DNA of 64,000 bases from Gammaproteobacteria bacterium. GTDB lineage: Bacteria; Cyanobacteriota; Vampirovibrionia; Vampirovibrionales; JAJTHC01. The notes under the pieces are model-generated. The model made no database searches. It had not been told where the DNA came from and saw only the letters and a list, made by a program, of their open reading frames with translations. Positions within the stretch are counted from its first letter, which is position 1; every line of letters starts with the position of its first letter. This document shows, one piece after another, positions 1 to 64,000 of this stretch. The stretch covers positions 49,144 through 113,143 of the forward strand of contig JBEISK010000001.1 in assembly GCA_040375445.1 (NCBI GenBank). Direction: 5' to 3'. The position numbers and the translations under genes were made by a program.

Positions 1-306
1 CTTCAATGGTATTATTATAGTGAATAATGCCGATACCGCCGAGCAGTGCCATGTGGATCGCCATTTGGGCTTCGGTGACGGTATCCATGGGGGACGAAAC
101 AATCGGGGTGTGCAGGGCGATTTTTTTAGAAATGCGGGTGAGCAATTGAACATCTTGCACGGCGAAGTGAATATGCCCTGGTAAAAGAATGAGATCGTTA
201 TAGGTTAAGCCTGAGGATTGGGCAAAGAGTTCAGCGGCACTGTAGCCATCCGCCATTTGAAGGGTAGGGTCGATCGTGATAGAAGGTGAAGAGACGAGGG
301 GGTTCA
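1..306 (-). CDS. guaB: IMP dehydrogenase, N-terminal part (gene runs off the window start); eukaryote-like N-terminus
   Basis: Reverse-strand translation from ATG at 306 gives [28 protein letters not shown]...[16 protein letters not shown]...[35 protein letters not shown], which matches the IMPDH N-terminal CBS-flanking region and catalytic-domain start. An alternative start is ATG at 256 (MADGY...). Confidence 0.75.
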
Positions 307-539
307 TGGCAAGGGTTTCCAGTGAGTTCGTGAGGCATAATTGAGTTGTACAAGTCTATCAGAAACACACGAGCTTGTCTATAAAGGGTTTTGTATATTT
401 AAGATTCTATAAATGAAGCGAAAATACTAAAATCGTTGTCTAAGCAGACGTCCAAGCACTAAATCCGAGCGGGTGAGCGAACTGCGAATCCCCGAGCGAT
501 TTTGCGGACGTCGTGCAAAGGGAATGATGCGACGAGGTG

Positions 540-660
540 GGTCAAAAGGGGGTGGATTTTTAAGGAGGGGGAAATGAGGGAGGAGAAACGCAATACGTCC
601 TCCCTTCCCCCTCCTTAAATCGCCTTTGGAGGTTTGGAGGCTTTTGGCGACGCAAAAGTC
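540..660. repeat. cluster of GGAGG-rich imperfect palindromes (stem-loops), member of a hairpin-cluster family
   Basis: aaggagggggaaatgagggaggag...ctcctcccttccccctcctt and ggaggcttttg...caaaagtctcc are inverted repeats. The same CCCCTCC/GGAGGGG hairpin style recurs at 3218-3246, 4020-4140 and 35262-35360. Confidence 0.5.
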
Positions 661-878
661 TCCAAGCACCAGCTTAAGAAAGAAGTGAGAAACCAAAAAA
701 ACTAAAAGTGTTCAGGAAATGATAGGTTTAGCTATACTAAACGCCCAAAAATCCTTAAACCTTTCTAAAGACCCCCCTCTTTCGATATGTTTACGTTATA
801 ATTGTCTTGCTTATATATGAAATATCATATGAAGCATGTAGTCTTTTATATTTAAAAATGTATGGAGGTTAAAACCCA

Positions 879-1172
879 ATGAGTTCAACTGTTACGATTC
901 AACCCCTTGCCGATCGTGTGGTTTTAGAAGTGATTGATGAGACGCAACAAACCGCTGGCGGTATTTTTATTCCTGATTCCGCTCGTGAAAAGCCCCAAAG
1001 TGCGAAAGTCATCGCTGTAGGGCCAGGACGCACCGAAAATGGCGTTTTAGTCGTGCCTACGGTTCAAGTGGGTCAAACCGTCTTGTTCACCAAATATGCG
1101 GGTACAGACGTAAAATTGGGTAGCCAAGACTACAAAATCGTTTCTGAAAAAGACATCCTTGCGATTGTCTAA
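879..1172 (+). CDS. groES: co-chaperonin GroES (10 kDa chaperonin)
   Basis: 97 aa with a GroES-like sequence throughout (…IQPLADRVVLEV…AGGIFIPDSAREKPQ…GKVIAVGPGR…). GGAGG Shine-Dalgarno at 864-868. Immediately upstream of groEL. Confidence 0.95.
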   Translation: MSSTVTIQPLADRVVLEVIDETQQTAGGIFIPDSAREKPQSAKVIAVGPGRTENGVLVVPTVQVGQTVLFTKYAGTDVKLGSQDYKIVSEKDILAIV

Positions 1173-1223
1173 TGGTTTTTAACGCTTTTTATTTTAACCC
1201 TCTATTAAATACTGTAATTATAA

Positions 1224-2858
<1,635 letters not shown>

Positions 2859-2883
2859 ACCTTTTGAGTCTTATTTTCAAGAA

Positions 2884-2912
2884 AGCCCTTGTTGAAAAAC
2901 AGGGGCTTTTTT
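2884..2912 (+). terminator. rho-independent terminator after groEL
   Basis: AGCCCTTGTT-gaaaa-AACAGGGGCT stem-loop followed by TTTTTT. Confidence 0.6.
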
Positions 2913-2933
2913 AAAAAGAAGGGCTTGATTTCC

Positions 2934-3097
2934 GACACACGAAACCCTGTTTTTGACACACAAAACCCTCATTTCTGACACACGAAACCCTCGTTTCTGA
3001 CACACGAAACCCTCATTTCTGACACACGAAACCCTCATTTCTGACACACGAAACCCTCATTTCTGACACACGAAACCCTCATTTCTGACACACGGAA
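2934..3097. repeat. tandem direct repeat, 22-bp unit GACACACGAAACCCTCATTTCT, about 7.5 copies
   Basis: Copies counted at 2934, 2955, 2977, 2999, 3021, 3043 and 3065, plus a partial copy at 3087. Copies 4-7 are identical and copies 1-3 carry 1-2 substitutions or indels. The array is intergenic. Confidence 0.9.
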
Positions 3098-3217
3098 TTA
3101 AGAGATTTCGGTGGATTTTTGTCTCACCCTCTTGCGTTTCACTGGTTTTCAAGGAGCCACTCTTTTTCAGTATGACAACTTTTCGCTCCGATGCCTAGTG
3201 GCTAAAGCCCACTATTT

Positions 3218-3246
3218 TAAATTCCCCTCCATTTTAGAATGGAGGG
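3218..3246 (-). terminator. hairpin (TTCCCCTCCATT-ttaga-ATGGAGGGGAA) downstream of the minus-strand lipoprotein gene
   Basis: Perfect 12-bp inverted repeat 20 nt past the stop codon of the 3267-3563 gene. Weak T-run. Confidence 0.4.
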
Positions 3247-3266
3247 GAATTGACGTAAGCTTTGTT

Positions 3267-3563
3267 CTAAATGCGGTTATGCCAGTAGCCTCCCTTGCGA
3301 TCAAACAAGGCGTCATAGCCCGACCAAAAACGATACGGTGGAAACAAGCCAATAATCGCATGGGTGGCGACTTTATCTCCCGGATTATCGTTCACTGCTT
3401 GCCCGATCCCTGGCCAAACAATGAGAGACAAGGCACAGGCACCTACGCTTCGACCGCTAATTTTGCCTCGTGTACCCGCCGCAAACACATCAGGGGTGAC
3501 CCATAAACTACACGCCAACAAGGCGATCATTAAGGCAGACCCTAAAAATTTCATATTCATCAT
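3267..3563 (-). CDS. small lipoprotein with a glycine-zipper-like segment (secreted/outer-membrane candidate)
   Basis: Signal peptide MKFLGSALMIALLAC with a lipobox-like LLAC. Glycine-rich segment GRSVGACALSLIVWPGIGQAV. A GAGGA Shine-Dalgarno sits before the ATG at 3563. The overlapping plus-strand ORF 3111-3506 has no such features. Confidence 0.5.
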   Translation of the reverse strand: MMNMKFLGSALMIALLACSLWVTPDVFAAGTRGKISGRSVGACALSLIVWPGIGQAVNDNPGDKVATHAIIGLFPPYRFWSGYDALFDRKGGYWHNRI

Positions 3564-3716
3564 GTGTTCCTCTTTCTTTTCATCATACAATCCAACAACT
3601 TTTATACTAAAATAGCATCAATAGGTCGTAGGTAATTTCACACTACGCTTTGAAAATACACTTGTCAATGCTTTTGACCAAACTTAAGAACACTTTAACA
3701 TTAGGGATACCCTAGA

Positions 3717-3989
3717 ATGTCCGTCCCCTTTTTCGACTATGAATGCGATGCCTGCCAAGCCCCCGTCTGCGAGCGGATGCTTCTGTTCGCCTTAGCTCAT
3801 GATTATGAAGAAGAAACACTGTGCTTGGATTGCTTGGTCGAAAAAGAAGGCGTCGACAAGGCGGTTTTCGTCGAAAAAACGAAAATCTATATTCAAAGTC
3901 GTACCTGTTTTAAAAAGCCCTGGGATGCGTTTAATGCGTCGACCTGCCCTTTACTTGAAAGTGGGTCGTGTTTTTGCCAAGATAGGTAG
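3717..3989 (+). CDS. hypothetical Cys-rich small protein (CxxC...CxxC pattern, possible zinc ribbon)
   Basis: 90 aa with pairs C10/C13 and C36/C39 plus five further Cys. Intergenic context with its own start. Confidence 0.4.
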   Translation: MSVPFFDYECDACQAPVCERMLLFALAHDYEEETLCLDCLVEKEGVDKAVFVEKTKIYIQSRTCFKKPWDAFNASTCPLLESGSCFCQDR

Positions 3990-4019
3990 ACAGTTCTGTT
4001 GGAAGTGCTGTCCCCTCTC

Positions 4020-4140
4020 CTAATTTTAGGAGAGGGAAGAGAACGTCTGAAAGACGTTCGAGGGTGAGGTTAAACCTTAGACTCCGTTGGTGAGTTTAAC
4101 CGCCCCCTAACCCCCTCCTAAAATTAGGAGGGGGGAGAGA
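4020..4140. repeat. nested palindromic hairpin cluster (GGAGG-rich family)
   Basis: Four inverted repeats: CCCTCTCCTAA..TTAGGAGAGGG, GAACGTCT-gaa-AGACGTTC, GGTTAAAC...GTTTAACC and CCCCCTCCTAAAATTAGGAGGGGGG. Confidence 0.55.
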
Positions 4141-4178
4141 GCAAAATAGCCTTCTAAAATAAAAGAAAGAATACCCTA

Positions 4179-4403
4179 ATGCCCCTTGACTTACGCAAAA
4201 CCAAATGCCCCCTCAATTTCGTAAAAGCCAAGCTGGCTTTGGAAAAAATCGACGTGGGGGACGTGCTGGAACTGTGGATTCTACCCCAAGCCGAAAGTGC
4301 CTTGAACTTGCCTGAAAGCTTTACGCAAGAAGGGCAAGACGTCACCCTCGACGCCCCCGAATCGCCCGACAAACAAGTCCTGTGGATTAGACGGCATCAC
4401 TAA
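4179..4403 (+). CDS. TusA-like sulfurtransferase-fold protein (SirA/YedF/YeeD family)
   Basis: 74 aa. LDLRKTKCPLNFVKAKLALEKIDVGDVLEL resembles the TusA N-terminal CPxP motif region. Confidence 0.55.
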   Translation: MPLDLRKTKCPLNFVKAKLALEKIDVGDVLELWILPQAESALNLPESFTQEGQDVTLDAPESPDKQVLWIRRHH

Positions 4404-4426
4404 ATAAGATCACCAAAATAGAAGGA

Positions 4427-6202
4427 ATGCACCCTGTGGCACTTGCCCCCTCTCACTTTAAGCGAAAATCGTCGTCCTTAGACGGTGTGCCGTGGTGGGT
4501 CATTTTACTAGGGGTCATCGGTCTTTTCTTCTTAGTGGCACCGATTTTGCCTTATGAGTCCCTACGTTTTGAAGCCCATCACATAGCGGTCCTGGTGGGG
4601 ATGCCCTTCCAAGTATCGTTGGCGTGGATGCCCCCTATTTTAGGGGTCTTGGGTTTAGCGTCTTTTGCAGGCATCACCCAACGCTTATTTGCCTTGCACA
4701 ATAAGCCTTTATTGGGAGCGGTTTTGATTAGCACCAGTAGTGTGGGTATTCTGGTGATGCTGCTTTCGCCGAGCTTGGCTTTGATGCAGTGGGCATTTAC
4801 GATGATCACGCTGTATCTGACCCTGCGATGGTGGCAGTGGCGAGTCGCCACGCATGCCAGTCCGTTGTCGCCGTGGCAATGGCAAGACATGGTGATAGGG
4901 CTAATTTTGGGGAGCTTAGGAGCCGTTGTGGGAGTGCTTCCCCTGCTATTGTGCTTGGGGAGCTTGGCATTGTGGTTTATGAATGCGACGTCTCGGCGTT
5001 TTACGGTTTTGTCATGGTGGGAAAACTATCGTGGGGTCACGGTTTCGACCTTAGCCACGTTGATTTTAGGCACAGTACTCGGTGGCTTTTTGGGCAGAGG
5101 CTGGGAAACGTTCGCCCCTGTGCAAGCGATGCCCTGTGACCTGTCGATGCTTGAAAATACCGCCTTGTTTGGGGTGAATCTCTTGATGGTGTCCTTCCCT
5201 TGGAATGGTATGATTGCGTATGCGTTGTGGAATTGGGTGAGTAATTTGTCTTACCACGGCAAAGAAGGGCAACTTTTTGATGAGCGAGATTTACCCTTAC
5301 ATCAAGAAGCCTTGTGGTGGAGCTTGGGTATGGCCGGTATCTTGATTTACGGGGTTTTAAGTCATCGAGACACGAGCCTTGCCGTATTGTTGGGAGGGTG
5401 TTTGGCGGCTTGGTATGGGGGGCATATCGTCGATCGTTCCACGCAGTTGCTGGTGCCTCCCAAAGGGCTAAAACGGCTTTGTGATTTGACCCCCTTGTTT
5501 TTATTGGGTTTGGGCGTTTTAGGGGCGTGGTCAATGCTCACTCAAGTGCCTGACGCCTATTTGAGCGATGCCCCGTGGATGCTGGCGGGGTCTCCTGTGG
5601 TTGGCGATTTAGGCGAAAAAGCAGGCAAGTTTGGGACATTTTTAGGGGCTTTGCCGTTGTGGAAATTGTGGTTATTGACGCTCCCTTTATGGTGTTTAAT
5701 CGGTAGTGCGGGCATGGTGAGTCTTCAATTTGTGACGTTTTCCATGTACCGTACGATGAGCGTGTTCGCAGGCTGGAGCCTTATTTACACCGTCTTGTTG
5801 TTTGCGGTGCAATGGCCGATTACGCATCCGCCTTACACGCCAGCCCATCACGCCTTACTTGACGCATTTGACCCTAATCCTACCACTCAAAACACCCAGA
5901 TACAGGGGATCCCGCCTTATATTTTAAGAACAGAGGGGGCATCGTTAGAAATGGCTTTGTACGGACTGTCGCCTGAAAACCGTTTTTATCAAGAAAGAGG
6001 CGATAACGCTACGATTCACTCGCAAGCTGTCCAACTTTTGCCTGTGCATTACATGGGCATGACCCGATCGAATCTCTTGTATTATAGCTTTTTGGATATT
6101 TTGCCGTTTCTTTCGCATGTGGGGGTGCATCATTTTGTGTTAGAATATCTACCTGTAAGGCGGTTTGTAGAACCTGCCGTTGAAGAAGCAGAGAGGCCTT
6201 AG
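4427..6202 (+). CDS. polytopic inner-membrane protein (at least 12 predicted TM segments), Trp-rich; possible glycan polymerase or GT-C-type enzyme of the downstream glycan cluster
   Basis: 591 aa, highly hydrophobic with many helices. Its stop abuts the start of the GT2 gene (TAGATG). No family could be assigned by eye. Confidence 0.55.
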   Translation: MHPVALAPSHFKRKSSSLDGVPWWVILLGVIGLFFLVAPILPYESLRFEAHHIAVLVGMPFQVSLAWMPPILGVLGLASFAGITQRLFALHNKPLLGAVLISTSSVGILVMLLSPSLALMQWAFTMITLYLTLRWWQWRVATHASPLSPWQWQDMVIGLILGSLGAVVGVLPLLLCLGSLALWFMNATSRRFTVLSWWENYRGVTVSTLATLILGTVLGGFLGRGWETFAPVQAMPCDLSMLENTALFGVNLLMVSFPWNGMIAYALWNWVSNLSYHGKEGQLFDERDLPLHQEALWWSLGMAGILIYGVLSHRDTSLAVLLGGCLAAWYGGHIVDRSTQLLVPPKGLKRLCDLTPLFLLGLGVLGAWSMLTQVPDAYLSDAPWMLAGSPVVGDLGEKAGKFGTFLGALPLWKLWLLTLPLWCLIGSAGMVSLQFVTFSMYRTMSVFAGWSLIYTVLLFAVQWPITHPPYTPAHHALLDAFDPNPTTQNTQIQGIPPYILRTEGASLEMALYGLSPENRFYQERGDNATIHSQAVQLLPVHYMGMTRSNLLYYSFLDILPFLSHVGVHHFVLEYLPVRRFVEPAVEEAERP

Positions 6203-7732
6203 ATGTTTAAGTCCAATAAGTCTACACTGCAACGCCTTTCTGTAGAAGCCCTTCTAAACCCTCGCGATTTTTCTTGGGAAGAAACCGCTGTTTACGCCGT
6301 TGCGCTGGATGCCATGCCGTCGCTTCGCTGGGACTATCAAGCATTTTCTCCGTCGACAGACCCGTGCTGGAGCCTGCCTCATGGGTATTTGAGCCAAGCC
6401 CAGCATGTGAGCCTGCATCCAGAGTGCCCCAATGCCTTGTGGATCTTGCAACGTTATGGGTATGGTCCGTGTGTGTATGTGCAAGGGGGCTTGCTGAAAG
6501 AAGCCTTGGCTGCCTTGCCACAAGACGCCTCTCTTTCTCAAGAAGACGTCTTGCATGGCGTGGTGTTTTACTTGGCACGGCATCATGCGCAAGCTTATGT
6601 GGAGCCTCCCACCAAAGTCCTGTATACCTGTGACGATGAAAGCGAGCTTAACGCTCATCGCTTTTTAGACAATCCTCATTTAGCGTCTTGGGCGGAAGAA
6701 CAAGCCAACGCCTTAGGCGTGAGTTTTCAAGCAGGCGTCTTGCAACCGTTGCTCAAAGAAGCGATCCCGCTCATCAGTATTTTAATTCCGTTTCGAGATG
6801 CCCCCGACTTGCTCAAGCAAGTGGTGGATTCGCTCTTGGCGTTCAAGGACCACTCGCCTCCTTTTGAAATCATCGGCATTAACAATCAAAGTCAAGATTC
6901 TGAAACCCTCGCTTTGATGCAGGCTTACGCTCAACACGACAACATCCATTTTGTAGATTATGACGCTTCCTTTAACTATGCCGCCATGATGAACCTAGGC
7001 GCTCAACAAGCCTTGGGGGACTTGATTTTACAACTCAATAATGACATTGAATTCATCACACCAACGACCTTGACGCAGTTGGCGTCTTGGGCGATGCTCC
7101 CGAGTATCGGCGCGGTGGGGGCCACCTTGTTTTATCCTGATGGGCGCATTCAACACATCGGTTGTCACTTGGGTGTATGGGGGCATGTGGGGCATGTGTT
7201 TCGTCTAAGAGATTTAAAGAGCGTGCCTGAGGCGTGGTCGCAGGTGCAACGCCCTGTGATTGCGGTGACAGGGGCCCTGCTGATGATGCGAAAATCGCTG
7301 TATTTCGAGTTGGGGGGTATGAATGAACAGGACTATAAAATAGGCTTTAATGACGTCGATTTGTGCCTTAAAGCCCATGAAAAGGGTTATACGAATATCT
7401 GCCTAAGTTCGGTGCAGGCGGTGCATTATGAAAGCGTCAGCCGTAAAAAAGCACCGAATAAAGTTAAGCATCAGCAAGAACGCCGTGAACGTCAAGCCTT
7501 TTATACGCAGTATGCCCATTTGCTCAAGCACTTTGACCCTACCTTTTCTCGAGGCTTTAACATGATGGGTGATATAGGGAATCCCTCTCCTTTCTTATGG
7601 AAAAGCCCGTTGATGCCTCGTTTGCTGACAGGACACATCCCCTTTACGCCGTGGCGTTTTTCAATCTTCCGCTCGGCGGATAAGTCCTTGCGTGTGATGT
7701 GGGACAAGCCCTTGAAGGAATCTGCACCATGA
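6203..7732 (+). CDS. glycosyltransferase family 2 protein with a roughly 190-aa N-terminal extension of unknown function
   Basis: The C-terminal half has GT-A hallmarks: ISILIPFRD, NNDIEF (DXD-like), YPDGRIQHIG. Confidence 0.75.
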   Translation: MFKSNKSTLQRLSVEALLNPRDFSWEETAVYAVALDAMPSLRWDYQAFSPSTDPCWSLPHGYLSQAQHVSLHPECPNALWILQRYGYGPCVYVQGGLLKEALAALPQDASLSQEDVLHGVVFYLARHHAQAYVEPPTKVLYTCDDESELNAHRFLDNPHLASWAEEQANALGVSFQAGVLQPLLKEAIPLISILIPFRDAPDLLKQVVDSLLAFKDHSPPFEIIGINNQSQDSETLALMQAYAQHDNIHFVDYDASFNYAAMMNLGAQQALGDLILQLNNDIEFITPTTLTQLASWAMLPSIGAVGATLFYPDGRIQHIGCHLGVWGHVGHVFRLRDLKSVPEAWSQVQRPVIAVTGALLMMRKSLYFELGGMNEQDYKIGFNDVDLCLKAHEKGYTNICLSSVQAVHYESVSRKKAPNKVKHQQERRERQAFYTQYAHLLKHFDPTFSRGFNMMGDIGNPSPFLWKSPLMPRLLTGHIPFTPWRFSIFRSADKSLRVMWDKPLKESAP

Positions 7733-8628
7733 AAATACTATTGACAGGTGCCAGCGGTTTTATCGGCTCTCATGTGCTTCAAGCGTTTTTAGCCAACAGT
7801 GATAGCGTTGCGGTGCTAGGCAGAACCCCTCTTCGTGAGGCTCCCGCAGGCGTCGATTTTTTTCATTATGACGGTTCCTATGCGTCGGCTTTAGAGGCAA
7901 TGACTGCTGTTCAGCCTGATATTGTCGTGCATTTGGCGACCCATTTTGTCGGCACGCATCACGCCAGTGATGTAGATCTTTTGCTGGCAGGCAATATCGG
8001 TTTTGGCTTGCATTTGCTAGAAGCCATGAAACAAGTGGGATGCCGTGCTTGGCTGAACGCCGCCAGTGCATGGCAATACGCAGGGAGTGGAGGCGACCAT
8101 TCTTTTCATCCCAACGGCTTGTATGCCGCGTCTAAATCGGCGTTGGATGCTTTAGTGACGGCGTATGTTCACGAAGCAGGGCTTCATGCGATGAATTTGG
8201 TGATTTACGAAAGCTACGGCAAGGGCGACAGTCGTAAGAAGTTGATCCCTCAATTGTTGAGCCAAGTGCAGAAAGGGCAAGAAGTGCAACGGCATTTCAA
8301 GTTGGTCGGCAAAGAAAAGCAGTTTTACTTTGTACATGTGCAAGATATTGCCGAGGCTTTTGTGTTGGCTAGTCACCGTTTGGTGGAAGCATCTAAGCAA
8401 GAAGCAGGGACTTTTTCGCATTATGCCTTGCGTCCCGATGAAGCCCCTTTGGGCATTGAAGGCGTGGTGCAAGCGATGGGACGTGCGTGGCAAGTGGAAC
8501 TCACGGCGGACTACGGTGCCTTTCCCTTTCGAGCGAACGAAGTGCTGGTGCCTCCCGCAGGGGTGGAGCGTCTGCCTGACTGGGAGCCGAAGATTTCTCT
8601 AGAAGCAGGCTTGGCATCTTTGTGGTAA
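7729..8628 (+). CDS. NAD(P)-dependent sugar epimerase/reductase (extended SDR; RmlD-like candidate)
   Basis: MKILLTGASGFIGSHV Rossmann motif and YAASKSA (YxxxK). Its ATG overlaps the TGA of the upstream GT2 gene (ATGA). Confidence 0.7.
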   Translation: MKILLTGASGFIGSHVLQAFLANSDSVAVLGRTPLREAPAGVDFFHYDGSYASALEAMTAVQPDIVVHLATHFVGTHHASDVDLLLAGNIGFGLHLLEAMKQVGCRAWLNAASAWQYAGSGGDHSFHPNGLYAASKSALDALVTAYVHEAGLHAMNLVIYESYGKGDSRKKLIPQLLSQVQKGQEVQRHFKLVGKEKQFYFVHVQDIAEAFVLASHRLVEASKQEAGTFSHYALRPDEAPLGIEGVVQAMGRAWQVELTADYGAFPFRANEVLVPPAGVERLPDWEPKISLEAGLASLW

Positions 8629-8679
8629 ACTGTAAACGTCTATAATCGTCAAGAAAATAGGACAAAAAAGGATTCCACC

Positions 8680-9231
8680 ATGCCCTTAGCACTGCAAGAT
8701 CATACCATTGACGGCGTTCTACTTCTCGATGGCGTTCGCTTTCAAGACGACCGCGGCTTTTTCACGGAACTCTACAACCAAGCCCGTATGCCTGCTGAAC
8801 TCCCCGCCTTCGTGCAGGACAATGCGTCCCTGTCGCTTGAAAAAGGCGTGCTACGGGGCCTGCACTTTCAAAAAGCTCCCTACGCACAAGGCAAGTTCGT
8901 TACGGTGTTACAAGGCTCCATTTGGGATGTGCTGGTCGATTTACGAAACGCCTCTGCTACTTTTGGCAAGGCTTACGGTGTGGAACTTTCCGCCGAAAAC
9001 AAGCACCAGCTCTATATCCCTGAAGGCTTTGCGCATGGTTTTGTTACCTTAGAAGCCAATACCCTTGTGCATTATAAAACCACGGCCCCGTATTCGCCGT
9101 CGCATGACAGCGGGATTCGCTGGAACGACCCCACCCTTGCCATTGATTGGCACCTAGAAGGAGCGTCCCCCATTCTTTCGCCCAAAGATGAAGCCCTGCC
9201 CTTCTTTGACGCCCAAGCGGCCTACTTTTAA
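8680..9231 (+). CDS. rfbC: dTDP-4-dehydrorhamnose 3,5-epimerase
   Basis: 183 aa. [28 protein letters not shown] and IPEGFAHGF are typical of RmlC. Confidence 0.85.
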
Positions 9232-9259
9232 TCCCCAAACCCTTTTAGAGGATGCCTAC

Positions 9260-10333
9260 ATGAACAATTCTTCACAACAGCAACGCATTTTAGTCACAGG
9301 CGGAGCGGGCTTTATCGGATCCGCCCTCGTGCGTTACCTCGTCCAGTCCACTGATGCTCATGTGTTGAACGTCGATGCCCTGACCTATGCCGCCAACCTC
9401 AATAGCGTGGCGGATGTGGAGGCGTCGCCTCGTTATACCTTTAAACAACTGAACATCACGGATACCCCTGCCTTAAACGCCTTGTTTCAAGACTTTCAAC
9501 CCACCAGCGTGATGCATCTTGCCGCCGAAAGCCATGTGGATCGCTCCATCGACGGACCTGCCGTCTTTTTAGACACGAACATCCTCGGGACGTTTTCGCT
9601 TTTAGAAGCCAGCCGTGCGTATTACGAAGGCTTGTCTCGTGAAGAGCAAAGCGGATTTCGTTTCTTGCACGTGTCGACGGATGAAGTCTACGGCACGCTG
9701 GGAAAAGACGATTTATTCACCGAAGAAACGCCGTATGCCCCCAACTCGCCGTATTCGGCAAGTAAAGCCAGCTCCGATTTCTTGGTTCGCGCGTGGCATC
9801 ATACCTATGGCTTGCCTGTGTTGATGACGAATTGCTCGAATAATTATGGGCCTTATCACTTCCCTGAAAAACTGATTCCGCTTATCATCATCAATGCCTT
9901 ACAAGGCAAGGATTTGCCTGTGTATGGCGACGGTTCTAATGTGCGGGATTGGTTGTATGTGGACGATCACGTCAAAGGGCTGTACACGGTGCTTCAAAAA
10001 GGCATCGTTGGGGAAAAGTATAATATCGGGGGGCATAACGAAAAAACGAACTTGGATGTCGTGCATACCTTATGCGATGCACTCGATCAACAACGCCCCA
10101 AGTCCGACGGCACCAGTTTTCGCTCGCAGATCCGCTTTGTCACGGATCGTCCAGGGCATGATTTTCGCTATGCCATTGATGCGTCGAAGATTCAGCGAGA
10201 ATTGGGCTGGGTGCCTGAAGAAAGCTTTGAATCGGGCATGGCTAAAACCGTGGACTGGTATTTGAGCCGTCAAGACTGGTGGCAACCCATTTTAGATAAG
10301 ACCTACAACACCCAACGCCTCGGCGTTAGATAA
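9260..10333 (+). CDS. rfbB: dTDP-glucose 4,6-dehydratase
   Basis: [40 protein letters not shown]. Start taken at the internal ATG 9260 ([14 protein letters not shown]) rather than the longer ORF. Confidence 0.9.
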
Positions 10334-10398
10334 AGCCATCTAGGGTCTCTTCGTTGTCGTTACGATGCCCTCCCCTAATTTAGAAAGCAGAAAACCCC

Positions 10399-11292
10399 AT
10401 GAAAAAACGTAAAGGCCTTATTCTCGCAGGCGGTTCAGGGACTCGTTTGCACCCCTGTACGCTGGCGGTGTCGAAGCAATTGCTCCCCGTATGGGACAAG
10501 CCGATGATCTACTATCCCCTTTCGATGCTGATGAGTGCAGGCATTCAAGACATTCTACTCATTAGCACGCCTCACGATTTACCCCTCTTCAAACGATTGT
10601 TGGGCGACGGATCGCAATACGGCATCCACCTAGAATACGCTGAACAACCCGAGCCGAAGGGTTTGGCGCAAGCCCTCACCATTGGCGAAGCCTTTTTAGA
10701 TGGGCATCCGTCTGCCATGATTTTGGGTGACAACTTGTTTTATGGGGCGACCTTGCCGACGCAACTTCAGCACATCAACCAACAAAGCAAAGGGGCTACC
10801 GTCTTTGCCACACATGTGGATGATCCGCAACGCTACGGTATCGTGACGCTGGACGCTACAGGAAAAGCCACATCGATTGAAGAAAAGCCCGAGCATCCCA
10901 AGAGTTCATGGGCGGTCACAGGCTTGTACTTCTTTGATGAAGAAGCGCCTGCGTATGCGAAAAGCTTGGCTCCTTCGGCTCGTGGCGAATTTGAAATCAC
11001 CGATGTCAACCGTCTGTACCTAGAAGCAGGCACCCTGAATGTGGAAGTTTTGGGGCGTGGTTCGGCGTGGTTTGACACAGGCACGCACGCGTCGTTATTG
11101 CAGGCGTCTCAATTTGTGCAAGCCATTGAAGATCGTACAGGCATTAAAATCGCCTGCTTAGAAGAAATCGCCTATGAGCAAGGCTTTTTGGATTTGAACG
11201 CTTTAGAAAAGCAGGCGAATGCCTTGGGTAAAAGTGCGTATGGGCTTTATTTACAGCGTTATGCGAAAGAACAGGGATTACTTCACGTTTAA
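10399..11292 (+). CDS. rfbA: glucose-1-phosphate thymidylyltransferase
   Basis: GLILAGGSGTRLHP plus a full-length RmlA-like sequence. Confidence 0.9.
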   Translation: MKKRKGLILAGGSGTRLHPCTLAVSKQLLPVWDKPMIYYPLSMLMSAGIQDILLISTPHDLPLFKRLLGDGSQYGIHLEYAEQPEPKGLAQALTIGEAFLDGHPSAMILGDNLFYGATLPTQLQHINQQSKGATVFATHVDDPQRYGIVTLDATGKATSIEEKPEHPKSSWAVTGLYFFDEEAPAYAKSLAPSARGEFEITDVNRLYLEAGTLNVEVLGRGSAWFDTGTHASLLQASQFVQAIEDRTGIKIACLEEIAYEQGFLDLNALEKQANALGKSAYGLYLQRYAKEQGLLHV

Positions 11293-11347
11293 GGTTTCTA
11301 TTTCATGGTATGATAAAACCGTTATACCCACTAATGATGATAGCTAT

Positions 11348-12358
11348 ATGAGCGAAACGCCCTATTCCTACAATTTCAATGAACTCCTTGCCGATGTGGA
11401 CTCGTGGCAGGGGAATCCGTCACACTTAGCCATCATCGCAGGGGAAGGCACCTTGCCTTTGCAAGCGGTGAAAGATGCCAAGCGTCAAGGCTACAAGGTC
11501 TATGTCTTTGTGATTGGCGGCAATTGGCGAGAAATGGCTCGCTATAAGCCCTTTGCCGATGTCGTGGAAGCCTATCACTTAGGGCAATTGCGACGTATGA
11601 TGAACGTCTTCCGAGGGCATGGGATTAAATATGTGTGCTTTGCTGGAAAAGTCAACAAATGGCTCTTGTTTACGCAACTTAATTTGGACAGCCTTTCCTT
11701 ACGCCTGCTTCAAAAGATGCCTCGTAAAAATGACGATGCCGTCATGCACTACATCATCGAAGGCTTCGCATATTTGGGCATGGAAACCTTGCCTCAAGTG
11801 AAGTTCATGCAAGATCTGTTTCAGCCTGAAGGGATTTTAGCCGAAGGGCATCGCTTGACGGGTGACGATTGGCTAGGGATTTGCTTTGGCTTTGACACCG
11901 CAAAAGCCATGGCGGCTTTAGATGTGGGTCAAACGGTTGTGGTGAACGACACCATGGTCATTGCCATTGAAGCCATTGAAGGCACCGATGAATGCTTGAA
12001 ACGAGCAGGCAAGCTTCAACGCAAGCAAGGGGGCATCGTCGCTAAAGTCGCCAAACCCTTTCAGGACGATCGCTTTGATGTGCCTGCCGTGGGCTTACGT
12101 ACCTTAAAAATCATGCGAGACAACGGCTTAAACATTTTGGTGACCGAAGCAGGATCGACCTTGTTTCTAGACTCATTCGATCGCATGAAAGCCTATGCCG
12201 AATCGAATCATTTGACTTTGCTTTCCGTGACTGAAGCAGGGCTTCAGATGTGGCGAGAACGCTTGGCTCAACGTCAAACCAAGACAAACGCAACCCTTTC
12301 CCCTGCCTCATTAGAAGACGCGACGTGTGAAAAAGGATCGACTTATGTCTACGAATGA
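11348..12358 (+). CDS. lpxI: UDP-2,3-diacylglucosamine hydrolase, LpxI type (DUF1009)
   Basis: N-terminal LAIIAGEGTLPLQ and overall similarity to LpxI. Sits directly upstream of lpxB. Start chosen at ATG 11348 (MSETPYS), while the ORF track extends further 5'. Confidence 0.5.
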   Translation: MSETPYSYNFNELLADVDSWQGNPSHLAIIAGEGTLPLQAVKDAKRQGYKVYVFVIGGNWREMARYKPFADVVEAYHLGQLRRMMNVFRGHGIKYVCFAGKVNKWLLFTQLNLDSLSLRLLQKMPRKNDDAVMHYIIEGFAYLGMETLPQVKFMQDLFQPEGILAEGHRLTGDDWLGICFGFDTAKAMAALDVGQTVVVNDTMVIAIEAIEGTDECLKRAGKLQRKQGGIVAKVAKPFQDDRFDVPAVGLRTLKIMRDNGLNILVTEAGSTLFLDSFDRMKAYAESNHLTLLSVTEAGLQMWRERLAQRQTKTNATLSPASLEDATCEKGSTYVYE

Positions 12359-13538
12359 CTTTGATACCATTGAACATTTGCTGATTTGCACAGGCGATCC
12401 TTCGGCGGCTCATCACGGGGCGGACTTGGTGAAGCAGGTTTTGGCACGCTATCCGCATTTACGCATCACGGCCGTGGGTAATGATGAATTGCAAGAAGCA
12501 GGTGCCACCTTATTGGCTCACCATGACGACATCGGCATGGGAGGCTGGGGTATTGCCGCAGCGTTGGCGGGTATTTGGGGGCATTGGCAGTTGGCTCAAA
12601 AAATCAAACGCTTTGTGGAAGCCGAGCGAGTCGATCGTGTCTTATTCATGGACTATAGCGGTTTTCACTTAAAACTAGCCAAATGGCTTGTGCAATTTTG
12701 TGACTTGCGTTATTACATTCCGCCTCAATTGTGGGCAAGCCGTCCAGAACGCATGAAAAGCATTGAAGCCTTTATCACCAAGGTTTACACGATTTTTCCC
12801 TTTGAAAATGAACTGTATCAAAACGCTGGCATTCCTCATTTGTTTGTGGGGCATCCCTTAACACGTAGCCTGCCTGCACCTGTCAGCAAGCACGAGTTTA
12901 GTGTGCGTCACTATTTTGAAGTCAGCAACCCTATAGTAGGCTTATTCCCTGGTTCTCGAGTGGGAGAAGTCCAACGAATGTTGCCTGTCTTCGCCAAAGC
13001 CTTAGCCAATGTACATAGTGCCTTAGATGATAAGGGCCAAAGCTTGCAAATCGTGATGGCTCAAGCCCCTAATTTGTCGGATGCTTTTATGGAAAAAGCG
13101 GTGAAAAAAGCCTTTAAGCCGTTTCCTCAACTCAAGTTGACGATTTTAAAGGATGCCAATCATGCCATTTTATCAGCCAGTGATGTGGTTTTGGGGGCGT
13201 CTGGCACGACAAGTTTAGAAGCCGCCTTGTACGAAACGCCTATGGTGATTGCTTATAAGGTGGATTGGATTAGTGCCATGGTGGCGAAACAGATCATTAT
13301 GGTGCCGTTTATTGGCTTGCCTAATCTCTTAGTCCCGTTTGAACATGCCCCGATCTTGCCTGAACGCCTGCAGGGCGGATGCACCCCAACCGTACTCGCG
13401 AAAGACGTCTTAGACTTTTTAAATCCACAGTCACCTGCTTCGCTTAAGGCAAAAGAAGGCTTGGCGTATGTGAAGGCCTCCTTAGGGGAAGGGGCATCTT
13501 TAGCCGAGTTTGTGGAAGATCTCGTTTCGCTTGATTAG
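12327..13538 (+). CDS. lpxB: lipid-A-disaccharide synthase
   Basis: YIPPQLWASRPERMK, IFPFENELYQNAGIPHLFVGHPL and LPGSRVGEV regions match LpxB. Confidence 0.8.
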   Translation: MKKDRLMSTNDFDTIEHLLICTGDPSAAHHGADLVKQVLARYPHLRITAVGNDELQEAGATLLAHHDDIGMGGWGIAAALAGIWGHWQLAQKIKRFVEAERVDRVLFMDYSGFHLKLAKWLVQFCDLRYYIPPQLWASRPERMKSIEAFITKVYTIFPFENELYQNAGIPHLFVGHPLTRSLPAPVSKHEFSVRHYFEVSNPIVGLFPGSRVGEVQRMLPVFAKALANVHSALDDKGQSLQIVMAQAPNLSDAFMEKAVKKAFKPFPQLKLTILKDANHAILSASDVVLGASGTTSLEAALYETPMVIAYKVDWISAMVAKQIIMVPFIGLPNLLVPFEHAPILPERLQGGCTPTVLAKDVLDFLNPQSPASLKAKEGLAYVKASLGEGASLAEFVEDLVSLD

Positions 13539-13618
13539 TAGATCTGGCTAAACAGCTAACTTTCTGATACCATTGAAACGATTAATATGATATAAGTTCG
13601 AGCCATAAGGATGCCCCC

Positions 13619-14254
13619 ATGCAAGATGCCCCCTTGCCTTTGTCTGAAAAAGCCCAACAACACGTCGATTCCCTTAAAACGCATCCAGCCTTGACGCGCT
13701 TGGTGTTTACAGGCTTTATGGGTTGCGGGAAATCCACTTTGGGTCGAAAGTTGGCGTCTGTACTCGGCTTTCGCTTTGTGGATACGGATAATGCCATCGA
13801 ACATTTTCATCACAAAAAGATCGCTCGCATCTTTCAAGAAGACGGCGAAGCCACTTTTCGCCAGTACGAAAGCGACTGCTTAGCGCATTGCTTGAACCAA
13901 GAACAGACGGTCATCGCCACAGGTGGGGGTGCCCTCGTCCGCCAAGACAATTTGGATCTGGCGTTGGACAATGCCATTGTGATCTACATTGAAGTCGATG
14001 AAAGCGATTTGCTGGATCGTGTCATGTTTTCCCCCAAAGAACGCCCGTTGATTAACGTGAAAGACCCTGATGCGGTGGTCAAGCGTCTGTATGCGGAACG
14101 CACCCCCTTTTATGAGCAGGCTCAAGTGCATGTACAAACAGGGGGCTTGAAGCCACAAGACGCCTTAGATGCCGTCATTGAAGGGCTTTACAATTATGTC
14201 ACTTACTTTTTACCAAGCGTTTCAAAAAACGTCAGCTCGGCGGAGCCTGTCTAA
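13619..14254 (+). CDS. aroK: shikimate kinase
   Basis: P-loop GFMGCGKSTLGRKLASVLGFRFVDTD and downstream shikimate-kinase core. Confidence 0.8.
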   Translation: MQDAPLPLSEKAQQHVDSLKTHPALTRLVFTGFMGCGKSTLGRKLASVLGFRFVDTDNAIEHFHHKKIARIFQEDGEATFRQYESDCLAHCLNQEQTVIATGGGALVRQDNLDLALDNAIVIYIEVDESDLLDRVMFSPKERPLINVKDPDAVVKRLYAERTPFYEQAQVHVQTGGLKPQDALDAVIEGLYNYVTYFLPSVSKNVSSAEPV

Positions 14255-15457
14255 ATGAATACCCCCCACACCGAAGAAGCTCATTTAACACTCAAGCTAA
14301 CAGGCACTCCTCACGCTTATGAGATTCTCATTCAAGCAGGAGGATTGGTGTTATTGGGGCAAGATCTGCAAAAGGCAGGCATCAGCACTGCACAAAAAAT
14401 CATGATTGTGTATGATAAGGGCTTGCCAAGCACCTATTTAGAACAGGTTCGTCACGCCTTAGAAAAAGAAGGCTTTAGTGTACTGGACGTGCCTGTGCCG
14501 CAAGGGGAAGTCGCCAAAGATTTAAAAGTCCTTGAAGGGCTTTACGCACATGCCATGCAAGCAGGCATGACCCGCAAAGATGTCTTTCTCGCCTTAGGCG
14601 GAGGCGTCGTCGGTGATTTGACCGGCTTTCTCGCTTCTAGCTACTACCGAGGCACTCGCTTTGTGCAAGTCCCCACGACGCTTCTTTCGCAAGTGGATTC
14701 ATCGGTCGGAGGCAAAGTCGCCGTCAATTTTGGCGACGTGAAAAATAGCATCGGTGCCTTTAAGCAACCCGATTTGGTGAGCATCGACACCAACACCTTA
14801 AAGACGCTCCCCCCTCGAGAAATCCAAGCAGGGCTAGCGGAACTCTTTAAATACGCCTTGATTGAAGCAACCGCCTTGGATGCCCCCATCGATGAGAACG
14901 ACTCTTTATTGGCTGATTTTGAACGCTTGGGAGCGGATTGGCGTTTAGAAGAAAACGACTTCATCCGCAAAGCCTGTGCGATTAAGGCGGCAGTGGTCAT
15001 GCGAGACGAAACGGAATCCTTCCCTGCAAACGACGCTCGTGGACGGGTTTGCCTGAACTTGGGGCATACCTTTGCCCATGCCTATGAAGCGTATTATGGC
15101 TACGGCATGCTCCTGCATGGGGAAGCAGTCGCCATTGGCATGCTTTGTGCGATTTTCACCAATGACACAGCTTTAGGCGACGCTTACGTCAAACGCATCA
15201 TCGATTTAATGGAAAGCTTGCAACTCTTTCCGTATGACACGCTCAAACGTCTTGCTGGATTGCCATCGGCTGAAGATTTACTCCCCTTTATGGCGAAAGA
15301 CAAAAAAGTCATCACATCGGGTCAATTACGAGTCGTCTTGCCTATTTTGCCTTTAGGAACGGTTACGGTGGGAAGCTTGCCTGCTCACGATGCCGTCGTG
15401 GGAATTGAGAAGGCTCACGCCTATTTGATGTGTCATTTAGGAAATGTAACGGCATGA
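14255..15457 (+). CDS. aroB: 3-dehydroquinate synthase
   Basis: GGGVVGDLTGF, VPTTLLSQVDSSVGGK, NLGHTFAHA. Start adjacent to the aroK stop. Confidence 0.85.
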   Translation: MNTPHTEEAHLTLKLTGTPHAYEILIQAGGLVLLGQDLQKAGISTAQKIMIVYDKGLPSTYLEQVRHALEKEGFSVLDVPVPQGEVAKDLKVLEGLYAHAMQAGMTRKDVFLALGGGVVGDLTGFLASSYYRGTRFVQVPTTLLSQVDSSVGGKVAVNFGDVKNSIGAFKQPDLVSIDTNTLKTLPPREIQAGLAELFKYALIEATALDAPIDENDSLLADFERLGADWRLEENDFIRKACAIKAAVVMRDETESFPANDARGRVCLNLGHTFAHAYEAYYGYGMLLHGEAVAIGMLCAIFTNDTALGDAYVKRIIDLMESLQLFPYDTLKRLAGLPSAEDLLPFMAKDKKVITSGQLRVVLPILPLGTVTVGSLPAHDAVVGIEKAHAYLMCHLGNVTA

Positions 15458-16362
15458 GTTTCATCAAGCACGTCCAAAGTAAACTCACCCATTATGCGAA
15501 TTTGGTGCGTTTAGAGCATACGATTTTTGCATTGCCTTTTTCGATGACCGCTTTGTTGCTGGCGAATCTTCCCACATGCTTTCCTTCGCTGAACACGCTT
15601 TTATGGGTAATCTTGGCGATGGTCGGCGGTCGCACCTATGCCATGGGCTTGAACCGTCTTGCCGATGCTCACCTAGATGCCCTCAACCCTCGCACCGCTT
15701 CACGAGAAATCCCCGCTGGGCTGGTTTCCAAAACAGAAGCATGGGGACTCACAATGGGGGCGTTAGCTTTGATGATTTTCGCCGTATGGCAATTGCCTTT
15801 GCTCTGTAAGCAATTGTTGCCTATCGCTGTTTTGATATTGACACTATATTCGTACACCAAACGCTTTACATCCTTATGCCACTTGGTTTTGGGACTTGCC
15901 CTTGGCTCTTCAGCCATTGGCGGATGGCTCGCTCAAACAGGGGCATGGCAAGGCGGTTTACCGATTTTATTTGGGGCTTCGGTGGCGTTGTGGGTCATGG
16001 GTTTTGATGTCATTTATGCCTGCCAAGACACGGACTTTGATCGTTCGCAAGGCTTGTTTAGCCTGCCTGCTCAAGTGGGCATCGAAACCGCCTTAACCCT
16101 TAGCCGTTGGATGCACGTAGGATCTATGATTTTTTTGTTGGTTTTTGCGTGGCAATACAGTCATTCGGCGTATGGTTTTGTGGGCTGGGGTTTTTGTTTC
16201 GCCACGGTGCTGATGGGCATACTGCTTATCCGTGAGCATCGCTTGGTAAAAGCCGATGACTTAAGTCGTGTGAATCAAGCCTTTTTTACCTTGAACGGTC
16301 AAATTAGCCTAGGCTTTTTTGCTTTCGTTTTGCTGGATCGTGTGCTACACTTCTTCTTATAA
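15454..16362 (+). CDS. UbiA-family aromatic prenyltransferase (quinone biosynthesis)
   Basis: NRLADAHLDALNP (NDxxDxxxD-like) and multiple TM helices. ATG overlaps the aroB stop (ATGA). Confidence 0.75.
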   Translation: MSFIKHVQSKLTHYANLVRLEHTIFALPFSMTALLLANLPTCFPSLNTLLWVILAMVGGRTYAMGLNRLADAHLDALNPRTASREIPAGLVSKTEAWGLTMGALALMIFAVWQLPLLCKQLLPIAVLILTLYSYTKRFTSLCHLVLGLALGSSAIGGWLAQTGAWQGGLPILFGASVALWVMGFDVIYACQDTDFDRSQGLFSLPAQVGIETALTLSRWMHVGSMIFLLVFAWQYSHSAYGFVGWGFCFATVLMGILLIREHRLVKADDLSRVNQAFFTLNGQISLGFFAFVLLDRVLHFFL

Positions 16363-16388
16363 GCGAAAGTTTATAGTTTGGAAGTCCC

Positions 16389-17219
16389 ATGAATTCACCG
16401 TCTGATGCTGTTGAAACACCCGAAGAAAATGTCGTCTTGTTTCCCCAAACACGACGCTTCTTGGCTTGGTGCTTAGAACCCCTTCGTAGTATCCTTGAAA
16501 CCGTGGGCTTTGCCACCATCGACGGCAAGCGGATGCTTCACTTCATGGGCGTTGGGCATTGGGGCATGCGTCACATCTTCGATCGCCTCGCCTTTGTGGG
16601 ACTCGACACCATGCCCATGGCGTTATTGCTCACTGGCACGCTGGGTTCGGTGCTTTCTATGCAGGTGGCACCTGATATGGCAGAGCAAGGCGGTTCCGCC
16701 TTTGTAGGGGGACTCGTGGCGGTGGCGATGGTGCGTGAACTCGGCCCTGTTATGACAGGCTTTGCGGTGATTGCCATGGCAGGCTCTGCCTTCGCCGCTG
16801 AAATTACCGTGATGAAAAGCAATAACCAGCTCGATGCCTTGAAAGTCTTACATGTGGATGTCGTGCGTTACCTGATGATTCCTCGTGTACTCGCCACCAT
16901 GATCGCCCTACCGTTTTTAACGCTCATTGGCACGACGCTTGGCATTCTAGGGGGGATGTATACCGCTCATATGATTGCAGGCATTCCTTTTACGGCGTAT
17001 TTGGATTCCGTGCGTACCTTTATTGAAATGCGAGACATTGGCGTGATGTTTATTAAGTCGCTGGTGTTTGCAGGCATGATTGGTTTATTGTGTTGTAGCG
17101 TGGGCTTCACCTCAAGCCGTTCGAGCAATGAATCCGCCAAATCGGTGACTAAAGCCGTCGTGTGGAGCTTTATCACCATGGCGTTGTTGGATTATCTCAT
17201 CACAACACTATTCTATTAG
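16389..17219 (+). CDS. MlaE/Ttg2B-family ABC transporter permease
   Basis: 276 aa with an MlaE-like permease sequence (...LGPVMTGFAVIAMAGSAFAAEITVMKSNNQLDALKVL...). Confidence 0.75.
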   Translation: MNSPSDAVETPEENVVLFPQTRRFLAWCLEPLRSILETVGFATIDGKRMLHFMGVGHWGMRHIFDRLAFVGLDTMPMALLLTGTLGSVLSMQVAPDMAEQGGSAFVGGLVAVAMVRELGPVMTGFAVIAMAGSAFAAEITVMKSNNQLDALKVLHVDVVRYLMIPRVLATMIALPFLTLIGTTLGILGGMYTAHMIAGIPFTAYLDSVRTFIEMRDIGVMFIKSLVFAGMIGLLCCSVGFTSSRSSNESAKSVTKAVVWSFITMALLDYLITTLFY

Positions 17220-17259
17220 AAATGATCTGTAACAATTTACGAAAAGCCTCTTCACACCC

Positions 17260-18456
17260 TTGTTTTTAAGGTATAATAAGCCTGTCGACTCGATGCAATC
17301 CAAACACTCAAAAGGACAACCCCCTCCCATGATGGCAAAAAATAGCACCCCTGTTGAAGCCGCCGTTGATTTAAGCGGTGCCGATTACGAAGCACGCAAG
17401 CAAGCCTTGGCGTTTACCTTAGACAAAATCGAAAAAGATTTCGGTAAAGGCTCTATTATGCGATTGGGCGAGCGTCCCAATGTAAACATTGACGTCATCC
17501 CCACAGGAGCCTTGTCGCTAGACTTGGCACTTGGGGTGGGCGGTATCCCCCGTGGACGCATCGTGGAAATCTACGGGCCTGAATCCAGCGGAAAAACCAC
17601 ATTGACCTTGAACTTAATCGCTCAAGCCCAAAAAAAAGGAGGCATTGCCGCCTTTGTGGATGCTGAGCATGCCTTAGATCCCGTTTACGCTAGAAAATTA
17701 GGCGTGAACATCGATGAATTGCTTATTTCTCAACCCGATACAGGCGAGCAAGCCCTTGAAATCACGGAACAATTGGTGCGCTCAGGTGCGATTGATGTGG
17801 TCGTTGTCGATTCGGTGGCGGCACTTGTGCCGAAAGCGGAAATTGAAGGCGATATGGGCGATGCTCACATGGGTTTACAAGCCCGCTTGATGTCTCAAGC
17901 CTTGCGTAAATTGACCGCCGTTGTCGGCAAAACACGCACCACGGTTATATTCATTAACCAGTTGCGACAAAAAATTGGCGTTTACATGGGTAATCCTGAA
18001 ACGACTACAGGCGGCAACGCCTTGAAGTTTTACTGTTCCTTGCGTATGGATATTCGTCGCATTGAAATCTTGAAAAAAGACGGCGTCGAATACGGCAACC
18101 GTGTGAAATGTAAGATCGTCAAAAACAAGGTGGCTCCTCCGTTTCGTATCGCTGAATTTGATATTTTGTACGGCAAAGGCATTAGCGTGGAAGGTTCTGT
18201 CATTGATGTCGCCACAGAAATGGGCATCGTCAAAAAGTCAGGGACTTGGTTCAGTTACGGCGAAACCCGTTTAGGGCAAGGTCGTGAAAAGGCTCGGGAT
18301 TTCATTATTGAAAACCCTGACATGATGGCAGAAATTGATCAAAAGGTGCGTGAGCGTATTCAAGCGGATCGCAACGCCCTAGATGCCAGTGATGTCATCG
18401 GTGGATCGGCAAAAGATACTGAAATTCCTGAAGCTGATTTGTTGCCATTAGGCTAG
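17260..18456 (+). CDS. recA: recombinase RecA
   Basis: [42 protein letters not shown]. The true start may be an internal Met (MMAKNST...). Confidence 0.95.
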
Positions 18457-18460
18457 CTTT

Positions 18461-18823
18461 ATGGATGCTTCTGCTTCACAAGCGATTGTAGAAAATCTAC
18501 AACGCCTCTTTTCCAATGAAGCGGAAGATCTGTATACACGTCTTAATCAAGCCCGAAACTGGTTCAATGCCGCTGTTTCGGGCTTTGAGATTTATTTAGA
18601 AGATGAGTGGGACGTTTACGAAGAAGGTCAAACCTGGTTTGATTATAATTTGCGAAGCCTTCAAAGCAAAGATGAGTTGCCTCCTTTGGCAAGCGACGTC
18701 TATTTGAATCATCGAGACCCTAACGGCGTTTGGCATTTAGGAGATTATCAGTCGTCTCACGTACGCTTAAATGATTGGGGGCGCATCCAGCATTTTTTAG
18801 AAACGCATTGTGACCCTCTCTAA
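18461..18823 (+). CDS. hypothetical acidic, Trp-rich 120-aa protein translationally coupled to recA
   Basis: ATG lies 4 nt after the recA stop. Many D/E and 5 Trp. No similarity to RecX or DinI recognised. Confidence 0.5.
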   Translation: MDASASQAIVENLQRLFSNEAEDLYTRLNQARNWFNAAVSGFEIYLEDEWDVYEEGQTWFDYNLRSLQSKDELPPLASDVYLNHRDPNGVWHLGDYQSSHVRLNDWGRIQHFLETHCDPL

Positions 18824-18880
18824 TAGAGTGTCCTTGCCTTTTCACCCCAGCTTGTCTACAATAGAGTATAGCCATTTTTA

Positions 18881-18990
18881 GAGTTTTCTGTACCGTTGGC
18901 TAGACGAGGAGCCTAGATTATTTTGTGAGGGCGTGTAGATTGACCTACATAACAGAACAAAAAAATCGTAGCGACAAAGTATAGACCCTG
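18881..18990. repeat. dispersed intergenic repeat (REP/MITE-like family, copy A)
   Basis: gaggagcctagattattttgtgagggcgtgtagattgacctacataacagaacaaaaaaatcgtagcgacaaag is about 85% identical to 49937-50020. Confidence 0.6.
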
Positions 18991-19041
18991 TACAGGAAAT
19001 TATAAATATGGCTATAACGTCGTTATAAGGATGCCCCCCCT

Positions 19042-20337
19042 ATGTCTTACCTCATTATGTTGTTTCTCATCAGCCTCTTGGTCATCCTGCACGAAGTCGG
19101 GCATATGGTCGTGGCACAACGATGCGGCGTCAAAGTCGAACGCTTTGGCTTAGGACTTCCCTTTGGTCCCACCTTATTTGAAAAAGAATGGAAGGGCATC
19201 AAGTGGTGCTTGCATATTCTACCCCTAGGCGGATACGTTAGCTTCCCTGACGACAATGAAGACAGTGATGTTCCCCCCGACTCGCCCCAGCGTTTTGAAA
19301 ATCAGCCCTTGCTCAATCAAGCCGCCATTGCTATGGCAGGCATTACGGTTAATGCTGTGATTGCGGTTGTGTTGATGTTTGCCGTACTCGGCGTATGGGG
19401 AGCCATTCAATCACAGTTACAAATTACAGGTTTTGCCCCTGTTTTAACCGAAAAAGAAGCGGTAAAGACCCCTAGCACATTGGGACGCTTAGCCTTTTAC
19501 GATCACGGCAAACGCCTTTACCTAGACGCCACAACCCCGATTGAAACCGCCGTTTTATTTCGAGGCTTCCTCGCTCACAATATCGATCAACAACTTGATG
19601 TCGCCCCTGTCAGCAACCCTAAACGTGTCTTATTCACCTATGAAACCTCGCCTGCTCAAGCCGTGGGTTTACAAATCGGGGATGTTTTACTTGAGGCGAG
19701 TTCTTCAAAAGGGAATCAATCCAGCTTAGAAGGCTTTTATAGTGAGCCGACCCAAGCCTTGCCCGCCTTTTTAGCACAGTCGCAAACAGGCGATGCCCTC
19801 ACCTTTCACGTCGCTGAAGGAGATTTGACAGACACGCCCAAACTGGCGAAAACGGCGACTCGTCAAGTCACGTTTCCCTTAAGTGATTCTCGTAAACTAG
19901 GCATTTATCTAGGCATGGTGCAAGAAAAGGTGCCTGTGGGACTAGGGACGAATCTGCGATTAACAGCGTCTGTTTTAACGAATATGGTGGTACAGAACTT
20001 TGTCGGACTGGGCAAGCTTTTCACGGGTCAAATTTCGCCTGATATGCTCGACGGGCCAGTGGGCGTCGTTCGCTTTGGTGGGGAACTCATTGAAAAAACG
20101 GGGATTCAAAGTGGTTTGTGGCTCACGGCGGTGATTTCAATCATTTTAGCGGTGATGAACCTCTTGCCGTTTCCTCCCTTAGATGGCAGTTACTTGGTGT
20201 ATATTGGCTATGAAGCACTGTTCAAGCGTTCGTTTCCGCCGACCTTCCGCCATTGGATGAACCTCTCAGGCTTTATCGTCCTCATGGGTATGATGATATT
20301 TGTCTTAGGCAATGATATTCTAAAGCTTTTTAGATAA
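19042..20337 (+). CDS. rseP: RIP metalloprotease RseP (site-2 protease)
   Basis: HEVGHMVVA (HExxH), NLLPFPPLDGS (LDG motif) and a central PDZ-like region. Confidence 0.85.
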   Translation: MSYLIMLFLISLLVILHEVGHMVVAQRCGVKVERFGLGLPFGPTLFEKEWKGIKWCLHILPLGGYVSFPDDNEDSDVPPDSPQRFENQPLLNQAAIAMAGITVNAVIAVVLMFAVLGVWGAIQSQLQITGFAPVLTEKEAVKTPSTLGRLAFYDHGKRLYLDATTPIETAVLFRGFLAHNIDQQLDVAPVSNPKRVLFTYETSPAQAVGLQIGDVLLEASSSKGNQSSLEGFYSEPTQALPAFLAQSQTGDALTFHVAEGDLTDTPKLAKTATRQVTFPLSDSRKLGIYLGMVQEKVPVGLGTNLRLTASVLTNMVVQNFVGLGKLFTGQISPDMLDGPVGVVRFGGELIEKTGIQSGLWLTAVISIILAVMNLLPFPPLDGSYLVYIGYEALFKRSFPPTFRHWMNLSGFIVLMGMMIFVLGNDILKLFR

Positions 20338-20349
20338 CATAGTATTTTA

Positions 20350-20460
20350 AAAAATCAACCATACAGTGTCTCTTCGTTGTCGCTACGATTCTCGATGTGC
20401 TTATGTACGTCTTTGTACACTTCACACATCTGCGAGTCTAGGCTCCTAGAATAGCCTACT
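20350..20460. repeat. dispersed intergenic repeat (same family, copy C, inverted orientation)
   Basis: Reverse complement carries ctaggagcctag... and ...atcgtagcgacaacgaagaga as its ends, matching copies A and B. The core TGTACGTCTTTGTACA palindrome is shared with 53941-53960. Confidence 0.6.
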
Positions 20461-20510
20461 GTCTGCTTAATTTTTTAAAACACTATACCTAAACGGTATT
20501 TGAGTTTCGA

Positions 20511-21098
20511 TTACTTAATCGTTTCAGCCGTGGCAAAGTCTAAAAGAGCATCTAAATCAGCGGTGTCTTGTTGCTTGGCTTTCTCAATGGGAGGTAACCC
20601 CTTTTGACGCAAGATCTCATCTGTGCCGTAATAGTCAATCACATAATCAATGAATAAAATGCCGTTCAAGTGATCCATTTCATGTTGAATGGCTCTGCAA
20701 AGCAGGGGGTCATCCTTCACGTTGACGCTCATTTCTTGCTGGCGACCCTTTAAATCTTGGTAGCGAATGGTGAGTTCCGCATGACGCTTGACATCCACAA
20801 AGACTTCAGGGAAGCTTAGGCAGCCTTCGTGGCTCTTACAAGCCCCTTTGCTCTTGACGATTTTAGGGTTGATAAAGACCATAGCAGGGTATTTTTTAGT
20901 TTCACTGGAGCAATCCAATACAAAAATAGAGAGGCTTTCCCCCACTTGAGGTGCCGCTAGTCCACAACCGTTATTGGCGTACATGGTTTCCATCATATCA
21001 AAGACGAGCTTTTGAATCTTAGCCGAAACCTTCAAAACACGCTTGGCAGGAGTTCTTAAGACGGGGTGTCCGTATTTGACGACGTTGAGCTTACTCAT
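20511..21098 (-). CDS. def: peptide deformylase
   Basis: GCGLAAPQVG, EGCLSFPE, HEMDHLNG motifs. Confidence 0.9.
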   Translation of the reverse strand: MSKLNVVKYGHPVLRTPAKRVLKVSAKIQKLVFDMMETMYANNGCGLAAPQVGESLSIFVLDCSSETKKYPAMVFINPKIVKSKGACKSHEGCLSFPEVFVDVKRHAELTIRYQDLKGRQQEMSVNVKDDPLLCRAIQHEMDHLNGILFIDYVIDYYGTDEILRQKGLPPIEKAKQQDTADLDALLDFATAETIK

Positions 21099-21219
21099 GG
21101 AGGCATCCTTTATAAGTTAAGTTAAGACTATTCTATTATAAACAAAAAAGCCTCAACAGTTTTAAAACGTAAAGGCTTTTTAAGATTTGTAGTAGTCTAG
21201 GCTATTCTTTAAAACACTA

Positions 21220-22797
21220 TTAGCGTAAGTTTTGAGTCACCGTCGCCCCATGATCGCTCATCGCAAATTCGGAAATCAGCAAACCGCTTTGACCAAAAAT
21301 CCCCAAACCGAGCGTAAAGATAAGACAAATCACGGTGGCAAGCGTTAGCGTTTTACTTAGGTTCCAAGTGCTGTCTTTACCTTCGCCGATCAAGCGTTGA
21401 ACTTGTTCTGAAGGTTCACCAATGACCATCACTTTAATGATGTTTAAGTAGTAGTAGAGCGAAACGGTACTGGCGAGAAGTGCAATAATAATCACACCCA
21501 AATTGCCAAGATCGCTCAAAACAACGGATTGAAATAAGAAGAACTTAGCAAAAAATCCTGCGGTAATCGGAATTCCCGCTAGTCCCAATAAAAAGATACT
21601 AAAGGCAAACACACACCAAGGCTTTGCCTTGATTAACCCAGAGTAAGCACTAATCTGTTCAGATGCTAACAACTCATCGCCAATCATCGCACTGGCAAAC
21701 GCCCCTGTATTCATAAATATATAGGTGGCTAAGTAAAAGAGCAAAGCCCCTAGGCTGTTTTGCGTGAGTGCGGCAAGTCCGACGAGCATATAGCCTGCCT
21801 GAGCAATCGTCGAATAGCCAAGCAAACGCTTGATATTCGTTTGCTTTAAGGCAGCGACGTTGCCGACAATCATGGAAAGAACCGCTAAAAGACCGATTAA
21901 CAAAGCGACATTTTCGTTCCCTACCCCTGCAAAAGGCGTCAATAAACGAATGGCAAAGACAAAAGCCGCTAATTTTGAGATAACCGACAGAAAAGCGGTA
22001 ATCGGCGTAGGAGAACCTTCATACACATCAGGCGTCCACGTATGGAACGGAGCCGCTGAAACCTTAAAGCCGATGCCCGCTAGAATCATGACGATCGCAA
22101 GAGATGCCCAAGCACCCAAATCACTGGCTTGACTCAAGGCTTGAGGCAAGACGGAAAAACTTGTGGAACCGCCAGCTAAGCCGTAAATCAAGGCCAACCC
22201 AAAAAGCAAGACGGCTGAACTGCATCCGCCATAGACCAAGTACTTTAGGGATGCTTCGGTGCTTTTGAGGTTATTTCTTAAGTAGCCTGTTAAAATATAA
22301 GAGCTAATGCCTAAGGTTTCCAGTGCCACAAATGCCATAATCATGTCATTTGCTCCACAAAGAAGCAAGGCCCCTAAAAAGGCAGTGAGCAGTAAAGTAT
22401 AAAATTCGCCTGTTTGAGACGGCAAACGAGTTTCCACAAAACGCTTGCTCAAGTGCAAAATCAAGATGAAACCCAGCGTTAAGATAAAGCGAGCCACTAC
22501 TGAAAGTAAGTCGGCTTCAAACATCCCAAACATCACGCTTTGAGAAGCACTGGCTTGACCCGTGTAAAACAACTGGTAGTGCATGACAATAGAAATCAAA
22601 GCAACGACACTACCTAGTAATGCGATGCCCCAGCTCTTGGCTTGATCCACCTGCGTTTTCGCTAGCGACAAGGCAAAGGTCATCAATAAGGTCAAGCTAA
22701 TCACCAGTTCTGGTGCCAAAAAAGCAAGGTTTTGATTATAAATAAACTGACCAACATCGGTTTGAATCAAACTGTTGGAAATGGCTTCAAGCATCAT
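21220..22797 (-). CDS. nuoN: NADH-quinone oxidoreductase subunit N
   Basis: 525-aa polytopic antiporter-like subunit. Last gene of the nuo operon. Confidence 0.9.
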   Translation of the reverse strand: MMLEAISNSLIQTDVGQFIYNQNLAFLAPELVISLTLLMTFALSLAKTQVDQAKSWGIALLGSVVALISIVMHYQLFYTGQASASQSVMFGMFEADLLSVVARFILTLGFILILHLSKRFVETRLPSQTGEFYTLLLTAFLGALLLCGANDMIMAFVALETLGISSYILTGYLRNNLKSTEASLKYLVYGGCSSAVLLFGLALIYGLAGGSTSFSVLPQALSQASDLGAWASLAIVMILAGIGFKVSAAPFHTWTPDVYEGSPTPITAFLSVISKLAAFVFAIRLLTPFAGVGNENVALLIGLLAVLSMIVGNVAALKQTNIKRLLGYSTIAQAGYMLVGLAALTQNSLGALLFYLATYIFMNTGAFASAMIGDELLASEQISAYSGLIKAKPWCVFAFSIFLLGLAGIPITAGFFAKFFLFQSVVLSDLGNLGVIIIALLASTVSLYYYLNIIKVMVIGEPSEQVQRLIGEGKDSTWNLSKTLTLATVICLIFTLGLGIFGQSGLLISEFAMSDHGATVTQNLR

Positions 22798-22832
22798 GAT
22801 GGAATCCTTTGTTAACTATTGTTTCGAGAAGA

Positions 22833-24467
22833 TTACTGACCACCCATGGGCAAGTTTTGCGAAACCCCATTTTGTGGACTGTAGCCTTGTAATTGCTGTA
22901 ATAATGCTTGATCCCGTTGAATCAAGACCTGTTCAAAACGTTTACCAATGGCCTGGGTACTGCTTTGAAATTGACTCGTCAATAACTGAGGCTTAAAGCC
23001 TAGTACAATGACTAAAACCGCCAGTGTGCCTAGCACCCAAACTTCGTTACTTTTAGCATCTTCAATTTTTTGGCAAGCATCGGAAACGGCCCCGAAAAAA
23101 ATGCGTTTCACCAACCATAAAGAATAGGCGGCACCCAACACGATTCCTAAGGTGGAAAGCCCTGTAATCCACTGAATGTTGATGGGAAGGCTTACAAAAC
23201 CAAGGGGGATGGCTCTAAAGCTTTGAGAGATGAACGCACCATATAAAGCGAGTGTTTCACCTGCAAAACTAATCAAAAGCGGAAGCCCTAAGCTGGCTAA
23301 CGACATCAACAAGAAGGTATAGAAGATAAACGGTGCTTTTTGTGCGACTCCACCATGTAAGGCAATGTCTCGGCTATGGGTTTGACGATACAACGTGCCA
23401 ACGCCCAAGAATAAGGCGGCACTGACTAAACCGTGAGACACCATAATAAAGACCGCCGCCATTGTACCGACTTGGTTCATGGCCACGAGTGCCAACAGGA
23501 TGAATCCCATGTGGCTGACCGATGAATAAGCGATGAGCTTTTTCATATCGGTTTGAACCAGTGCGATACTACCCGTATAAACAATGTTAATAAAGGCTAA
23601 AACGCCAATATAAGGAGCTAAGGCTTGAGCAGCCACAGGGAACCAGTCGAATCCAAAACGCAGTAAACCGTAAGCTCCCATTTTAAGCAAGATTCCAGCG
23701 AGTAGCATGGAAATAGGCGTTGGCGCTTCAACGTGGGCATCGGGCAACCATGTATGAAGGGGAACAATCGGTAATTTCACCGCAAAAGCGATGAAGAATC
23801 CCACAAATAAAAGTAGTTGGAATACAGGTGGAATATAGCCTGATTGAGCCAAGGCTCCCAATTGCGTAAAGCTAAAGAGCGTTTCCCTCGGCAAGTGATA
23901 GCTTTGGCTGAAATACGCCAAACCAATGATGCTTGCGAGTAAAAAGACGGATCCAAAAAGTGTGTAAAGCACAAACTTCATGGCGGCATATTCACGACGA
24001 GGCCCGCCCCATGTGCTAATCAATAGGTACATCGGAATCAGTTCGAGTTCAAAGAAGAGGAAGAACAAGAACAAATCACGAGACAAAAACACACCCAAAA
24101 CAGAACCAATCAACACAAAAAGCAAGCTGTAATAGAACGGTAAGCGTTTTTCAATCGTAGAAAAACTGGCTCCAGTGGCTAAGACCATCAACAAGCTGGT
24201 TAAAACGGCAAGCGTGGTTGAAATGCCGTCTGTGCCAAGCGAGAAATTAATCCCTAAAGCAGGCAACCAAGACAAGTTAAATGTCGCCGTTTGTGCCTCA
24301 GGCGAAATGGCGAGTAGTCCTGTCAGGAGGAGCAATACAACGGATGCGCCTAGAGCAATACGATGAAGTCCTTTATGCGTCGACGCATCTTCTGCTTTTG
24401 AGAGGAAGGGAAAGATCCCTGCCACTAAAAAGGGAAAGCCAACAATAAGAGGGAGTAAATTGTTCAT
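22833..24467 (-). CDS. nuoM: NADH-quinone oxidoreductase subunit M
   Basis: 544 aa with NuoM/ND4-like sequence. Confidence 0.9.
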   Translation of the reverse strand: MNNLLPLIVGFPFLVAGIFPFLSKAEDASTHKGLHRIALGASVVLLLLTGLLAISPEAQTATFNLSWLPALGINFSLGTDGISTTLAVLTSLLMVLATGASFSTIEKRLPFYYSLLFVLIGSVLGVFLSRDLFLFFLFFELELIPMYLLISTWGGPRREYAAMKFVLYTLFGSVFLLASIIGLAYFSQSYHLPRETLFSFTQLGALAQSGYIPPVFQLLLFVGFFIAFAVKLPIVPLHTWLPDAHVEAPTPISMLLAGILLKMGAYGLLRFGFDWFPVAAQALAPYIGVLAFINIVYTGSIALVQTDMKKLIAYSSVSHMGFILLALVAMNQVGTMAAVFIMVSHGLVSAALFLGVGTLYRQTHSRDIALHGGVAQKAPFIFYTFLLMSLASLGLPLLISFAGETLALYGAFISQSFRAIPLGFVSLPINIQWITGLSTLGIVLGAAYSLWLVKRIFFGAVSDACQKIEDAKSNEVWVLGTLAVLVIVLGFKPQLLTSQFQSSTQAIGKRFEQVLIQRDQALLQQLQGYSPQNGVSQNLPMGGQ

Positions 24468-24479
24468 GTCTTGGGATTC

Positions 24480-26486
24480 CTAGCCTTTAAACATCCACTG
24501 ATACAGGAGCCACACACCCACAACACCAAATCCAATGGTGGCGACGTAGGTTTGAAGGCGTCCGCTGTTAAGTCGGGTAACAAGCTTGCCTAAGAGCAAG
24601 GTCACTGTGCCGACTAAGTTCACTAAACCGTCGATGACGTATTTGTCAAAACCTGCATTGAGTTGCGATTGAAGCAATACGCCCCCTTCCACAATGCCGT
24701 CGTAAATATCGTCCATATAAAACTTGTTTTGCGACAAGCTGTATAAAGGAGCCAATACTTTTTTTACGCCGTCGGTCTTAAAGACCTTGAAGTAGTAAAA
24801 CGCACTCGACAATCCAACACCAACCAACGCCACCAGCTGTGAGATATTCCCTACTTGGTTAAACATGGCATCCAGCAAGCTATGCGGATGATGTTCGGGA
24901 GCGTTTTGCAAGCTATACGTAATGTAATCGCCAAAGGCGGGAATGCCGACAAAGCCTGAAAGTACTAGACCGATGAAGATCGAAGGGATCGCTAAAATCT
25001 GTAAAGGCAATGTCATCACCTTATCTTCATGGTGAACATGGGCTTTACCACGATAATCACCCATAAAGGTCATAAAGAAGGTGCGGAACATGTAGAAGGC
25101 GGTCAAACCAGCCGTTGCCGTTAGAATCAGGTAAACCGCTGTATTTTCATGCAAAGCCGCCGCTAGAATCTCGTCTTTACTCCAGAAACCACTCGTCCAA
25201 AACAAGCCTGAAATGGCAATCGTTCCAATCAAGTAAGTCAACCCTGTAATGGGGAGCTTCTTGAATAAGCCTCCCATTTGACGCATGTCTTGCTCGTCTT
25301 CACAGGCGTGAATCACACTGCCTGAGCAGAGAAAGAGCATCGCTTTGAAAAAAGCGTGCGTAAAGAGGTGGAACAATCCTGCGGTGTATGCCCCAAGCCC
25401 CATTGCCGCAACCATAAAGCCGAGTTGAGACATCGTGGAATACGCCAACGCTTTTTTAATATCCGTTTGAGACACGGCAATAATCGCACCGACTACAGCG
25501 GTGATGACGCCCGTCCAAGTAATGAAAGGCATCGCCATATCAGGGGAAATACTAATAATGGGGAAGACTCGAGCAATGAGGTAAACCCCAGCGGCGACCA
25601 TGGTCGCAGCGTGAATCAAAGCTGAAATAGGCGTCGGACCTTCCATGGCATCGGGTAACCATGTATGCAAGGGGAACTGAGCGGATTTCGCCATAGGCCC
25701 AGCGAAAATAAGGATCGCAATTGTGCCGAGCAACCAAGGCGGTAACGTTTGACTCATAAAGCCTGCTAATGATTCAAAGCCTTGAAAGGACAATAACGCT
25801 TGTTCAGGATGCAATCCCACATAGCCTTGCCACCAGTTCAGACTAAAGAAGAGCAAGAACAGGATGCCAATTAAAAAGCCAAAGTCTCCAACACGGTTGA
25901 CCAAGAAAGCTTTTAAAGAAGCGGCAGCCGCAGCTGGCTTGTGGAACCAAAAACCAATCAATAGGTAACTGGAAACACCCACCAATTCCCAAAACATATA
26001 CATTTGAGGCAAGTTCGTGGCAAGGACCAATCCCAACATACTAAAATTGAATAAGGCTAAGTAACCGAAAAACTTAGCATAACCCTTGTCATGTCGCATG
26101 TAACCGTGCGTATAGTATTGAATCAGAAGACTCACAAAGGTGACGACGCTCAACATAAGGACGCTGTTCGCATCCAATAAGGTACCGATTTTAAGTTCTA
26201 AATTGCCTGCAGACAGCCAAGTCCAGTTACGTTCAACCGCTTGAACGGCTTCATGTGGCTGAGCAAAAAGCCACTGAATGGCTGAAATCGCATGGAGCAA
26301 TCCCAAGCCTGTTGCCGTCATGGTTAAAATGGGGGCAGAAATCTGAGGCAATAAAGCGGTTTTTTCGCCTGTTTGTGGGTCATTGATTTGTATGGCACGA
26401 CCAATACTAATAGTTAAAAATGCAAGAAGGGGGTAAAGTGGGACAAGCCACAGGTTGTTTAAAAAAAAGTCTGAAAACCAATTCAT
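24480..26486 (-). CDS. nuoL: NADH-quinone oxidoreductase subunit L
   Basis: 668 aa with NuoL/ND5-like sequence. Confidence 0.9.
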   Translation of the reverse strand: MNWFSDFFLNNLWLVPLYPLLAFLTISIGRAIQINDPQTGEKTALLPQISAPILTMTATGLGLLHAISAIQWLFAQPHEAVQAVERNWTWLSAGNLELKIGTLLDANSVLMLSVVTFVSLLIQYYTHGYMRHDKGYAKFFGYLALFNFSMLGLVLATNLPQMYMFWELVGVSSYLLIGFWFHKPAAAAASLKAFLVNRVGDFGFLIGILFLLFFSLNWWQGYVGLHPEQALLSFQGFESLAGFMSQTLPPWLLGTIAILIFAGPMAKSAQFPLHTWLPDAMEGPTPISALIHAATMVAAGVYLIARVFPIISISPDMAMPFITWTGVITAVVGAIIAVSQTDIKKALAYSTMSQLGFMVAAMGLGAYTAGLFHLFTHAFFKAMLFLCSGSVIHACEDEQDMRQMGGLFKKLPITGLTYLIGTIAISGLFWTSGFWSKDEILAAALHENTAVYLILTATAGLTAFYMFRTFFMTFMGDYRGKAHVHHEDKVMTLPLQILAIPSIFIGLVLSGFVGIPAFGDYITYSLQNAPEHHPHSLLDAMFNQVGNISQLVALVGVGLSSAFYYFKVFKTDGVKKVLAPLYSLSQNKFYMDDIYDGIVEGGVLLQSQLNAGFDKYVIDGLVNLVGTVTLLLGKLVTRLNSGRLQTYVATIGFGVVGVWLLYQWMFKG

Positions 26487-26549
26487 GGCGAGGGGCTACT
26501 CCTTAATACATCTGTTTAATTTTGGAATATCGTGACAATTTTGCATCAA

Positions 26550-26900
26550 TTACCACTTCAAACGACTGAAATCTTCAACATCAACGCTCGCCGTATTTTT
26601 AAACAAGGCGAGAACAATGGCGAGTCCTACGGCGGCTTCGGCAGCAGAAATCGTCAAAATAAAGATGGCAAATACTTGCCCTGACAAATCACTCGGATTC
26701 ACATGATTGTTGATGGCAACAAAAACCAAGTTCACAGCATTGAGCATCAATTCAACGCACATAAGTGTACGAATCAAGTGGCGTGAACTGACGACACCTG
26801 CAAAGCCCAATCCAAATAAAATGGTGGCAACACCTAAGTAATGGTGAACGGTAAGCCCTGCTACGGCAGCGACTTCGGCGACTTCTGCACTCATCATCAT
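26550..26900 (-). CDS. nuoK: NADH-quinone oxidoreductase subunit K
   Basis: About 100 aa with three TM helices (...LMCVELMLNAVNLVFV...). Start taken at the Met whose ATG overlaps the nuoJ stop (ATGA). Confidence 0.85.
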   Translation of the reverse strand: MMMSAEVAEVAAVAGLTVHHYLGVATILFGLGFAGVVSSRHLIRTLMCVELMLNAVNLVFVAINNHVNPSDLSGQVFAIFILTISAAEAAVGLAIVLALFKNTASVDVEDFSRLKW

Positions 26901-27565
26901 AGTGAACATTCCTTTTTAAGCTCTTCGGTAGCAGGGGCTTCTTCTTCGGCGACTTCGGCATCGACAAAGCCGACATCCTTACGCCATTCAGCCGCAAGCG
27001 TCGGCTTTAAGCGACCTTCTTGAATAGAAAACGTCAAGCCTGGCTCTTGAGACGTAAACGTTTTTTTGGAAAGCATAATGGCTCCAATCATTGCCCCTAA
27101 AAGCAAGATAGACGCCACTTCAAAGGGAAGCACATACTTGCTAAATAGTAATTGGCCAATCGCCAATGTGCTGCCTTGCTCGTGCAATTCTCTAATCCAT
27201 TGAGCAGATGCGGGGAATTGCTTGATATTAAAGCCCATAACGCTTGTGAAAATAAGGGCGAACAGAGCAACAGAACTAATACTGGCAATGAGTAGCCGTC
27301 CGAGTTTGCCTGCTCGTGCTTTTAAAGGCGTGTCGCCTGTAAACATGATACCAAACAACATGACAATGGTAAGCCCTACACCATAGACCAACACTTGAGC
27401 GGTCGCTAAGAAATCAGCGTTGTTCAACAGGAAAAAAGCGGCGATCGAAAAGAAGACCACAATCAGGCTCAACGCACTGTAAAGCACACTTGGAGCCAAT
27501 ACCACGCCTAAGGCGGCTCCTATGGCAACGGTTGCAAAAATCCAAAATAAGGTAGATTCAAACAA
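26897..27565 (-). CDS. nuoJ: NADH-quinone oxidoreductase subunit J
   Basis: 222-aa membrane subunit, positioned between nuoI and nuoK. Confidence 0.85.
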   Translation of the reverse strand: MFESTLFWIFATVAIGAALGVVLAPSVLYSALSLIVVFFSIAAFFLLNNADFLATAQVLVYGVGLTIVMLFGIMFTGDTPLKARAGKLGRLLIASISSVALFALIFTSVMGFNIKQFPASAQWIRELHEQGSTLAIGQLLFSKYVLPFEVASILLLGAMIGAIMLSKKTFTSQEPGLTFSIQEGRLKPTLAAEWRKDVGFVDAEVAEEEAPATEELKKECSL

Positions 27566-27610
27566 TGTATAAGCTCCAATCTAAACAAGGCTAACAGGGG
27601 ACGAAACGTC

Positions 27611-28141
27611 CTATAATACGGTGGGCGTATAGCCACGTTTGGCACGCCATTCATCAGATTCTTGACCACTAAGGGTGAGATCTTTTTTGTCAAGTACTAA
27701 GGCTTCACGGCTGTAATCCGCCAACTCAAAGTCGCTTAACATTTTAATGCAATCCACAGGGCAGACTTCGGTACAGTTTCCGCAGAAAATGCAACGTCCC
27801 ATATCAATGGTAAAACGTGTAACGACAGGCTTTTTATCGTCGTCACGATGCATGTCGATCTGAATGAGGTCATCACACGGGCAGACCCTTGCACAGGCTT
27901 GACACCCGATACATAGATCCGTGTCATCAGATTTCGACAACAGGCTCAAGCGTCCGTGAAAGCGGTCGCTTAATTCAGGCATGACTTCAGGATATTCAAG
28001 CGTGACGGCTTCTCTTGGGTGATGCTTAAGTACGGTTGCAAAACCTTGTGCAATCGCCTTAATGCCTTCAAAAACGACATTGCCTTCGGCATGTTCAATC
28101 GCATTGAGGGGATGTTGAGCATCGTGTGAATGATTCGACAT
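27611..28141 (-). CDS. nuoI: NADH-quinone oxidoreductase subunit I (two 4Fe-4S ferredoxin motifs)
   Basis: CIGCQACARVCP and CIFCGNCTEVCP. Confidence 0.9.
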   Translation of the reverse strand: MSNHSHDAQHPLNAIEHAEGNVVFEGIKAIAQGFATVLKHHPREAVTLEYPEVMPELSDRFHGRLSLLSKSDDTDLCIGCQACARVCPCDDLIQIDMHRDDDKKPVVTRFTIDMGRCIFCGNCTEVCPVDCIKMLSDFELADYSREALVLDKKDLTLSGQESDEWRAKRGYTPTVL

Positions 28142-28162
28142 AGCAAGACAAAATCCTTTTGA

Positions 28163-29458
28163 CTAAGCGTGATAACGAGCAGCCACTTGGGCTTTAAATT
28201 GACGATCGATGAAGTGACAGAAGCCACCGACACCACAAATGCCGACGAGTGCTGCAAGGGCGAGATAGATCCAACTGCCTGCGAAACCGTCCGCCAAAAA
28301 ACTAAGGCTAAACTGCTTGGCAAAGCCGAGCATGAACAAGTTAATTAAAGAAAGCGGAATGAGGAACTTCCAGCAGAAGCCCATGAGCTGATCGGGCTTT
28401 AAGCGAGGGAGTGTGCCTCTTAAAAGCATCGCAATATAGATGAAAATGTAGGTTTTGCTGAGCATCCAGAAGATTTGTTCACCGTTTACGAGCAAAGGCT
28501 TAATGGCAGGGAGCTTCACGGCTTGAATGATGGCATCCGCTAAGCCGTAGTTCTGCATGAAGGTGCCTCCAAAAGGCGAGGTGTATCCGCCAAAGAACAA
28601 CGCCACGGTTAGAGCAGACAATACAAACAAGCCCGCATATTCTGCCAAGAAGAAGGTCGCAAACTTCATACCCGAGTATTCGGTGTTATAACCGCTGACC
28701 AGTTCGCTTTCCGCTTCAGGTAAATCGAACGGCACACGGTTGACTTCGGCAATTGAAGCCACATAGAATAACAAGAAGCTTAATGGTGTGAGCATGATGC
28801 CGTACCAGTGAAGGACTCCTCCGCTTTGGGCTTCGATAATAGTCTTCAAGTTACCGCTACCCGTGAATAAAACCACGCCAATCACCGATAAAATCAGAGG
28901 AACTTCATAGCTAATGGCTTGAGCCGCACTACGCATCCCACCCAGCAACGAGTATTTATTGTTCGATGCCCAACCTGCAAGCACGAGTCCGATCACCGAA
29001 ATAGACGATAACGCAAACAGAACAAGCAAGCCCAAAGGCAAGCTTACCCCAATGAGGCTCTCGCTAAACGGCACAATCGCATACAAGGCAAACACAGGGA
29101 ATAAGAAAATCGCAGGAGCCAAGGTGAACAAGAACTTGTCCATCACAGGGGTCATAATATCTTCTTTAGTCAGAAGCTTAACGCCATCGGCGATGGTTTG
29201 AAACATTCCGCCAGGCCCGACTCGGTTAGGGCCTTTACGTTGCGTAAACCATGAAAGGACTTTACGTTCCATTAAAACCATGACCACCGCAGCGGCTTGA
29301 CCCATGACGGCGACCATACCAAACAACACCACGCCCGTTAAGAAAATAGGCACAATATCAGGCAATTGATGCCACAATTCAATGGCTTTCATAAAGTGAA
29401 AGCTTGGATCTAGAAGTTGTGCAAGTGTGGGGATTTCAAAGCTGGCAGTCGCGTTCAT
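28163..29458 (-). CDS. nuoH: NADH-quinone oxidoreductase subunit H (with N-terminal extension)
   Basis: ERKVLSWFTQRKGPNRVGPGG... matches the NuoH/ND1 core. Confidence 0.9.
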   Translation of the reverse strand: MNATASFEIPTLAQLLDPSFHFMKAIELWHQLPDIVPIFLTGVVLFGMVAVMGQAAAVVMVLMERKVLSWFTQRKGPNRVGPGGMFQTIADGVKLLTKEDIMTPVMDKFLFTLAPAIFLFPVFALYAIVPFSESLIGVSLPLGLLVLFALSSISVIGLVLAGWASNNKYSLLGGMRSAAQAISYEVPLILSVIGVVLFTGSGNLKTIIEAQSGGVLHWYGIMLTPLSFLLFYVASIAEVNRVPFDLPEAESELVSGYNTEYSGMKFATFFLAEYAGLFVLSALTVALFFGGYTSPFGGTFMQNYGLADAIIQAVKLPAIKPLLVNGEQIFWMLSKTYIFIYIAMLLRGTLPRLKPDQLMGFCWKFLIPLSLINLFMLGFAKQFSLSFLADGFAGSWIYLALAALVGICGVGGFCHFIDRQFKAQVAARYHA

Positions 29459-29491
29459 AGGATTGCATCTCTTTCTTTGGGCAAACAGGGC

Positions 29492-30775
29492 TTATCTGTC
29501 TACTTCAGGCATAATAACGTCGAGGCTACCAAAAATAGCCATTAAATCGGAATACATATGACCCTTCATCAATTCTGGAAGAGCGGACAAATTGCTGAAA
29601 GACGCCCCACGCCACTTGATGCGATACGCCTTAGGCGTGCCGTCGGTAATAATGTAGCAACCCAAAACACCACGAGGCGATTCCACAAAGTTGGACGCTT
29701 CACCAGCGGGTGGCTTATAGGTCAACAAATTGATTTTCTTGCCCATGGTATCCCAATCCTTGTCCCAAGGAGGCACAACGATTTCAGGATTTTTCTTGGC
29801 TTCTTTGGTTTTGGCTTCAACCTCTTTTTTCAGAATGGCTAAAGCACCGCCGTCTCCACCAGGGATTTTGTCAATGCACTGTTTGATGATTTTAATGGAT
29901 TCACGCATTTCTTGCACACGCACCAAGTAACGAGCATAGGTATCGCACCCTGTATGCGTCGGCACATCAAAATCCAATTCGTTATATACTGAATAAGGAT
30001 TCGTTTTACGAAGGTCTAAGGCTTCACCTGTGGCTCGCAAAGCAGGACCCGTCACGCCGTATTTAAGGCAGAACTCTTTGCTCATAATGCCGTGACCCTT
30101 GGTTCGATCCATTACAATGGGGTTCTTGGTGGCAACCGCTTCGTATTCATCCAAACGATCGGGGAAATGATTACAGAAGGCACGCACTTCTTCCAGCCAG
30201 CCAGCAGGCAAGTCATTGTTGACGCCTCCAAAGCGGAAGTAGTTGTACATCATTCTTGCCCCAGTGAGGTTTTCAAAAATCGTGAAGACTTCTTCACGAT
30301 CTCTAAAACACCAGAAGAAAGGCGTAGACGCCCCTAAATCAAGCAAGAATGTTCCAAACCACAACAAGTGAGACGTAATACGGTTTAATTCAAGACAAAT
30401 CACACGGATATATTCCACACGCTTAGGCACAGGAATATCGGCAATTTGCTCGATGCAATTGACAAAAACCAAGTGATCGTAAAACGATGAGAGATATTCC
30501 ACACGGTCAATCGTCGGCTGATATTGAAACAAGGAACGACTTTCGCCCATTTTTTCCTTGGAGCGATGCAAATAACCAATCACAGGCTCCATTTCTTTAA
30601 CAACTTCACCATTCAGCGTGGTGACCAAACGCAAAACGCCGTGAGTTGAAGGATGCTGAGGTCCGATATTGACGACCAAATCATTGGTGTCAAACCCTGT
30701 TTCTATAGAAACACCCGGTAAGTTGCTTTGCAATTCAGGATTCAATTCTTTAACAGACATCATAGTAGTTTCCAA
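29492..30775 (-). CDS. nuoD: NADH-quinone oxidoreductase subunit D
   Basis: 427 aa with NuoD/49 kDa-like sequence (GPQHPSTHGVLRL...). Confidence 0.9.
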   Translation of the reverse strand: METTMMSVKELNPELQSNLPGVSIETGFDTNDLVVNIGPQHPSTHGVLRLVTTLNGEVVKEMEPVIGYLHRSKEKMGESRSLFQYQPTIDRVEYLSSFYDHLVFVNCIEQIADIPVPKRVEYIRVICLELNRITSHLLWFGTFLLDLGASTPFFWCFRDREEVFTIFENLTGARMMYNYFRFGGVNNDLPAGWLEEVRAFCNHFPDRLDEYEAVATKNPIVMDRTKGHGIMSKEFCLKYGVTGPALRATGEALDLRKTNPYSVYNELDFDVPTHTGCDTYARYLVRVQEMRESIKIIKQCIDKIPGGDGGALAILKKEVEAKTKEAKKNPEIVVPPWDKDWDTMGKKINLLTYKPPAGEASNFVESPRGVLGCYIITDGTPKAYRIKWRGASFSNLSALPELMKGHMYSDLMAIFGSLDVIMPEVDR

Positions 30776-30796
30776 AACGTTTAACGAATAACAAGA

Positions 30797-31330
30797 CTAG
30801 CGACGGTTCCACACCAATCGAGGGTCTTCTTCTTTGTAATCTTTACGCAAGGGGTGACCTAACCAATAGGTCGGCATTAAAATGCGACGCAAATCAGGAT
30901 GCCCCTCATAGTGAATACCCATTAAATCATAGGCTTCACGCTCATGCCAATCAGCCGCAGGCCAAACAGGGTAAAGGCTTGGGGATGTGTCGTTCGCATC
31001 GGCGACGATTTTAATAATCAATGAATGGTAATGCACGGTGGAATAGAGATGATAAACGCTTTCACGATGCGTCTTCCAGTCAATTCCCGTCACCAATAGG
31101 AGCATATCAAGCTTTGAGCTAGCATCACCCTTAAGCAACTCGCCTGCTTTAAGAATGGCTTCAGCGGTTAAGCGAATAATTTCGGTACCTTTGGCGTCGT
31201 TGCCTAGATGTTCAGCAGCAATACCTTTAGATTCAAGCAAGGCCCCAAACATACCAGCAGGAATAGCGGGCGTCGCTTCAATCACTTCAGTTTCAGGAGC
31301 CTGTTCAGGCGATTTATTTTCTTCGTTCAT
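30797..31330 (-). CDS. nuoC: NADH-quinone oxidoreductase subunit C
   Basis: 177-aa NuoC/30 kDa-like protein (...[22 protein letters not shown]...). Confidence 0.85.
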
Positions 31331-32018
31331 GACGGTGCTTTATATTGCCTCTTACTAATCCTAATTCGCCACGCTCAAGCATTTCTTCGACATTGTATCC
31401 ATCTTTTTGGATGCCCCAATGTAAGAAGTCCGCCTCAGTAGCTCCTTCTAACGGCACTAAACAATCGTCCTCATCCAAACGCACACGGGCAATATGCTGT
31501 GCGGTACGCTTGCGACGTTCAGCTAAAGTTTCTTTACGCATTTTCTTTTGCAGTTGGATCAACGCATCCAATAAGGCTTCAGGACGTGGTGGACAACCTG
31601 GAACATATACATCAACAGGAATCACACGATCCACGCCACGCACGACTGAATAGGAGTCGTTTTCATACATCCCGCCTGTGACCGTGCAGGCCCCCATAGC
31701 GATGACATATTTAGGTTCAGCCATTTGCTCATATAAACGCAATAAAGCAGGTGCCATTTTATACGTAATGGTGCCTGCGGTAATCATTAAATCGGATTGT
31801 CTTGGGGTGGCACGAAAGGCTTCTGAACCAAAGCGAGCAATGTCAAATTTTGGAGCAGATGCCGACATCATCTCGATCCCACAACAGGAGGTTGCAAAGG
31901 TCATCGGCCAAACCGAATTGCTTCTTGCCCAGTTGTAGACGGCATCGACCGTTGTGACGATAATTCCGCTACTTTCTAGCATATCTTGCCACGCATCAGA
32001 AACGAGGTTTACTGCCAT
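31314..32018 (-). CDS. nuoB: NADH-quinone oxidoreductase subunit B (with about 60-aa C-terminal extension)
   Basis: [15 protein letters not shown] and [10 protein letters not shown]...[11 protein letters not shown]. Start at ATG 32018, preceded by AGGAG. The longer ORF to 32129 overlaps nuoA. Confidence 0.85.
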
Positions 32019-32368
32019 CTTAAGGCTCCTTTTCGCCACGCATACACAATACCGAGTGCCAAAATGCCGACGAAAACCAGCATTTCCACCAACGCAAAGA
32101 CGCCCACTTTCTCGTACGCCACAGCCCAAGGAAACAAGAAAATCGTTTCAATATCAAATAAGATAAAGAGCAAGGCATAGAGATAAAACTTCACATCAAA
32201 GCGAATACGTGCTTCGCCATAAGGCTTCATGCCTGATTCATAGGTTTCATGCTTGTAAGCGGTGGGGTGCTTAATTTGAACCAACTGCGAAATAGCAAAA
32301 AGCAAAAAAGGAAACAATCCGCAAAAGAGCAGAAGGACGAAAAATACGGGGTATCCAGTTAAGTGCAT
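32009..32368 (-). CDS. nuoA: NADH-quinone oxidoreductase subunit A
   Basis: 119-aa three-TM protein (...[15 protein letters not shown]...). First gene of the operon. Confidence 0.85.
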
Positions 32369-32485
32369 TTGGCGTATTCTCTTTTCTCACAATATCTATA
32401 TGACTAATTAAACATTAAATATCAAAAATGGTCAAACATTTCACGCCAATTAGCACAAATATAGCAGCAAATAGGTTTTATATAT

Positions 32486-33138
32486 ATGCTAGGGACAATC
32501 AATAGGCGGATTCAAGCATTTAATTTAGGGTACTATCTTACAATGGGAAACTTTATTACCAGAACTTTTGATCTAACTACAGCAATTATAAAGAAGGGGG
32601 GGGGGCAACTGTTCACTTTTTTAAAGAAGAGTTCCCTCGTCAACTTGCTAACCGTCAACCAGAAGCAATTGCCTTTGCGGGATTGTCTGCTCATCATTGT
32701 TATGAAATAGGGCATGCTGTTCTTGCAAGGAACATGCCTGAAGTGGGTATAGGTGTTGGTAAGCTTATTGCTTCTAAATGGGGGTATATGGCATTTGAGA
32801 ATCGTCAGCCTTTGATAGAGTTTGCTAGAGCAGCCCTAACCTCTACAGGAAGACAAGCAATAGGAGATTTTTCTCAATCTATTGGGAAAGACGTACGTCA
32901 TTTTTATAGTGGTCAAGCTTCCCTCACAAAGACATTTGTTCAAAAAGGGGGAATAGACTGTATGCAGTATGCTCTTGATGTACTTCAGCTTTATATTCAC
33001 CTTTATATGAAATCAGGCATGACTAATAATGTGAATCTGGAAAAACTTTTATCACAGGTTCTACTAGATGAAAAAACTATTGCACGAATTAACAGAATGA
33101 CACCAGAACAAATGAGTAAATTGATAGAAAGGCTATAA
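32486..33138 (+). CDS. hypothetical protein in a low-GC islet; reading frame is split at a G10 homopolymer (frameshifted or phase-variable gene)
   Basis: ATG-initiated ORF 32486-32710 runs through the G10 tract (KKGGGQ). A second frame is open from 32572 to 33138 with no ATG before the tract. A +1 G would fuse them into a roughly 217-aa protein. Codon usage (AGA, ATA) and low GC differ from the flanks. Confidence 0.5.
32596..32605. repeat. homopolymeric G10 tract
   Basis: Ten consecutive G residues inside the coding frame. Confidence 0.95.
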
Positions 33139-33256
33139 AAAATCACCCTGATTCTGTAGATGCTGTGGACAAAAAGGCTATTATTGATATGTTTATAGAC
33201 ATAAAATCAGGTTTTTAAGGGATGTGACTTAATTTTATTACAATAATACTTAGAAG

Positions 33257-35233
33257 ATGAGAGTTACCTTATCTATCCACTTATTGTATTGCTTCGCATT
33301 AGGGACGTTTCTATTTTTAGACGCCCCTGCTTTTGCGGTGAACCTGCAAGGGGTAGACGACTTGCCCTTGACGCAGTTCCCTACCGCTGATGCTCGTTTG
33401 AACGAACTTCTTAAAGAAGGCGATGTGTTTCGATCCGAAAGCCTTTTAAATGCCATTATTGAACGTGAGCCGACGAATTGGCGAGCCTTGGTCAATTTGG
33501 CATATTTACAGCAAAAGCAATGGCAATACCCTACGGCGAAAGTCTTGTTGATGCGTGCCAAAAGTATTGTGCCACAAGAGCCAACCGTAATAGGTGAGCT
33601 AGGGTATCTCTATTTGAAATGGGCAAGCCAAACCGACCTAAAACCTGCCCCCCCAGCCGATGCCTTAAGCCAAGCCGAACGCCTTTTAAAACAAGCCTTA
33701 ATGATGCACCCGAATGATGCGATGACCCCACTCTATTATGCGGAATTGTGCTTGTTTAAGGACAAAAACTCGCCTGAAGCCAAGACCTACGTCAAACAAG
33801 CTTTAGCGATGCACCCAACGCATCAACCTGCTTTGTTACTGGCGTCTCACCTCTATCAAGAAATGGGCTTACGATCTCAAGCCAAGCAAGCCTTACTTAT
33901 GGCGTATGACTTGGGCAGTAAAAATCCTGCGGTACTAGATGCCATGTCTCGTACGCTGGCGAAATTGGAACGCCCTGAAGATGCCATTCATTATGCCAAT
34001 GAAGCGACCTTGTATGATGTCGCCGAATCGCCTGAACGCCTGCGTTTAAAAGCAGAGCAGTATGAAAAATTGGCGGACCCGCAAAAGGCATTAAAGATAT
34101 ATCAAGCCCTTGTCCCCTATTTCCCTAAATCTCCTGAATTAAGTCTGAAGAAAGCTAGCTTGACGGAACAAGTTTCGGGAACGGAGAAGGCGACCCCTGC
34201 CTTTCAAGAAGCGATGCGTTTGAATCCCGATTTAGTGCCAAATTACAAAGCAGAAGCGAAAGCCTTGATCATCAAAGAATCGTTGGATGCGGCTAAAGCC
34301 CCCTTGCAATCAGTCTTACGGCTCACGCCTGAAGACCCTCATTTGCTTAGCTGGTTGAGCATTCTTTACTACCGCAAGTTGTTGCTTGGGCAATCGGTGG
34401 ATAAAGACGAATTAGCTTCGGTGCAACGCCTGCTAAAACGCTCGCAAGGCACGACGCTAAAAATGAGCTTACCCCAAGGCACGAACGCCCTAAGCGTCCA
34501 GCCTTTGCCTGAACAGCGGACGTTGGAAGCCTTACGTTTAAAGCTAGTCGCTCAAGACGGCGTCTTAGAAGCAGAAGATCTCAAGCAATTAAGCCATCTC
34601 AAAATTTTTGGAGCCACCCCTGTGATTCGTGCAGAATCGGCGTTTTTATATGGGGATATACCCACGGCATTCGCCGAACTTAAGCGATTGCCCCCGCCTG
34701 CTAATGCGGAAGACGCCCTTGATTTAGCTCATCAATGGCGGTTGATGCAATTTATCCCGGGAGCCTTAAAAGCCTTTCAATGGGCGTATACGGCAAACCC
34801 TACCGATGAAACGCGTCGGCGGATTGTGGAACTTGAACAAGTGGACGTCCGCATTGAAGAGCGTCTCCATACCTTGCAAGCCGCGTTGCCTCAAGGGGTG
34901 AAAAACATCAAAAAAATCAAGCAAGCGGCAATGCAAAAGCAATTGAATCAGCTCAAAGAAGAAGCCAATACGGCGTTGCAGTTGAATCCCAGTCATCCTT
35001 TAGCGTGGGAGCTTTTGGCGGATGTTGCTGAGCGTGAAGGGCAGTGGGGGCGTGCCGTTTTATTATGGCAAGAAGCCAAAATGCGAGATAGCGAAGGGAA
35101 GGATCAGGCGAGAGTCCACCAACGCCTCGTTAATGCGAAGTATCAGGCGTCAAAAGCGGGCATCGTACCGTTGTCGTCGCTGATGCAAGGAAATCGTCAA
35201 GCTGTGCCTGCGAGTGTGGGCTATAGCTTTTAA
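33257..35233 (+). CDS. secreted tetratricopeptide-repeat (TPR) protein
   Basis: N-terminal signal peptide (LLYCFALGTFLFLDAPAFA). Multiple TPR-like 34-aa repeats (LAYLQQKQWQY..., ALAMHPTHQPALLLASHLY...). Confidence 0.8.
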   Translation: MRVTLSIHLLYCFALGTFLFLDAPAFAVNLQGVDDLPLTQFPTADARLNELLKEGDVFRSESLLNAIIEREPTNWRALVNLAYLQQKQWQYPTAKVLLMRAKSIVPQEPTVIGELGYLYLKWASQTDLKPAPPADALSQAERLLKQALMMHPNDAMTPLYYAELCLFKDKNSPEAKTYVKQALAMHPTHQPALLLASHLYQEMGLRSQAKQALLMAYDLGSKNPAVLDAMSRTLAKLERPEDAIHYANEATLYDVAESPERLRLKAEQYEKLADPQKALKIYQALVPYFPKSPELSLKKASLTEQVSGTEKATPAFQEAMRLNPDLVPNYKAEAKALIIKESLDAAKAPLQSVLRLTPEDPHLLSWLSILYYRKLLLGQSVDKDELASVQRLLKRSQGTTLKMSLPQGTNALSVQPLPEQRTLEALRLKLVAQDGVLEAEDLKQLSHLKIFGATPVIRAESAFLYGDIPTAFAELKRLPPPANAEDALDLAHQWRLMQFIPGALKAFQWAYTANPTDETRRRIVELEQVDVRIEERLHTLQAALPQGVKNIKKIKQAAMQKQLNQLKEEANTALQLNPSHPLAWELLADVAEREGQWGRAVLLWQEAKMRDSEGKDQARVHQRLVNAKYQASKAGIVPLSSLMQGNRQAVPASVGYSF

Positions 35234-35261
35234 ATCTTTAGAGGGCTGTGCGAAAATGGAT

Positions 35262-35360
35262 TTACCCCCTCTCCCTTTGGGAGAGGGTTGGGGTGAGGGC
35301 TTCAGGATCGCCAGCTATAGCTGGTGTTTCCCTCATCCTAGCCTTCTCCCAAAGGGAGAA
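35262..35360. repeat. GGAGG-rich palindromic hairpin cluster
   Basis: CTCTCCCTTTGGGAGAGGG and CTTCTCCCAAAGGGAGAAG perfect palindromes. Confidence 0.5.
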
Positions 35361-35380
35361 GGAACAAAACAAAAGCCAAT

Positions 35381-35417
35381 AAAAAAGCCCTCTTCCTTGT
35401 GAGAAGAAGGCTTTTTG
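35381..35417. terminator. bidirectional rho-independent terminator between convergent TPR and flagellin genes
   Basis: AAAAAA-GCCCTCTTC-cttgtga-GAAGAAGGC-TTTTT. Confidence 0.6.
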
Positions 35418-35434
35418 GATGAACAAGGTGTTTG

Positions 35435-36289
35435 TTATCTAAGTAACTGTATCGCCAAGTTCGGAGCCTGATTGGCTTGACCAAGAACGGTTGCCGCTGC
35501 CTGTTGAAGAATCTGATTCTTAGTCATTTCAGCGGATTCCTTCGCCACATCCACGTTGCGGATGCGTGATTCACTGGCACTGAAGTTCTCGATCGAAATC
35601 GCTAAGTTCGTGCTAGCGGAAGTCAAACGATTACTCAAAGCACCAATAGACGCTCTTCGGTTACCGACACGCTGAAGGGCAATGTCAATCTTTGAAATCG
35701 CTTTCAAAGAAGAGGCGTTAGTGGTCACGCCGAACGCGACAACCGTACCTGAACCAATCCCTAAGCTGGTTTTGCTCAAAGTTCCTAAAGCCGATTGAGC
35801 TGAACCAATGTCTAAGATGTTGGTCCCTGAAGCGGATTCCGCTCCGACCTGAATTTTGAAAGTGGCGACAGAAGAAAAGAGCTTCTTCCCGTTAAATTCA
35901 GTGGCTTTGGCGATACGATCAACATCATTGGTCAGCTGTAACAATTCCTTGTTAATCGCTGAACGCTGATCGACACCGAGCGTATCGTTGGCCCCTTGTA
36001 CAGCAAGTTCACGCATACGTTGCAGGTTATCTGTAATCGTACTGAGTGACCCGTCTGCCGTGTTAAGAACGTTAATACCGTCTTGCACGTTATCATTGGC
36101 TTTTTGACTGCCTCTGATTTGAGATCGTAACGTTTCAGAAATCTGCAAACCCGCCGCATCATCGGACGCTTTGTTGATTCTGAATCCAGATGACAACTTC
36201 TCAAGTGATTTGCCTAGGTCCATGGTGTTTTTACCCAACAGACGTTGTGCATTGAGAGATTGCACATTGGTATTGATTTGAATACCCAT
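35435..36289 (-). CDS. flagellin, short form (D0/D1 only, 284 aa), paralog 1
   Basis: N-terminus INTNVQSLNAQRLL...LSSGFRINKASDDAAGLQIS and C-terminus ...MTKNQILQQAAATVLGQANQAPNLAIQLLR are canonical flagellin termini. Confidence 0.9.
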   Translation of the reverse strand: MGIQINTNVQSLNAQRLLGKNTMDLGKSLEKLSSGFRINKASDDAAGLQISETLRSQIRGSQKANDNVQDGINVLNTADGSLSTITDNLQRMRELAVQGANDTLGVDQRSAINKELLQLTNDVDRIAKATEFNGKKLFSSVATFKIQVGAESASGTNILDIGSAQSALGTLSKTSLGIGSGTVVAFGVTTNASSLKAISKIDIALQRVGNRRASIGALSNRLTSASTNLAISIENFSASESRIRNVDVAKESAEMTKNQILQQAAATVLGQANQAPNLAIQLLR

Positions 36290-36419
36290 AGTAAATGAAT
36301 CCTTTAATGTTTATTGCTAAAATAGAGTAAAGTAGAGTTGAAAGAGTTTCAACCGAATAAAGTAATGTCCGCCTCCTTTCGTAATGTTTTATGGTTCTAC
36401 ATGAAGTGTTAGAAGGTGA

Positions 36420-36449
36420 AGGGCTTAGTAAGGATAAACCAAGCCCCTT
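36420..36449 (-). terminator. hairpin between the two flagellin genes (AGGGCTT...AAGCCCT)
   Basis: 7-bp stem, 18 nt downstream of the stop of flagellin paralog 2. No strong T-run. Confidence 0.35.
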
Positions 36450-36467
36450 GCCTATAAGTTCAAAGGC

Positions 36468-37322
36468 TTAACCAAGTAACTTCAAGGCAAGCTGAGGGGA
36501 TTGGTTGGCTTGAGACAAGACCGTCGCCGCCGCTTGTTGAAGAATCTGATTTTTGGTCATGTTGGCAGATTCTTTCGCCACATCCACGTTACGGATGCGT
36601 GATTCACTGGCACTGTAGTTCTCGATCGAAATCGCTAAGTTCTGGCTAGCGGAACCCAAACGATTGGTCAACGCACCAATAGAGGCTCTTCGGTTACCAA
36701 CGCGCTGAAGGGCGATATCGATCTTTGAAATCGCTTTCAAAGAAGAAGCGTTGGTCGTTACGCCAAAAGCAACCACTGTACCAGAACCGATACCCAAGCT
36801 AGTTTTACTTAAAGTGCCTAAGGCTGAGCTAGCTGAACCAATGTCTAAGACGTTGGTACCTGAAGCGGATTCCGCTCCGACCTGAATTTTGAAAGTAGCG
36901 ACAGAAGAAAAGAGCTTCTTCCCATTAAATTCAGTCGATTTAGCAATACGATCAATATCGTTCGTTAGCTGTAACAATTCCTTGTTAATCGCTGAACGTT
37001 GATCGACACCTAGCGTATCGTTTGCACCTTGTACGGCGAGTTCACGCATACGTTGAAGGTTGTCTGTAATCGTGCTAAGTGAGCCGTCTGCGGTATTCAA
37101 AACGTTAATGCCGTCTTGAACGTTATCGTTGGCTTTTTCACTACCACGAATCTGAGATCTTAGGACTTCAGAAATCTGTAAACCAGCGGCATCATCCGAA
37201 GATTTGTTGATTCTGAATCCAGACGCTAACTGCTCTAAAGATTTGTTTAAGCCCATGGTGTTTTGGGTTAACAAACGTTGTGCATTAAGAGATTGCACGT
37301 TGGTATTAACATTAATAGGCAT
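36468..37322 (-). CDS. flagellin, short form (284 aa), paralog 2
   Basis: About 90% identical to paralog 1 at protein and DNA level. Own Shine-Dalgarno (AAGGAG). Confidence 0.9.
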   Translation of the reverse strand: MPINVNTNVQSLNAQRLLTQNTMGLNKSLEQLASGFRINKSSDDAAGLQISEVLRSQIRGSEKANDNVQDGINVLNTADGSLSTITDNLQRMRELAVQGANDTLGVDQRSAINKELLQLTNDIDRIAKSTEFNGKKLFSSVATFKIQVGAESASGTNVLDIGSASSALGTLSKTSLGIGSGTVVAFGVTTNASSLKAISKIDIALQRVGNRRASIGALTNRLGSASQNLAISIENYSASESRIRNVDVAKESANMTKNQILQQAAATVLSQANQSPQLALKLLG

Positions 37323-37772
37323 AATAAAATGCTCCTTATCTTCCGTGATTAGGATGCTATTTCGTATCCGTTCTGCCTAAGCCTTTAACGAATCGCCTGT
37401 GGTGTTTGGCACAGGCTTTTTAAGTACAAAAGAGCGTCCTGTAGACCTAAATGCAAGCATTTAAACTATGTTAAACGTCTGGTGACTTAAAAATGATTGG
37501 TGAAAGAGAGATAGTCAGAAGAGGATAAGTCCTGCATCCGTGTGTATTGCATCCGTGCAACAATTTTGTTAATCCCAGTTGTGAACAAAAAATTGTTTTC
37601 GCTAGGCAACCTTGTTACGCTGAATGTATCGACACCGTGTTTTCAAAGTTTGAGCAGTTCCTTCATTTGGAGGAGGCTTCTTCTTAAAGCAGGACGGCAT
37701 GGACTTTTCGCCTCTAGCCAAAACCAAACTTTTCACCTAAACTAAAGGAGTGCTTTTTCAAAGGAAATCCCT

Positions 37773-39572
37773 ATGCCGTCACTACCCATTTCTCCCTTCT
37801 TTATACCCCCAGCGGATGCCTTGCTTTATGTGCTAGCGTTTGTTTTGGGCATTAGAAGCACATGGATTTTATTTTCGGCTGAACAGGGACGCCGCCATGA
37901 CTTAACGTATCGCCCACCAGTCAAAGGGCAAGATTTTGACGTCAACATTGTGGTTCCCCTCATGCACGCCGATGATGATATGGCCTTACAAGATTTTTTA
38001 GCCTGCACGGCCGCACAGACGTATGAAAACGCCCGCATCCTTATTTTGGCTCATCCAGACGCCCAATGGATGCAAGAATCTCTAGAATTACCTGAAACGT
38101 GTCAGTGGATCAATGTACCGAGTACCTTTGCTCAAAACCAACAAAGCGTCTTAAGGTGGGGATTAAACCGCGTTTTAGCGATGCACCCTCCCCATCTATT
38201 TGTCTTGCTGGATGTTTATGATCTGATTAAACCTGATTTTCTAAGCCATGCCGTTTCGATTGCTTATCAACATGACGTGTATCAAGGCTATATGGCTCAT
38301 CGAGATTTTGGCGAAGGGGTTTTAAGTCGTAGCTTAGGTTTGTTGACTCGACTAAGGTCTCGCATTGAAAGCGTCGGTCGTTTTCATGGCGGCTTGGGCT
38401 TATTGTTTCGCCATAGCGGACTTGCCTTCAAGCCCAGTTTACTTGAGCGCTTCCCACTTGAACACCATCCTAGTCTGGGCTACGCCCCTTGGAGCATCAC
38501 GCTCAATCAAGCCAGTGCCCGTTTGCCCAGTATCAAAGTACATTGGGTACCTAGTATGATTGTGTATCAAAGGCATTACCCTGACGTATTTGCCCATGTC
38601 TCGCATGAAATAGAAGCCACCATCACTGTAGTGGCAGGGCTTATCAATCGTTTTATAAGACTCGCTCGCCCTCGTGAACTCGAGCAACGCTTGGCGATGC
38701 TGCCCACTAATTTAATTTTAAACACGATTTTGCTAGCCAGCATGGCAATTTTTGTACAACAAGGGTTATTCCCTGAAAAAGTAGGCACCCCTTTGGCATG
38801 GTCACTCTTAGCAGGCGGGCAAATGCTCTTATGGGGCATCACCTTAAGTGTCGCTCGCATTAAACCTGCAGACTGGTTGAGCTCGACCTTAATTGTCATG
38901 TCTGCCACCTTGCTGGAAATACTGGCTTTCCCTGTAGCCCTTGTGGGCTGGATCGTTCAAAAACTTAGTCGTCTGAATCAACCTCGTTCAAGTCACTATC
39001 AAGAGGCTCGTTCATTTTCAAAGCTCACTCCCCTGAAAGAATCCTTAGATGCTCATCGTGTTCAACCCAGGCTTGCTAGTGGAGTCTTGCCTGTAACACC
39101 ACAAACCAGCATATCTGCCCCTCAAACCTTAAACACACAAACACCGTTTGTCTTAACACTCGGCTCTCAAGAAATTGTTGCCGATATTAAGGTGGATATT
39201 AAACCCTGTTCCGAAGGCTTACTCTATGCCTTAACGTTGACGTATAAACAACAACGTTTTCAAACCCAACACACCCCAAAACTGGAAGACGCCTTTATTG
39301 AGTTAAGTCAAACCTTGTCTCACTATCAAATCCAACCCAAGACGTGTGGGAACTGTGCCTATTGGTTTGTAAATCAAGCCACCCGTCCTCTTGTGGAAGG
39401 ATTACCCAAGCAAGGAACTTGCCTAAAAAACAAGCAGGGTAAAGTCTTAAGTATGGATGATGTCGCCTTAAACGTGCTTTCTGTCCCATGTGAAGCACAC
39501 ACCGAACGCCATCAACATGAAGCGGTTGTGCAGGCGTGGAAAGAGAGCCTTGAAAACCTTGCGAAAATGTAA
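37773..39572 (+). CDS. membrane protein with N-terminal TM anchor, GT2-like (GT-A) domain, a central multi-TM region and a C-terminal Cys-containing domain
   Basis: VNIVVPLMHADDD...TYENARILIL and LLDVYD (DXD-like) resemble family-2 glycosyltransferases. Hydrophobic stretches around aa 300-390. C-terminal CGNCAYW...C...C. Confidence 0.45.
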   Translation: MPSLPISPFFIPPADALLYVLAFVLGIRSTWILFSAEQGRRHDLTYRPPVKGQDFDVNIVVPLMHADDDMALQDFLACTAAQTYENARILILAHPDAQWMQESLELPETCQWINVPSTFAQNQQSVLRWGLNRVLAMHPPHLFVLLDVYDLIKPDFLSHAVSIAYQHDVYQGYMAHRDFGEGVLSRSLGLLTRLRSRIESVGRFHGGLGLLFRHSGLAFKPSLLERFPLEHHPSLGYAPWSITLNQASARLPSIKVHWVPSMIVYQRHYPDVFAHVSHEIEATITVVAGLINRFIRLARPRELEQRLAMLPTNLILNTILLASMAIFVQQGLFPEKVGTPLAWSLLAGGQMLLWGITLSVARIKPADWLSSTLIVMSATLLEILAFPVALVGWIVQKLSRLNQPRSSHYQEARSFSKLTPLKESLDAHRVQPRLASGVLPVTPQTSISAPQTLNTQTPFVLTLGSQEIVADIKVDIKPCSEGLLYALTLTYKQQRFQTQHTPKLEDAFIELSQTLSHYQIQPKTCGNCAYWFVNQATRPLVEGLPKQGTCLKNKQGKVLSMDDVALNVLSVPCEAHTERHQHEAVVQAWKESLENLAKM

Positions 39573-39706
39573 TAAGACCCTTACAAATATCGTAAAATCC
39601 CCTCTGTGCTGACTAAACACTTGACTATTTACTTTTTTTGACATGATAGGTTGGGGTTTCTTATTAAGAAATCCTTGTGTTACTTTTTATATAAAGGGCT
39701 CTGGTA

Positions 39707-39934
39707 ATGAAATTAAATTTTAGCCGTTCTACTTTCTCCCCTTCAGCTGCGAAAACCGATGCTCAACGTGCTGGCCAAGCACAACAAATGAAAAATACTA
39801 AATTGGCCGCTATGAAAGCCAACAAAAACCATGACACGTTGTACGTCAACGGCCGTGAAGTTAATACTACTGCTGTGATGAAAGCCAACACTGCAGCCGC
39901 AATGGCTAAAGCGACTTATACCGCTTCCGTTTAG
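39707..39934 (+). CDS. hypothetical small Lys/Ala/Thr-rich protein
   Basis: 75 aa, low complexity (AAMKANKN..., MKANTAAAMAKATYTASV). Intergenic position with its own start. Confidence 0.35.
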   Translation: MKLNFSRSTFSPSAAKTDAQRAGQAQQMKNTKLAAMKANKNHDTLYVNGREVNTTAVMKANTAAAMAKATYTASV

Positions 39935-39970
39935 TTTTCTAGACGTAACGTTTTCTATAAACGAGGGATG

Positions 39971-40435
39971 CTACGGCGTCCCTCGTTTGCTTTTGAAGTA
40001 AGCTTGTAAGCCGTCTTTCGCCTCTTCTTCGAGGATGCCCCCAATCACTTTCAATGCTCCTCCTTCGTTTTGCAAGACTTTTGAAGGCGATTCGCCTTCT
40101 GTGGGATCATACGCCCCAAAAATCACCTGCCCAATACGGGCTTGCTTTAACGCATTCGCACACATCGCACAAGGTTCAAGCGTCACAATCAAAGTGAATT
40201 CATTCAAACGCCAATCGCCTTGGCGTTGAGTGACTTCCAGCATGGCGTTTAGTTCAGCATGCCCTAAGGGATTATTATCCTTCTCTCGTGTATTAACACC
40301 TTCAGCGATACACTTACCTTCAGCGTCTAAAAAAACGGCTCCCACAGGCACATCATGAGGCAGGGCGTTTTGAGCAAGCGTTAAGGCATAACGCATCCAG
40401 TCTTGCATTTCGGCGTGATTTAACGTATACACCAT
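39971..40435 (-). CDS. tadA: tRNA-specific adenosine deaminase
   Basis: HAELNAM and LEPCAMCANAL zinc-binding deaminase motifs. 154 aa. Confidence 0.85.
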   Translation of the reverse strand: MVYTLNHAEMQDWMRYALTLAQNALPHDVPVGAVFLDAEGKCIAEGVNTREKDNNPLGHAELNAMLEVTQRQGDWRLNEFTLIVTLEPCAMCANALKQARIGQVIFGAYDPTEGESPSKVLQNEGGALKVIGGILEEEAKDGLQAYFKSKRGTP

Positions 40436-40438
40436 AAT

Positions 40439-40879
40439 TTAGGACGTCACCTGGCTATAATCAGGAAATAAGGCAGACGGATCTTCCAATACCTTATCAG
40501 GATCCAAAATTGCCACATCATAACGTTTTGCCCACTGAAACAAAGCGGCTTGCCAGTGCAAGTCCCACGACATTTCAGCTTCAGTCGTATGGCGAGCATT
40601 AAAGGCATCCGTGCCTTTAAGCGTGTCATGGGTGAAACGAGGGTACAAGTGCCAATGTAGATGTTCGACGACTTCGCTAAATTGAAGCCAATAGACTTTG
40701 TCGATATTTTCTTGCGTTTGCAAAAACGCCGTCCATGCTTGGCAGGCACCGAAAAGAGCCAAGGGGACTTCCGCATGTTGGGTCGTTTCACGGCTTGTGG
40801 CGATCTGAACATAGCCTGCTCGTTTGCCAACAATCGCCACAAAGGGACGCTTTTCTTCTGTTCTAAAGGAAGATTTCAT
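40439..40879 (-). CDS. HIT-family (histidine triad) protein
   Basis: HLHWHLYPR matches the HxHxHxx triad. Stop is 3 nt from the tadA start. Confidence 0.6.
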   Translation of the reverse strand: MKSSFRTEEKRPFVAIVGKRAGYVQIATSRETTQHAEVPLALFGACQAWTAFLQTQENIDKVYWLQFSEVVEHLHWHLYPRFTHDTLKGTDAFNARHTTEAEMSWDLHWQAALFQWAKRYDVAILDPDKVLEDPSALFPDYSQVTS

Positions 40880-41001
40880 GGGGGATACCTTGAAATTACT
40901 AAGATGCCTCTATTATATCACAGACGGTATAGCCGTCTTTAAAAGGCGTCATTTTTATGTTAGACTCACCTTATCATAACAACCTTTAGGATGATCGTCC
41001 C

Positions 41002-42228
41002 ATGTTTTTTGAAGGCAAGCACATTGTTTTAGGCGTTTGCGGAGGCATTGCCGCTTATAAAAGTGGCGATTTGATTCGTGAACTCCAACGCAAGGGAGCC
41101 TCAGGCGTGCATCCCATTCTTTCGCAAGACGCCCCCCACTTCATCACCGCCTTGACGCTGTCTAGCCTAAGCAAGTACCCTGCCACAAGCGAGCATCACG
41201 CCGTGGATGCTCAAGGCGTTCCCCTGCATATTAGTTTAGCTCAATGGGGCGACGTACTCCTCATTTACCCCGCCACGGCTAATCTTATTGCTCAACTGGC
41301 TCAAGGCTTAACGGGCGATTTAGTGACGGCAAGCGCCTTGTGCTTCTACGAAAAGCCGATTGTCCTGAGTCCTGCCATGAATACCCGTATGTGGGAACAC
41401 CCCTTGACCCAACGTAATTTAGCCACCTTGGCAAGCTTGCCCAACGTGCATCTCGTGCCACCCACCGAAGGCTTACTCGCCTGTGGCGAAACAGGGGCAG
41501 GGCATCTCGCCCCTGATGAGTGGACGCTTTTAACGCTTTACCGAGCCGTGCATCCTCATAATAGACGCCTCGCAGGCAAAAAAATACTCATCACCGCAGG
41601 AGGCACGCAAGAAGCTTTGGATCCTGCACGCATTTTGACCAATAAATCCAGCGGTAAAATGGGGCTGGCCCTTGCCGATGAAGCCTACGCCATGGGGGCA
41701 GAGCTCACCTTAATTACGGCTAATGAACAACACTTAGGCCTGCGTCCGTTCCCCACGATTTTGGCGAAAGATGTTGAATCGATGAAAAACGCTGTTTTAG
41801 AACAGTTTCCTTCACACGATTGGCTACTAAAAGCGGCAGCCGTGAGTGATTTTAAGCCCGTTCAGCCTCAAGGCTCTAAAATTAAAAAGCACGCCAACGC
41901 CACCCCCTATGTGCTAGAACTAGAAGCCACGGTAGATATTTTAAAAACGGCGTGTGATCAAAAACAGTCGCATCAAAAGGTGTTGGGCTTTGCCGCTGAA
42001 AGTGAAACAGGGGATTTACAGCCTCTTTACGACAAGCTGCAGCGCAAGGGGGCTGATGCCTTAGCCGTGAACAACATCAACCGAAGCGATATTGCCTTTC
42101 ATAGTGAAGAGAATGAAGTCCAATTGCTTTTTGCACAAGACACGCCCGCCCCTGTATTCATTGAAAAAGCGGGGAAAGACGTGGTGGCTCGTCACTTGCT
42201 CGCTCAGCTCGCAGACGTCTGGCCTTAG
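41002..42228 (+). CDS. coaBC: bifunctional phosphopantothenoylcysteine decarboxylase / phosphopantothenate-cysteine ligase
   Basis: N-terminal flavoprotein motif KHIVLGVCGGIAAYKS. C-terminal CoaB domain (ILITAGGTQEALDPARILTNKSSGKMG). Confidence 0.9.
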   Translation: MFFEGKHIVLGVCGGIAAYKSGDLIRELQRKGASGVHPILSQDAPHFITALTLSSLSKYPATSEHHAVDAQGVPLHISLAQWGDVLLIYPATANLIAQLAQGLTGDLVTASALCFYEKPIVLSPAMNTRMWEHPLTQRNLATLASLPNVHLVPPTEGLLACGETGAGHLAPDEWTLLTLYRAVHPHNRRLAGKKILITAGGTQEALDPARILTNKSSGKMGLALADEAYAMGAELTLITANEQHLGLRPFPTILAKDVESMKNAVLEQFPSHDWLLKAAAVSDFKPVQPQGSKIKKHANATPYVLELEATVDILKTACDQKQSHQKVLGFAAESETGDLQPLYDKLQRKGADALAVNNINRSDIAFHSEENEVQLLFAQDTPAPVFIEKAGKDVVARHLLAQLADVWP

Positions 42229-43718
42229 ACGATTTGAGGGGTCTGCCGTAAAAATGTTTCGGGCTTAGGCGATTCGTAATAAGGAGTAGGGATTTTTTGG
42301 GCAGGAGCATCTGTATGCCCTTTAGGGGAAGGACTTTCCTTCGATGTACTGGAGGAATGTCCTTCAGGGGGGGCACTGGCCGGAGAAGAGCCCCCTCCGC
42401 CGCCAAAAGTAATCGAAGGGAGTCTGGCGCCTGAATGCCCTAATTCAAAAAAGCTTCCTACAGCAACCGCAATAATGCCTCCAAAAATACCCCAGCCCAG
42501 TAATCGGTCAGGAGAAGGAATGTATCTTAAGAACTTGCTAATGGTGTCTTTCTTTTTCATACTCATGACTTCATGGGGATCAATGCCAAAGGGAAGTAGG
42601 TTTGATAATTTATGAGTGGACTTTCCTAAAGTCGGCTGTGGCAGTGGAGCCTTCAACTGCACATCCCCTTCTATAGATCCTCCTCCTGTTACGTCGCACC
42701 AAATACGCCCAATTAATCTTGTAAGAGACCATGTAGAAATACTTTGTTTCGCCCTGTTCGCTTTATATCCTAAATCTATAGACGGCTTATCTACAATTTT
42801 TGTTTCTATTTCTTGAAACCTCACTTCACCTGAATGGTCTTGCACAGCTTGATAAACTCGACAAATTCTTTGTCCATTTTCATTTGTTTTAATCTGCAAC
42901 GGTTGACCGGGACCTGCTTTCGCTCTGTAAAAGGTGTTATCGGCATCTCTAAACTTCACATCAAGGTATTTGGAACCATTTTCTGTATGTTTTGGGTCAA
43001 TTTCTGCGACTTCAGTAAAACCACTAAATAAATACCCCATAAAACCTGGTTTATTCGACTTCATGACAAGCAAACGATCTAAAGGACTCGCTTGATGCCC
43101 TTCTCCTCCAAAGAAACCTGCGGGATTGGTTGTTTTACTTTTTTTGTGCATGACTTTGTAATAGTACCCATCCTCGCTTCTTCCTTGAAGAATCTGGCCG
43201 GGAACAAGCTCCCCAGTAGTATTTTCAGAGTGACGGATCTTCTGAAAATGCAATAACGCGGTAATGAGGGCCCCTAAGCTAAAACCTTCGCTAAAGTGGC
43301 CCATTAAGTTCAGCGTACTGCCCTGTAAAAACTGAATGGTCGACTCGTCTTTTTCGTTCAAAAAGACTTGCGACATCAATCGATTTAAAATAGGATCCTT
43401 TTCTACACGAGCCAGCTCATCGTCTTTTTTGCCGTCTTTTTCTTCCGTCTGTTCGTTGCTTCCCTTTTTACGTTGACTGCTCAACGCTAAAGATGCTTTC
43501 GCCGCATTGCTAAAATCGTTATGAGCTTCTTCATGTCCTCCGCCATGTTCGCCGTGTTCCCCACCATAACCATGTGTTGCCACACTTTTTGTAAGAGCGG
43601 CATGCGTCATGCCTTCAGCATCCCCATTGCGTTGTGTGGATTGCATATTTGCCATATAAGGGCGTGAAAACGCCTGAGAGAAGGAAAGCATCAAAAAAAA
43701 TCCTTTCAAAACACACAA
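42225..43718 (-). CDS. hypothetical protein with a His/Gly-rich N-region, a GxSxG nucleophile-elbow-like motif, a C-terminal TM helix and a Gly/Ser/Pro-rich tail (candidate secreted/membrane lipase-like protein)
   Basis: HGYGGEHGEHGGGHEEAH, then LMGHFSEGFSLGALITALL (GFSLG = GxSxG), then LLGWGIFGGIIAVAVGSFF (TM), then GGGGGSSPASAPPEGHSSSTSKESPSP. AT-rich promoter region upstream (43719-43855). Confidence 0.5.
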   Translation of the reverse strand: MCVLKGFFLMLSFSQAFSRPYMANMQSTQRNGDAEGMTHAALTKSVATHGYGGEHGEHGGGHEEAHNDFSNAAKASLALSSQRKKGSNEQTEEKDGKKDDELARVEKDPILNRLMSQVFLNEKDESTIQFLQGSTLNLMGHFSEGFSLGALITALLHFQKIRHSENTTGELVPGQILQGRSEDGYYYKVMHKKSKTTNPAGFFGGEGHQASPLDRLLVMKSNKPGFMGYLFSGFTEVAEIDPKHTENGSKYLDVKFRDADNTFYRAKAGPGQPLQIKTNENGQRICRVYQAVQDHSGEVRFQEIETKIVDKPSIDLGYKANRAKQSISTWSLTRLIGRIWCDVTGGGSIEGDVQLKAPLPQPTLGKSTHKLSNLLPFGIDPHEVMSMKKKDTISKFLRYIPSPDRLLGWGIFGGIIAVAVGSFFELGHSGARLPSITFGGGGGSSPASAPPEGHSSSTSKESPSPKGHTDAPAQKIPTPYYESPKPETFLRQTPQIV

Positions 43719-43855
43719 AATAGGAGAGAGTTACTGCATTGTAAATAATAAAATAGTTCAATACTTACTATTAGTTTATTTCTACACATCATGCAAGCAT
43801 AAAAACAAAGCGACTCACTTTTGTGCTAGTTCATAAGCAACGTATGGTGAATTAT

Positions 43856-45115
43856 TTAAGATGAAATGAAGTCACTCATCTTATTCTCATCTTCCATGCC
43901 TGTCAACACCAACATCGCATATTGACCCGCTTCCCCTTCCGAATCCAAGTCTTGGGCATGCTTAAAATGCCGTTTCGCCATATCAGGCTTGTTCAACTGC
44001 AAGGCACACGTGGCGATATTATTATGACACCATGGATCCGACGGTTCCAACAACAATTGTAATTGATATTGAGCCAATGCCTTGTCCCACAAATTTTGGC
44101 AAGAATACAGACGAGCCAGTGCATGATACACCCTGGTGTCACTAGGCGAATAATTCAAGACGTCCTTCAAATAGCTTTCCGCCTTTTTCTCAAGCCCCAA
44201 TTCTTCATAAGCATGCGTAATATTCATATACGCCAAGACATGGGTAGGATCAGCTTCTATGGACGCTTGCCAATGCTCAAGCGCCGTTTCTCTATCTCCA
44301 CTTAAGGCGACACAACTGCCGAGTTCATTCAAAATATGCCCCCGCATCCGCTTGGGGAAAATAGGACGCTGCAACGCTTTTTCCAACGCCTGAGCCGCTT
44401 CAATATACTTACGATTAAGCTTGAGCTGACGCCCCAGCAAAAGGTGAATCAACGCGTTTTGAGGAAACGCTTGTGCCAACCTATGATATTCTTCCGCACG
44501 CTTACTGGCAGTGGGTAAGTTTTCAACGGCCGCAAACTGTACAAGGGCATCATAGGGTGTGTCTAAATGAAACTCAGAGAGACTCGCCATTTTAGGAGCC
44601 GCATGTTCAGGCTTCATAAAGGCGATCAAGTGAAGCGAAATATTTTGCATCAATTCTTCAAGCATCCACGTAATGGGGGCAAAATCGTTAAGGCGATTAC
44701 GATGCGGTTCAAAATACGCCAAATCTAAGGTATGATTTAACGCCCACGCTTGTGTAACGGTATCAAATAAGAGTATCTGGACTTTAACGCCTAAGAGTTC
44801 GCCTTCGACTTGAGGATTTTCAATCACGCTGGCATGACCACTTAACAAAAACCGAGCTTGGTACATGGTAGAAACATCTTTTAAAAATGAAATCCCCGTT
44901 TCGCCGAGTTGATTGAGGGGTGAGCTACTTTCCCAACGCCCCTGTAAGGTACGAGTCAAATTTTTCACCAAGCTGGCTTGAGCAGGATTTTGCCAAACGC
45001 TACAATACTGTGCCAACAAAAATTGAAGCACTTCTACAAAATCGCTTAAAAAGGGGTACGTCGATTCACGCGTCCATGGGAGTAGTAAAAGATGTTCAAG
45101 ATCTCTCTGCAACAT
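43856..45115 (-). CDS. TPR-repeat protein (C-terminal TPR array)
   Basis: C-terminal half holds successive about-34-aa repeats (AYMNITHAYEELGL, VYHALARLYSCQNLWDKALAQY, ...). Confidence 0.7.
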   Translation of the reverse strand: MLQRDLEHLLLLPWTRESTYPFLSDFVEVLQFLLAQYCSVWQNPAQASLVKNLTRTLQGRWESSSPLNQLGETGISFLKDVSTMYQARFLLSGHASVIENPQVEGELLGVKVQILLFDTVTQAWALNHTLDLAYFEPHRNRLNDFAPITWMLEELMQNISLHLIAFMKPEHAAPKMASLSEFHLDTPYDALVQFAAVENLPTASKRAEEYHRLAQAFPQNALIHLLLGRQLKLNRKYIEAAQALEKALQRPIFPKRMRGHILNELGSCVALSGDRETALEHWQASIEADPTHVLAYMNITHAYEELGLEKKAESYLKDVLNYSPSDTRVYHALARLYSCQNLWDKALAQYQLQLLLEPSDPWCHNNIATCALQLNKPDMAKRHFKHAQDLDSEGEAGQYAMLVLTGMEDENKMSDFISS

Positions 45116-45286
45116 AAGATTCCATTCTTTATAGACGTCTGTTTAAAAAAACTAAACACGACTATACGTTAAAGACTTTATTCTATTGTGACAAAAAAGC
45201 AAAATCCTTGTTTACTTTTTTAACAAGTTTAGGTTAATTGACGTATAATGAACCATATACACTTGCCATTTAAAGGACTAGCCATC

Positions 45287-46363
45287 ATGCCTCAACTGAA
45301 TTTTTCCATGCCCACACGCCCACTCGGACGCACCGATGTTCAGCTCCCCCTCATCTGTTTGGGTACCATGACATGGGGGGAGCAAAACAGTCAAAGTGAT
45401 GCCTTTGCTCAAATGGATCTTGCCCTTGAACTCGGTGTGCATTTTTGGGATACCGCTGAAGTTTACGCCGTTCCCATTCGTGCCGAAACATCAGGACTCA
45501 CCGAAACTTATATCGGCAATTATTTTGCCTCTCGAAACGTACGGGATGAGGTCTTTTTAGCCACGAAAATATCAGGGCCGAGTGAACGCTTTGAATGGAT
45601 TCGAAACGGCAAACTCGATTTTAGTGCAAGCAGTCTTAAGCGTGCGGTGGAAGGCAGTCTTAAACGCCTGCAAACCGACCGTATTGATCTCTACCAGGTC
45701 CACTGGCCCGATCGTGCCGTGCCTATTTTCGGACAACGAGAATACGTCCATGCTGAAATGCCTGAAACGTCTCAGGTATTAGACCGGTTTTTAGAAACCC
45801 TTCATGCCTTGGATGAACTCATCCAAGAAGGTAAAATCTTGCACGTGGGACTTTCTAACGAAACACCATGGGGGACGATGCAATATCTCAATTTGGCTAA
45901 ACAGCATGACTTGCCTCGTATGGTCTCCATTCAAAATTGCTATAATCTATTGAACCGCACCCAAGAAGTGGGCTTAACGGAAGTGATGCACCGTGAAGAC
46001 ATTGGACTATTGGCGTATTCCCCCTTGGCAATGGGGATTTTGAGTGGAAAATATCTCCATCACCAGCACCCTAAAGGCAGTCGCATGGAGCTGTTTGGTG
46101 AGTACTTTGCTCGTTATACGACCCCTACAGCCCAAAACGCCGTCCAACGTTATGCGGATTTAGCTCACGCCCATGGCTTGACCCCAACCCAATTGGCGTT
46201 GGCGTTTGTGAATCATCAGCCCTTTGTTACCAGTAATATCATTGGGGCAACGACGCTTGAGCAGCTGGAAGAAAACATCCGCAGTGTGGAAGTAACGTTA
46301 ACGTCGGAAATCTTGGAAGAAATCAACGCCCTTCATGAAGATTTACCAAATCCCTGCCCTTAA
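45287..46363 (+). CDS. aldo/keto reductase (Tas-like)
   Basis: LGTMTWGEQNS, IDLYQVHWPD, LSNETPWG. Start taken at ATG 45287, preceded by AAGGA. Confidence 0.85.
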   Translation: MPQLNFSMPTRPLGRTDVQLPLICLGTMTWGEQNSQSDAFAQMDLALELGVHFWDTAEVYAVPIRAETSGLTETYIGNYFASRNVRDEVFLATKISGPSERFEWIRNGKLDFSASSLKRAVEGSLKRLQTDRIDLYQVHWPDRAVPIFGQREYVHAEMPETSQVLDRFLETLHALDELIQEGKILHVGLSNETPWGTMQYLNLAKQHDLPRMVSIQNCYNLLNRTQEVGLTEVMHREDIGLLAYSPLAMGILSGKYLHHQHPKGSRMELFGEYFARYTTPTAQNAVQRYADLAHAHGLTPTQLALAFVNHQPFVTSNIIGATTLEQLEENIRSVEVTLTSEILEEINALHEDLPNPCP

Positions 46364-46417
46364 GTTGTAGCGATTAAGTCAAGGCAAATAAAGCAGATGG
46401 TCTCCAAGCACTAAAAA

Positions 46418-46444
46418 ACAGGGAACGCTGGTAGCGTTCCCTGT
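46418..46444. terminator. bidirectional terminator hairpin between convergent AKR and ahpC genes
   Basis: ACAGGGAACGC-tggta-GCGTTCCCTGT, a perfect 11-bp stem flanked by an A-run and T-run. Confidence 0.65.
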
Positions 46445-46465
46445 GAAGTCTTGCGAGCCAGTAGC

Positions 46466-46987
46466 TTACAAGGTCGCTTGACCAGGTTTCCAGTTCACAG
46501 GGCAGTTGGCGCCTGTTTGGAAAGCCTGCACCGTGCGGATGATTTCATCCACATTGCGACCCACGGAAAGATCGTTCACCGTGTAGCTACGCACCGTTTG
46601 CTCAGGATCGATAATGAACACGCCACGGAAGCTAATGCCCTTGGCTTCATTTAAGACGCTGTAATCACGAGAAATCGCATGCGTAATATCGCTAAACAAC
46701 GGATAATTTACCGCACCTAGTGAAGATTCAGACCACGCCTTGTGACTGTAAACGCTGTCCACCGAACCGCCCAACACTTGAACATTCAATTTAGCGAACT
46801 CGGCAACCGCTTCGCTGAAGCTGATGATTTCGGTAGGGCAAACAAAGGTGAAATCTAATGGGTAGAAAAATAAAACGACCCACTTACCTGCTTTGGTATA
46901 CTCACTCAAGGTGACTTCGGTAATTTGACCGTTGGCATACGCACCTGTTTTGAAATCAGGGGCTTTTTGTCCGATTTGTAAAGACAT
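46466..46987 (-). CDS. ahpC: peroxiredoxin, typical 2-Cys AhpC/TSA type
   Basis: FTFVCPTEI peroxidatic-Cys motif and C-terminal resolving Cys in ANCPVNWKPGQATL. Confidence 0.9.
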   Translation of the reverse strand: MSLQIGQKAPDFKTGAYANGQITEVTLSEYTKAGKWVVLFFYPLDFTFVCPTEIISFSEAVAEFAKLNVQVLGGSVDSVYSHKAWSESSLGAVNYPLFSDITHAISRDYSVLNEAKGISFRGVFIIDPEQTVRSYTVNDLSVGRNVDEIIRTVQAFQTGANCPVNWKPGQATL

Positions 46988-47158
46988 GAGGTGTCCTTTC
47001 TAGTTAAAAACGTGAACAACAAATTTAAACACTACTAACATGCCTTATTATAAACGGCTCTTTTAGATTAAACAAGTCTTTTTAAGAAGCCCTTGTATTT
47101 CTTGCTTTAAGGCATATACTAAGCGTATTCTTCTTAATCTTTTAGGAGTCCAAACCTC

Positions 47159-49057
47159 ATGTGTGGAATCGTTGGTTACTTAGGGTACAGAGCCATTGCT
47201 CCCTTATTGGTGGGGAGTCTTCGTACATTGGAATATCGGGGTTATGACTCGTCAGGCATTGCCGTTTACAATAACGGCACGCAAAGCATTAACATTTATA
47301 AGGCCACAGGCAAACTACAAAACCTTGTGGATGTTCTGCCTGCGGACTTGCTCATCGAACCGCACACGAAAAACCTGCAAGTGGGCATTGGGCATATTCG
47401 CTGGGCAACGCACGGTGCGCCCACCGTTGAAAATGCACACCCTCACCATGGGCATCATGGCGAAGTGGTCTTGGTGCATAACGGGATCATCGAAAACTTT
47501 GCCGAACTCAAGCAAGTGCTGCAAGCCAAAGGATACGTCTTCAATTCGCAGACGGACACCGAAACCGTCGCCCATTTGCTGGAAGATATTTTAAAATCGC
47601 ACCATAACGATTTCTTGCCTGCGGTGGCGGAACTTCGTCGTCAACTGCACGGAGCCTATGCCTTGACCATGATGCACAAGCAAGCCCCTGGTAAATTGTA
47701 TGTTGCTCGTCAACAGGCTCCGCTAGTCATTGGCGTGGGGAATCAAGGGGAATATTGGGTGGCTAGTGATGTCGTGGCATTGGTGTCTTACACAAACCAG
47801 ATCATCTACTTAGAAGACGGTCAATATGCGGAACTCTCTGAAGAAGGGGGCGTCAAGCTTTTCGGAGCCGACAACACTCCTGTTGAAGTCAAAATCCACA
47901 CCATTCAAACAGGACCGCTCACCATTGACAAAAAGGGCTACAAGCACTTTATGTTGAAAGAAATCTATGAACAGCCTGATGTCGTGCGTAACGCCTTGCT
48001 AGAACGCATCACCAGTGATAACAGCCCTGTGTTCATCGCCAACGACACGCCCATTTCGGATAAAGAAGCCACCTCGATCGCAAGCCTGACGCAAGATGTG
48101 GATCGGGTGATTATTATCGGGTGTGGAACGTCTTACAATGCAGGTATGGTGGCGAAATACCTGATTGAAGAACTGGTGCGGATGCCTGTTGAAGTCGAAG
48201 CCGCTGGGGAATATCGTTACCGCAACCCTGTGTTGAACGATCGTTGCTTGGTGATTGCCATTTCGCAAAGTGGCGAAACCGCCGACACCCTAGAAGCCCT
48301 ACGTTTAGCGATTCGCAGTGGTGCCAAAACCATTGCCCTCACCAATCGTCCTGATTCGACCATGGCTCGTGAAGTCGGTGGTGTCATTAACGTGCGAGCA
48401 GGCGTGGAAGTCAGTGTTTGTGCGACGAAAAGCTTTGTGGCTCAAATTGTCGCCTTGTATTTATTGGGCATGATGATGTGTGAACATCGAGCGGTGACTG
48501 AAAAGCTCGCCGAATTGCCCGCCCTTAAGAAAGCCTTGCTCACCTTGCCTGTTTTGATGGAAGCCTTTTTGTCTAATGTAGAGCCTCTACAGAAATTGGC
48601 TCGTAAATATGGACATTACACCAGTATGCTCTTCATCGCACGAGGCGTTTGCTTCCCTGCGGCGTTGGAAGGGGCATTGAAGCTCAAGGAAATCAGCTAC
48701 ATTCACGCCGAAGGCTATTCAGGTGCCGAACTCAAGCACGGACCGATTGCCTTATTGGATGAATCCATGCCTGTGGTGTCTTTACTTTCAGACGGTTTGG
48801 TCTTCGACAAAATGCTCTCCAACTGCCAAGAAGCCAAGGCTCGTTCGGCTCAAATGATTGCGGTGACCAATAAATCAATTCCGCACGGCTATGAAAATAC
48901 CTTTGACGATATTATCAGTTACCCTGCCTGCCATGAGTGGGTGGCTCCCTTGTTGGGATCGATTCCCTTGCAGCTCTTGTCCTATTACACCGCGGAGTTC
49001 TTGGGTAAAGATGTCGATCAGCCTCGTAATTTAGCCAAGAGCGTGACCGTTGAGTAA
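47159..49057 (+). CDS. glmS: glutamine--fructose-6-phosphate aminotransferase
   Basis: MCGIVGY N-terminal nucleophile. Two SIS domains (GCGTSYNAG, SQSGETADT). C-terminal ...KSVTVE. Confidence 0.95.
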   Translation: MCGIVGYLGYRAIAPLLVGSLRTLEYRGYDSSGIAVYNNGTQSINIYKATGKLQNLVDVLPADLLIEPHTKNLQVGIGHIRWATHGAPTVENAHPHHGHHGEVVLVHNGIIENFAELKQVLQAKGYVFNSQTDTETVAHLLEDILKSHHNDFLPAVAELRRQLHGAYALTMMHKQAPGKLYVARQQAPLVIGVGNQGEYWVASDVVALVSYTNQIIYLEDGQYAELSEEGGVKLFGADNTPVEVKIHTIQTGPLTIDKKGYKHFMLKEIYEQPDVVRNALLERITSDNSPVFIANDTPISDKEATSIASLTQDVDRVIIIGCGTSYNAGMVAKYLIEELVRMPVEVEAAGEYRYRNPVLNDRCLVIAISQSGETADTLEALRLAIRSGAKTIALTNRPDSTMAREVGGVINVRAGVEVSVCATKSFVAQIVALYLLGMMMCEHRAVTEKLAELPALKKALLTLPVLMEAFLSNVEPLQKLARKYGHYTSMLFIARGVCFPAALEGALKLKEISYIHAEGYSGAELKHGPIALLDESMPVVSLLSDGLVFDKMLSNCQEAKARSAQMIAVTNKSIPHGYENTFDDIISYPACHEWVAPLLGSIPLQLLSYYTAEFLGKDVDQPRNLAKSVTVE

Positions 49058-49277
49058 ATAATGTGTTTTGTACCTTCTTAGACAATTTTAGGAAAAATCA
49101 CCATGCCCGCTTTAGTCCAAAAGGTGTCAAGTACCTCGGTTATTTTAGAAAATTTGTCCGATTATTCGGTGGGGGCTTTAGAAGTTGCCATTAAAGCACG
49201 TCTGCCTCACGGATGCACCCTCTTACGCTGGGCAATTGTCGGTAAAAATAACCAAACCCTTCAGGTGGATTGTAGCT

Positions 49278-49811
49278 ATGGCACTGATTAAAGCCTTCAA
49301 CGGCAAGACACCGCAGATTCATCCCGAAGTCGCTTTTATCGCTGAAAATGCTGTACTCATTGGAGATGTCACCATTGACGCAGGGGCGAGCATTTGGTAT
49401 GGATGCGTCTTGCGTGGGGATGTCGCCCCCATCGTGGTGGGCGCTTACTCTAACATACAAGACAACAGTGTGATTCATGTCGCCAGCAAAGCCCTCAACG
49501 GCGAAGCGAAAGGCACCTATGTGGGTGCCTATTGCACCGTCGGGCATATGGCAATCTTGCACGCTTGTACGATTGAAGATGAAAGTTTTGTCGGTATGCA
49601 GTCCTGCGTGATGGACGGTGTGATTGTGCCTAGTTATACCATGATTGGGGCAGGAAGTTTGGTGTCAGGGCATCAAACCCTTGAGGCAGGGGGGCTTTAC
49701 GTGGGGCGTCCTGCGAAATACAGGCGAGCCTTGAGTGAAGAAGAGCGGGTCTTTATGAAGGCATCCGCCTTGCATTATGTGAAACTCGGCAAGGGGCATT
49801 GTCAAAATTGA
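49278..49811 (+). CDS. gamma-carbonic-anhydrase-like hexapeptide-repeat protein (YrdA/PaaY family)
   Basis: Left-handed beta-helix hexapeptide repeats (IGDVTIDAGASIWYGCVLRGDVAPIVVGAYSNIQDNSVIHV). The upstream 62-aa ORF 49103-49291 overlaps the start. Confidence 0.75.
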   Translation: MALIKAFNGKTPQIHPEVAFIAENAVLIGDVTIDAGASIWYGCVLRGDVAPIVVGAYSNIQDNSVIHVASKALNGEAKGTYVGAYCTVGHMAILHACTIEDESFVGMQSCVMDGVIVPSYTMIGAGSLVSGHQTLEAGGLYVGRPAKYRRALSEEERVFMKASALHYVKLGKGHCQN

Positions 49812-49920
49812 CGATATTATTTGGCATTATCTAGCAAGTGGATGAAATCGTTCAAATAAGTACTGCTAAAAAGTAAAAAACAATGCTATAATGAGGTCAT
49901 AGTCTTAGTAATACCTTTTC

Positions 49921-50040
49921 AGGAATGAAAGATCGTGTTAGGAGCTTCTAGGAGCCTATATTTTTTTGTGCGGGCGTGTGGAAAGACCTACATAACCAAA
50001 CAAAAAAATCGTAGCGACAACGAAGATACAACACGAGGTT
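49921..50040. repeat. dispersed intergenic repeat (copy B)
   Basis: taggagcctat...gcgggcgtgtggaaagacctacataaccaaacaaaaaaatcgtagcgacaacgaaga, matching 18881-18990. Confidence 0.6.
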
Positions 50041-50081
50041 TTATTCTTGGAATGGTATAATGATATAAGGACATCTACCCT

Positions 50082-51467
50082 ATGATGGCACCTGCTGCTC
50101 CAACGCTTGAAGCCTTTTCCCTGCCGTACATTCCCCAAAAGGCAGTCAAGCATACCTTTAAAAATGGGCATACCCTCGTTTTTGTACAACGCAGTGGTGC
50201 GGTGTTCAACATTAGCTCATGGGTCAAAACAGGCTCTATGAATGAAGATGAGCAAAACAACGGCGTCTCTCATTTCCTAGAACACCTCATGTTCAAAGGC
50301 ACGCCTCGCTTTGGAGCAGGCGTCTTCGACAAGAAAATGGAAAGCATGGGCGCCTTAATCAACGCCGCCACATGGAAGGACTTCACCTTTTACCATGTGA
50401 CTGGACCCAACACCCAATTTAACGAATTTGACACGGTCGTCGATATGCACGCCGATATGATCTTACATTCCGATTTGCCTGATTCTGAAATCGGTGAAGC
50501 CTACGATCCTGATAAAGGCGAAACGCCTGAACTCAAGCGTGAACGTGGTGTCGTCATTGAAGAAATCGGCTTGTATGAAGACCGTCCATGGTCTCGGGTT
50601 TACAACTTGGTGAACGAGATTATGTACGACGAATCGCATCCGTACCGTCGTGAAGTGATTGGGACTCGTCACATTGTCGGCACGATTTCTCGTGACGCGA
50701 TTTTGTCCTATTACCGCCGTTGGTACACGCCTGAAAACATCACCACCCTTGTGGTCGGTGATTTTGAATGGGATGCCTTAAAAGAAAAAGTCGAAAAAGC
50801 CTTTAATTTTGCCGATCGCCCTGACGCCAAAGATATTCTAAAAAGCTATAAAGAACCTGCTAAAGTCGAAAGCTTTGTGGGTAAAATTGGTCAAGGTGAA
50901 CGCTACATCGAACAGAAGTCCGAGTTTACGACTCGTTTTGTGACGCTTGGTTTTCACGGGCCTTTAGCCAGTGACTTAAAAGCCACGCTCGCCTTAGATG
51001 TCGCCAGCACCGTGCTTGGCGAAAGTAGAGCCAGTCGCTTCAATCAAAAATTGGTTGAAACACAGACTCCATCGGCTTTTAACACCATTAGCACCGCTCA
51101 ATATGCCTTAAAAATCGGTAATGTCTTTTACATTATGGCGAATTACAATGCCGCCCATAATGAAGCCGCTTTAGCCGAAATCACCGCTATTTTAGACGCC
51201 TTCACGGGTGAAGAGCCGATCACCGAAGAAGAGTTTGCTCGCACCGTGAAAAAAATGAAAGTCGACTTTGCTCGTGGGTTTGAAACCTGCTCAGGCATTG
51301 CCGATGCTCTAGGTGATGCTTTGACCGTCACAGGTAGTGTTGAAGCCGTCACTGGCACGCTTGAACGGCTCGAATCCTTGACCCGTCAGGATGTGATTGA
51401 TGCCGTAAACACCTACTTAAAACCTTCGTTAGCCTACACAGCCGTATTGGTACCTCAAAATGACTAA
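50082..51467 (+). CDS. M16-family zinc peptidase (active subunit, HxxEH)
   Basis: HFLEHLMFKGT inverted zinc-binding motif. 461 aa. Confidence 0.85.
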   Translation: MMAPAAPTLEAFSLPYIPQKAVKHTFKNGHTLVFVQRSGAVFNISSWVKTGSMNEDEQNNGVSHFLEHLMFKGTPRFGAGVFDKKMESMGALINAATWKDFTFYHVTGPNTQFNEFDTVVDMHADMILHSDLPDSEIGEAYDPDKGETPELKRERGVVIEEIGLYEDRPWSRVYNLVNEIMYDESHPYRREVIGTRHIVGTISRDAILSYYRRWYTPENITTLVVGDFEWDALKEKVEKAFNFADRPDAKDILKSYKEPAKVESFVGKIGQGERYIEQKSEFTTRFVTLGFHGPLASDLKATLALDVASTVLGESRASRFNQKLVETQTPSAFNTISTAQYALKIGNVFYIMANYNAAHNEAALAEITAILDAFTGEEPITEEEFARTVKKMKVDFARGFETCSGIADALGDALTVTGSVEAVTGTLERLESLTRQDVIDAVNTYLKPSLAYTAVLVPQND

Positions 51468-52830
51468 ACTACTTAATTCTATTGAAACAATCCCCCTTCT
51501 TTCAGGGCCTACACTTTTATTTGTGCATCAAACAGGCACGCCTCGCTTGTCGATTAACATCTACACCAGAGGAGGCAATTGCATCGACTATTTCCCCGGT
51601 GAAATGGATGTCATTGATCGCTTGTTGCTTAAAGGCACGTATGCCGAAACCGCCGAAGAAATTGCCGTAAAGCTCGATGATTTGTGCTTGGATTTAGATA
51701 CGGATACCGCTCGTGATTACAGCATTTTGTCCGCTTCTATGCAAGCCGAAGACTTGGAAAAGAACTTGGCGTTTATCAAGGACTTACTTTTTTATTCTAC
51801 GCTTGAAGGGCTTCAAAAAGAAAAAGAGAAGCTCAAAGGTGAACTTCAAATGAGCTTAGATTCCCCCACAGCGGTTGCCAAAGACTTACTAAGCCGTAAA
51901 TTATGGAACGGTTTGCCTTACGGCACTTCGGCCAGCACCATGCTTTCAAGTTTGGGTAAATTGTGGCGGAATGACAACGTTTTCCTACACTATCAACAAG
52001 CTTACCGTCCGAATCGTATGGTGATTTCAGTCGCGGGCGATGTGGATCGTGAGCGTTTGATTACCGCTTTAGACGCCGCCTTTAGCTTGCCTCGTGCCAA
52101 AGGCACCGATGGCGAAATGGAAATGGGACGCCTCTTTAAAGAGCATCGCCTCAAGGAATCTCGTATTTTTACGACGCCTTGGGAAGAAGCGGCTCAAGCC
52201 CAGATTTTACAATCTTGGTTGATGCCACCCGCAACATCTAAAGACTATGTGCCTTTAGCCGTGTTGGACAACATCTTAGGTTCAGCGGGCCTGAGCAGTC
52301 GCCTATTCTTAGAACTGCGTGACAAGCAAGGGCTTGCCTATAGTGTGCGTTCCAGCCTAAGTTTATTAAAGCATCGTGGGACGTTTACCTTGTACATCGG
52401 CACAGATCCGTCTAACGTGCAGAAGTGCTTAGAAGGCTTTGCCGATGAAGTCAGAAAATTGCAAGATGTGCTTGTGGGTGAAGAAGAACTCGAAAATGCC
52501 AAGCGTAATTTGATTGGCAAACGCAGTGTCTTCTTAGAAACCGTCGGGCAAATTTCTAGCTATGTGGGTTCTGCCTATTTGGCAGGGCATGATTTAAAAT
52601 CGCTCGCTACCCTAGATGAAAAAATCAATGCGGTTACCGCTGAACAGATTCAAAAAGTGGCTCAAAAATACTTGAGCAAAGAATCGGTGACGGTGGTCGT
52701 AGCGCCTTCCGAGTACTTGCCAAAATCGCCTTTCTTCAAGCATAGCAAGCAAGACGATGCCAAAGAAGCAGAAGCCAAATCGTCTACCAAAAAAGATGAT
52801 AAGACCGAAACGGCTCCTGTTGCGGTATGA
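51460..52830 (+). CDS. M16-family peptidase-like protein (partner subunit lacking the HxxEH motif)
   Basis: Overall M16 architecture without a zinc motif. Overlaps the upstream gene by 8 nt. Confidence 0.75.
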   Translation: MTKLLNSIETIPLLSGPTLLFVHQTGTPRLSINIYTRGGNCIDYFPGEMDVIDRLLLKGTYAETAEEIAVKLDDLCLDLDTDTARDYSILSASMQAEDLEKNLAFIKDLLFYSTLEGLQKEKEKLKGELQMSLDSPTAVAKDLLSRKLWNGLPYGTSASTMLSSLGKLWRNDNVFLHYQQAYRPNRMVISVAGDVDRERLITALDAAFSLPRAKGTDGEMEMGRLFKEHRLKESRIFTTPWEEAAQAQILQSWLMPPATSKDYVPLAVLDNILGSAGLSSRLFLELRDKQGLAYSVRSSLSLLKHRGTFTLYIGTDPSNVQKCLEGFADEVRKLQDVLVGEEELENAKRNLIGKRSVFLETVGQISSYVGSAYLAGHDLKSLATLDEKINAVTAEQIQKVAQKYLSKESVTVVVAPSEYLPKSPFFKHSKQDDAKEAEAKSSTKKDDKTETAPVAV

Positions 52831-53309
52831 TGCACATCCACAAAGCAAACTTCTTCGATGCTCAAGACGCTCAATGGATCCCTCTGCTTATCGATGAGCA
52901 TGCAAGCGATCACATGGGAGGAGGCGTTGCGTTGGAGCCTCACGTCTTAGAATGGATTATCAATGGGTTGAAAGCCTGTCCTTCGGCTCATGCCTTTATC
53001 GCCACCTTAGAAGATGGCACGCCTGCTGGATTGTTAATTGCTTACCAAGTGTTTAGCACCTTTAAAGCATCACCTGTCGTTAATATTCATGATGTGATTG
53101 TGGCTAGTAAAGCCCGAGGCAGAGGCGTCGGTAAATCTTTATTAGCCGTTGTAGAAGACTATGCCCGTTCAATTAAAGCCTGTAAGCTAACCCTAGAAGT
53201 CCGTCAAGACAACGAACCTGCTTTAGGTTTATATAAAAAAGTGGGATTCTTAGACTATCAACTCGGCGAGCAAGATGTACCCATGCTTTTTTGGGAAAAA
53301 CCCCTTTAA
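52827..53309 (+). CDS. GNAT-family N-acetyltransferase
   Basis: RGRGVGKSLL...LEVRQDNEPALGLYKKVGF acetyl-CoA-binding motif. ATGA overlap with the upstream stop. Confidence 0.8.
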   Translation: MMHIHKANFFDAQDAQWIPLLIDEHASDHMGGGVALEPHVLEWIINGLKACPSAHAFIATLEDGTPAGLLIAYQVFSTFKASPVVNIHDVIVASKARGRGVGKSLLAVVEDYARSIKACKLTLEVRQDNEPALGLYKKVGFLDYQLGEQDVPMLFWEKPL

Positions 53310-53329
53310 TACTTTGATGAAATGGAGGC

Positions 53330-53878
53330 GTGAACATGAAGTCCTTATTTAGAAAAATAACCGTCGCCTTACTGGTGGTCGTCTCGTTATGTTCTTCCAC
53401 CTTGTTTATCGAAGGAGCGGATGCCGCCGCCAAAGCCAAGAAAAAAGGCACAGCGAAATCCTTGCCGAAAGAATGGGCACCCTATCAGCCCAAACTTACG
53501 TTACTCTTACAAAAAAGCCAAAATAAAAGCTTTTTCACCCCTCAAGACGGCGACACGTTAGATGAACTCCGCCAAGTCAGCGACGACTTTCAAGAACGTT
53601 ACGCTAAAGTCAAGGATGTCGCCCCAATTTTGTATCAACTCGGTTTGTTGTTTACCTATCGTGAAATGTGGTTTGAAGCCTTTGATGCCTTTTCAACGAT
53701 TAACGAACGTTTTCCACAAAGTCCTTATACGCCAAAAAGTAAATTTCAACTGCTTAAAATGAAAAAACGCTTGGGTGAAGATTATGCCGTATTAGAAGAA
53801 AGTCGGCACCCTGCGGAAGGGGATGCGTCCAGCTTAACGGGTGGTAGTAAAGTAGTGGCTCCTTTGAAAAAGCCTTAA
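53330..53878 (+). CDS. hypothetical secreted protein (signal peptide; one TPR-like segment)
   Basis: MKSLFRKITVALLVVVSLCSS signal sequence. Lys-rich after cleavage. Confidence 0.5.
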   Translation: MNMKSLFRKITVALLVVVSLCSSTLFIEGADAAAKAKKKGTAKSLPKEWAPYQPKLTLLLQKSQNKSFFTPQDGDTLDELRQVSDDFQERYAKVKDVAPILYQLGLLFTYREMWFEAFDAFSTINERFPQSPYTPKSKFQLLKMKKRLGEDYAVLEESRHPAEGDASSLTGGSKVVAPLKKP

Positions 53879-54023
53879 GAAGGCACAGAGAAAGTCCCAT
53901 TCGGCGAATCTTCTTTGTTAAAACAAGCCGTTTTTTTCGTTGTGTACGTCTATGTACACGCCTCAAAAGCCGTTTGTTTTTCCTTGAATCTTCATCCGAC
54001 TTGAACTTTCTCTGTGCCTTCTT
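53877..54023. repeat. MITE/REP-like element with perfect 19-bp terminal inverted repeats, related to the dispersed repeat family
   Basis: AAGAAGGCACAGAGAAAGT (53877-53895) and ACTTTCTCTGTGCCTTCTT (54005-54023) flank 109 bp that contain the GTGTACGTCTATGTACAC palindrome shared with 20350-20460. Both convergent flanking stop codons fall inside the arms. Confidence 0.7.
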
Positions 54024-56619
54024 ACAGCGACCACGTTTTCCAGCGCATCTGAGCATCCAAACGATCTAGCTCCCCATTAAGCCATTGCTTTAAAGCAGGC
54101 ACACTCGAAAAACGAAGATTCACCAAGCGTTGGGTTTCACTCAGTAAAGGCACCCAATTTTGTTGCACAAACACAGGCGGAAAACCTTCTAGCTTGCGTA
54201 CTTCTACATAGGTTGAAAACTCATCCCAAAACTGAAGCACTTGAGCTTCTTCCGCATTTGGGGAAGAAAATGTTTGCCGTAACAAGCTAGCGTACAAGCC
54301 CAATGCCTTACCTGTGGACGTAAGATACTTGCCTCCATAAGGCAGTTGTTGCGTCGTTAGGGGAAGTATATTTAGGGTGTTTGCATCTAAATGTGCGTTA
54401 GCAAACCATGTCCAGCCTGACACCCCATTTTTATGGAGCTGTTCACTACGCTCAATACGTTGAGCCCCTTCGAGCTTATGTAAGCCAACCCCACTCACCA
54501 AAAGCGTTCGGGTTGGTTTTAAACTTTGTTTCATTCGGGTAATTTGTTGGTTAAACGCCACCGTGTTTTCGGTGTACGCCATAGGAATTAGCCAATCAAT
54601 CCAGCCTCGTTTACTCCATGTCTCCCAATCTTGCTGAATTGCCTTGAGCCGGTCTTGCATCGGCAAAGGAAAAACAGCGGCAGATAAAATTAAATCAGAC
54701 TTTTTCGCCTTGAGTGTTTTGTTGACTTTCGACACAAAACGACTGATATTTTCAATCTTCCAACGATCAAAGGCCTCTTGATTTTCAGGCGTAGGACGCA
54801 AGCCCATTGCTTGATAAAAATTATAGAGACTCACCGAATTATAACCTGCACGCTGCGTCGTGGATTGAAAAGGATAACGAATGTAATCCAACTGCAAACC
54901 ATCGACCGCATAACGGTCGACAATTTCAGCATACCAGTCCACCAAAAACTGTTGAGCATCATAACTAGCAGGATCCAACCAATACTCATGTTGACCCTTT
55001 GGCACTTCTGAACCATCATTCATTAAAAGCTGTTGATTTTCAAACCTTACCGTGTTTAATAAAGGGCCTCTATCATCACTAGGCAAACCTAAAATACGGT
55101 TATGCCTTGTGTTTCCTACCGCAAAACACCAAACCCACGCATGCACTCTTAAGCCTAGTGCATGCCCCTCATTAACCGCTGTTAGAAGAGGATCCCAGTC
55201 TTTAATTAAAGGGTTTTGAACAGGTTGCATAATACTATTAGAGTAGACAGGAAACCCTGCGTTAATGGTTTCCACAAAAATATCCGTCATTCCCGCACGA
55301 GCCAATTGGGACAAACGAATTTTAAGATTTTCTGCATTTCCTAAACTCACGATACTACCCCTATCAAACCAAACACCATGGATTTGATTGGGCATATTTG
55401 GAAAAAGCAGTTTTTGCTTCATAAACATCAATTCTATAATCAGTGCCTTACTTTTTTGACGATATTCTTTATAATCACGCGTTTTACGTAAGGGTTTTAA
55501 GGCATCCATATGAGATTGGATTTGATTCATTTGCTCGGCATATTGAATTTTGTCCACATTTTTGCCTAAAAACTCAAAAGCTTGCATACGTTGCCACACA
55601 TCTGTTTCAAGAGAATTGTATTCTTGTTCGTAGTTACTGGCTTCTTCTTCAAAAGGCGCATAACATTCTTGAATACTTTTCACAACCATCATAGACTTCC
55701 ACTGATTAGCTAAGTCATAGAGACGTTTTAGCACATCATAACTGGGTTTTAATTTCGTAGATGCCTTTACTGAACTTGTCGCTAAAGTCGTATTGGTAGG
55801 TATCACTTTTCTAGGCAGATTAGATGAAGTGGACTTAATCGGATATTTTGATGCTTCTTTTTTAGGCGCATTTTTTGAAATGGGTTTAGGTGGAATAGGT
55901 GAAACAAAACCAAGATGAGGAAGTCCTGAACCACAATAAATAAACGGACTAGGCAACGTATAAAGATCACAACCTGAACCAAGCCGTTTAACTGGGAAAG
56001 GATTCGCAACGGTTAGACTGCCCGCCAGTGCTGTGTCTAACACACTGAGTTGTGAGGTACCTAAGCGATCTTCCATAAAGCTACGGTAGCGTGCCCATAA
56101 CAGTTTAAACTCATCTTCCCACTGTTTCTTGGTATCTATGGTGGCAAAAGGGTGAGCGACCAACACCACAGGCCACGGACGACGGATCAAGGTATCCACA
56201 AAAATCATGGCACTTTCATCAGGACTATTTTTACCATAAAGTAGGACTAAAGGCGGTTTAGCAATTCCCCCTTCTTGTACATCATTTAAAATATAGTCGA
56301 ATTGTGACGCACTTTTTGGAAAAAAATAAGTACCTTGCCCAACAACACTTTGTGTTAAAGCATAATCCAGCGTTTTTTGGGGATGCAACGGGACTTCTTC
56401 GATATAAGTCGTTGAACTCGTTGCTTGACTTAAATCAAATAAAACAAAGCTATTGGGGACTAAAGCCAACGCCTTGTGTGGAAGAAAGCACGCCAGCAAA
56501 AGAAGCAAGCCTATTGGTAAGAGGCATTTTAGTTTAGTAAGAAAGGAGATTTTAAAGATCACAATATGAAACGCTCTCTCCAAAGGTGACTTTAGTAGTG
56601 TATCAAAAATACAGTCCAT
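54022..56619 (-). CDS. GHL10-family (DUF4015, glycoside-hydrolase-like TIM barrel) protein with N-terminal signal anchor and a large N-terminal extension
   Basis: The central region (...WFDRGSIVSLGN...AGMTDIFVETINAGFPVYSNS...VHAWVWCFAVGN...) resembles the GHL10/YngK hydrolase-like family. 865 aa. Confidence 0.55.
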   Translation of the reverse strand: MDCIFDTLLKSPLERAFHIVIFKISFLTKLKCLLPIGLLLLLACFLPHKALALVPNSFVLFDLSQATSSTTYIEEVPLHPQKTLDYALTQSVVGQGTYFFPKSASQFDYILNDVQEGGIAKPPLVLLYGKNSPDESAMIFVDTLIRRPWPVVLVAHPFATIDTKKQWEDEFKLLWARYRSFMEDRLGTSQLSVLDTALAGSLTVANPFPVKRLGSGCDLYTLPSPFIYCGSGLPHLGFVSPIPPKPISKNAPKKEASKYPIKSTSSNLPRKVIPTNTTLATSSVKASTKLKPSYDVLKRLYDLANQWKSMMVVKSIQECYAPFEEEASNYEQEYNSLETDVWQRMQAFEFLGKNVDKIQYAEQMNQIQSHMDALKPLRKTRDYKEYRQKSKALIIELMFMKQKLLFPNMPNQIHGVWFDRGSIVSLGNAENLKIRLSQLARAGMTDIFVETINAGFPVYSNSIMQPVQNPLIKDWDPLLTAVNEGHALGLRVHAWVWCFAVGNTRHNRILGLPSDDRGPLLNTVRFENQQLLMNDGSEVPKGQHEYWLDPASYDAQQFLVDWYAEIVDRYAVDGLQLDYIRYPFQSTTQRAGYNSVSLYNFYQAMGLRPTPENQEAFDRWKIENISRFVSKVNKTLKAKKSDLILSAAVFPLPMQDRLKAIQQDWETWSKRGWIDWLIPMAYTENTVAFNQQITRMKQSLKPTRTLLVSGVGLHKLEGAQRIERSEQLHKNGVSGWTWFANAHLDANTLNILPLTTQQLPYGGKYLTSTGKALGLYASLLRQTFSSPNAEEAQVLQFWDEFSTYVEVRKLEGFPPVFVQQNWVPLLSETQRLVNLRFSSVPALKQWLNGELDRLDAQMRWKTWSL

Positions 56620-56779
56620 TGTGTTGATAATCGTCTATTTAACTAAGTCTATAAAAAGAAAATCCCTAGATGCACATACAACTAGGGTGGGGTAAAAAGG
56701 TCAACGTTTGTATACAGATATTTAAAATCATCACGCTTGAATTACTGTATCTCAAGCCGAATGATTGATCTGTATACGC

Positions 56780-57190
56780 TTATGATAATTTATTTATATG
56801 ACGTTTGTTAGGCGGTCCGAGTTTGGCAAGCAAATGCTTAACCGCATCATTCATTTGACAGCCTTGTGTGGATTCTGAAAAAAAGTTTTGATAATAACAT
56901 CCTGAACAATCCGCATTACGAACAAAACAAGAAACGGCTGAAGGAGACCACTGACGATAGGGACCTACACTATCTTCATCACTTTCAGCAACAATGTTGG
57001 CATCAATAATGTGGTCATGCCACTTGATTAAATTTTCAAGATTCAAATGAGGGTACTGCACCTTTAAAGCTCGAATAGATTGAGCGGTAACCGAAGCTGA
57101 AACGGCAACTAAGGCAGGGTGAGGCTTTAGTTCTTCAGTGGACTGTAACTGGACACGAGGTTCTTCTAGTGCGAGGGTTGCAGAGGCCAT
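56780..57190 (-). CDS. hypothetical Cys-rich protein
   Basis: 136 aa with CFVRNADCSGCYY...GCQ cysteine cluster. Lower GC than the window average. Confidence 0.4.
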   Translation of the reverse strand: MASATLALEEPRVQLQSTEELKPHPALVAVSASVTAQSIRALKVQYPHLNLENLIKWHDHIIDANIVAESDEDSVGPYRQWSPSAVSCFVRNADCSGCYYQNFFSESTQGCQMNDAVKHLLAKLGPPNKRHINKLS

Positions 57191-57460
57191 TGTGTAATTT
57201 CCCTTAAAAGCAAAACGATGATATAATAACAGTAATGTTCAAAGAACATCTAAGATAAACAGTTTCAAATAATTGAATGCAGAGCTGGAAAAATTCCAAA
57301 AATTAAAATGCTTTTAGAAAAGCAATGTCACATACAGAAAAATTAACACGTGTGAAATGTTGTTTTCTTAATGTAATGTTAACATACTACAACTTTTCTC
57401 TTCGTTTGTAAAGTACCTTTCCAAAACATTGACCTTTAAGCTAATATACAGGGCAAATCC

Positions 57461-58222
57461 TTGCCCAATGGGCATTTAAAAAAAAGCGAAGACTCATCCC
57501 TTATGTATACTAATTTATGTAATGATTTTGTTAAACAACCTGAAATAAAAACCGTTGTATGGATCTTGCCTTGTTTAGCGTTTGATATCGTGTATCAACT
57601 TCAAAAAAAGATTCTAAGTGATAAAATAGCCAACCCCACTTTTCCTGATGTTTTATTAATTACGTCTCATCCAGCATGTTACAGCTTAGGGCGTGCATCT
57701 TCTGAATTTGAAAAAAATGCCAGCTATCCTTTTCCTAGCTTTGAAATTGAACGTGGGGGCCATTTAACATTTCATCATCCACAACAAGTTATTTTATACC
57801 CACTTTTTAAACTAAAATCACCTAATGTTCATGCTCATTTAAGGCGTGTACTAATTTGGGGACAAACAGCCTTAGCTAATTTAGGAATCTTTAGCGATAT
57901 AGACGGACAGGGTTCTGGCTTATGGCTGGATGAATCCAAAAAGATCGCTTCTGTAGGTATTGCGATTAAGCGTTGGGTGAGCTACCACGGGCTTGCTATC
58001 AATGTCTCTGTGGATGAATCTATGTGGCATGACTTACCTGAAGGAATTCATCCTTGTGCATTAGCAAAAGCGATACCCACGAACTTATGTGATATTAATG
58101 AAACACTGACTCGTTCTCAAGTTGTAGAAGCTTTAATTGAAGTTTTTAAAAAAGATGAAAGCTTAGGTTTGATTCAATTTAAAGATATAAAAGAATTTAA
58201 CGATAATTATAAAAAAGAATAA
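57461..58222 (+). CDS. lipB: octanoyltransferase (lipoyl(octanoyl) transferase)
   Basis: ERGGHLTFHHPQQVILYPLFKL and KIASVGIAIKRWVSYHGLAINVS match the LipB core including the catalytic Cys/Lys region. The true start is probably an internal Met (MYTNL...). The gene is AT-rich. Confidence 0.85.
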   Translation: MPNGHLKKSEDSSLMYTNLCNDFVKQPEIKTVVWILPCLAFDIVYQLQKKILSDKIANPTFPDVLLITSHPACYSLGRASSEFEKNASYPFPSFEIERGGHLTFHHPQQVILYPLFKLKSPNVHAHLRRVLIWGQTALANLGIFSDIDGQGSGLWLDESKKIASVGIAIKRWVSYHGLAINVSVDESMWHDLPEGIHPCALAKAIPTNLCDINETLTRSQVVEALIEVFKKDESLGLIQFKDIKEFNDNYKKE

Positions 58223-58522
58223 GAATACTGTTAAACTAGAGGGATTTAAAAAATTTCTATTATTAAATTAAATATAAATCATCATCATAGTAGTGTTTAA
58301 TAAATCTTGTTTAAAAGTCTTGTATTCCATCTATAGAGCAAATTAGCCTTTGTTTTAAACTTGTTAAAATAAGCTTTTTTAATCTGTTAAATAATTGTTT
58401 AAATCGTTAAGAAAAGTTTAAGTCTGTTAAGTAGTTTATGTATTCAACAAGGTTTTAAAAAGTTTGTGATAGATTTTGGAGCAGTGTTTTAGACAATGGT
58501 GTGTTTAAAAATTCAAAGCTAT

Positions 58523-60610
58523 TTAGCGACTACTATAAAAACCAGGTTTTGGAGCAGCTGGAAGTGTATAAGATGTTCTTTGAAAATCTGCTGGCGGAGG
58601 CGGAGGGCTTTTTGACTCTATCGCTTTATAGCTTGAAATAGCTTTTTTTTGCTCCATAGTGTTCGAGGATATATTGGGTTTTGATACGTTTGCATTGAAG
58701 TGTTGCCCGTTGTCTACTATACGAGGTGTTAGCATAATAATGAGTTCTTTGTTTTGATGAGATCCGTCGTAGGTATTGCTTAGTCCTCTAAGAAAAGGGA
58801 TTTCACCCAACACAGGAATTTTATTATTACGTTGACGGTCATTACTTTGGGTCAACCCTGCAATAACAAAACTTTGCCCTTCTTTAAGAATAACATTTTC
58901 AGTTAACCAAGCTCGTGAAGAAATAAGTTGAATATCTCCTGTGCTAGAGGTTTGAGGGAATGAAAATTGTGGCTGTACCATCATGGAAATATCGCCATTG
59001 GCACCAATTCGGCTCCGAATATGTAAAACAATACCTGCAGATGCCTGTTGAGCAACTCGAGCAACGATATTGTTATTTTGATCACGTACATCGGTAAAGC
59101 CCTGAATCACTTCATCTTCAATTTTAATGGTGGCATCTTCATTGTTAAGTAGTAAAACAGAAGGACGAGAAATCACCTTAAGCTTACTTTCTGAGTGTAT
59201 AAAATTTAGTATGGCACTAAAGTTAGATGTATTTTGAATGGGATTTTTAACAAAACTAGCGATAGAATTCCCATTTAAATTGGCATTAAATCCTAAGGTG
59301 ACTTGCTTCAGCCGTGCTTGAATGGAAGGTGTGATGATTTTATCTAAACTATCAGCAAGCTCAATAACAGCCATTTCAACATAGACTTGTTCACGTTGCC
59401 TGTCGAATTCTTGAATAAATTCGTCGGCTTTCGCCAATTGTTGAACCGTGGCAAAAATGGTAATGGTGTTAAGGCGGGTATCGGGTAAAATAATAGGTCC
59501 GTTACTTGAAACAGTAGCTTGTGCGTTTTGAATAGGTCTTGAACGTAAGGTATGATCGTTTGATGTGCCTTGCCCCTCTTTTAAGCCTTCACTTGTCAGG
59601 GGGATGGGATTTCCTGTGGGCGTACCTATATTCGCACCACCTGCTGCACCACCTGCCGCACCGCCTGCCGCACCGCCTGCCGCACCGCCTGCCGCACCGC
59701 CTGCCGCACCGCCTGCCGCACCGCCTGCCGCACCACCTGCTGCACCACCTGCCGCACCACCTGCCGCACCACCTGCTGCACCACCTGCCGCACCACCTGC
59801 CGCACCGCTAATCATAATGGGGGGCGTAGAACCATTCGAAAAAACGGTAGCGGTTAAGGCGCTAGCGACTTCATCGGCTCTTTGAAAGTTTAATCGCCAT
59901 GTTTTACTGGCACGTTGAACGTCAATTTCACTAACTAAGCGAGCGGCTTCTTGAGCTTCTTGAACATCTGTTCTTAGCATTACCCGATTGGTCATGGGGT
60001 CAGCAAGGGCAATCGCAATATTTTGTGAATTGCCGCTTGCTGATCCAGCACCGGAACTCGTATTTGTACCTTCTGCTGAAGCCGGAAAACTTCCTCCTTG
60101 TGTTTGAGAAGAGCCTCCTGCGGTATTTTGGGCATAGGAAAAAAGGGTTGCATTTAAATAATCCGCCACATAGGTAGCTGGCAAATGTTTAACTTGAATG
60201 AAATGTGTTTCTTGTTGTTTGATTCCATTAGACGTCGTCGATTGTCGAGTGGTGACAAATAACGTACCCTGTTCAACATGGTAGTACAATTTACCCATTT
60301 GCTTTAAAGAAAGTAAAACATCTTCAACCGAAACGCCTTTAAAATCAAGGTTAACGAGTCGTGTTAAGTCATTGCCTAAGACAATGTTAAATTGAGCTTG
60401 TGAAGCAACGGCTTTAAGGGCTTCATCCATAGGAATGTTATGTAAGGTTAAATTAAGGGGTGTTTTAATGTTAGGCAGTTTAAGTTCTTCAGCAAAGGCG
60501 TTTTGAAAGGGGGCTATTAACATCAAAACACTTAAAAAAATTATAAAACTATGCGAAAAACAGGTCTTCTGTTTTAGAGACAAGCAAAGTAAGCTTACAG
60601 ATTTGAGCAT
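58523..60610 (-). CDS. secretin (GspD/PilQ superfamily), paralog B, with (GGAA)12 low-complexity insertion
   Basis: N-terminal signal/TM. N0-like domain (LNLTLHNIPMDEALKAVASQAQFNIVLG...VNLDFKGVSVEDVLLSLKQMGKLYYHVEQGTLFV). C-terminal secretin domain (...VISRPSVLLLNNEDATIKIEDEV...KIPVLGEIPFLRGLS...LIIMLTPRIV). The ATG directly follows the TAA of the upstream secretin. Confidence 0.85.
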   Translation of the reverse strand: MLKSVSLLCLSLKQKTCFSHSFIIFLSVLMLIAPFQNAFAEELKLPNIKTPLNLTLHNIPMDEALKAVASQAQFNIVLGNDLTRLVNLDFKGVSVEDVLLSLKQMGKLYYHVEQGTLFVTTRQSTTSNGIKQQETHFIQVKHLPATYVADYLNATLFSYAQNTAGGSSQTQGGSFPASAEGTNTSSGAGSASGNSQNIAIALADPMTNRVMLRTDVQEAQEAARLVSEIDVQRASKTWRLNFQRADEVASALTATVFSNGSTPPIMISGAAGGAAGGAAGGAAGGAAGGAAGGAAGGAAGGAAGGAAGGAAGGAAGGAAGGAAGGANIGTPTGNPIPLTSEGLKEGQGTSNDHTLRSRPIQNAQATVSSNGPIILPDTRLNTITIFATVQQLAKADEFIQEFDRQREQVYVEMAVIELADSLDKIITPSIQARLKQVTLGFNANLNGNSIASFVKNPIQNTSNFSAILNFIHSESKLKVISRPSVLLLNNEDATIKIEDEVIQGFTDVRDQNNNIVARVAQQASAGIVLHIRSRIGANGDISMMVQPQFSFPQTSSTGDIQLISSRAWLTENVILKEGQSFVIAGLTQSNDRQRNNKIPVLGEIPFLRGLSNTYDGSHQNKELIIMLTPRIVDNGQHFNANVSKPNISSNTMEQKKAISSYKAIESKSPPPPPADFQRTSYTLPAAPKPGFYSSR
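59634..59806. repeat. 12-bp tandem DNA repeat (GCCGCACCGCCT and variants, about 14 copies), in-frame, encoding (GGAA)n in secretin B
   Basis: Read directly from the sequence. The unit length is a multiple of 3. GC-rich repeats in an AT-rich gene. Confidence 0.9.
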
Positions 60611-62542
60611 TTAAGGACGCTCCTTTGTATTGAGAGAAAATGAACTCGTATTGCCTATTGGGTACACTTGAGGGAGGGGGGTGCCGTTGTTTTTAATGTT
60701 TTCTAGGGCTTGAAAATCCCGATCGATACGGTGAATAGGCGTTAGTTCAAGTTGATTAAGAATGTGGGGTGTAATTAGAATGAGTAATTCGCTTTTTGCA
60801 CTTGAACTGGCACTGGCTCTAAACATTGCTCCGACAATGGGTAAATCCGCCAGTCCTGGTATTTTCTGTTCGTTACTGGTGTCTCGAGCATCGACGAGTC
60901 CACCGATGACCATGCTTTCACCATCTTTTACACTAACCGCTTGAGCCACTAAATCACGGCTACGAACCAATTGAATAGAACTGGCACCTACGCCTGCACT
61001 CGCATATACCGAACTCACAATCGGACGAACACGCAAGGTGATGACACCATTCGCTCCTATTTTAGGTATGATATCTAAGGTAATGCCTGCGGATCCAATC
61101 AGTGGGGTGGTTTGTCCAAAAAATCCAGAACCTGACGCCGTGAATTCTTGTCCTCTCAATATCTGATCTGCAATAACAATCGCCGATTCTGTGTCATGGG
61201 TGGCGACAATATGGGGGCTTGCAATACTTTTTGCTTTGCCTGTTTGAATAAGGGCTTGAATCTGTAGATTAAGGTTGTCTACTTGAGGTACTTTTGGTAA
61301 GAAAGAGATATTATTACTTGTCCCAGGTGTTATGCTCCCTATATTAAAGCCCCAAGGACTTCCTGATTCGGTAAAATCTAATTTCATGCCCAGTTGTTTT
61401 AAAGCGGTTGAAGAGACTTCAATGAGATCCGCTTGAATAGAAACTTGTGGCGGTTTGGCATCTAATAAGGGTAGTAAGGATTCCGCTTCTTCAAGTTGAG
61501 ATTCTGTGGCTATAATCGTAAGCGTATTGTTTTTACTGTTGGGCATAACGATTGCCCCTAAGGTTTGCACTGTGTAAGTGGTTTGTGTTAAACCCTGAGT
61601 TCTGACTTTTATTTCTACACCACTCCCACCGCCAGAGCTACCACCACTAGTGCCACTCCCACCGCCAGAGCTACCACCACTAGTGCCACTCCCACCGCCA
61701 GAGCTACCACCACTAGCACCACTACTAGCACCACCAGAGCTACCACTACCGCCACCAGAATTACCTGTAATTTTATCTGCGCCACTACCTTCGGTCACGC
61801 CATTAAGGGTATCCGATACGCTGACTTGTGAAGTGACTCCATTAAGCCCAGCCGTCCCTCGATTACCAAAAACGACCGCTTCTAATTGACGAGCGACATC
61901 TAAAGCATGGGCGTAAGACAACTGATACACCCGTCGTAAACGAGGCACATCAAATTCGGGAATAGCTTTAAGTACCATTTTAACTTCATCATCTGTCCCA
62001 CTCACCACCAAGCTATTTTGGCGTTCATTGGCTTTGACGACAATACGTGTGGAGCCTGTGAATAAAGCGGTATTTAAAAAACTCGCCAACCATGCGGCAC
62101 TGGCATGTTGTAAGGCAATGGTCTTAGTATTGTAGCGATATAAACCGAGTTCTTGCCCCATGGCTTGCGAAGAAATCATCCAAATGTCTTTGCCGTAACT
62201 TTGTACACTTAGGCCGTGCATTCTTGCTAGGACTTTCAAGGCATCTAGCCCAGAGATACGATCTAGTTTTAGGGAGGCATTGCCAGTGACGCTTTCATCC
62301 ATAAGCACATTTAAGTGACTAAGTTTGGCAATTTTAGGAATCAATTCGTTTAAAGGTTCTCCTGTGGCTTCAATACTAATTAAGCCTTGACCTTCTGGGT
62401 ACACTTGGGCAAACGCTTCTGCTATTTGCGGATTTACTATAGCTAATAGGACGTATTGTAGGGTAAGTCCCCCTACAAGAATCAACCTTATTAAGTAAGG
62501 TAGAGTGCTAAGTACAGGCGTCCAAGGTGTACGTGTTGACAT
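60611..62542 (-). CDS. secretin (GspD/PilQ superfamily), paralog A, with Gly/Ser-rich repeat insertion
   Basis: N0-like domain (ISIEATGEPLNELIPKIAKLSHLNVLMDESVTGNASLKLDRISGLDALKVLARMHGLSV). Secretin core (...IASPHIVATHDTESAIVIAD...KIPGLADLPIVGAMFR...LLILITPHIL). GSGTSGGSSGG repeated three times. Confidence 0.85.
   Translation of the reverse strand: MSTRTPWTPVLSTLPYLIRLILVGGLTLQYVLLAIVNPQIAEAFAQVYPEGQGLISIEATGEPLNELIPKIAKLSHLNVLMDESVTGNASLKLDRISGLDALKVLARMHGLSVQSYGKDIWMISSQAMGQELGLYRYNTKTIALQHASAAWLASFLNTALFTGSTRIVVKANERQNSLVVSGTDDEVKMVLKAIPEFDVPRLRRVYQLSYAHALDVARQLEAVVFGNRGTAGLNGVTSQVSVSDTLNGVTEGSGADKITGNSGGGSGSSGGASSGASGGSSGGGSGTSGGSSGGGSGTSGGSSGGGSGVEIKVRTQGLTQTTYTVQTLGAIVMPNSKNNTLTIIATESQLEEAESLLPLLDAKPPQVSIQADLIEVSSTALKQLGMKLDFTESGSPWGFNIGSITPGTSNNISFLPKVPQVDNLNLQIQALIQTGKAKSIASPHIVATHDTESAIVIADQILRGQEFTASGSGFFGQTTPLIGSAGITLDIIPKIGANGVITLRVRPIVSSVYASAGVGASSIQLVRSRDLVAQAVSVKDGESMVIGGLVDARDTSNEQKIPGLADLPIVGAMFRASASSSAKSELLILITPHILNQLELTPIHRIDRDFQALENIKNNGTPLPQVYPIGNTSSFSLNTKERP
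61615..61760. repeat. 33-bp tandem DNA repeat (3 copies plus a degenerate fourth), in-frame, encoding GS-rich linker in secretin A
   Basis: CACTCCCACCGCCAGAGCTACCACCACTAGTGC repeated at 61621, 61654 and 61687. Confidence 0.85.
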
Positions 62543-62562
62543 CGTTATTTTCCTAAAGAGGT

Positions 62563-63762
62563 TTATACATTTCCTAAGTCATTGAGCAAGCTTTCGATAC
62601 TAGATTCTTCGCGACTTGCATTAGGCATCGATTTCTGAGGGGGAGTACTTGAAATATTATTGTTTCTTGAAGAACTTGTTTGAGATGAAGAGGCACTAGA
62701 CAGTTCTACACGACTCTTAAAACCGTTAATCATTAGGTATAGGTAGGATCCTTTTACAGAAGTCAACGTAAAGTAGTTTCCGCCGTATTCAAAAGAACTG
62801 CCAATACGTTTGGAAAGCATAATGTTATTAGTTTCGTTGAGGAGTTTAAGTAAAATGGTGGCTGGTTTACGAGGGTCTTCATTGGAAACCACACCGACAA
62901 ACTGAATTAAGGATTCTACAGGTACACCCAAACTAGTTTCAACAGGCTTACTTGGAAAGGGTTTGACGTTTTGTGGTTTTTCAGGATTTGAAATAACTTG
63001 GGTATTTTTTTGATCATTTTGTTTGTCTAAAAGATTTTTCAACCACTCTAGCTCAATAAGAGGTTTAAAAGGGTCATTGCGAAAGGGGGCGACTTTGGGT
63101 TTTCTCTTAGAAGTACTTGTTTCAAGACTATTTGCTACCGCAAATAAGGCGTTGGCCTTTAAGCTTTCTTCACTTCCATCGAAATTTTCTTCAGGCAAGG
63201 AGGCTGCTAAAAGGGTTTGATTTTGAGTCGTTTCTTCAGGGGGGGGTTTGATGAGATGGGTCATCCCTACCACCATTAAAACGAGGGCGACCCCTAATGA
63301 GGTTCCTGCAATAAAAAGGGCATTTTTCATACTTTTGTGTGGATCAATAAAGCGATTAAGTTGAGAAAAATAGCGTGTAATGGGATGCTGCCCTGCGGCG
63401 ATTTTTTCAGCTTCAAGGGCTTCCCATTCTAGTGGGGCTTGAACAAAATTAAGCATGGCAGTGAAATTTCGTTGGGCAGGAATAATCCCATAGCCCGGTT
63501 GAAAGGCTCGTGTTTTGGCGACATCATGCCACGAGGTGGAAGCCGTGCTAAAGGCACTGGCTTGACGAGGCAACTTATTTTGCAAAGGCGAACTAGACAT
63601 AGGGTAAGACTCTTTCACACCATTTTGGACTCTCTTACTGTTTAGTATAAGGAATAGGGGAGTCTTCTTGGGTTTTTGAGGTCTAATTTCCCCTAAAAAG
63701 CTTAAGCCAAAACGGGGGTTGAACAGGCGCGTTTGTAACCGTTTGTAAAAAAAGGGCATCAA
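62563..63762 (-). CDS. bitopic membrane protein with C-terminal secretin-interacting-like (GspC HR / PilP-like) domain; first gene of the secretin operon
   Basis: Single TM (ALFIAGTSLGVALVLMVVGMTHLI), Pro/Thr-rich linker, C-terminal beta-rich segment (ATILLKLLNETNNIMLSKRIGSSFEYGGNYFTLTSVKGSYLYLMINGFKSRVEL), Ser-rich tail. Promoter-like AT-rich region upstream. The real start is likely an internal Met. Confidence 0.4.
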   Translation of the reverse strand: MMPFFYKRLQTRLFNPRFGLSFLGEIRPQKPKKTPLFLILNSKRVQNGVKESYPMSSSPLQNKLPRQASAFSTASTSWHDVAKTRAFQPGYGIIPAQRNFTAMLNFVQAPLEWEALEAEKIAAGQHPITRYFSQLNRFIDPHKSMKNALFIAGTSLGVALVLMVVGMTHLIKPPPEETTQNQTLLAASLPEENFDGSEESLKANALFAVANSLETSTSKRKPKVAPFRNDPFKPLIELEWLKNLLDKQNDQKNTQVISNPEKPQNVKPFPSKPVETSLGVPVESLIQFVGVVSNEDPRKPATILLKLLNETNNIMLSKRIGSSFEYGGNYFTLTSVKGSYLYLMINGFKSRVELSSASSSQTSSSRNNNISSTPPQKSMPNASREESSIESLLNDLGNV

Positions 63763-64000
63763 AAAAAGAAGGACGACCCTTTATGCCTTTGTGTTACAAT
63801 AAGGCTGTGTTTTTATTTTAGTAGGTTCATGGCCAAACAGGTCTAGGTAGATCATATGCAAATACAATCCAGTTCACTCCTCTCCTCTCCTCTCCTTATG
63901 CTTCATCTGTCGCAGCGCCTCAATCGACCTTAGTGGGGCAGCGGGCGTCTCTTTCCTCTCAACGCCAAGGGTCAAGGCACGCAACATTCGCGAAGGAATT

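Follow-up and report, generated by a model that had tools for sequence, protein, structure and literature searches.

The recA-ORF120 locus and its upstream region

The window, that is, the whole stretch of 64,000 nt analysed here, is Vampirovibrionales-like, has a G+C content of 46% and carries recA, followed by a short gene termed ORF120 and by an rseP-like gene (Table 1). The recA product was identified as RecA by Pfam (PF00154, 6.5e-138, together with RecA_C) and NCBIfam (TIGR02012, 554.8 bits) scans. An earlier reading of the DNA letters, referred to here as the sequence-only reading, had recognized recA, which holds, but had taken the frame to begin at position 17260; this is a mechanical TTG start, rejected since the resulting frame overlaps the putative −10 hexamer, and the true, conserved start is the ATG at 17329, which fits the 376-aa gene calls in relatives. 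The sequence 'aaggtataat' around the hexamer is kept in relatives, and was missed by the consensus promoter scan because the −35 region is weak.

Table 1. Features of the recA-ORF120 locus in the window and of related loci (L numbers denote loci).
Feature	Position	Strand	Remarks
Conserved block CTGTAACAATTTA	17227-17239	+	Upstream of the recA promoter; no recognisable LexA box
Putative recA promoter −10, TATAAT	17272-17277	+	Within the mechanical TTG-start ORF; read from the sequence
recA	17329-18456	+	375 aa; ATG start; stop TAG at 18454-18456
recA/ORF120 junction, 'cttt'	18457-18460	+	4 nt, without a leader of its own
ORF120	18461-18823	+	ATG start; 120 aa; acidic α/β protein (predicted fold) of a Melainabacteria-specific family
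Promoter-like TTGCCT-17-TACAAT	18834-18862	+	Candidate rseP promoter; consensus scan
MITE-like insertion	18867-19016		Element 18869-19014, 146 nt; TA/TA target duplication flanks
rseP-like M50 site-2 protease gene	19042-20337	+	PF02163, 9.1e-52
MITE-like copies in the window	20362-20462; 49950-50020		
MITE-like copies in relatives	L011 6404-6514, 8156-8298, 11194-11294; L008 1443-1579; L014 4625-4767		Also in L025
recA-ORF context 1			MlaE / pair / rseP; as in the window
recA-ORF context 2			DegT / pair / convergent 96-aa gene + RNase III; includes the complete Vampirovibrio OL03a genome
recA-ORF context 3			BlaI-like / pair / tig-clpP-clpX
recA-ORF context 4			Unknown / pair / convergent 105-aa gene + rplA
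GCHY-1-adjacent loci	e.g. L020 2135-4903		L005, L020, L021, L022, L023, L024, L027, L035

Further upstream, the block CTGTAACAATTTA is found in relatives of the window type (L001 and L008-L012), as a tandem duplicate in L001 and L012. Within the window its matches are at chance level (3 versus 2.6 expected, at two mismatches or fewer), it is neither a palindrome of a known LexA type nor a known operator, and it is not common to the folE2-side promoters of the relatives described below. The box RGTACNNNDGTWCB, a cyanobacterial consensus that may not be that of the host lineage, was not found near recA at up to one mismatch. The check for an SOS or LexA box upstream of recA, which the sequence-only reading had proposed, returned none: neither this consensus nor CTGTAACAATTTA rose above chance.

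AAGGA followed by a C-rich tract of 10-12 nt precedes the start codons of both recA and rseP (17309-17331 and 19025-19044, respectively), a spacing that is unusually long for a Shine-Dalgarno-like element, and ORF120 is without such a leader. A scan of positions 16500 to 19500 against Rfam yielded nothing but a sub-threshold isrP match lying antisense inside recA (17632-17753, minus strand; 27 bits against a gathering threshold of 45, E = 0.021), which is probably due to chance.

ORF120, its junction with recA and the spacer before rseP

The frame of ORF120 opens only at position 18452, so that the ATG at 18461 is its sole possible start. The description of its product as strongly acidic and Trp-rich is borne out by a pI of 4.46, 21 Asp and Glu against 8 Lys and Arg residues, a net charge of −13 and 5 Trp. 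A word-indexed search recovered 10 clusters at 51-90% identity, an alignment of 11 sequences (ORF120 and its 10 closest relatives) contains 40 invariant columns, and the pairwise dN/dS has a median of about 0.12 (23 informative pairs from 11 orthologous loci). ORF120 is a genuine gene under purifying selection. A spurious ORF, whether arisen by chance between recA and rseP or through a wrongly prolonged recA call, might be suspected since the gene is without annotation and the sources name its family 'hypothetical protein' only, but this reading is excluded by the dN/dS value, by stand-alone homologs that occur in other contexts and can be as little as about 35% identical, and by an AlphaFold2 (AF2) pLDDT of 96. 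Poor coding potential or a lack of conservation downstream of recA, which the sequence-only reading had named as signs of such an artefact, are contradicted within Vampirovibrionales by the same dN/dS and by 13 recA-linked loci.

The start of ORF120 lies 4 nt after the recA stop, as previously noted, and in all 13 Vampirovibrionales loci examined the distance from the recA stop to the ORF start ranges from −8 to +6 nt. Across these loci the ORF is 64-92% identical and RecA 80-99% identical, and the pair falls into four different flanking contexts (Table 1). Since the junction is kept within this range at 13 loci and in four contexts, a translationally coupled recA-ORF120 operon, in this order, is well supported in Vampirovibrionales by comparison of the loci, in agreement with the co-transcription with recA that had been claimed. 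Mechanistically, ORF120 would be transcribed from the recA promoter as part of a bicistronic transcript, and ribosomes ending at the recA stop would probably restart 4 nt downstream on ORF120, by termination-reinitiation coupling.

In some relatives an uncharacterised 96-aa gene lies convergent with the ORF120 homolog (L016 6337-6624 and L014 6369-6647, both minus strand; 67% identical). In the coordinates of L006 and L007 the two genes share 8 nt, at the 3′ end of the homolog; the window does not contain the 96-aa gene. The small genes that face the ORF from downstream in L016/L014 and in L018 were considered as members of a module and rejected, as they are not common across contexts.

The rseP-like gene follows the recA-ORF pair in the window lineage only, the downstream neighbor being different at the other recA-ORF loci. 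The sequence-only reading had described a closed recA-ORF unit, separated from rseP by a REP-like element and a promoter-like sequence. Promoter-like matches in this region are no commoner than in shuffled sequences, but the sequence TTGCCT-17-TACAAT is kept in L008, L009 and L010. The element is not a REP but a TA-duplicating MITE-like insertion, with 27-nt terminal inverted repeats that are 85% complementary and a TA target duplication. It occurs in multiple copies, and L008, L009 and L010, the three relatives closest to the window, all have an exact empty site. Its predicted RNA hairpin is strong (fold z = −4.2), and its insertion point separates the start codon of rseP from the putative promoter of that gene. 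The scan of the stretch from ORF120 to rseP detected no intrinsic terminator; read-through is therefore possible, and the closed recA-ORF unit is not established.

Other copies of the element lie upstream of recA in L014 and, in the opposite orientation, just downstream of the ORF in L011. In its short length, inverted repeats, TA duplication and occurrence in several copies it resembles IS630/Tc1-mariner-derived MITEs, from which it differs in that its copies are few and divergent within the window; no cognate transposase was identified.

A Melainabacteria-specific family and its gene neighborhoods

Searched exhaustively with an HMM, 1.84 billion representatives yielded 45 members of the ORF120 family, 43 of them at E ≤ 1e-10, the closest representative matching the family profile at 8.5e-61. 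The organism names given by the sources are only Melainabacteria or 'Cyanobacteria bacterium HKST-UBA03', and all nine genome matches are to Vampirovibrionales MAGs or to Vampirovibrio sp. OL03a. Scans of ORF120 against Pfam, NCBIfam, PADLOC and PHROGs, as well as Pfam scans of 47 family members, gave nothing significant; weak matches to DUF6439, NEW1_HB and SbmC (E 0.03-0.2) cover parts of the protein only and were dismissed. A tblastn search of phage and plasmid collections returned no copy, a profile search of PDB sequences with the family returned no match, and literature searches found nothing on the protein. No domain fusion occurs anywhere in the family. The family is restricted to Melainabacteria (Vampirovibrionia), and neither the described families nor the solved structures include a relative that could be detected. 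It resembles the lineage-restricted domains of unknown function of the Pfam type, being likewise conserved, single-domain and without an assigned function.

AF2 modelled ORF120 with a pLDDT of 91 from 11 sequences and 96.3 from 47 sequences, and all five models from the 47-sequence alignment agree (pLDDT 95.7-96.3). The predicted fold is a compact, acidic single domain composed of two helices, a four-stranded antiparallel meander sheet and a C-terminal helix (H3-18, H24-38, E42-50, E57-66, E77-85, E91-101 and H106-116). Foldseek found no match to the model in the PDB at E ≤ 0.001 (TM ≤ 0.31). Faint matches to the NTF2/SnoaL-like fold were rejected since the topology differs, and no profile or fold match was found for a Frataxin/CyaY-like acidic α-β sandwich. 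The analysis thus defines an unannotated, Melainabacteria-specific family whose structure is predicted with very high confidence and is without a PDB neighbor.

The family domain spans about 100 residues in the order H-H-E-E-E-E-H and is marked by the motifs Y-x6-R-x3-N, [YFIC]-[LQ]-E-D-x-W, D-x-Y and G-V-W-H-L-x-x-Y; ORF120 shows both the motifs and the topology. Residues N36, E47, D48, W50 and D79 are invariant across 47 members, and Y25, R32, L46, G56, T58, R65, Y81, D86, G89, V90, H92, L93 and Y96 are nearly so. The polar residues of this constellation look like a putative specific site for a ligand, a metal or a partner and not like a diffuse, DNA-mimicking charge surface. Acidity is family-wide, with nearly all members at pI 4.2-5.7 and three at 6.0-6.3, including members that are not linked to recA, which weakens the earlier suggestion that the acidity of ORF120 hints at a DNA mimic; small cytosolic proteins commonly have an acidic pI.

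The arrangement of a small gene directly 3′ of recA is shared with the bicistronic recA-recX operons of E. coli, Mycobacterium and Streptomyces, in which recX is co-transcribed and the stop and start codons abut or overlap. ORF120 occupies this recX position within Vampirovibrionales only. The RecX profile describes three tandem three-helix repeats in a basic protein; ORF120, in contrast, is acidic and is predicted to adopt an α/β fold with a four-stranded sheet. The RecX and DinI Pfam models do not match ORF120 at E ≤ 1, the RecX model matches none of the 47 family members at E ≤ 0.1, and DinI likewise shows neither a profile nor a fold match, so that the earlier statement that ORF120 is unlike RecX or DinI is confirmed. 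Its position behind recA is the one hallmark of RecX that ORF120 shows; the arrangement is known, and the protein is unrelated to RecX or DinI and new.

The distant members of the family never adjoin recA. In 8 loci (Table 1) the homolog stands head-to-head with GCHY-1, the gene for GTP cyclohydrolase IB (FolE2), which is usually followed by PTPS and SDR genes; in 2 of the 8, a small Fer2_BFD gene separates the ORF from GCHY-1. On its other side the ORF has different neighbors from locus to locus, among them surE, a 237-aa gene with a PPIase gene, an integrase gene and rpsM. Elsewhere, the homolog lies 3′ of ispH/LytB with a 5-nt gap (L036/L037 4081-5369), 3′ of Ham1/RdgB with a 15-nt gap (L029 3227-4348) and 3′ of a TPR gene with a 4-nt overlap (L026 50-924). 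The intergenic regions between the ORF120 homologs and the FolE2 operons measure 97-970 nt and, by eye, have no obvious motif in common.

In a neighbor-joining tree all recA-linked members form one clade nested among GCHY-1-linked branches, and adjacency to FolE2 is therefore likely ancestral. The head-to-head arrangement with the FolE2-PTPS-SDR operon is thus the widespread and probably ancestral position of the family, from which the gene has since moved at least four times, once to recA, and each time became a tightly coupled 3′ passenger. The family thereby illustrates clearly how a small gene without a promoter has repeatedly ended up translationally coupled 3′ of unrelated housekeeping genes, and provides a caution that function is not to be inferred from one operon context.

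Possible roles of ORF120

The reading that we place first, with somewhat less than even confidence, is that the core function of ORF120 is not specific to RecA, that its position next to recA is derived, that it is an accessory of the FolE2/pterin pathway and that it borrows the recA signals. The invariant residues are common to recA-linked and other contexts, and a core function of this kind would therefore probably predate the linkage to recA. As a working guess from gene neighborhood, ORF120 could be a small binding or accessory protein of the FolE2/pterin pathway, and in the window lineage it would merely borrow the expression signals of recA. A more novel version, in which it is a small regulatory subunit of the GFRP type or a metal-delivery subunit for GTP cyclohydrolase IB, is conceivable. 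GFRP, the feedback regulator of animal GTP cyclohydrolase I, is also a small α/β protein and could serve as a conceptual analogue for the FolE2-adjacent members. It acts on the type IA FolE and not on FolE2, and neither a Pfam nor a fold match links it to the ORF120 family. The neighborhood link of the family to FolE2 and pterin synthesis is in any case testable.

Several observations weigh against this first reading. The link to FolE2 is one of gene neighborhood only, and divergent pairs can persist through common regulatory DNA. Two of the derived contexts, those of Ham1/RdgB and RecA, involve the maintenance of DNA and nucleotides and so hint at a theme of DNA damage. Rearrangements on both flanks, in four contexts, have left the recA-ORF pair intact, as selection for a functional pair would give; a gene without a promoter or leader cannot easily leave its host, however, and the survival of the pair is therefore ambiguous evidence. 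Two themes that might unify the contexts, the use of purine NTPs (RecA, FolE2 and Ham1) and iron or Fe-S chemistry (IspH and Fer2_BFD), are speculative and were rejected since neither covers all of them.

It is also conceivable, if rather unlikely, that ORF120 is a housekeeping protein tied to neither RecA nor FolE2, the neighborhoods being historical accidents. A gene lacking its own signals would then have been captured repeatedly 3′ of well-expressed genes, and adjacency to folE2 would be inherited synteny. The four different same-strand hosts (recA, ispH, ham1 and the TPR gene), which no functional theme unites, are consistent with this, as is the absence of domain fusions in the family. 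The FolE2 adjacency, however, spans the deepest splits of the family (about 40% identity) with the other flank changing each time, which is more than the usual inertia.

A RecA accessory factor, produced in constant proportion to RecA and binding it or mimicking DNA so as to modulate the filament or the SOS response, is an improbable alternative to the FolE2/pterin reading; such a factor would replace RecX and DinI in Vampirovibrionales, and other members could act without being linked to recA. The junction, which stays within −8 to +6 nt across 13 loci and four flanking contexts, the strongly negative net charge across the family and a position that is that of recX in many bacteria all speak for it. 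DinI and PsiB, which modulate the RecA filament, are likewise small proteins, and DinI contacts RecA through an acidic surface. One other derived context, that of Ham1/RdgB, involves a sanitiser of DNA precursors, and loss of RdgB makes E. coli depend on RecA.

Against a RecA factor, the linkage to recA is confined to a single derived clade; in 8 deep-branching loci the neighbor is FolE2, and at further loci it is ispH or a TPR gene. Neither in sequence nor in fold was a resemblance to RecX, DinI or PsiB detected, a search with the cyanobacterial consensus gave no LexA-type box upstream of recA, and the phage and plasmid collections, which are home to anti-RecA proteins such as PsiB, returned no member of the family. 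Single Asp, Glu, His, Tyr and Arg positions that never vary would also be atypical of DNA mimics. The small acidic RecA partner put forward by the sequence-only reading, as a DNA mimic or filament modulator, therefore loses ground, since linkage to recA characterizes one derived clade and the neighbors elsewhere are FolE2, ispH, Ham1 and TPR genes. Unlinked regulators of RecA are common, and because of this and the survival of the pair through rearrangements, a modulator or DNA-mimic role is possible, although not favored by comparative genomics.

That ORF120 might found a new class of RecA-binding modulators, with an undescribed fold and made stoichiometrically with RecA by virtue of the coupling, is similarly doubtful. 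If it does bind RecA, a structurally new regulator would be added to a well-studied system, and this regulator would come from a poorly known predatory sister lineage of the cyanobacteria.

Elsewhere in the window, two tandem flagellin genes lie on the minus strand (35435-36289 and 36468-37322); each encodes 284 aa with Flagellin_N and Flagellin_C domains, and the two are 90% identical to each other.

Follow-up and report, generated by a model that had tools for sequence, protein, structure and literature searches.

A flagellin locus of Vampirovibrionales with a putative CsrA-type leader and a divergent GT2-like membrane protein that lacks most canonical catalytic motifs

The DNA analysed here is a stretch of 64,000 nt, referred to as the window. 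Two tandem flagellin genes lie on its minus strand, a promoter-proximal copy (36468..37322) and a promoter-distal copy (35435..36289), both encoding proteins of 284 aa. Pfam assigned Flagellin_N (E 1.5e-40 for the proximal and 2e-41 for the distal copy) and Flagellin_C (E 1e-23 and 4.5e-23) to both. The paralogues are 91% identical (257/283, BLASTP), in line with the roughly 90% that an earlier note on this sequence had given, and each gene has its own Shine-Dalgarno sequence as described there (AAGGAG for the proximal, AAAGGA for the distal copy). Since both proteins align end to end with solved PDB flagellins of 270-285 aa, they are short D0/D1-type proteins, which also agrees with that note. 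The same domain content over the full length, with no large outer domain, is found in the short flagellins of the Hag/FliC type; there is no essential difference to these, and tandem paralogues are common there too. Hag of Bacillus subtilis has 304 aa. The central segment of both proteins is rich in Ser and Thr. The best NCBIfam models scored below the equivalog cut-off (242 versus 332 bits), so the two proteins represent a lineage-specific branch.

Comparison to orthologues resulted in dN/dS values of 0.07-0.12 for the promoter-proximal copy, and 0.12-0.13 were calculated for the distal one. Within the group of close relatives each copy resembles its positional counterparts from other genomes more closely than it resembles the paralogue beside it. 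Judged by these sequence comparisons, the pair is an old fliC-type duplication of which both copies are maintained under purifying selection.

The source organism belongs to the Vampirovibrionales (Melainabacteria) and not to the Chlamydiae. Every named genome with a gene for the 599-aa protein described below (8/8) comes from Vampirovibrionales or Vampirovibrio, and the source names agree with this. The earlier suggestion of a Chlamydiae-like host, in which flagellins would be notable in themselves, was therefore mistaken. Vampirovibrio chlorellavorus, a cultured member of the order, has a polar flagellum and a full set of flagellar genes spread over many clusters, and it encodes sigma-28 and CsrA, while the flagellar gene table of the same paper has no entry for FliW (PMC4451040). 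This single paper supports the flagellar apparatus, CsrA and sigma-28 at the level of the order (PMC4451040). As the earlier note had stated, no fli, flg or flh genes were found in the 64-kb window: a Pfam search of all non-nested ORFs of at least 120 aa and of a 75-aa ORF adjoining the locus revealed no fli, flg, flh or mot families. A tblastn probe for CsrA found nothing credible among the small ORFs (<120 aa) of the window. Since the Vampirovibrionales are flagellated and have a complete, dispersed gene set, flagellins are to be expected in this lineage. The same note had held that a full flagellar regulon elsewhere, together with a flagellated lineage, would make this an ordinary duplication, and at the level of the order V. 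chlorellavorus provides both. The two genes are ordinary flagellar filament genes of an order known to swim.

The first flagellin gene is separated by exactly 450 nt from a divergently transcribed ORF (37773..39572, plus strand) for a protein of 599 aa, confirming the arrangement noted before. Within this gap a sigma-28-like promoter candidate for the flagellin transcript is located at 37626..37654 (minus strand), CTCAAA-N15-GTCGATAC, i.e., CAAA-N17-CGATAC. It matches the core only partially (3/4 and 5/6). CAA(A/G)-N17-CGATAC is present at the equivalent position in 8 loci from two divergent groups, and we infer from the sequence that this element is the flagellin promoter; a second, proximal promoter may exist in addition. 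A sigma-70-like candidate for the 599-aa gene, TAGCCA-N17-TAAACT, lies at 37715..37743 (plus strand). The gene is preceded by TAGCCA-N17-TAnnnT in 8 loci, with the distant group represented among them, and the sequence and position of this element suggest that it serves as promoter.

Transcription from the sigma-28-like element would begin some 300 nt ahead of the start codon of the first flagellin and would generate a long, conserved 5′ leader (37323..37625, minus strand). The proximal 310 nt show 84-95% identity to relatives whose synonymous divergence reaches 1.0-1.3, and conservation of the leader exceeds that of coding DNA. No Rfam family matched the leader. A conserved small ORF within it was ruled out by 2-nt indels.

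Three putative CsrA-type sites were recognized in the leader, all on the minus strand. Site 1 (37545..37563) is a hairpin with GGA in the loop, UUGUUGCA-CGGA-UGCAAUA, and is invariant in 9 leaders apart from the loop N (C or U). Its equivalents are a GCA-AGGA-UGC hairpin in the distant loci L012 and L013, and UGCA-GGA-UGCA in L019. Site 2 (37531..37545; ACACACGGAUGCAGG), an ACA-N-GGA-UG element positioned 15 nt downstream of site 1, is invariant in the close group, and its counterpart in L012/L013, AUACAAGGAUGU, matches the SELEX consensus RUACARGGAUGU at 12/12 positions. Site 3 together with the Shine-Dalgarno sequence reads AAUC-ACGGAA-GAU-AAGGAGC (37331..37350) and is invariant in 9 leaders; the counterpart in L012/L013 is AAAUCAAGGAAGAUAAAGGAAC. 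For both groups the GGA of site 3 is predicted to lie in a 6-nt loop immediately 5′ of the Shine-Dalgarno sequence, which itself is predicted to pair with an upstream AUCCU. Loops that hold GGA were predicted for the window, L013 and L019. The three CA-N-GGA sites keep their order in distant Vampirovibrio genomes, including L012/L013. CANGGAWG occurs three times on the sense strand within 220 nt of the leader, while the 20 occurrences in the whole window (both strands) correspond arithmetically to about 0.05 expected per 300 nt. The GGA pair around the Shine-Dalgarno sequence (cacGGAagataAGGAgc, 37331-37350, directly upstream of the promoter-proximal flagellin) had been likened to CsrA-binding arrangements before, a view that its invariance in nine leaders, its place as one of three ordered sites and the CsrA encoded by V. 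chlorellavorus all support.

A further hairpin of the leader, GCCUGUG-N8-CACAGGC (37395..37416, minus strand), is paired in 63/63 cells, with compensatory changes at one pair and G.U at three. Due to these wobbles full pairing is possible on the flagellin-sense strand alone, which shows that transcription passes through a point some 100 nt ahead of the start codon. Compensatory changes are lacking in 7/10 of the predicted leader helices, and 3 of those 7 never vary; the covariation signal is weak owing to the 87% identity among the nine sequences. Considering sequence and site arrangement together, the leader most likely is built for the translational repressor CsrA, and CsrA would control flagellin translation as it does for hag of B. 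subtilis and flaA of Campylobacter. The hag leader and the flaA 5′ UTR of Campylobacter jejuni likewise contain several GGA sites, of which one is located in the loop of a hairpin and another at the Shine-Dalgarno sequence, and there as here the lineage encodes CsrA (PMC7652899, PMC4894983). Unlike in these two systems, there are three putative sites, recognized by sequence, two of them far upstream, and the Shine-Dalgarno sequence is additionally predicted to pair with an upstream anti-Shine-Dalgarno. CsrA-FliW systems differ in that FliW is not documented for the Vampirovibrionales lineage. We take the leader of about 300 nt to be several-fold longer than those of hag and flaA.

The hairpin that had been noticed between the flagellin genes is real (36421..36447, minus strand): in relatives, a C-G pair is replaced by U-A in a compensatory manner, and U.G occurs as an intermediate. 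No clear U-tract follows the stem, making it a candidate for a weak or leaky terminator. The two copies may plausibly be transcribed separately, and in view of the lacking U-tract read-through is equally possible. A conserved block, GAAGGAGG(U/C)G (36367..36380, minus strand), precedes the second flagellin by about 80 nt in every second-copy leader of the close group. Expression of the second flagellin would rely on read-through of the weak hairpin, on signals of its own or on a combination of the two. An intrinsic terminator with a 15-pair stem and a following T-run, kept in relatives, is located after the second gene (35382..35416, minus strand).

The divergent 599-aa protein consists of an N-terminal TM helix, a GT-A domain (aa 57-266; 37941..38570, as delimited by the secondary structure of a model), three further membrane helices (aa 314-402; 38712..38978) and a beta-rich C-terminal domain (aa 458-598; 39144..39566) with invariant columns and a model pLDDT >90. 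The latter holds the motif C525-x2-C528...C550...C573-x2-H576, in which all five residues are invariant; this Cys4-His domain also occurs as a stand-alone protein and matched no Pfam family. A GT2-like domain between TM segments and a C-terminal Cys motif, as predicted earlier, are thus borne out. Neither Pfam nor NCBIfam gave a match for the protein itself, be it PilZ, another domain or a GT model even at E 0.01, and Maf-type families, proposed earlier for comparison, did not match. By sequence it is nevertheless a homologue of GT2 enzymes, as established by a family alignment (hhalign columns aa 40-295) and by Pfam matches of family members rather than of the protein itself. In alignments at 11-20% identity, 3/4 hallmark GT2 motifs are replaced: the invariant second Asp of DxD aligns to Y149, the catalytic-base Asp of the (T)ED motif to Y237, and QxxRW to V276-I280. 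H94 occupies the position of the first uridine-binding Asp, while the first Asp of DxD (D147) and the nearby D150 are mostly kept in the family. In intermediate members an acidic residue is kept one position off, and the protein may catalyse through other residues. Judging from its sequence, it is most probably a membrane protein that is non-canonical or has no catalytic function. Of the earlier proposal of a glycosyltransferase, the GT2 homology stands and a canonical active site does not.

The membrane-embedded protein is homologous to processive GT2 synthases of the hyaluronan and cellulose synthase type; it appears to have lost the canonical residues for nucleotide-sugar, metal and catalytic base and to have gained a Cys4-His domain. 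Compared to Chlorella virus hyaluronan synthase, Xenopus HAS1 and BcsA, the second DxD Asp, the (T)ED Asp and QxxRW are replaced, and His takes the place of the first nucleotide-binding Asp. In contrast to these synthases the GT domain comes after a single helix and is itself followed by three, and the Cys4-His domain is present where no PilZ was detected. Flagellins are adjacent to homologues of at least 35% identity in 9/9 distinct loci. In L012, L013 and L019 all other neighbours are unlike those in the window and the divergent pairing is retained. Below about 35% identity the adjacency is lost. From adjacency only, we infer a flagellar role: the back-to-back promoters would tie expression of the gene, and possibly its function, to the flagellum.

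Could the protein be an active glycosyltransferase that modifies the adjacent flagellins, as had been suggested? True GT2 homology and a GT-A fold, the pairing conserved across the order, the Ser/Thr-rich flagellin segment, the largely retained D147 and D150 and the existence of GT2 flagellin glycosyltransferases such as GmaR (PMC3150276) speak for it. We consider it improbable, given the residues at Y149, Y237, V276-I280 and H94, the failure of Pfam and NCBIfam GT models up to E 0.01, and an architecture typical of polymer-secreting membrane synthases. Moreover, no genes for sugar-nucleotide biosynthesis adjoin the locus; the rml genes belong to a different cluster, shared with genes for LPS lipid A, at a distance of 26 kb. 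To our knowledge, flagellin transferases are soluble proteins. A more serious alternative, which we regard as possible though doubtful, is an envelope-related, synthase-like protein unrelated to flagella, whose position reflects gene order inherited within one order. Its fold is that of exopolysaccharide synthases, and members with 22-32% identity are found next to genes of the envelope (SpoIID and a class A PBP, for instance) or next to unrelated genes and not beside flagellins, among them P0018, itself from Vampirovibrionales. Such a view has to face the pairing that persists in L012/L013/L019 despite different neighbours, the conserved intergenic region with its back-to-back promoter-like motifs, and one distant family member 3-5 kb from flagellar rod genes. 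Other GT2-fold proteins with a genetic link to flagella are EpsE of B. subtilis, a clutch on FliG whose flagellar function is reported to be separable from its enzymatic one (PMC3000366, PMC9638930), and Listeria GmaR, which is both flagellin O-GlcNAc transferase and MogR anti-repressor. This likeness is a lead and not a test. As far as we know, EpsE and GmaR are soluble and keep a working active site, and neither is a synthase-like membrane protein.

Two further explanations concern the gap and the flagellins. The conserved blocks could be DNA operators of a transcription factor governing both divergent promoters. Site 1 indeed forms a perfect palindrome, TTGCA-N4-TGCAA, between divergent genes, with what we take to be FNR/CRP-like geometry, and the leader is mostly invariant, so that RNA structure is not provable by covariation. 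Within the palindrome spacer, however, GGA is invariant next to a variable base (C, U or A); CsrA sites show this ANGGA pattern, and for an operator spacer the opposite is expected. Sites 2 and 3 are not palindromic, site 3 is at the Shine-Dalgarno sequence, the half-sites in L013 are imperfect and a hairpin is still predicted to form, and the G.U pairs of the leader helix function only as sense-strand RNA. Operators are thus an unlikely explanation. Orphan or horizontally acquired flagellins that serve another purpose in a non-flagellated organism would fit the lack of apparatus genes found in the 64-kb window; this appears very far-fetched in a flagellated lineage with flagellar genes dispersed over many clusters, for a locus that keeps its synteny throughout the order and evolves there under purifying selection. 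With a GC content of 0.43, the 36001-38000 bin, into which most of the locus falls, lies inside the range of the window (0.38-0.51), and melainabacterial FliI is reported as vertically inherited.

We therefore favour, with reasonable confidence, a Vampirovibrionales filament locus with a CsrA-type leader and a non-canonical GT2-like neighbour. It would provide the filament proteins of a flagellated bacterium whose basal body, hook, export and motor genes are located elsewhere in the genome, as in V. chlorellavorus. The less routine parts of this locus are the long, conserved leader of putative CsrA type and a look-alike of sugar-polymer synthases that appears to lack the usual catalytic residues.

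The two flagellin genes of the window lie in tandem on the reverse strand (35435-36289 and 36468-37322), and open reading frame and Pfam analysis gave 284 aa for each product. Both match PF00669 (Flagellin_N; 1.5e-40 and 2.2e-41) and PF00700 (Flagellin_C; 1e-23 and 4.5e-23) over the full profile, and both possess the N- and C-terminal helical D0/D1 domains of FliC/Hag proteins. The paralogues are 91% identical (257/283), in agreement with the about 90% estimated in the earlier note, and its label "short, D0/D1 only" is fair, since both can be aligned over their whole length with flagellins of known structure (270-285 aa). Each gene has its own Shine-Dalgarno sequence and a hairpin lies in between, as had been described. 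Flagellin dN/dS is 0.07-0.13. Within the close group of relative loci, copies at the same position in different genomes are more alike than the paralogues within one genome, which places the duplication before the species split, with both copies retained. A conserved GAAGGAGG(U/C)G block (36367-36380), about 80 nt ahead of the second, promoter-distal flagellin, has equivalents in L001, L006, L008 and L010; it resembles a strong Shine-Dalgarno sequence, with no start codon after it. In Vampirovibrio sp. OL03a (CP050876.1, locus L013, 5922-9594) four flagellins stand in tandem instead of two. There, a long leader with three GGA sites precedes copy 1 only, and copies 2 and 4 are separated from the preceding copy by just 42 nt.

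A Chlamydiae-like organism, suspected before from GroEL and IMPDH, can be dismissed, because genome labels, source names and gene order all point to Vampirovibrionales. Close clusters of the protein encoded next to the flagellins (599 aa) number only 10 among 5.8 billion proteins. In a scan with one genome per species the protein was found in 8 genomes, all 8 labelled Vampirovibrionales or Vampirovibrio and including the complete CP050876.1, and the source names agree with these labels. In the nearest genome (L006) nuoB is 99% identical and the gene order is wholly common to the window. The NDH-1 operon of the window (21220-32129, reverse strand) lacks nuoE, F and G between nuoD (29492-30775) and nuoH (28163-29458), which follow each other directly; this is the 11-subunit type of Cyanobacteria and fits the assignment to Melainabacteria.

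The absence of fli, flg and flh genes from the window was confirmed: a Pfam search of non-nested ORFs of at least 120 aa and of the adjoining 75-aa ORF gave no apparatus family. Matches elsewhere in the window were to GroEL, an rml/GT2/LpxI/LpxB cluster, aroK, aroB, RecA, the NDH-1 operon, CoaBC, GlmS, M16 peptidases and two secretins. Vampirovibrio chlorellavorus, which represents the order in culture, is motile by one polar flagellum and has sigma-28 and CsrA (PMC4451040); csrA is listed for it in that paper, whereas the flagellar gene table has no entry for fliW. Export, hook and basal-body apparatus is attested at the level of the order, via V. chlorellavorus, while the DNA read here comprises the window and loci of about 20 kb. 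With a flagellated lineage and a regulon elsewhere at this level, the outcome for which the earlier note had said that it would reduce the find to an ordinary fliC duplication, flagellins are not notable in themselves, and the former headline of orphan flagellins in a possibly chlamydia-like organism falls. The locus is an ordinary multi-flagellin locus, a fliC-type duplication in a flagellated order.

The intergenic region upstream of the first, promoter-proximal flagellin is the most conserved DNA of the locus. The 310 nt adjoining this gene are 84-95% identical to the relatives. Synonymous divergence is 0.3-0.6 to L006, the nearest relative, and 1.0-1.3 to L001 and L010, and despite this the leaders of the latter two are still 84-85% identical. 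The consensus for sigma-28 (FliA) is TAAA-N15-GCCGATAA. A candidate sigma-28-like element, CAA(A/G)-N17-CGATAC, is located at 37626-37654 on the reverse strand and conserved in 8 loci (CAAA-N17-CGATAC in the window, CAAG-N17-CGATAC in L013); it has the consensus spacing and is a partial match to the consensus. Its distance to the start codon is about 300 nt in the close group and about 265 nt in the distant group. Back to back with this promoter candidate, a sigma-70-like element (TAGCCA-N17-TAnnnT) is conserved before the 599-aa gene. In L006 about 95 bp (~9900-10000) are inserted in the intergenic region and move the promoter-like element away from the 599-aa gene, so that it is 153 nt upstream of the start codon of that gene instead of 58 nt.

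Within 220 nt of the leader, three CA-N-GGA-(A/U)G elements are present on the flagellin-sense strand. Over both strands of the whole window CANGGAWG was found 20 times versus 15.4 expected; our own arithmetic from the window count gives an expectation of about 0.05 per 300 nt on one strand. The window as a whole is not enriched, and it is the local cluster alone that is unusual. By motif search, sites 1 and 2 (CACGGAUG) are at 37550-37557 and 37535-37542 and site 3 (CACGGAAG) is at 37340-37347, together with the Shine-Dalgarno sequence AAGGAG, all on the reverse strand. The stretch cacGGAagataAGGAgc, quoted previously from upstream of a flagellin, is indeed present at 37331-37350. When the leaders of the close and distant groups were aligned globally with MAFFT, the 3′ part was misaligned, and motifs were compared by position instead. 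The order of the three sites is kept in L012 and L013. Site 1 reads UUGUUGCA-CGGA-UGCAAUA as a hairpin in the window and, among the distant loci, GCA-AGGA-UGC in L012 and L013 and UGCA-GGA-UGCA in L019; the base before GGA is the sole variable position in nine leaders, and GGA falls in the predicted loop (CGGA, AGGA or GGA) in the window, L013 and L019. This site is also a DNA palindrome. Site 2 is ACACACGGAUGC in the window and AUACAAGGAUGU in L012 and L013, where it agrees with the CsrA SELEX consensus RUACARGGAUGU at 12 of 12 positions. Site 3 reads AAUC-ACGGAA-GAU-AAGGAGC in the window and AAAUC-AAGGAA-GAU-AAAGGAAC in L012 and L013, with GGA in a predicted 6-nt loop (ACGGAA or AAGGAA) in the window, L013 and L019. 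In both groups the adjacent Shine-Dalgarno sequence is predicted to pair with an upstream AUCCU.

The leader thus contains at least two GGA sites, one of them at the Shine-Dalgarno sequence, as do leaders of the hag/flaA type, and structure prediction places GGA in hairpin loops. The likeness to CsrA-binding flagellin leaders noticed earlier is borne out by three ordered GGA sites, by their predicted loops and by their retention in distant loci. Taken as a whole, the region looks like a putative sigma-28 transcript under CsrA control: the first flagellin would be transcribed with a long leader, through which CsrA may control flagellin translation as it does for hag and flaA (PMC7652899, PMC4894983). 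A tblastn search for CsrA with an E. coli query gave nothing credible in 329 kb of DNA, which says little, because 329 kb does not span the genome.

The helix at 37395-37416 is paired in 63 of 63 cells; one pair shows a compensatory change, and three pairs have G.U wobbles. These wobbles would be mismatches on the opposite strand; since the helix pairs on the sense strand, flagellin-sense RNA runs through this region, which lies about 100 nt before the start codon. Covariation in the leader is weak, because most helices are invariant. No Rfam 15 covariance model matched the stretch 37323-37772 with E values of up to 10 admitted, and a scan of 35200-37800 at the same limit returned chance matches only, mostly on a palindrome downstream of the flagellins and none in the leader. 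A reading frame of 21 codons within the leader (ATGCAATAC...) was ruled out as a conserved small ORF, because relatives carry 2-nt indels inside it. A metagenome scan for the leader motif gave 5 matches and only two new leaders; the matches in L014, L015 and L017 lie inside unrelated coding sequence and are due to chance.

Divergent from the flagellins, across a gap of exactly 450 nt as reported before, is the 599-aa gene (37773-39572, forward strand). Its sequence alone matched no Pfam family at E ≤0.01 and no NCBIfam family at E ≤0.001 (the curated threshold was not reached), and a PDB profile search found nothing save a chance transporter at E 1.7. An exhaustive profile search for the family yielded 98 representatives, of which 86 members were aligned; 23 of these match PF00535 and 21 match PF13641. 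When the profile of the close clade was compared with that of the GT2-positive members, the probability was 99.6% (E 3.5e-24, 250 columns). A first AlphaFold2 run with 11 sequences (pLDDT 48.6; best Foldseek E 0.2, nothing significant) was superseded by a model from the 86-sequence alignment with a pLDDT of 90.6. The model comprises, in this order, an N-terminal membrane helix, a GT-A domain, interface helices, three membrane helices, a disordered linker and a beta-rich C-terminal domain. By the homology of its catalytic domain and by its GT-A fold the protein is a GT2 homologue, and the fusion of the GT-A domain to interface and transmembrane helices is that of processive membrane synthases (HAS, BcsA, chitin synthase). 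Neither Pfam nor NCBIfam gave a match to Maf or PseE-type proteins, and the fold resembles GT-A synthases. Clustered at 50% identity, the family comprises about 70 representatives; the annotations that were looked up mostly read 'hypothetical protein'.

The canonical GT2 motifs are replaced. The D of DNxxD corresponds to H94, D-A-D to D147-V148-Y149, the catalytic base E-D to G236-Y237, and QRxRW to V276-I280 (V276-S277-H278-E279-I280). In the clade, the second, otherwise invariant Asp of DxD is replaced by Y, S or H, with P0010 alone retaining D, and the (T)ED position is an invariant G(Y/F). The C-terminal domain is present in 73 members; none of them has the QxxRW form of the Q(Q/R)xRW acceptor motif and 71 lack the catalytic-base Asp, compared to 9 of 13 members without this domain that retain both. 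In a subgroup of ~540 aa (alignment A5) the first Asp is retained and Glu takes the place of the catalytic base, which suggests that the active site decayed stepwise across the family. The clade has invariant motifs of its own (QGYxAHRDFGEG, SRSLG, SVGRxHG, APWSITLN) and a dN/dS of 0.13-0.20; the protein is therefore functional, though with the signature absent it is no textbook glycosyltransferase. Of the proposed candidate glycosyltransferase, GT2 homology and the GT-A fold stand, and the missing Pfam and NCBIfam matches and the replaced motifs speak against it.

The C-terminal domain contains C525, C528, C550, C573 and H576. By helix count (three after the cytoplasmic GT domain) it would be outside, and by the positive-inside rule inside; because the two disagree, zinc binding and disulfide bonding are both possible for this Cys4-His domain. 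It also occurs as a stand-alone protein of 144-269 aa (P0063, P0064, P0068, P0076), and Pfam searches with these homologues gave no match. A match of the domain to a SEA-repeat protein (P0078) looks spurious.

At 35% identity or more, the 599-aa gene is divergent from and adjacent to tandem flagellins in 9 of 9 distinct loci, and the pairing holds even in L012, L013 and L019, which have no other neighbour in common with the window. Below about 35% the adjacency is gone, with one member near flagellar rod genes and four without flagellar neighbours, and the genomic link to flagella is for this reason suggestive. EpsE and GmaR are known GT2-fold proteins with flagellar roles, and the resemblance of the 599-aa protein to them is only a lead. 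Conventional envelope glycosylation has its own cluster 26 kb from the flagellins (6203-11292, forward strand), where a Pfam-recognisable GT2 gene (6203-7732) adjoins genes whose domains are those of the dTDP-rhamnose pathway, and LpxI and LpxB come next; in relatives this cluster is unlinked to the flagellins. A far-reaching reading, which we hold to be improbable in its entirety, is that an undescribed synthase-derived pseudo-glycosyltransferase family (HAS/BcsA fold, catalytic residues lost, Cys4-His) was recruited to a flagellar role in Vampirovibrionales, e.g., to control, from the membrane, how flagellin is produced or exported or how the filament is modified, and that the leader serves as CsrA target and sponge as reported for Campylobacter flaA mRNA.

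Several further features were seen in the window. A 96-nt nested palindrome (35267-35362) between a TPR gene and the flagellin terminator has 33-nt inverted arms, 85% complementary, with CCTCTCCCTTTGGGAGAGG in each. None of the relatives has it at this position, where they share the terminator alone, and it therefore looks like a genome-specific MITE- or REP-type insertion; microRNA and C4 models, the only near-matches of the Rfam scan on it, are attributed to chance. The TPR protein (658 aa, 33257-35233, forward strand) is convergent with the flagellins, has a signal-peptide-like N-terminus and is conserved in the close group only; its NCBIfam matches are weak (PrsT, PilW and, faintly, the flagellar collar protein FlcA, E 7e-4). 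Directly 3′ of the 599-aa gene, a 75-aa ORF (39707-39934, forward strand) rich in Ala, Lys, Thr and Asn is conserved at 58-90% identity in L006, L007, L008 and L011; tblastn found nothing in L001, L002, L009, L010, L012 and L013, and Pfam and NCBIfam gave no match. Tandem secretins of 695 and 643 aa (each Secretin plus Secretin_N), followed by a 399-aa ORF without Pfam match, occupy 58523-62542 on the reverse strand and are probably an outer-membrane module of a pilus or secretion system.

The analysis clears a false lead: these are not chlamydial flagellins, and the filament locus comes from an order represented in culture by a flagellated predator of algae. Both the CsrA-type leader and the neighbour, a degenerate synthase-like protein, are real and conserved and, as far as the literature found goes, undescribed; their functions we infer. 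Provided that the leader sites are real, translational control of flagellin by CsrA reaches the non-photosynthetic sister lineage of Cyanobacteria, which would support an ancient origin of this circuit among flagellated bacteria. In the 599-aa family, a clean case, the fold of a polymer synthase has been kept while the catalytic signature was lost and a Cys-rich domain was acquired. The family warns against the label 'family 2 glycosyltransferase', already present in one genome annotation, and is a candidate for a new membrane function. Should the recruitment be true, EpsE and GmaR would be joined by a third, independent case of a GT2 fold taken into the control of flagella.

Follow-up and report, generated by a model that had tools for sequence, protein, structure and literature searches.

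A recently inserted hairpin-forming MITE in Vampirovibrionales, probably mobilised in trans by an IS5-family transposase

We analysed a 64,000-nucleotide stretch of Vampirovibrionales DNA, referred to here as the window, and found between two of its convergent genes a near-complete palindrome, E147. It is best explained overall, with a probability of about 0.78, as a non-autonomous MITE of ~145 bp that was recently inserted, was mobilised in trans by an IS5-family transposase and forms a hairpin at the 3′ ends of both genes. E147 entered the TTAA of overlapping convergent stop codons, the central TA of which now stands on both sides of it. In the mechanism that we propose, the movement would have been driven in trans by an IS5-family DDE transposase recognising E147's own, different termini. 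Once in place the element would be transcribed together with the 3′ ends of both genes, and its transcript is predicted to fold with ~54 base pairs, probably serving to stabilise the RNA, as a barrier at the 3′ end or as a substrate for RNase III, by analogy with Correia and ERIC elements.

E147 spans 53876–54024 of the window (~149 bp with its TA flanks). A 19-nt arm, AAGAAGGCACAGAGAAAGT, lies at 53877–53895 and its reverse complement at 54005–54023; no further match to this arm occurred in the 64 kb with up to 3 mismatches allowed (0.01 expected). The sequence-only reading from which this work started had described perfect terminal inverted repeats of 19 bp. These were borne out and in fact reach 20 bp (53876–53895 and 54005–54024), and the arms extend to 29 nt at 90% complementarity. 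Perfect over 18 bp, or 20 bp counting TA, the terminal inverted repeats were located by arm search as AGAAGGCACAGAGAAAGT on the left (53878–53895, the 19-mer there being also the left end, at 350–368, of a decayed element in locus L007) and ACTTTCTCTGTGCCTTCT on the right (54005–54022). They lie within a 145-bp MITE body (53878–54022) that was delimited by the net insert relative to the relative L027, by likeness to a copy in L010 and by folding as one hairpin; it is listed on the minus strand, on which it runs in the same sense as the homologous copies, with ATAGAC as the apex loop. The 109-bp interior holds GTGTACGTCTATGTACAC at its exact centre (53942–53959). On the minus strand this reads as an apex hairpin, TGTAC-ATAGAC-GTACA, which was detected by an apex regular expression and shows a compensatory change in the fifth base pair. 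Around it, a conserved core at 53911–53988 (minus strand) is common to elements with other termini, with 94.9% identity over 78 nt to L033 172–248 and 98% over 51 nt to L030, L031, L032 and L038. As RNA, positions 53870–54030 folded into a single long hairpin of −64.2 kcal/mol on the plus strand and −73.5 kcal/mol on the minus strand (z of about −10 on either strand; 0 of 200 shuffles equally stable).

Both flanking stop codons lie inside the arms, as the sequence-only reading had it. The TAA of the plus-strand gene 53330–53878, whose 182-aa product had no Pfam match, is at 53876–53878 in the left arm, and that of the minus-strand GHL10 gene (54022–56619) is at 54022–54024 in the right arm. 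The left TA target copy (53876–53877) doubles as the first two bases of the first of these stops, a single TA standing at empty sites, and the right TA copy (54023–54024) together with 54022 forms the GHL10 stop. No open reading frame of at least 60 aa lies within the body; the sole listed frame that crosses E147 (53754–54056, 100 aa) reaches far into both neighbouring genes and looks spurious. Because an independent Logan contig (L001) is identical to the window, E147 is not an artefact of one assembly. That contig ends at the palindrome centre, and breaks inside palindromes were seen in four contigs from independent assemblies (L001, L034, L039 and L052).

Comparison of aligned genomes, for which homologues of the 182-aa gene and of the M16 peptidase were followed to the contigs that carry them, shows E147 to be a recent insertion into the TTAA at which two convergent genes overlap by their stop codons. 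In the closest relative, a sister lineage (L027/L028) whose flanks at this site have 94.5% nucleotide identity to the window, the element is absent: the two convergent genes of L027 overlap at ...aagccTTAAattgacc..., where the plus-strand TAA and the minus-strand TAA share one TTAA (ccTTAAa). The site is likewise empty in L029, whose homologue of the 182-aa protein is 82% identical, and in all of L030–L042, which represent two further species and for which the gene tables give a 4-nt overlap. Since outgroups at three distances are all empty, insertion in the window lineage is the parsimonious reading. The window retains the flanks seen in L027 and has gained a net 147 nt between them, consistent with a 145-bp element and a duplicated TA, and its junctions read gccT-TA-[AGAAGG...CCTTCT]-TA-cagc. 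Both flanking proteins keep their length because the terminal A of E147 on each strand completes a TAA. To the right of the junction 3 of 4 bases differ from L027, and the GHL10 C-terminus has gone from ...WSI to ...WSL via three substitutions beside the junction. Taken alone, the duplication at E147 is compatible with TA, TTA or TTAA/TTAC, so its size is ambiguous there.

The size of the duplication was clearer at a sibling element. The nearest homologues of the window proteins were annotated as Vampirovibrio or Vampirovibrionales MAGs, and five of the related loci (L030, L031, L032, L033 and L038) carry, between groES and the IMPDH gene, an element that equals E147 in total length and layout. 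Its central 51–78 nt are 95–98% identical to E147, the coding DNA of these L030-type genomes being 82% identical to the window, and a small indel separates the L030 and L033 elements. In all five the filled site has the sequence catggat-TA-GGTAGTGTCGACATT...AATGTCGACACTACC-TA-Aac, and the empty site in L036, L040 and L041 reads catggatTAAa. The pair shows an unambiguous TA duplication, at a second TTAA. The target-site duplications that the sequence-only reading had proposed to look for were thus found in a form that fits TA. Together with one of the copies described below (B2), E147 and the L030-type element make three filled/empty pairs in all.

Another close copy was found in L010, at 6540–6663 on the opposite strand, with 94.4% identity to E147 positions 13–137 over 125 nt. 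This copy sits in the 5′ leader of an M16 peptidase gene; across coding DNA, identity between that genome and the window is only 73.5%. Copies that are 94–98% identical in genomes whose genes are 73–82% identical speak for either selection on the core or recent horizontal transfer, and a copy on a prophage-like contig (L047, below) makes phage a possible vehicle for the latter. In L007, a Vampirovibrionales MAG, the left terminus of E147 is matched at 19 of 19 positions (350–368) and a decayed right terminus at 14 of 19, and the interior differs from that of E147, being 89% identical to another palindromic element of the window (35252–35340). A decayed right-arm fragment of the E147 type was also present in L040 (17664–17701). 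The copies and decayed remnants in other genomes show that the E147 family is old in the clade and has been recently active. When 185,579 species genomes, JGI metagenomes and IMG/VR were scanned for the exact 19-mer terminus, one real relative came up, that in L007, the other matches being single-armed, within coding sequence and attributable to chance; a 23-mer from the E147 core had 0 matches in viral contigs. Across those collections and the window there was one full-length copy with exact E147 termini.

The 64-kb window holds four copies of the E147 superfamily, one of which has E147 termini. The other three, which we call family B, are B1 (18867–19003, plus strand), between a promoter-like site (18834–18862) and an M50 peptidase gene (19042); B2 (49913–50057, plus strand, ~145 bp), in the 5′ leader of an M16 peptidase gene (ATG 50082); and B3 (20346–20465, minus strand), between the converging genes for an M50 peptidase and a deformylase. 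Every B copy takes the form of a long hairpin. A 31-nt remnant of a family-B end lies at 10336–10366 (minus strand) and is 87% identical to 20359–20389. The two ends that the sequence-only reading had listed as shared were each recovered in all three copies, ATCGTAGCGACAACGAAGAGA at 20369–20389(−), 50008–50028(+) and 18965–18985(+), and CTAGGAGCCTAG at 20438(−), 18905(+) and 49948(+). The first of these, for which 0 occurrences were expected, also occurs at 10346–10366(−); this is the 21-nt fragment that had been placed at 10344–10364, which exists with its position corrected by two nucleotides. The identity of ~85% quoted for two of the copies came out at 85–89% (18907–18986 against 49950–50029). 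The recurrence of the E147 internal palindrome in the repeat at 20350–20460 was also confirmed, at 20403–20420 with 2 mismatches. The connection between E147 and family B that it implied is real and had been understated, as ~40 central nucleotides are common to both (TTTTG.GAGGGCG-TGTAS-AWWGAM-STACA-TAAC), not just a 16-nt palindrome. In the central hairpin, TGTAS-AWWGAM-STACA, the fifth apex pair shows a compensatory C-G / G-C change. When the apex expression TGTRS-N6-STACA was run over 356 kb of Vampirovibrionales DNA it matched element copies only, with 0 chance hits (4 matches in the window, 1–2 per L030-type contig and 1 in L010). At the sequence level, family B is part of the superfamily of E147.

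Insertion was apparent for family B as well. B2 is a net 149-nt insertion with TAAT on either side, placed downstream of a conserved extended −10 (TGcTATAAT) and upstream of the M16 ribosome-binding site, and the M16 leader is without it in the sister lineage L052 and in L030/L040. L010 carries its E-type element at the very spot of B2, and L052 has a B1-type copy ~100 nt farther upstream. B1 matches L031 109–245, at a different locus, with 85% identity over 137 nt (a copy is also present in L032), and the leader of B1's gene is ~100 nt shorter in L008. Furthermore, the prophage-like IMG/VR contig L047 has a B-type copy with an E-type apex just downstream of a large serine recombinase, and this copy lies immediately against the 3′ end of a gene for an IS5-family transposase. 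Reassortment was seen both ways, with E147 termini around another interior in L007 and the E147 interior between other termini in L010 and the L030-type elements, and the mosaic character proposed by the sequence-only reading is supported in both directions. By these comparisons the E147 family is a real, recently active MITE family whose ends and cores reassort. The same core sits between unrelated terminal repeats.

A candidate for the mobilising activity came from the sibling element. A C-terminal transposase fragment from L047 led to Vampirovibrio sp. CP050876.1 (locus L049), which contains two 848-bp insertion sequences that are 99.9% identical and encode overlapping OrfA and OrfB, both matching NCBIfam NF033580, IS5 family transposase. 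At their ends the two read TA|GGTAGTGTCGACAT...ATGTCGACACTACC|TA, exactly the L030-type terminal repeats, and in the DNA that we fetched the 16-mer TAGGTAGTGTCGACAT was present only in L030-type elements and at both ends of the two L049 insertion sequences. These termini identify the IS5 family as the putative transposase family for the L030-type sibling, which has its size, core and duplication in common with E147. The four reconstructed targets, TTAA, TTAA, CTAG and TTAG, all fit YTAR. E147 itself has flanks that fit a duplicated TA and a YTAR target, as does the 848-bp insertion sequence, and the terminal-repeat sequences of the two are unrelated; a YTAR-like target is a known IS5-family preference. 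The E147 interior is not an internally deleted form of the insertion sequence but a conserved hairpin unrelated to it, and a comparison of the insertion sequence with the window and all loci revealed nothing similar beyond its terminal repeat. No insertion sequence with AGAAGGCACAGAGAAAGT ends was found in exact-match scans of the collections searched (species genomes, metagenomes and viral contigs). There was also no transposase among the 51 window proteins scanned, which are housekeeping in nature (GroEL, rml, lpx, aro, RecA, the nuo operon, flagellins, secretins and M16/M50 peptidases). A second IS5-family element, in L047 and as a degenerate copy at L049 9400–10200, gave no convincing terminal repeats and no link to E147 or family-B ends.

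We then considered whether the hairpin might have a role as RNA. In an alignment of four sequences (E147, L010, L033 and L030) 98% of the cells of the consensus hairpin pair. Compensatory double changes were found in 19 of 50 pairs, compared with 1–4 in slid controls, and 0 of 500 shuffles reached 19; all 19 fall in the two outer helices, the inner helices being essentially invariant. Because these changes mostly reflect replacement of matched ends, that is, of terminal inverted repeats, the covariation is not proof of selection at the RNA level. The apex-sense strand folded 2–12 kcal/mol better than its complement in 8 of 8 copies, and the copies in unidirectional leaders were in sense orientation (3/3). 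The strand asymmetry and the sense orientation lean weakly towards an RNA role or a strand-specific constraint, the copies being related by descent and few in number. Conservation peaks at the centre and is lowest at the termini, the opposite of what simple recognition by a transposase would lead one to expect.

The sequence-only reading had also raised a terminator or RNA-element role. Terminator-like matches, including the one at the E147 junction, occur at chance frequency; on the minus strand the left junction has a small GC hairpin followed by a T-run. A scan of the whole window at Rfam 15 gathering scores gave 0 hits, a permissive Rfam scan of E147 gave noise only (E > 1), no tRNA or tmRNA genes were found in the window, and the promoter scan revealed no promoter in or beside E147. 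Two further candidates were rejected. An upstream open reading frame in the core, MKIQGKTNGF, can be read in E147 (minus strand) and L010, and the L030-type copy is without its start codon. An integron attC site was set aside by inspection, since the ends misfit RYYYAAC/GTTRRRY and no cassette array or integrase is nearby. As a speculation, the apex fits TGTA-N8-TACA, an operator of the NtcA/CRP type, and B1 is without a −10 box at the expected spacing.

Among the alternatives to a trans-mobilised MITE, a possible though clearly less probable one is that the conserved central hairpin (~50–80 nt, its apex flanked by AAACGGCTT repeats) is itself the selected or self-propagating unit and the termini are interchangeable shells. 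Such a unit could be a protein-binding or RNA module, or it could give rise to new MITEs by fold-back copying of an adjacent insertion-sequence end. The same core recurs at 95–100% identity in at least four shells (E147, L010, IS5-type and family B), and the confinement of compensatory changes to the outer helices, around essentially invariant inner ones, would be in keeping with it, but matched terminal repeats give covariation by definition and the signal is not specific to this explanation. The better folding of the apex-sense strand in all eight copies and the sense orientation of all three leader copies also argue for it; the eight copies, however, share the core by descent and are not eight independent observations, and an orientation of 3/3 corresponds only to p = 0.125. 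Further points in favour of this alternative are the B-type copy that abuts an IS5-family transposase gene end in L047 and the L030-type element, each arm of which is closer to the right end of the insertion sequence than to its left end, although past the terminal repeat this likeness covers only 7 of 9 nt. The central hairpin has, moreover, no Rfam match and no known binding protein or RNA function. If it were a module, a common RNA or protein-binding site might be delivered to the 5′ leaders and 3′ ends of host genes; if fold-back seeding were at work, the result would be the same 50–80-nt core between unrelated but perfectly matched terminal repeats.

The preferred reading, an IS5-mobilised MITE, has also to be weighed against other transposases and against an immobile palindrome. 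That E147 is an IS630/Tc1-mariner-type (Stowaway-like) MITE is unlikely: duplicating TA within a TTAA is what characterises that superfamily, but the gene tables of ~400 kb of related DNA that we fetched contain no IS630-family gene, and the only insertion sequence with termini matching the sibling is of the IS5 family and duplicates TA too. The sequence-only reading had named Tc1/IS630 as a possible specific partner, and the only partner found, that of the sibling, speaks against it. Its label of MITE/REP-like was right in its first half, as the filled and empty sites, flanks that fit a TA duplication, the non-orthologous copies and the IS5-family terminal repeats of the sibling support a MITE. 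The REP half, with its IS200/IS605 transposase, did not hold, no RAYT or Y1 transposase being found among the window proteins scanned, the size being wrong and a TA duplication being present. It is very improbable that E147 is a REP/REPIN-type repeat moved by RAYT, an IS200/IS605-like Y1 transposase. E147 is palindromic, intergenic and mosaic like BIMEs, and the family-B end contains CGTAGCG; its unit, however, is 145 bp as against 20–40 bp for REP, Y1 transposition leaves no duplication of the kind seen here, Y1_Tnp had 0 hits among the 51 window proteins and the sibling carries the termini of a DDE-type insertion sequence. It is equally improbable that the palindrome is immobile, having evolved locally as a structured 3′ UTR or bidirectional terminator, or that it arose as an artefact of assembly. 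Its position between convergent genes, its very stable hairpin and the GC hairpin with T-run at the left junction would suit a terminator, but close and distant relatives show a precise empty site at this locus, other genomes carry near-identical copies at different loci, and the identical independent Logan assembly argues against an artefact. On the alignments, this explanation is already refuted by the comparison of filled and empty sites and by the non-orthologous copies.

Collectively, these data document an active MITE family in Vampirovibrionales, a little-studied lineage, and otherwise describe an ordinary kind of bacterial repeat; a literature search combining Vampirovibrio with MITE or inverted repeat returned no relevant paper. 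For bacterial MITEs the evidence is unusually clean, with three filled/empty pairs between lineages that are ~94.5% identical, and it owes further clarity to an insertion that rebuilt both overlapping stop codons and to the IS5-family partner of the sibling subfamily. The less ordinary aspect of the family is the reassortment of cores and termini. There are also practical consequences. The palindromes break metagenome assemblies of Vampirovibrionales, several contigs ending at a hairpin centre, and the elements alter the 5′ leaders of protease genes between close strains, which makes them useful strain markers and candidate regulators.

Vampirovibrionales are the non-photosynthetic sister group of cyanobacteria, whose small dispersed repeats (SDR) and MITEs, including Nezha, form nested, mosaic palindromic repeats in intergenic DNA. 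The cyanobacterial SDR reportedly described by Elhai et al. in 2008 are 21–27 nt long and are not known to make a target duplication. Set beside the cyanobacterial SDR and MITEs, the E147 family is likewise mosaic and intergenic, and a small indel within a larger repeat also distinguishes its L030 and L033 elements. MITE derivatives of the IS5 family have their eukaryotic counterpart in Tourist with PIF/Harbinger. The L030-type sibling has both the 16-bp ends, exactly, and the TA flanks of the 848-bp IS5-family insertion sequence, and the termini of E147 match no insertion sequence found. ERIC/IRU of enterobacteria and RUP of Streptococcus pneumoniae are, like E147, imperfect palindromes (~107–127 bp) with TA termini and a target duplication, although their terminal repeats are shorter (7–9 bp). 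They are inserted in transcribed intergenic regions, and how ERIC affects mRNA stability depends on its orientation. The insertion sequence to which RUP is linked is of the IS630 type, and that linked to the sibling of E147 belongs to the IS5 family.

Bacterial MITEs in general are 100–200 bp long, with terminal inverted repeats, 5′-TA-3′ termini, target duplications and long stem-loop transcripts (PMC2229807), and the preferred reading of E147 agrees with this profile. The nearest architectural parallel to E147 is the Correia/NEMIS element (CREE) of Neisseria, which is 100–155 bp long with long terminal inverted repeats, TA termini and a duplication (PMC2229807; PMC2649163), and the main family of which, like E147, is without an identified cognate transposase (PMC2229807; PMC2649163). 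Correia/NEMIS elements are intergenic and co-transcribed as long hairpins, a likeness to E147 that is architectural, E147 being presumed to be co-transcribed (PMC2229807). Both families are mosaic, with end variants and internal indels (PMC2229807; PMC2649163). RNase III processing, IHF binding and promoter creation have been shown for Correia elements. The two have no apparent sequence similarity and belong to different phyla, their likeness being of architecture only, and conservation is distributed differently within them: the terminal repeats are the conserved part of Correia elements, whereas the E147 family keeps its centre and exchanges its termini.

We found that a stretch of non-coding DNA, some 230-300 nt long, lies near groES at window positions 430-662 (about 395-700 with its flanks) and contains a palindrome at 559-619. 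It was ~95% identical to positions 4251-4483 of L040, a locus from a related genome, where the copy is bounded by ATTTTGGGGT and ACCCCAAAAT and has the opposite orientation with respect to groES. Comparison of the spacers revealed that the segment is absent from the same groES-IMPDH spacer in five other related loci (L030-L033 and L038), and an Rfam search with it returned nothing beyond generic hairpin noise. The segment may be a further element that can move or invert; alternatively, it may encode an sRNA.

In the sibling MITE between the groES and IMPDH genes of those five loci, strains of one species differed by a 27-nt internal indel (L030 2867-2893 versus L033 about 222-226), with ctgattgcttgcaatcactcgcaaagcgaac in L030 in place of aaaa in L033. 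The additional piece is palindromic in its own right (TGATTGC..GCAATCA), and no other occurrence of it was found in the related DNA compared here. The IMPDH-AhpC spacer of L030-L039 holds a two-gene AAA_15/DUF4276 cassette (L030 4681-6409), which is missing between these genes in L040 and L041. In the window (45248-46987), the AhpC neighbour on the corresponding side is an aldo/keto reductase gene rather than IMPDH, so this spacer is not strictly comparable.

Repeats were also found in tandem. Downstream of groEL, about 8 copies of a 22-nt repeat, TTTCTGACACACGAAACCCTCA, occupy window 2928-3103, and copy number varied among the orthologous arrays of L030, L031 and L040. Tandem flagellin genes (85% mutual identity) and tandem secretin genes are located at 35435-37322 and 58523-62542, respectively; the latter contain long glycine-rich low-complexity repeats (59597-59844 and 61620-61772) that vary in length between relatives.

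The prophage-like contig IMGVR_UViG_3300047094_003217 (L047 8437-10769) carries terminase, ParB-methylase, DUF5681 and DUF2924 genes and ends, in order, with a large serine recombinase gene, a B-type MITE (a hairpin sharing its central core with the 147-bp MITE E147) and a truncated IS5-family transposase gene. The break at this MITE/transposase end was seen in both independent contigs. In three different genomes a conserved motif, CTAGAATAGYCTAMYGYCTGCTTAATTYTTTTAAAACACTA, closely follows gene ends (window 20445-20490, L007 268-300 and L008 16085-16130, minus strand); it adjoins the B-type hairpin, yet is separate from it.

Between the convergent TPR and flagellin genes, a composite palindromic element (window 35240-35375) was 89% identical to the sequence that lies between the E147-type termini of the L007 element, and is followed by a bidirectional intrinsic terminator of textbook form (35383-35418). 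Another palindrome, of the CCCCTCTCCTAATTTTAGGAGAGGG type with 29-nt arms, was located at 4008-4139. Since 37 nt of it recur at 92% identity in a related contig (L010 11752-11788), it represents another dispersed palindromic family.

Follow-up and report, generated by a model that had tools for sequence, protein, structure and literature searches.

Type II and type III secretion, type IV pili, competence systems, and the export of filamentous phages all use a secretin as their gate in the outer membrane. The locus described here raises the question of whether two secretin genes that lie head to tail behind one adaptor gene encode a single outer-membrane complex or two independent channels. In the list of open reading frames of the window (i.e., the whole 64-kb stretch of DNA that was analysed), three genes occupy positions 58523 to 63762 of the minus strand. 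They encode a bitopic protein (X), secretin A, and secretin B, and the trio measures approximately 5.1 kb in total; all features of these genes given below lie on the same strand.

Domain architecture of X and the two secretins

Gene X (62563 to 63600) encodes a bitopic inner-membrane protein of 345 residues, the putative adaptor of the module. An in-frame TTG at 63762 is an alternative start, from which the product would have 399 residues (62563 to 63762); X probably begins at the ATG at 63600, because the relatives are called at 345 to 355 residues and conservation begins at that Met. A conserved N-terminal segment of approximately 93 residues, which is probably cytoplasmic, precedes the single transmembrane helix (63250 to 63321; residues 94 to 117, ALFIAGTSLGVALVLMVVGMTHLI). 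This helix was assigned from the sequence and the alignment, and it spans residues 91 to 114 in the predicted model. The periplasmic linker contains a conserved F-R-N-D-P-F-K-P-L motif (63058 to 63084), and the form R-x-(D/N)-P-(F/L)-x-P is common to all X-like proteins in the alignments. The C-terminal part is a seven-strand β domain (62692 to 62931; residues 224 to 303) with the HR fold of GspC and PilP, and its closest structural matches are the HR domains of GspC and PulC bound to secretin N0. The full-length model has a mean pLDDT of 43.9 and is poor outside residues 224 to 303.

X thus combines an HR β-sandwich, a tether to the inner membrane, and a gene that adjoins a secretin gene, and the sequence-only reading of it as a bitopic protein with a GspC-HR/PilP-like C-terminal domain is borne out by the fold. 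The profile searches proposed in the same reading failed on X: no Pfam or NCBIfam model was matched, and the curated T2SSC (PF11356) and PilP (PF04351) models do not reach their thresholds. The best family score, that of the X homologue of locus L025 against T2SSC (E = 7.8e-4, 19.7 bits), lies below the cut-off of 27 bits, and the L041 homologue is likewise sub-threshold against PilP (E = 0.18). Among 1.84 billion representatives, a HMMER search with the X alignment picked out just 6 relatives and no bridge to PilP or GspC, and X alone gave only noise against the PDB sequences.

Secretin A (60611 to 62542; 643 residues) consists of a signal peptide, N0 (approximately residues 55 to 125), N1 (139 to 202), N3 (approximately 205 to 360), which carries a Gly/Ser insert, and the secretin domain. 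It matches Pfam Secretin (PF00263; cut-off, 27.5 bits) at residues 430 to 595 with 113.9 bits (E = 7.9e-33), covering profile positions 1 to 168 of 169, and Secretin_N (cut-off, 28.2 bits) with 72.9 bits (E = 2.5e-20). In the AlphaFold model of secretin B (58523 to 60610; 695 residues), a signal peptide is followed by N0 (51 to 121), N1 (134 to 229), N3 (234 to 404), the secretin domain (408 to 632), and a disordered Pro-rich tail. Its score against PF00263 is 115.3 bits at residues 472 to 633 (E = 2.9e-33; profile positions 3 to 169 of 169), and its score against Secretin_N is 39.1 bits. Foldseek aligns the B model with full-length InvG, PulD, GspD, BfpB, and PilQ at a probability of 1.0. The proposed Secretin and Secretin_N searches hence place both proteins above the curated cut-offs, and the identity between A and B is 27% over N3 and the secretin core and 21% over N0-N1, in agreement with the earlier description of full-length but diverged paralogs. 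With the PF00263 match, a signal peptide, N0, and at least one Secretin_N domain in each, A and B are assigned from sequence to the secretin superfamily and are predicted to form gated channels of 12 to 16 subunits.

The junction of the two secretin genes (60608 to 60625) reads cct-TAA-ATG-ctc, as had been noted: the stop codon of A (TAA, 60611 to 60613) directly abuts the start codon of B (ATG, 60608 to 60610), and an AAGGAG (60620 to 60625) is located 9 nt upstream of the latter, an arrangement typed here as a translational-coupling junction. The idea of one gene broken by a sequencing error is rejected, since A and B each possess their own signal peptide and complete series of domains and since 33 independent assemblies show the same two genes. 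The 64-kb window gave no matches in Rfam and tRNA scans, and a promoter and terminator scan of 58.1 to 64 kb gave counts near the shuffled expectation, with no convincing operon boundaries.

Both secretins contain in-frame tandem repeats. In B, TRF detected 14.5 copies of the 12-bp unit GGYGGTGCRGCA (59633 to 59806), which encode (GGAA)14 in the α1-β2 loop of N3; residues 260 to 367 are modelled as a disordered loop between the helix at 245 to 255 and the strand at 373 to 377. In A, TRF found 3.8 copies of a 33-bp unit (61620 to 61746) encoding G(T/A)SGGSSGGGS in a low-complexity loop, two of them perfect, one near-perfect, and one degenerate. The two insertions and their unit lengths had been read correctly from the sequence, but the counts had not (14 units instead of 12 in B and about 3.8 copies instead of 3 in A). 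The low-complexity scan revealed a second insert in B, rich in Ser, Gly, and Thr (60020 to 60124; residues 163 to 197), in the α1-β2 loop of N1, and this segment is also disordered in the model.

The expected copy-number variation was observed between closely related strains. The B tract has 14 units in the window, 11 in L010, and 9 in L001, where the A proteins of the latter two are 95 to 96% identical to that of the window, and secretin A of L001 has one 33-bp unit fewer. The A proteins of L003 and L004 are identical and their B proteins differ by 8 residues, i.e., two units. With units of 12 and 33 bp, every length change stays in frame, and the frame-shifting unit of an on/off switch is absent. 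The type of unit itself changes between lineages (GGAA, GGAS, GGGA, or an 11-residue GS unit). A comparable case is the small basic repeat of Neisseria PilQ (PAKQQAAA), which is present in 2 to 7 strain-variable copies without loss of function (PMC3031610) and which is likewise an in-frame array of short units in the periplasmic N-terminal portion of a secretin. On the other hand, the units of the trio are rich in Gly, Ala, and Ser, lie inside N-domain loops, and occur in both paralogs.

Conservation and inheritance of the trio

An exact-sequence look-up of secretin A gave no match, and its relatives were collected by homology search. The corresponding search with B was overwhelmed by low-complexity words and failed to find the closest orthologues, which were taken from the loci. 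Among the relatives' loci long enough to judge, which include three Vampirovibrio chlorellavorus assemblies and one closed Vampirovibrio genome, all 33 contain an X-like gene, A, and B in the same order. The trio is kept intact across the whole order Vampirovibrionales, which suggests a two-component secretin channel; the order-wide occurrence is a new observation relative to the sequence-only reading. In 20 of 32 loci the stop of A touches or overlaps the start of B (distance of 0 nt or less), in 31 the two are at most 60 nt apart, and there is only one adaptor gene for each secretin pair. Since the flanking genes differ between lineages, the trio moves and persists as a unit. Literature searches on tandem, duplicated, heteromeric, or second secretins and on Vampirovibrio or Melainabacteria secretins found no such pair.

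The secretins in the first and second positions form two clades with congruent, mirror-image topologies (r = 0.98 between the distance matrices), and they go back to one ancient duplication. Identity between A and B is 23 to 45% in most genomes, and each clade retains its own conserved motifs. All three genes are under purifying selection: dN/dS is 0.10 to 0.15 for A, 0.11 to 0.18 for B, and 0.15 to 0.26 for X, with values of 0.28 for B and 0.32 for X in the most distant comparisons, which are saturated. In the nearest outgroup, the secretin is a lone gene in an operon that runs X-like gene, secretin, PilB (MshEN and T2SSE), PilC (T2SSF), and prepilins, and this composition connects the family with type IV filament machines.

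As the sequence-only reading stated, the locus has the outer-membrane module alone. The 64-kb window, which ends approximately 240 bp upstream of the trio, contains no gene for an ATPase, platform, or pilin, and none was found within 10 kb upstream in the syntenic relatives. ATPase or platform genes never adjoin the trio in the 10-kb flanks of the relatives, and prepilin genes occur 2 to 2.5 kb downstream of B in three lineages. The same reading placed the locus in a stretch of 35 to 40% GC and suggested horizontal acquisition. The trio genes (GC, 0.41 to 0.45; GC3, 0.30 to 0.35) do lie below the ORF means (0.47 and 0.47), but a value near 35% fits only lipB (0.353), and the AT-rich spacer at 58223 to 58522 is lower still (0.233).

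It could be supposed from the absence of partner genes nearby and from the GC and GC3 of 54 to 63.7 kb, which are below the window average, that the trio is a horizontally acquired orphan remnant, i.e., an outer-membrane module imported on a low-GC island that lacks partners and may lack a function. We regard this as highly improbable, and the comparative data largely refute it: the trio occurs order-wide and its A and B trees agree, relatives at 76% identity retain the synteny with lipB, GHL10, and the M16 peptidases, the GC content of the trio equals that of its flanks in other genomes (0.43 to 0.56), and selection acts on each of the genes. The same trees, synteny, and composition do not support the proposal of horizontal acquisition, and the trio is inherited vertically across the order.

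Comparison with known secretin systems

The module resembles GspC-GspD in that X has a cytoplasmic N-terminus, one helix, and a periplasmic HR domain with GspC and PulC as its best structural matches, and among the NCBIfam models GspD (TIGR02517) gives both secretins their highest scores. However, A (201.1 bits) and B (151.8 bits) are far below the equivalog cut-off of 351.35 bits, and neither PDZ nor coiled-coil domains were detected in X. GspD has three ring-building N domains after N0 (N1 to N3), whereas A and B have just two. No S-domain or pilotin was seen, there are two secretins, and the trio is not in a gsp operon, GspE, GspF, GspG, and the other components being absent from the 64-kb window and from 10 kb in 32 related loci.

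The module also differs from PilP-PilQ of the type IVa pilus (Myxococcus, Pseudomonas, and Neisseria). X is anchored by a transmembrane helix and not by a lipid, two secretins replace one, and both score below the PilQ subfamily cut-off (TIGR02515, 284.35 bits; A, 163.9 bits; B, 119.8 bits). Instead of a pilMNOPQ cluster, only X is found upstream; searches for PilM, PilN, and PilO beside the trio and for AMIN domains in A and B found none. The comparison with solved secretins and the NCBIfam scores placed A and B in none of the T2SS, T4P, T3SS, and Tad classes, all of which gave similar values below the cut-offs.

The closest sequence relatives of the A and B clade in the tree are single-secretin operons of Melainabacteria (L040 and L041). 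Their upstream gene is X-like, with the R-x-D/N-P-F motif and an HR-like domain, but they contain one secretin, which is physically linked to ATPase, platform, and pilin genes. L041 also encodes a GroEL with 73% identity to that of the window. For V. chlorellavorus, a pulD-pulE-pulF cluster with an L040/L041-like gene order is listed (PMC4451040), and since this cluster exists in addition to the trio, the trio is probably an extra, detached derivative. The neighbourhood of the pair in V. chlorellavorus (L039) contains no pulE or pulF; the tandem pair is therefore apparently absent from the published pilus table, in which one pulD is listed beside pulE and pulF (PMC4451040). The only hetero-oligomeric secretin complex found in the literature, which serves as a precedent for outer-membrane assemblies of this kind, is that of Deinococcus radiodurans, in which DR_0774 is associated with the DR_1364 belt and the DR_0940 cap in 15-fold rings; unlike the trio, its partners are small non-secretin lipoproteins and not a second secretin paralog (PMC10828601).

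One complex or two channels

Most likely, the trio supplies the outer-membrane module of a type IV filament machine for which both secretins are necessary. It would be a self-contained operon for the section, from periplasm to outer membrane, of a machine of the type IV pilus or type II secretion kind. X, anchored in the inner membrane by its one helix, would present the HR domain to the secretins; the HR fold binds N0 in the GspC-GspD and PilP-PilQ complexes, and by analogy with the 3OSS and 6HCG structures, the domain of X presumably docks onto a secretin N0 domain. X may thereby link the pore to an ATPase, platform, and pilin set encoded elsewhere in the genome. In V. chlorellavorus, two PulE/PulF pairs, one with no secretin listed beside it, and approximately 40 prepilins have been reported (PMC4451040, Table S3). 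A and B would be made together from one transcript through stop-start coupling, both being required, and the simplest form of the complex would be a mixed ring. The Gly/Ala/Ser tracts would then be disordered loops at the α1-β2 position of the ring-building N domains, with a length that drifts through repeat slippage and leaves the function unharmed.

That A and B act as one physically associated outer-membrane complex rather than two independent pores is the reading that we favor, at slightly less than even odds. It agrees with the completeness of both secretins and the HR fold of X, and also with the fixed order of the trio in all 33 loci, the congruent clades, the purifying selection, the short distances between A and B, and the single adaptor gene. 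The comparative data strengthen the view that both paralogs are needed together, and they fit a mixed channel and two channels alike. A narrower form of the idea can be put forward tentatively: the Vampirovibrionales may have an obligately heteromeric secretin, e.g., an alternating even-numbered ring served by one GspC/PilP-like adaptor, with the paralogs fixed before the order diversified. Strict alternation would not be possible in rings of odd symmetry such as 13 or 15 (PMC10828601; structure chain counts).

It is conceivable, if somewhat doubtful, that A and B form two separate homo-oligomeric channels that share X and a promoter and serve different filaments or substrates, such as two pilus types, or a pilus together with a secretion or DNA-uptake route. 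Each paralog could form its own ring, since each keeps the full domain set from signal peptide to secretin domain, including N0. Every solved secretin ring found by the structure searches is built from a single secretin protein, which also speaks against a mixed ring. The low A/B identity in most genomes and the many prepilins, two PulE/PulF pairs, and two PilT reported for Vampirovibrio (PMC4451040) point in the same direction. Yet secretins that work in different systems usually have their genes beside those of their own system and not beside each other, whereas A and B have stayed together in all 33 loci although the trio has repeatedly changed its place, are in most cases coupled stop to start, and have one adaptor gene between them. 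An accessory role for one paralog, B (or A) being a secretin-derived scaffold, assembly factor, or extra periplasmic gate that aids the other, seems unlikely to us. B evolves faster than A in the clade of the window (identity to L015, 46% versus 64%), is strongly conserved in fewer columns (92 versus 136), and shows a relaxed C-terminal LPIVGAmFR-type motif; against such a role, its match to Pfam Secretin spans the whole profile and is as strong as that of A, its fold is that of a full-length secretin, and it is under the same purifying selection.

If A and B do form one heteromeric ring, it would be the first case of a secretin pore that combines two kinds of secretin subunit, with long, length-variable Gly-rich loops of both subunits in the periplasmic chamber. 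Two diverged secretins and one adaptor have been kept in one operon throughout the history of the order, and the trio is a test case for whether secretin rings can be heteromeric, for what sets ring symmetry, and for how interfaces co-evolve after duplication. The lineage includes V. chlorellavorus, a predator of algae whose attack apparatus is understood from genome inference only.

Organization and genomic context of the trio

Three back-to-back ORFs were called on the minus strand of the window at 58523 to 63762; they encode an upstream bitopic adaptor (X), a position-1 secretin (A; 60611 to 62542, 643 aa), and a position-2 secretin (B; 58523 to 60610, 695 aa). Reading X from a TTG at 63762 gives 399 aa; because X-like genes in relatives are called at 345 to 355 aa and conservation starts at the Met encoded at 63600, the 345-aa reading at 62563 to 63600 is the likelier gene. 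X ends 20 nt before A, and the ATG of B directly abuts the TAA stop of A, with AAGGAG 9 nt upstream, which confirms the three-gene layout with touching secretin genes described in the sequence-only reading. At the edge of the window, the divergent intergenic region upstream of X carries (CTCCT)4 on the plus strand (63877 to 63896), i.e., (AGGAG)4 on the strand of X. A 300-bp spacer (58223 to 58522, 23% GC) with imperfect tandem repeats of short units (13, 20, and 23 bp) separates the convergent ends of lipB and B.

The window is ordinary chromosome, with genes for GroEL, dTDP-rhamnose synthesis, LpxI/LpxB, AroK/AroB, MlaE, RecA, an M50 protease, Def, the NDH-1 operon, two flagellins, CoaBC, GlmS, two M16 peptidases, a GHL10 protein, and LipB. 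Genes for an ATPase, a platform protein, or a pilin were not found in its 64 kb, which bears out their reported absence near the operon, and tRNA and Rfam scans of the window gave no matches. The tandem flagellin genes (35435 to 36289 and 36468 to 37322, minus strand; 284 aa each, both with Flagellin_N and Flagellin_C) indicate that the organism is flagellated besides having secretins. Between lipB and the GHL10 gene lies an ORF of 136 aa (56780 to 57190, minus strand) that encodes several Cys residues, has no Pfam match, and is kept there in relatives (loci L001 and L003). Three large ORFs also have no Pfam match at E ≤ 0.001 (4427 to 6202, 591 aa; 37773 to 39572, 599 aa; 42225 to 43718, 497 aa).

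From about 54 kb to the window end, GC and especially GC3 are under the window mean. The GC of X, A, and B is 0.41, 0.45, and 0.43 (mean 0.47), and their GC3 is 0.35, 0.35, and 0.30 (mean 0.47). The suggested low-GC stretch of 35 to 40% thus holds in that the trio is under the mean and lipB is at 0.35, but not for the trio itself. The low GC is no sign of recent import, since synteny is conserved in relatives at 76% identity, the trio is present across the order, and its GC tracks that of its flanks in ten other genomes, from 0.43 to 0.56; the horizontal acquisition proposed from sequence alone is therefore rejected.

Secretins A and B and their hypervariable loops

A and B each match nearly the whole Pfam Secretin profile (E about 1e-33) as well as Secretin_N, and share the same domain order with 27% identity over N3 and the core and 21% over N0-N1, so that the two diverged paralogs recognized in the sequence-only reading are upheld. 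In NCBIfam, the best-scoring model for both proteins is GspD, followed by PilQ, with every score far under the curated cut-offs, and comparison with solved secretins assigns them to no single class. The AlphaFold model of B (mean pLDDT 56.6; domains at 70 to 87) comprises N0 (aa 51 to 121), N1 (aa 134 to 229), N3 (aa 234 to 404), the secretin domain (aa 408 to 632), and a disordered C-terminal tail, and it matches full-length InvG, PulD, GspD, BfpB, and PilQ with a Foldseek probability of 1.0.

Tandem Repeats Finder located a 12-bp repeat at 59633 to 59806 (14.5 copies), which on the coding strand gives (GGAA)14 in B, where an in-frame tract of 12 units had been noted, and a 33-bp repeat at 61620 to 61746 (3.8 copies), which encodes G(T/A)SGGSSGGGS units in A. 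In the B model, the GGAA tract lies within a disordered stretch of ~108 residues between helix α1 and strand β2 of N3, and a second, Ser/Gly-rich insert fills the α1-β2 loop of N1. Throughout the clade, both paralogs have Gly/Ser/Ala-rich inserts in these same two loops, with unit and length varying freely: B carries 14 GGAA units in the window, 11 in L010, and 9 in L001; about 9 to 14 GGAS units in L003, L004, L011, and L012; and about 12 to 20 GGGA units in L009 and L013. L003 and L004 have identical A proteins and B proteins two repeat units apart, and A of the window differs from that of L001 by one 33-bp unit, so the anticipated copy-number variation is real and the linker loops are hypervariable. 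Because every change is in frame, the repeats are length-variable linkers, and a role as on/off switches is ruled out. Neisseria PilQ, with 2 to 7 copies of PAKQQAAA, offers a precedent (PMC3031610).

The adaptor X

X has no match among Pfam, NCBIfam, or PDB sequences, and a search of 1.84 billion representative proteins yielded only 6 relatives. In the alignment of X, a conserved stretch at the N-terminus precedes a single transmembrane helix (aa 94 to 117), which is followed in turn by an F-R-N-D-P-F-K-P motif, a β-rich domain, and a short conserved C-terminal helix. The structure model is confident only at aa 224 to 303 (pLDDT 70 to 86), and this region can be recognised as the HR domain of GspC/PilP: the top Foldseek match is PilP of the Myxococcus machine, a profile from ten diverse X-like proteins best matches, over the whole domain, the GspC (OutC) HR structure 2LNV (E 0.017), and one homologue matches T2SSC at E 7.8e-4. 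The entries 3oss and 6hcg are deposited as HR domain/secretin complexes, in which the HR domain binds secretin N0; by analogy, the HR domain of X would contact the N0 domain of a secretin. The C-termini of X-like proteins (window 62566 to 62598; L017, L030, and the single-secretin locus L041) carry a short conserved amphipathic motif that is predicted to be helical (IESLLNDLGNV, ELIKLLRQLNQP, IEEIDKLLDSF) and may be a docking peptide.

Distribution, origin, and interpretation of the tandem pair

The top named matches belong to Vampirovibrionales, an order within Melainabacteria. Scanning species-representative genomes yielded 32 loci, nearly all labelled Vampirovibrionales, Vampirovibrio, or Melainabacteria, including three V. 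chlorellavorus assemblies (NCIMB 11383, Vc_AZ_2, and Umea1_bin-2013) as well as Vampirovibrio sp. OL03a, whose genome is closed; metagenome contigs supplied additional examples. Tandem secretin genes follow an X-like gene in every locus of sufficient length, three seeming exceptions being contigs that break off immediately behind the first secretin gene. The distance from the A stop to the B start is ≤0 nt in 20 of 32 loci and ≤60 nt in 31. The trio relocates as a unit, since it has different neighbours in different lineages: in the window's group these are RNase HII/GlgB and LipB/GHL10, in OL03a NDH-1 and enolase, and in V. chlorellavorus a polysaccharide synthesis gene, GlpD, and PrpD. None of the loci has a homologue of PilB or PilC within 10 kb of the trio, and the operon stands apart from any gene for an ATPase or platform protein. 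Prepilin genes occur 2 to 2.5 kb downstream of B in three loci (L027, 6769 to 8648; L020, 16630 to 17256; L025, 16367 to 16909); these genes, which carry the G|FTLAELL class III signal motif, are the sole local pilin link found. Two trio-type loci (L033 and L037) come from MAGs labelled Coleofasciculaceae and Oculatellaceae, names of oxygenic cyanobacteria, and probably represent contamination by contigs of associated predators, as their secretins cluster inside the Vampirovibrionales clades.

In a neighbour-joining tree, position-1 and position-2 secretins form two clades of matching internal topology, each with its own conserved motifs, and the pairwise distances of one clade are correlated with those of the other (r = 0.98). 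The exception is L030 (9809 to 14100), whose two secretins in tandem share 56% identity and group with each other rather than with either clade, which suggests gene conversion or independent re-duplication; its MAG contig is labelled Gammaproteobacteria, probably through a binning error. Against relatives, dN/dS is 0.10 to 0.18 for A and B and 0.15 to 0.26 for X, reaching 0.28 for B and 0.32 for X in the most distant, saturated comparisons. The operon is conserved and consists of a single adaptor with an HR domain and two functional secretins that diverged in the distant past.

The nearest outgroup secretins are single genes in operons ordered X-like gene, secretin, PilB (MshEN and T2SSE), PilC, and prepilins, in hosts that are probably other Melainabacteria (GroEL 73% identical). 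The published V. chlorellavorus pilus table lists a similar pulD-pulE-pulF cluster with the single pulD, another pulE/pulF pair beside which no secretin is given, two pilT, two Tad loci, and about 40 prepilins (PMC4451040). The tandem pair appears to be missing from this table, given the single pulD listed and the absence of pulE and pulF from the pair's neighbourhood in V. chlorellavorus (L039). The trio therefore looks as if it derives from the X-secretin portion of a type IV filament operon; this portion would have become detached first, and the secretin would then have duplicated in tandem before the order diversified.

Throughout the history of the order, the two secretin genes have been strictly retained together and side by side, with stop-start coupling and only one adaptor. 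This is the pattern expected for subunits of one complex, and on these genomic grounds we tentatively favour a mixed or physically coupled A/B channel. The main rival, in which two separate homomeric channels share the one adaptor, is only somewhat less likely, and an accessory role for one paralog is unlikely. Searches of the literature turned up no description of tandem or heteromeric secretins; the partners in the Deinococcus secretin hetero-oligomer are non-secretin proteins (PMC10828601), unlike the A/B paralog pair. A and B would be needed together, and the trio would form the outer-membrane module of a type IV filament machine, with the genes for the inner-membrane components located elsewhere in the genome.
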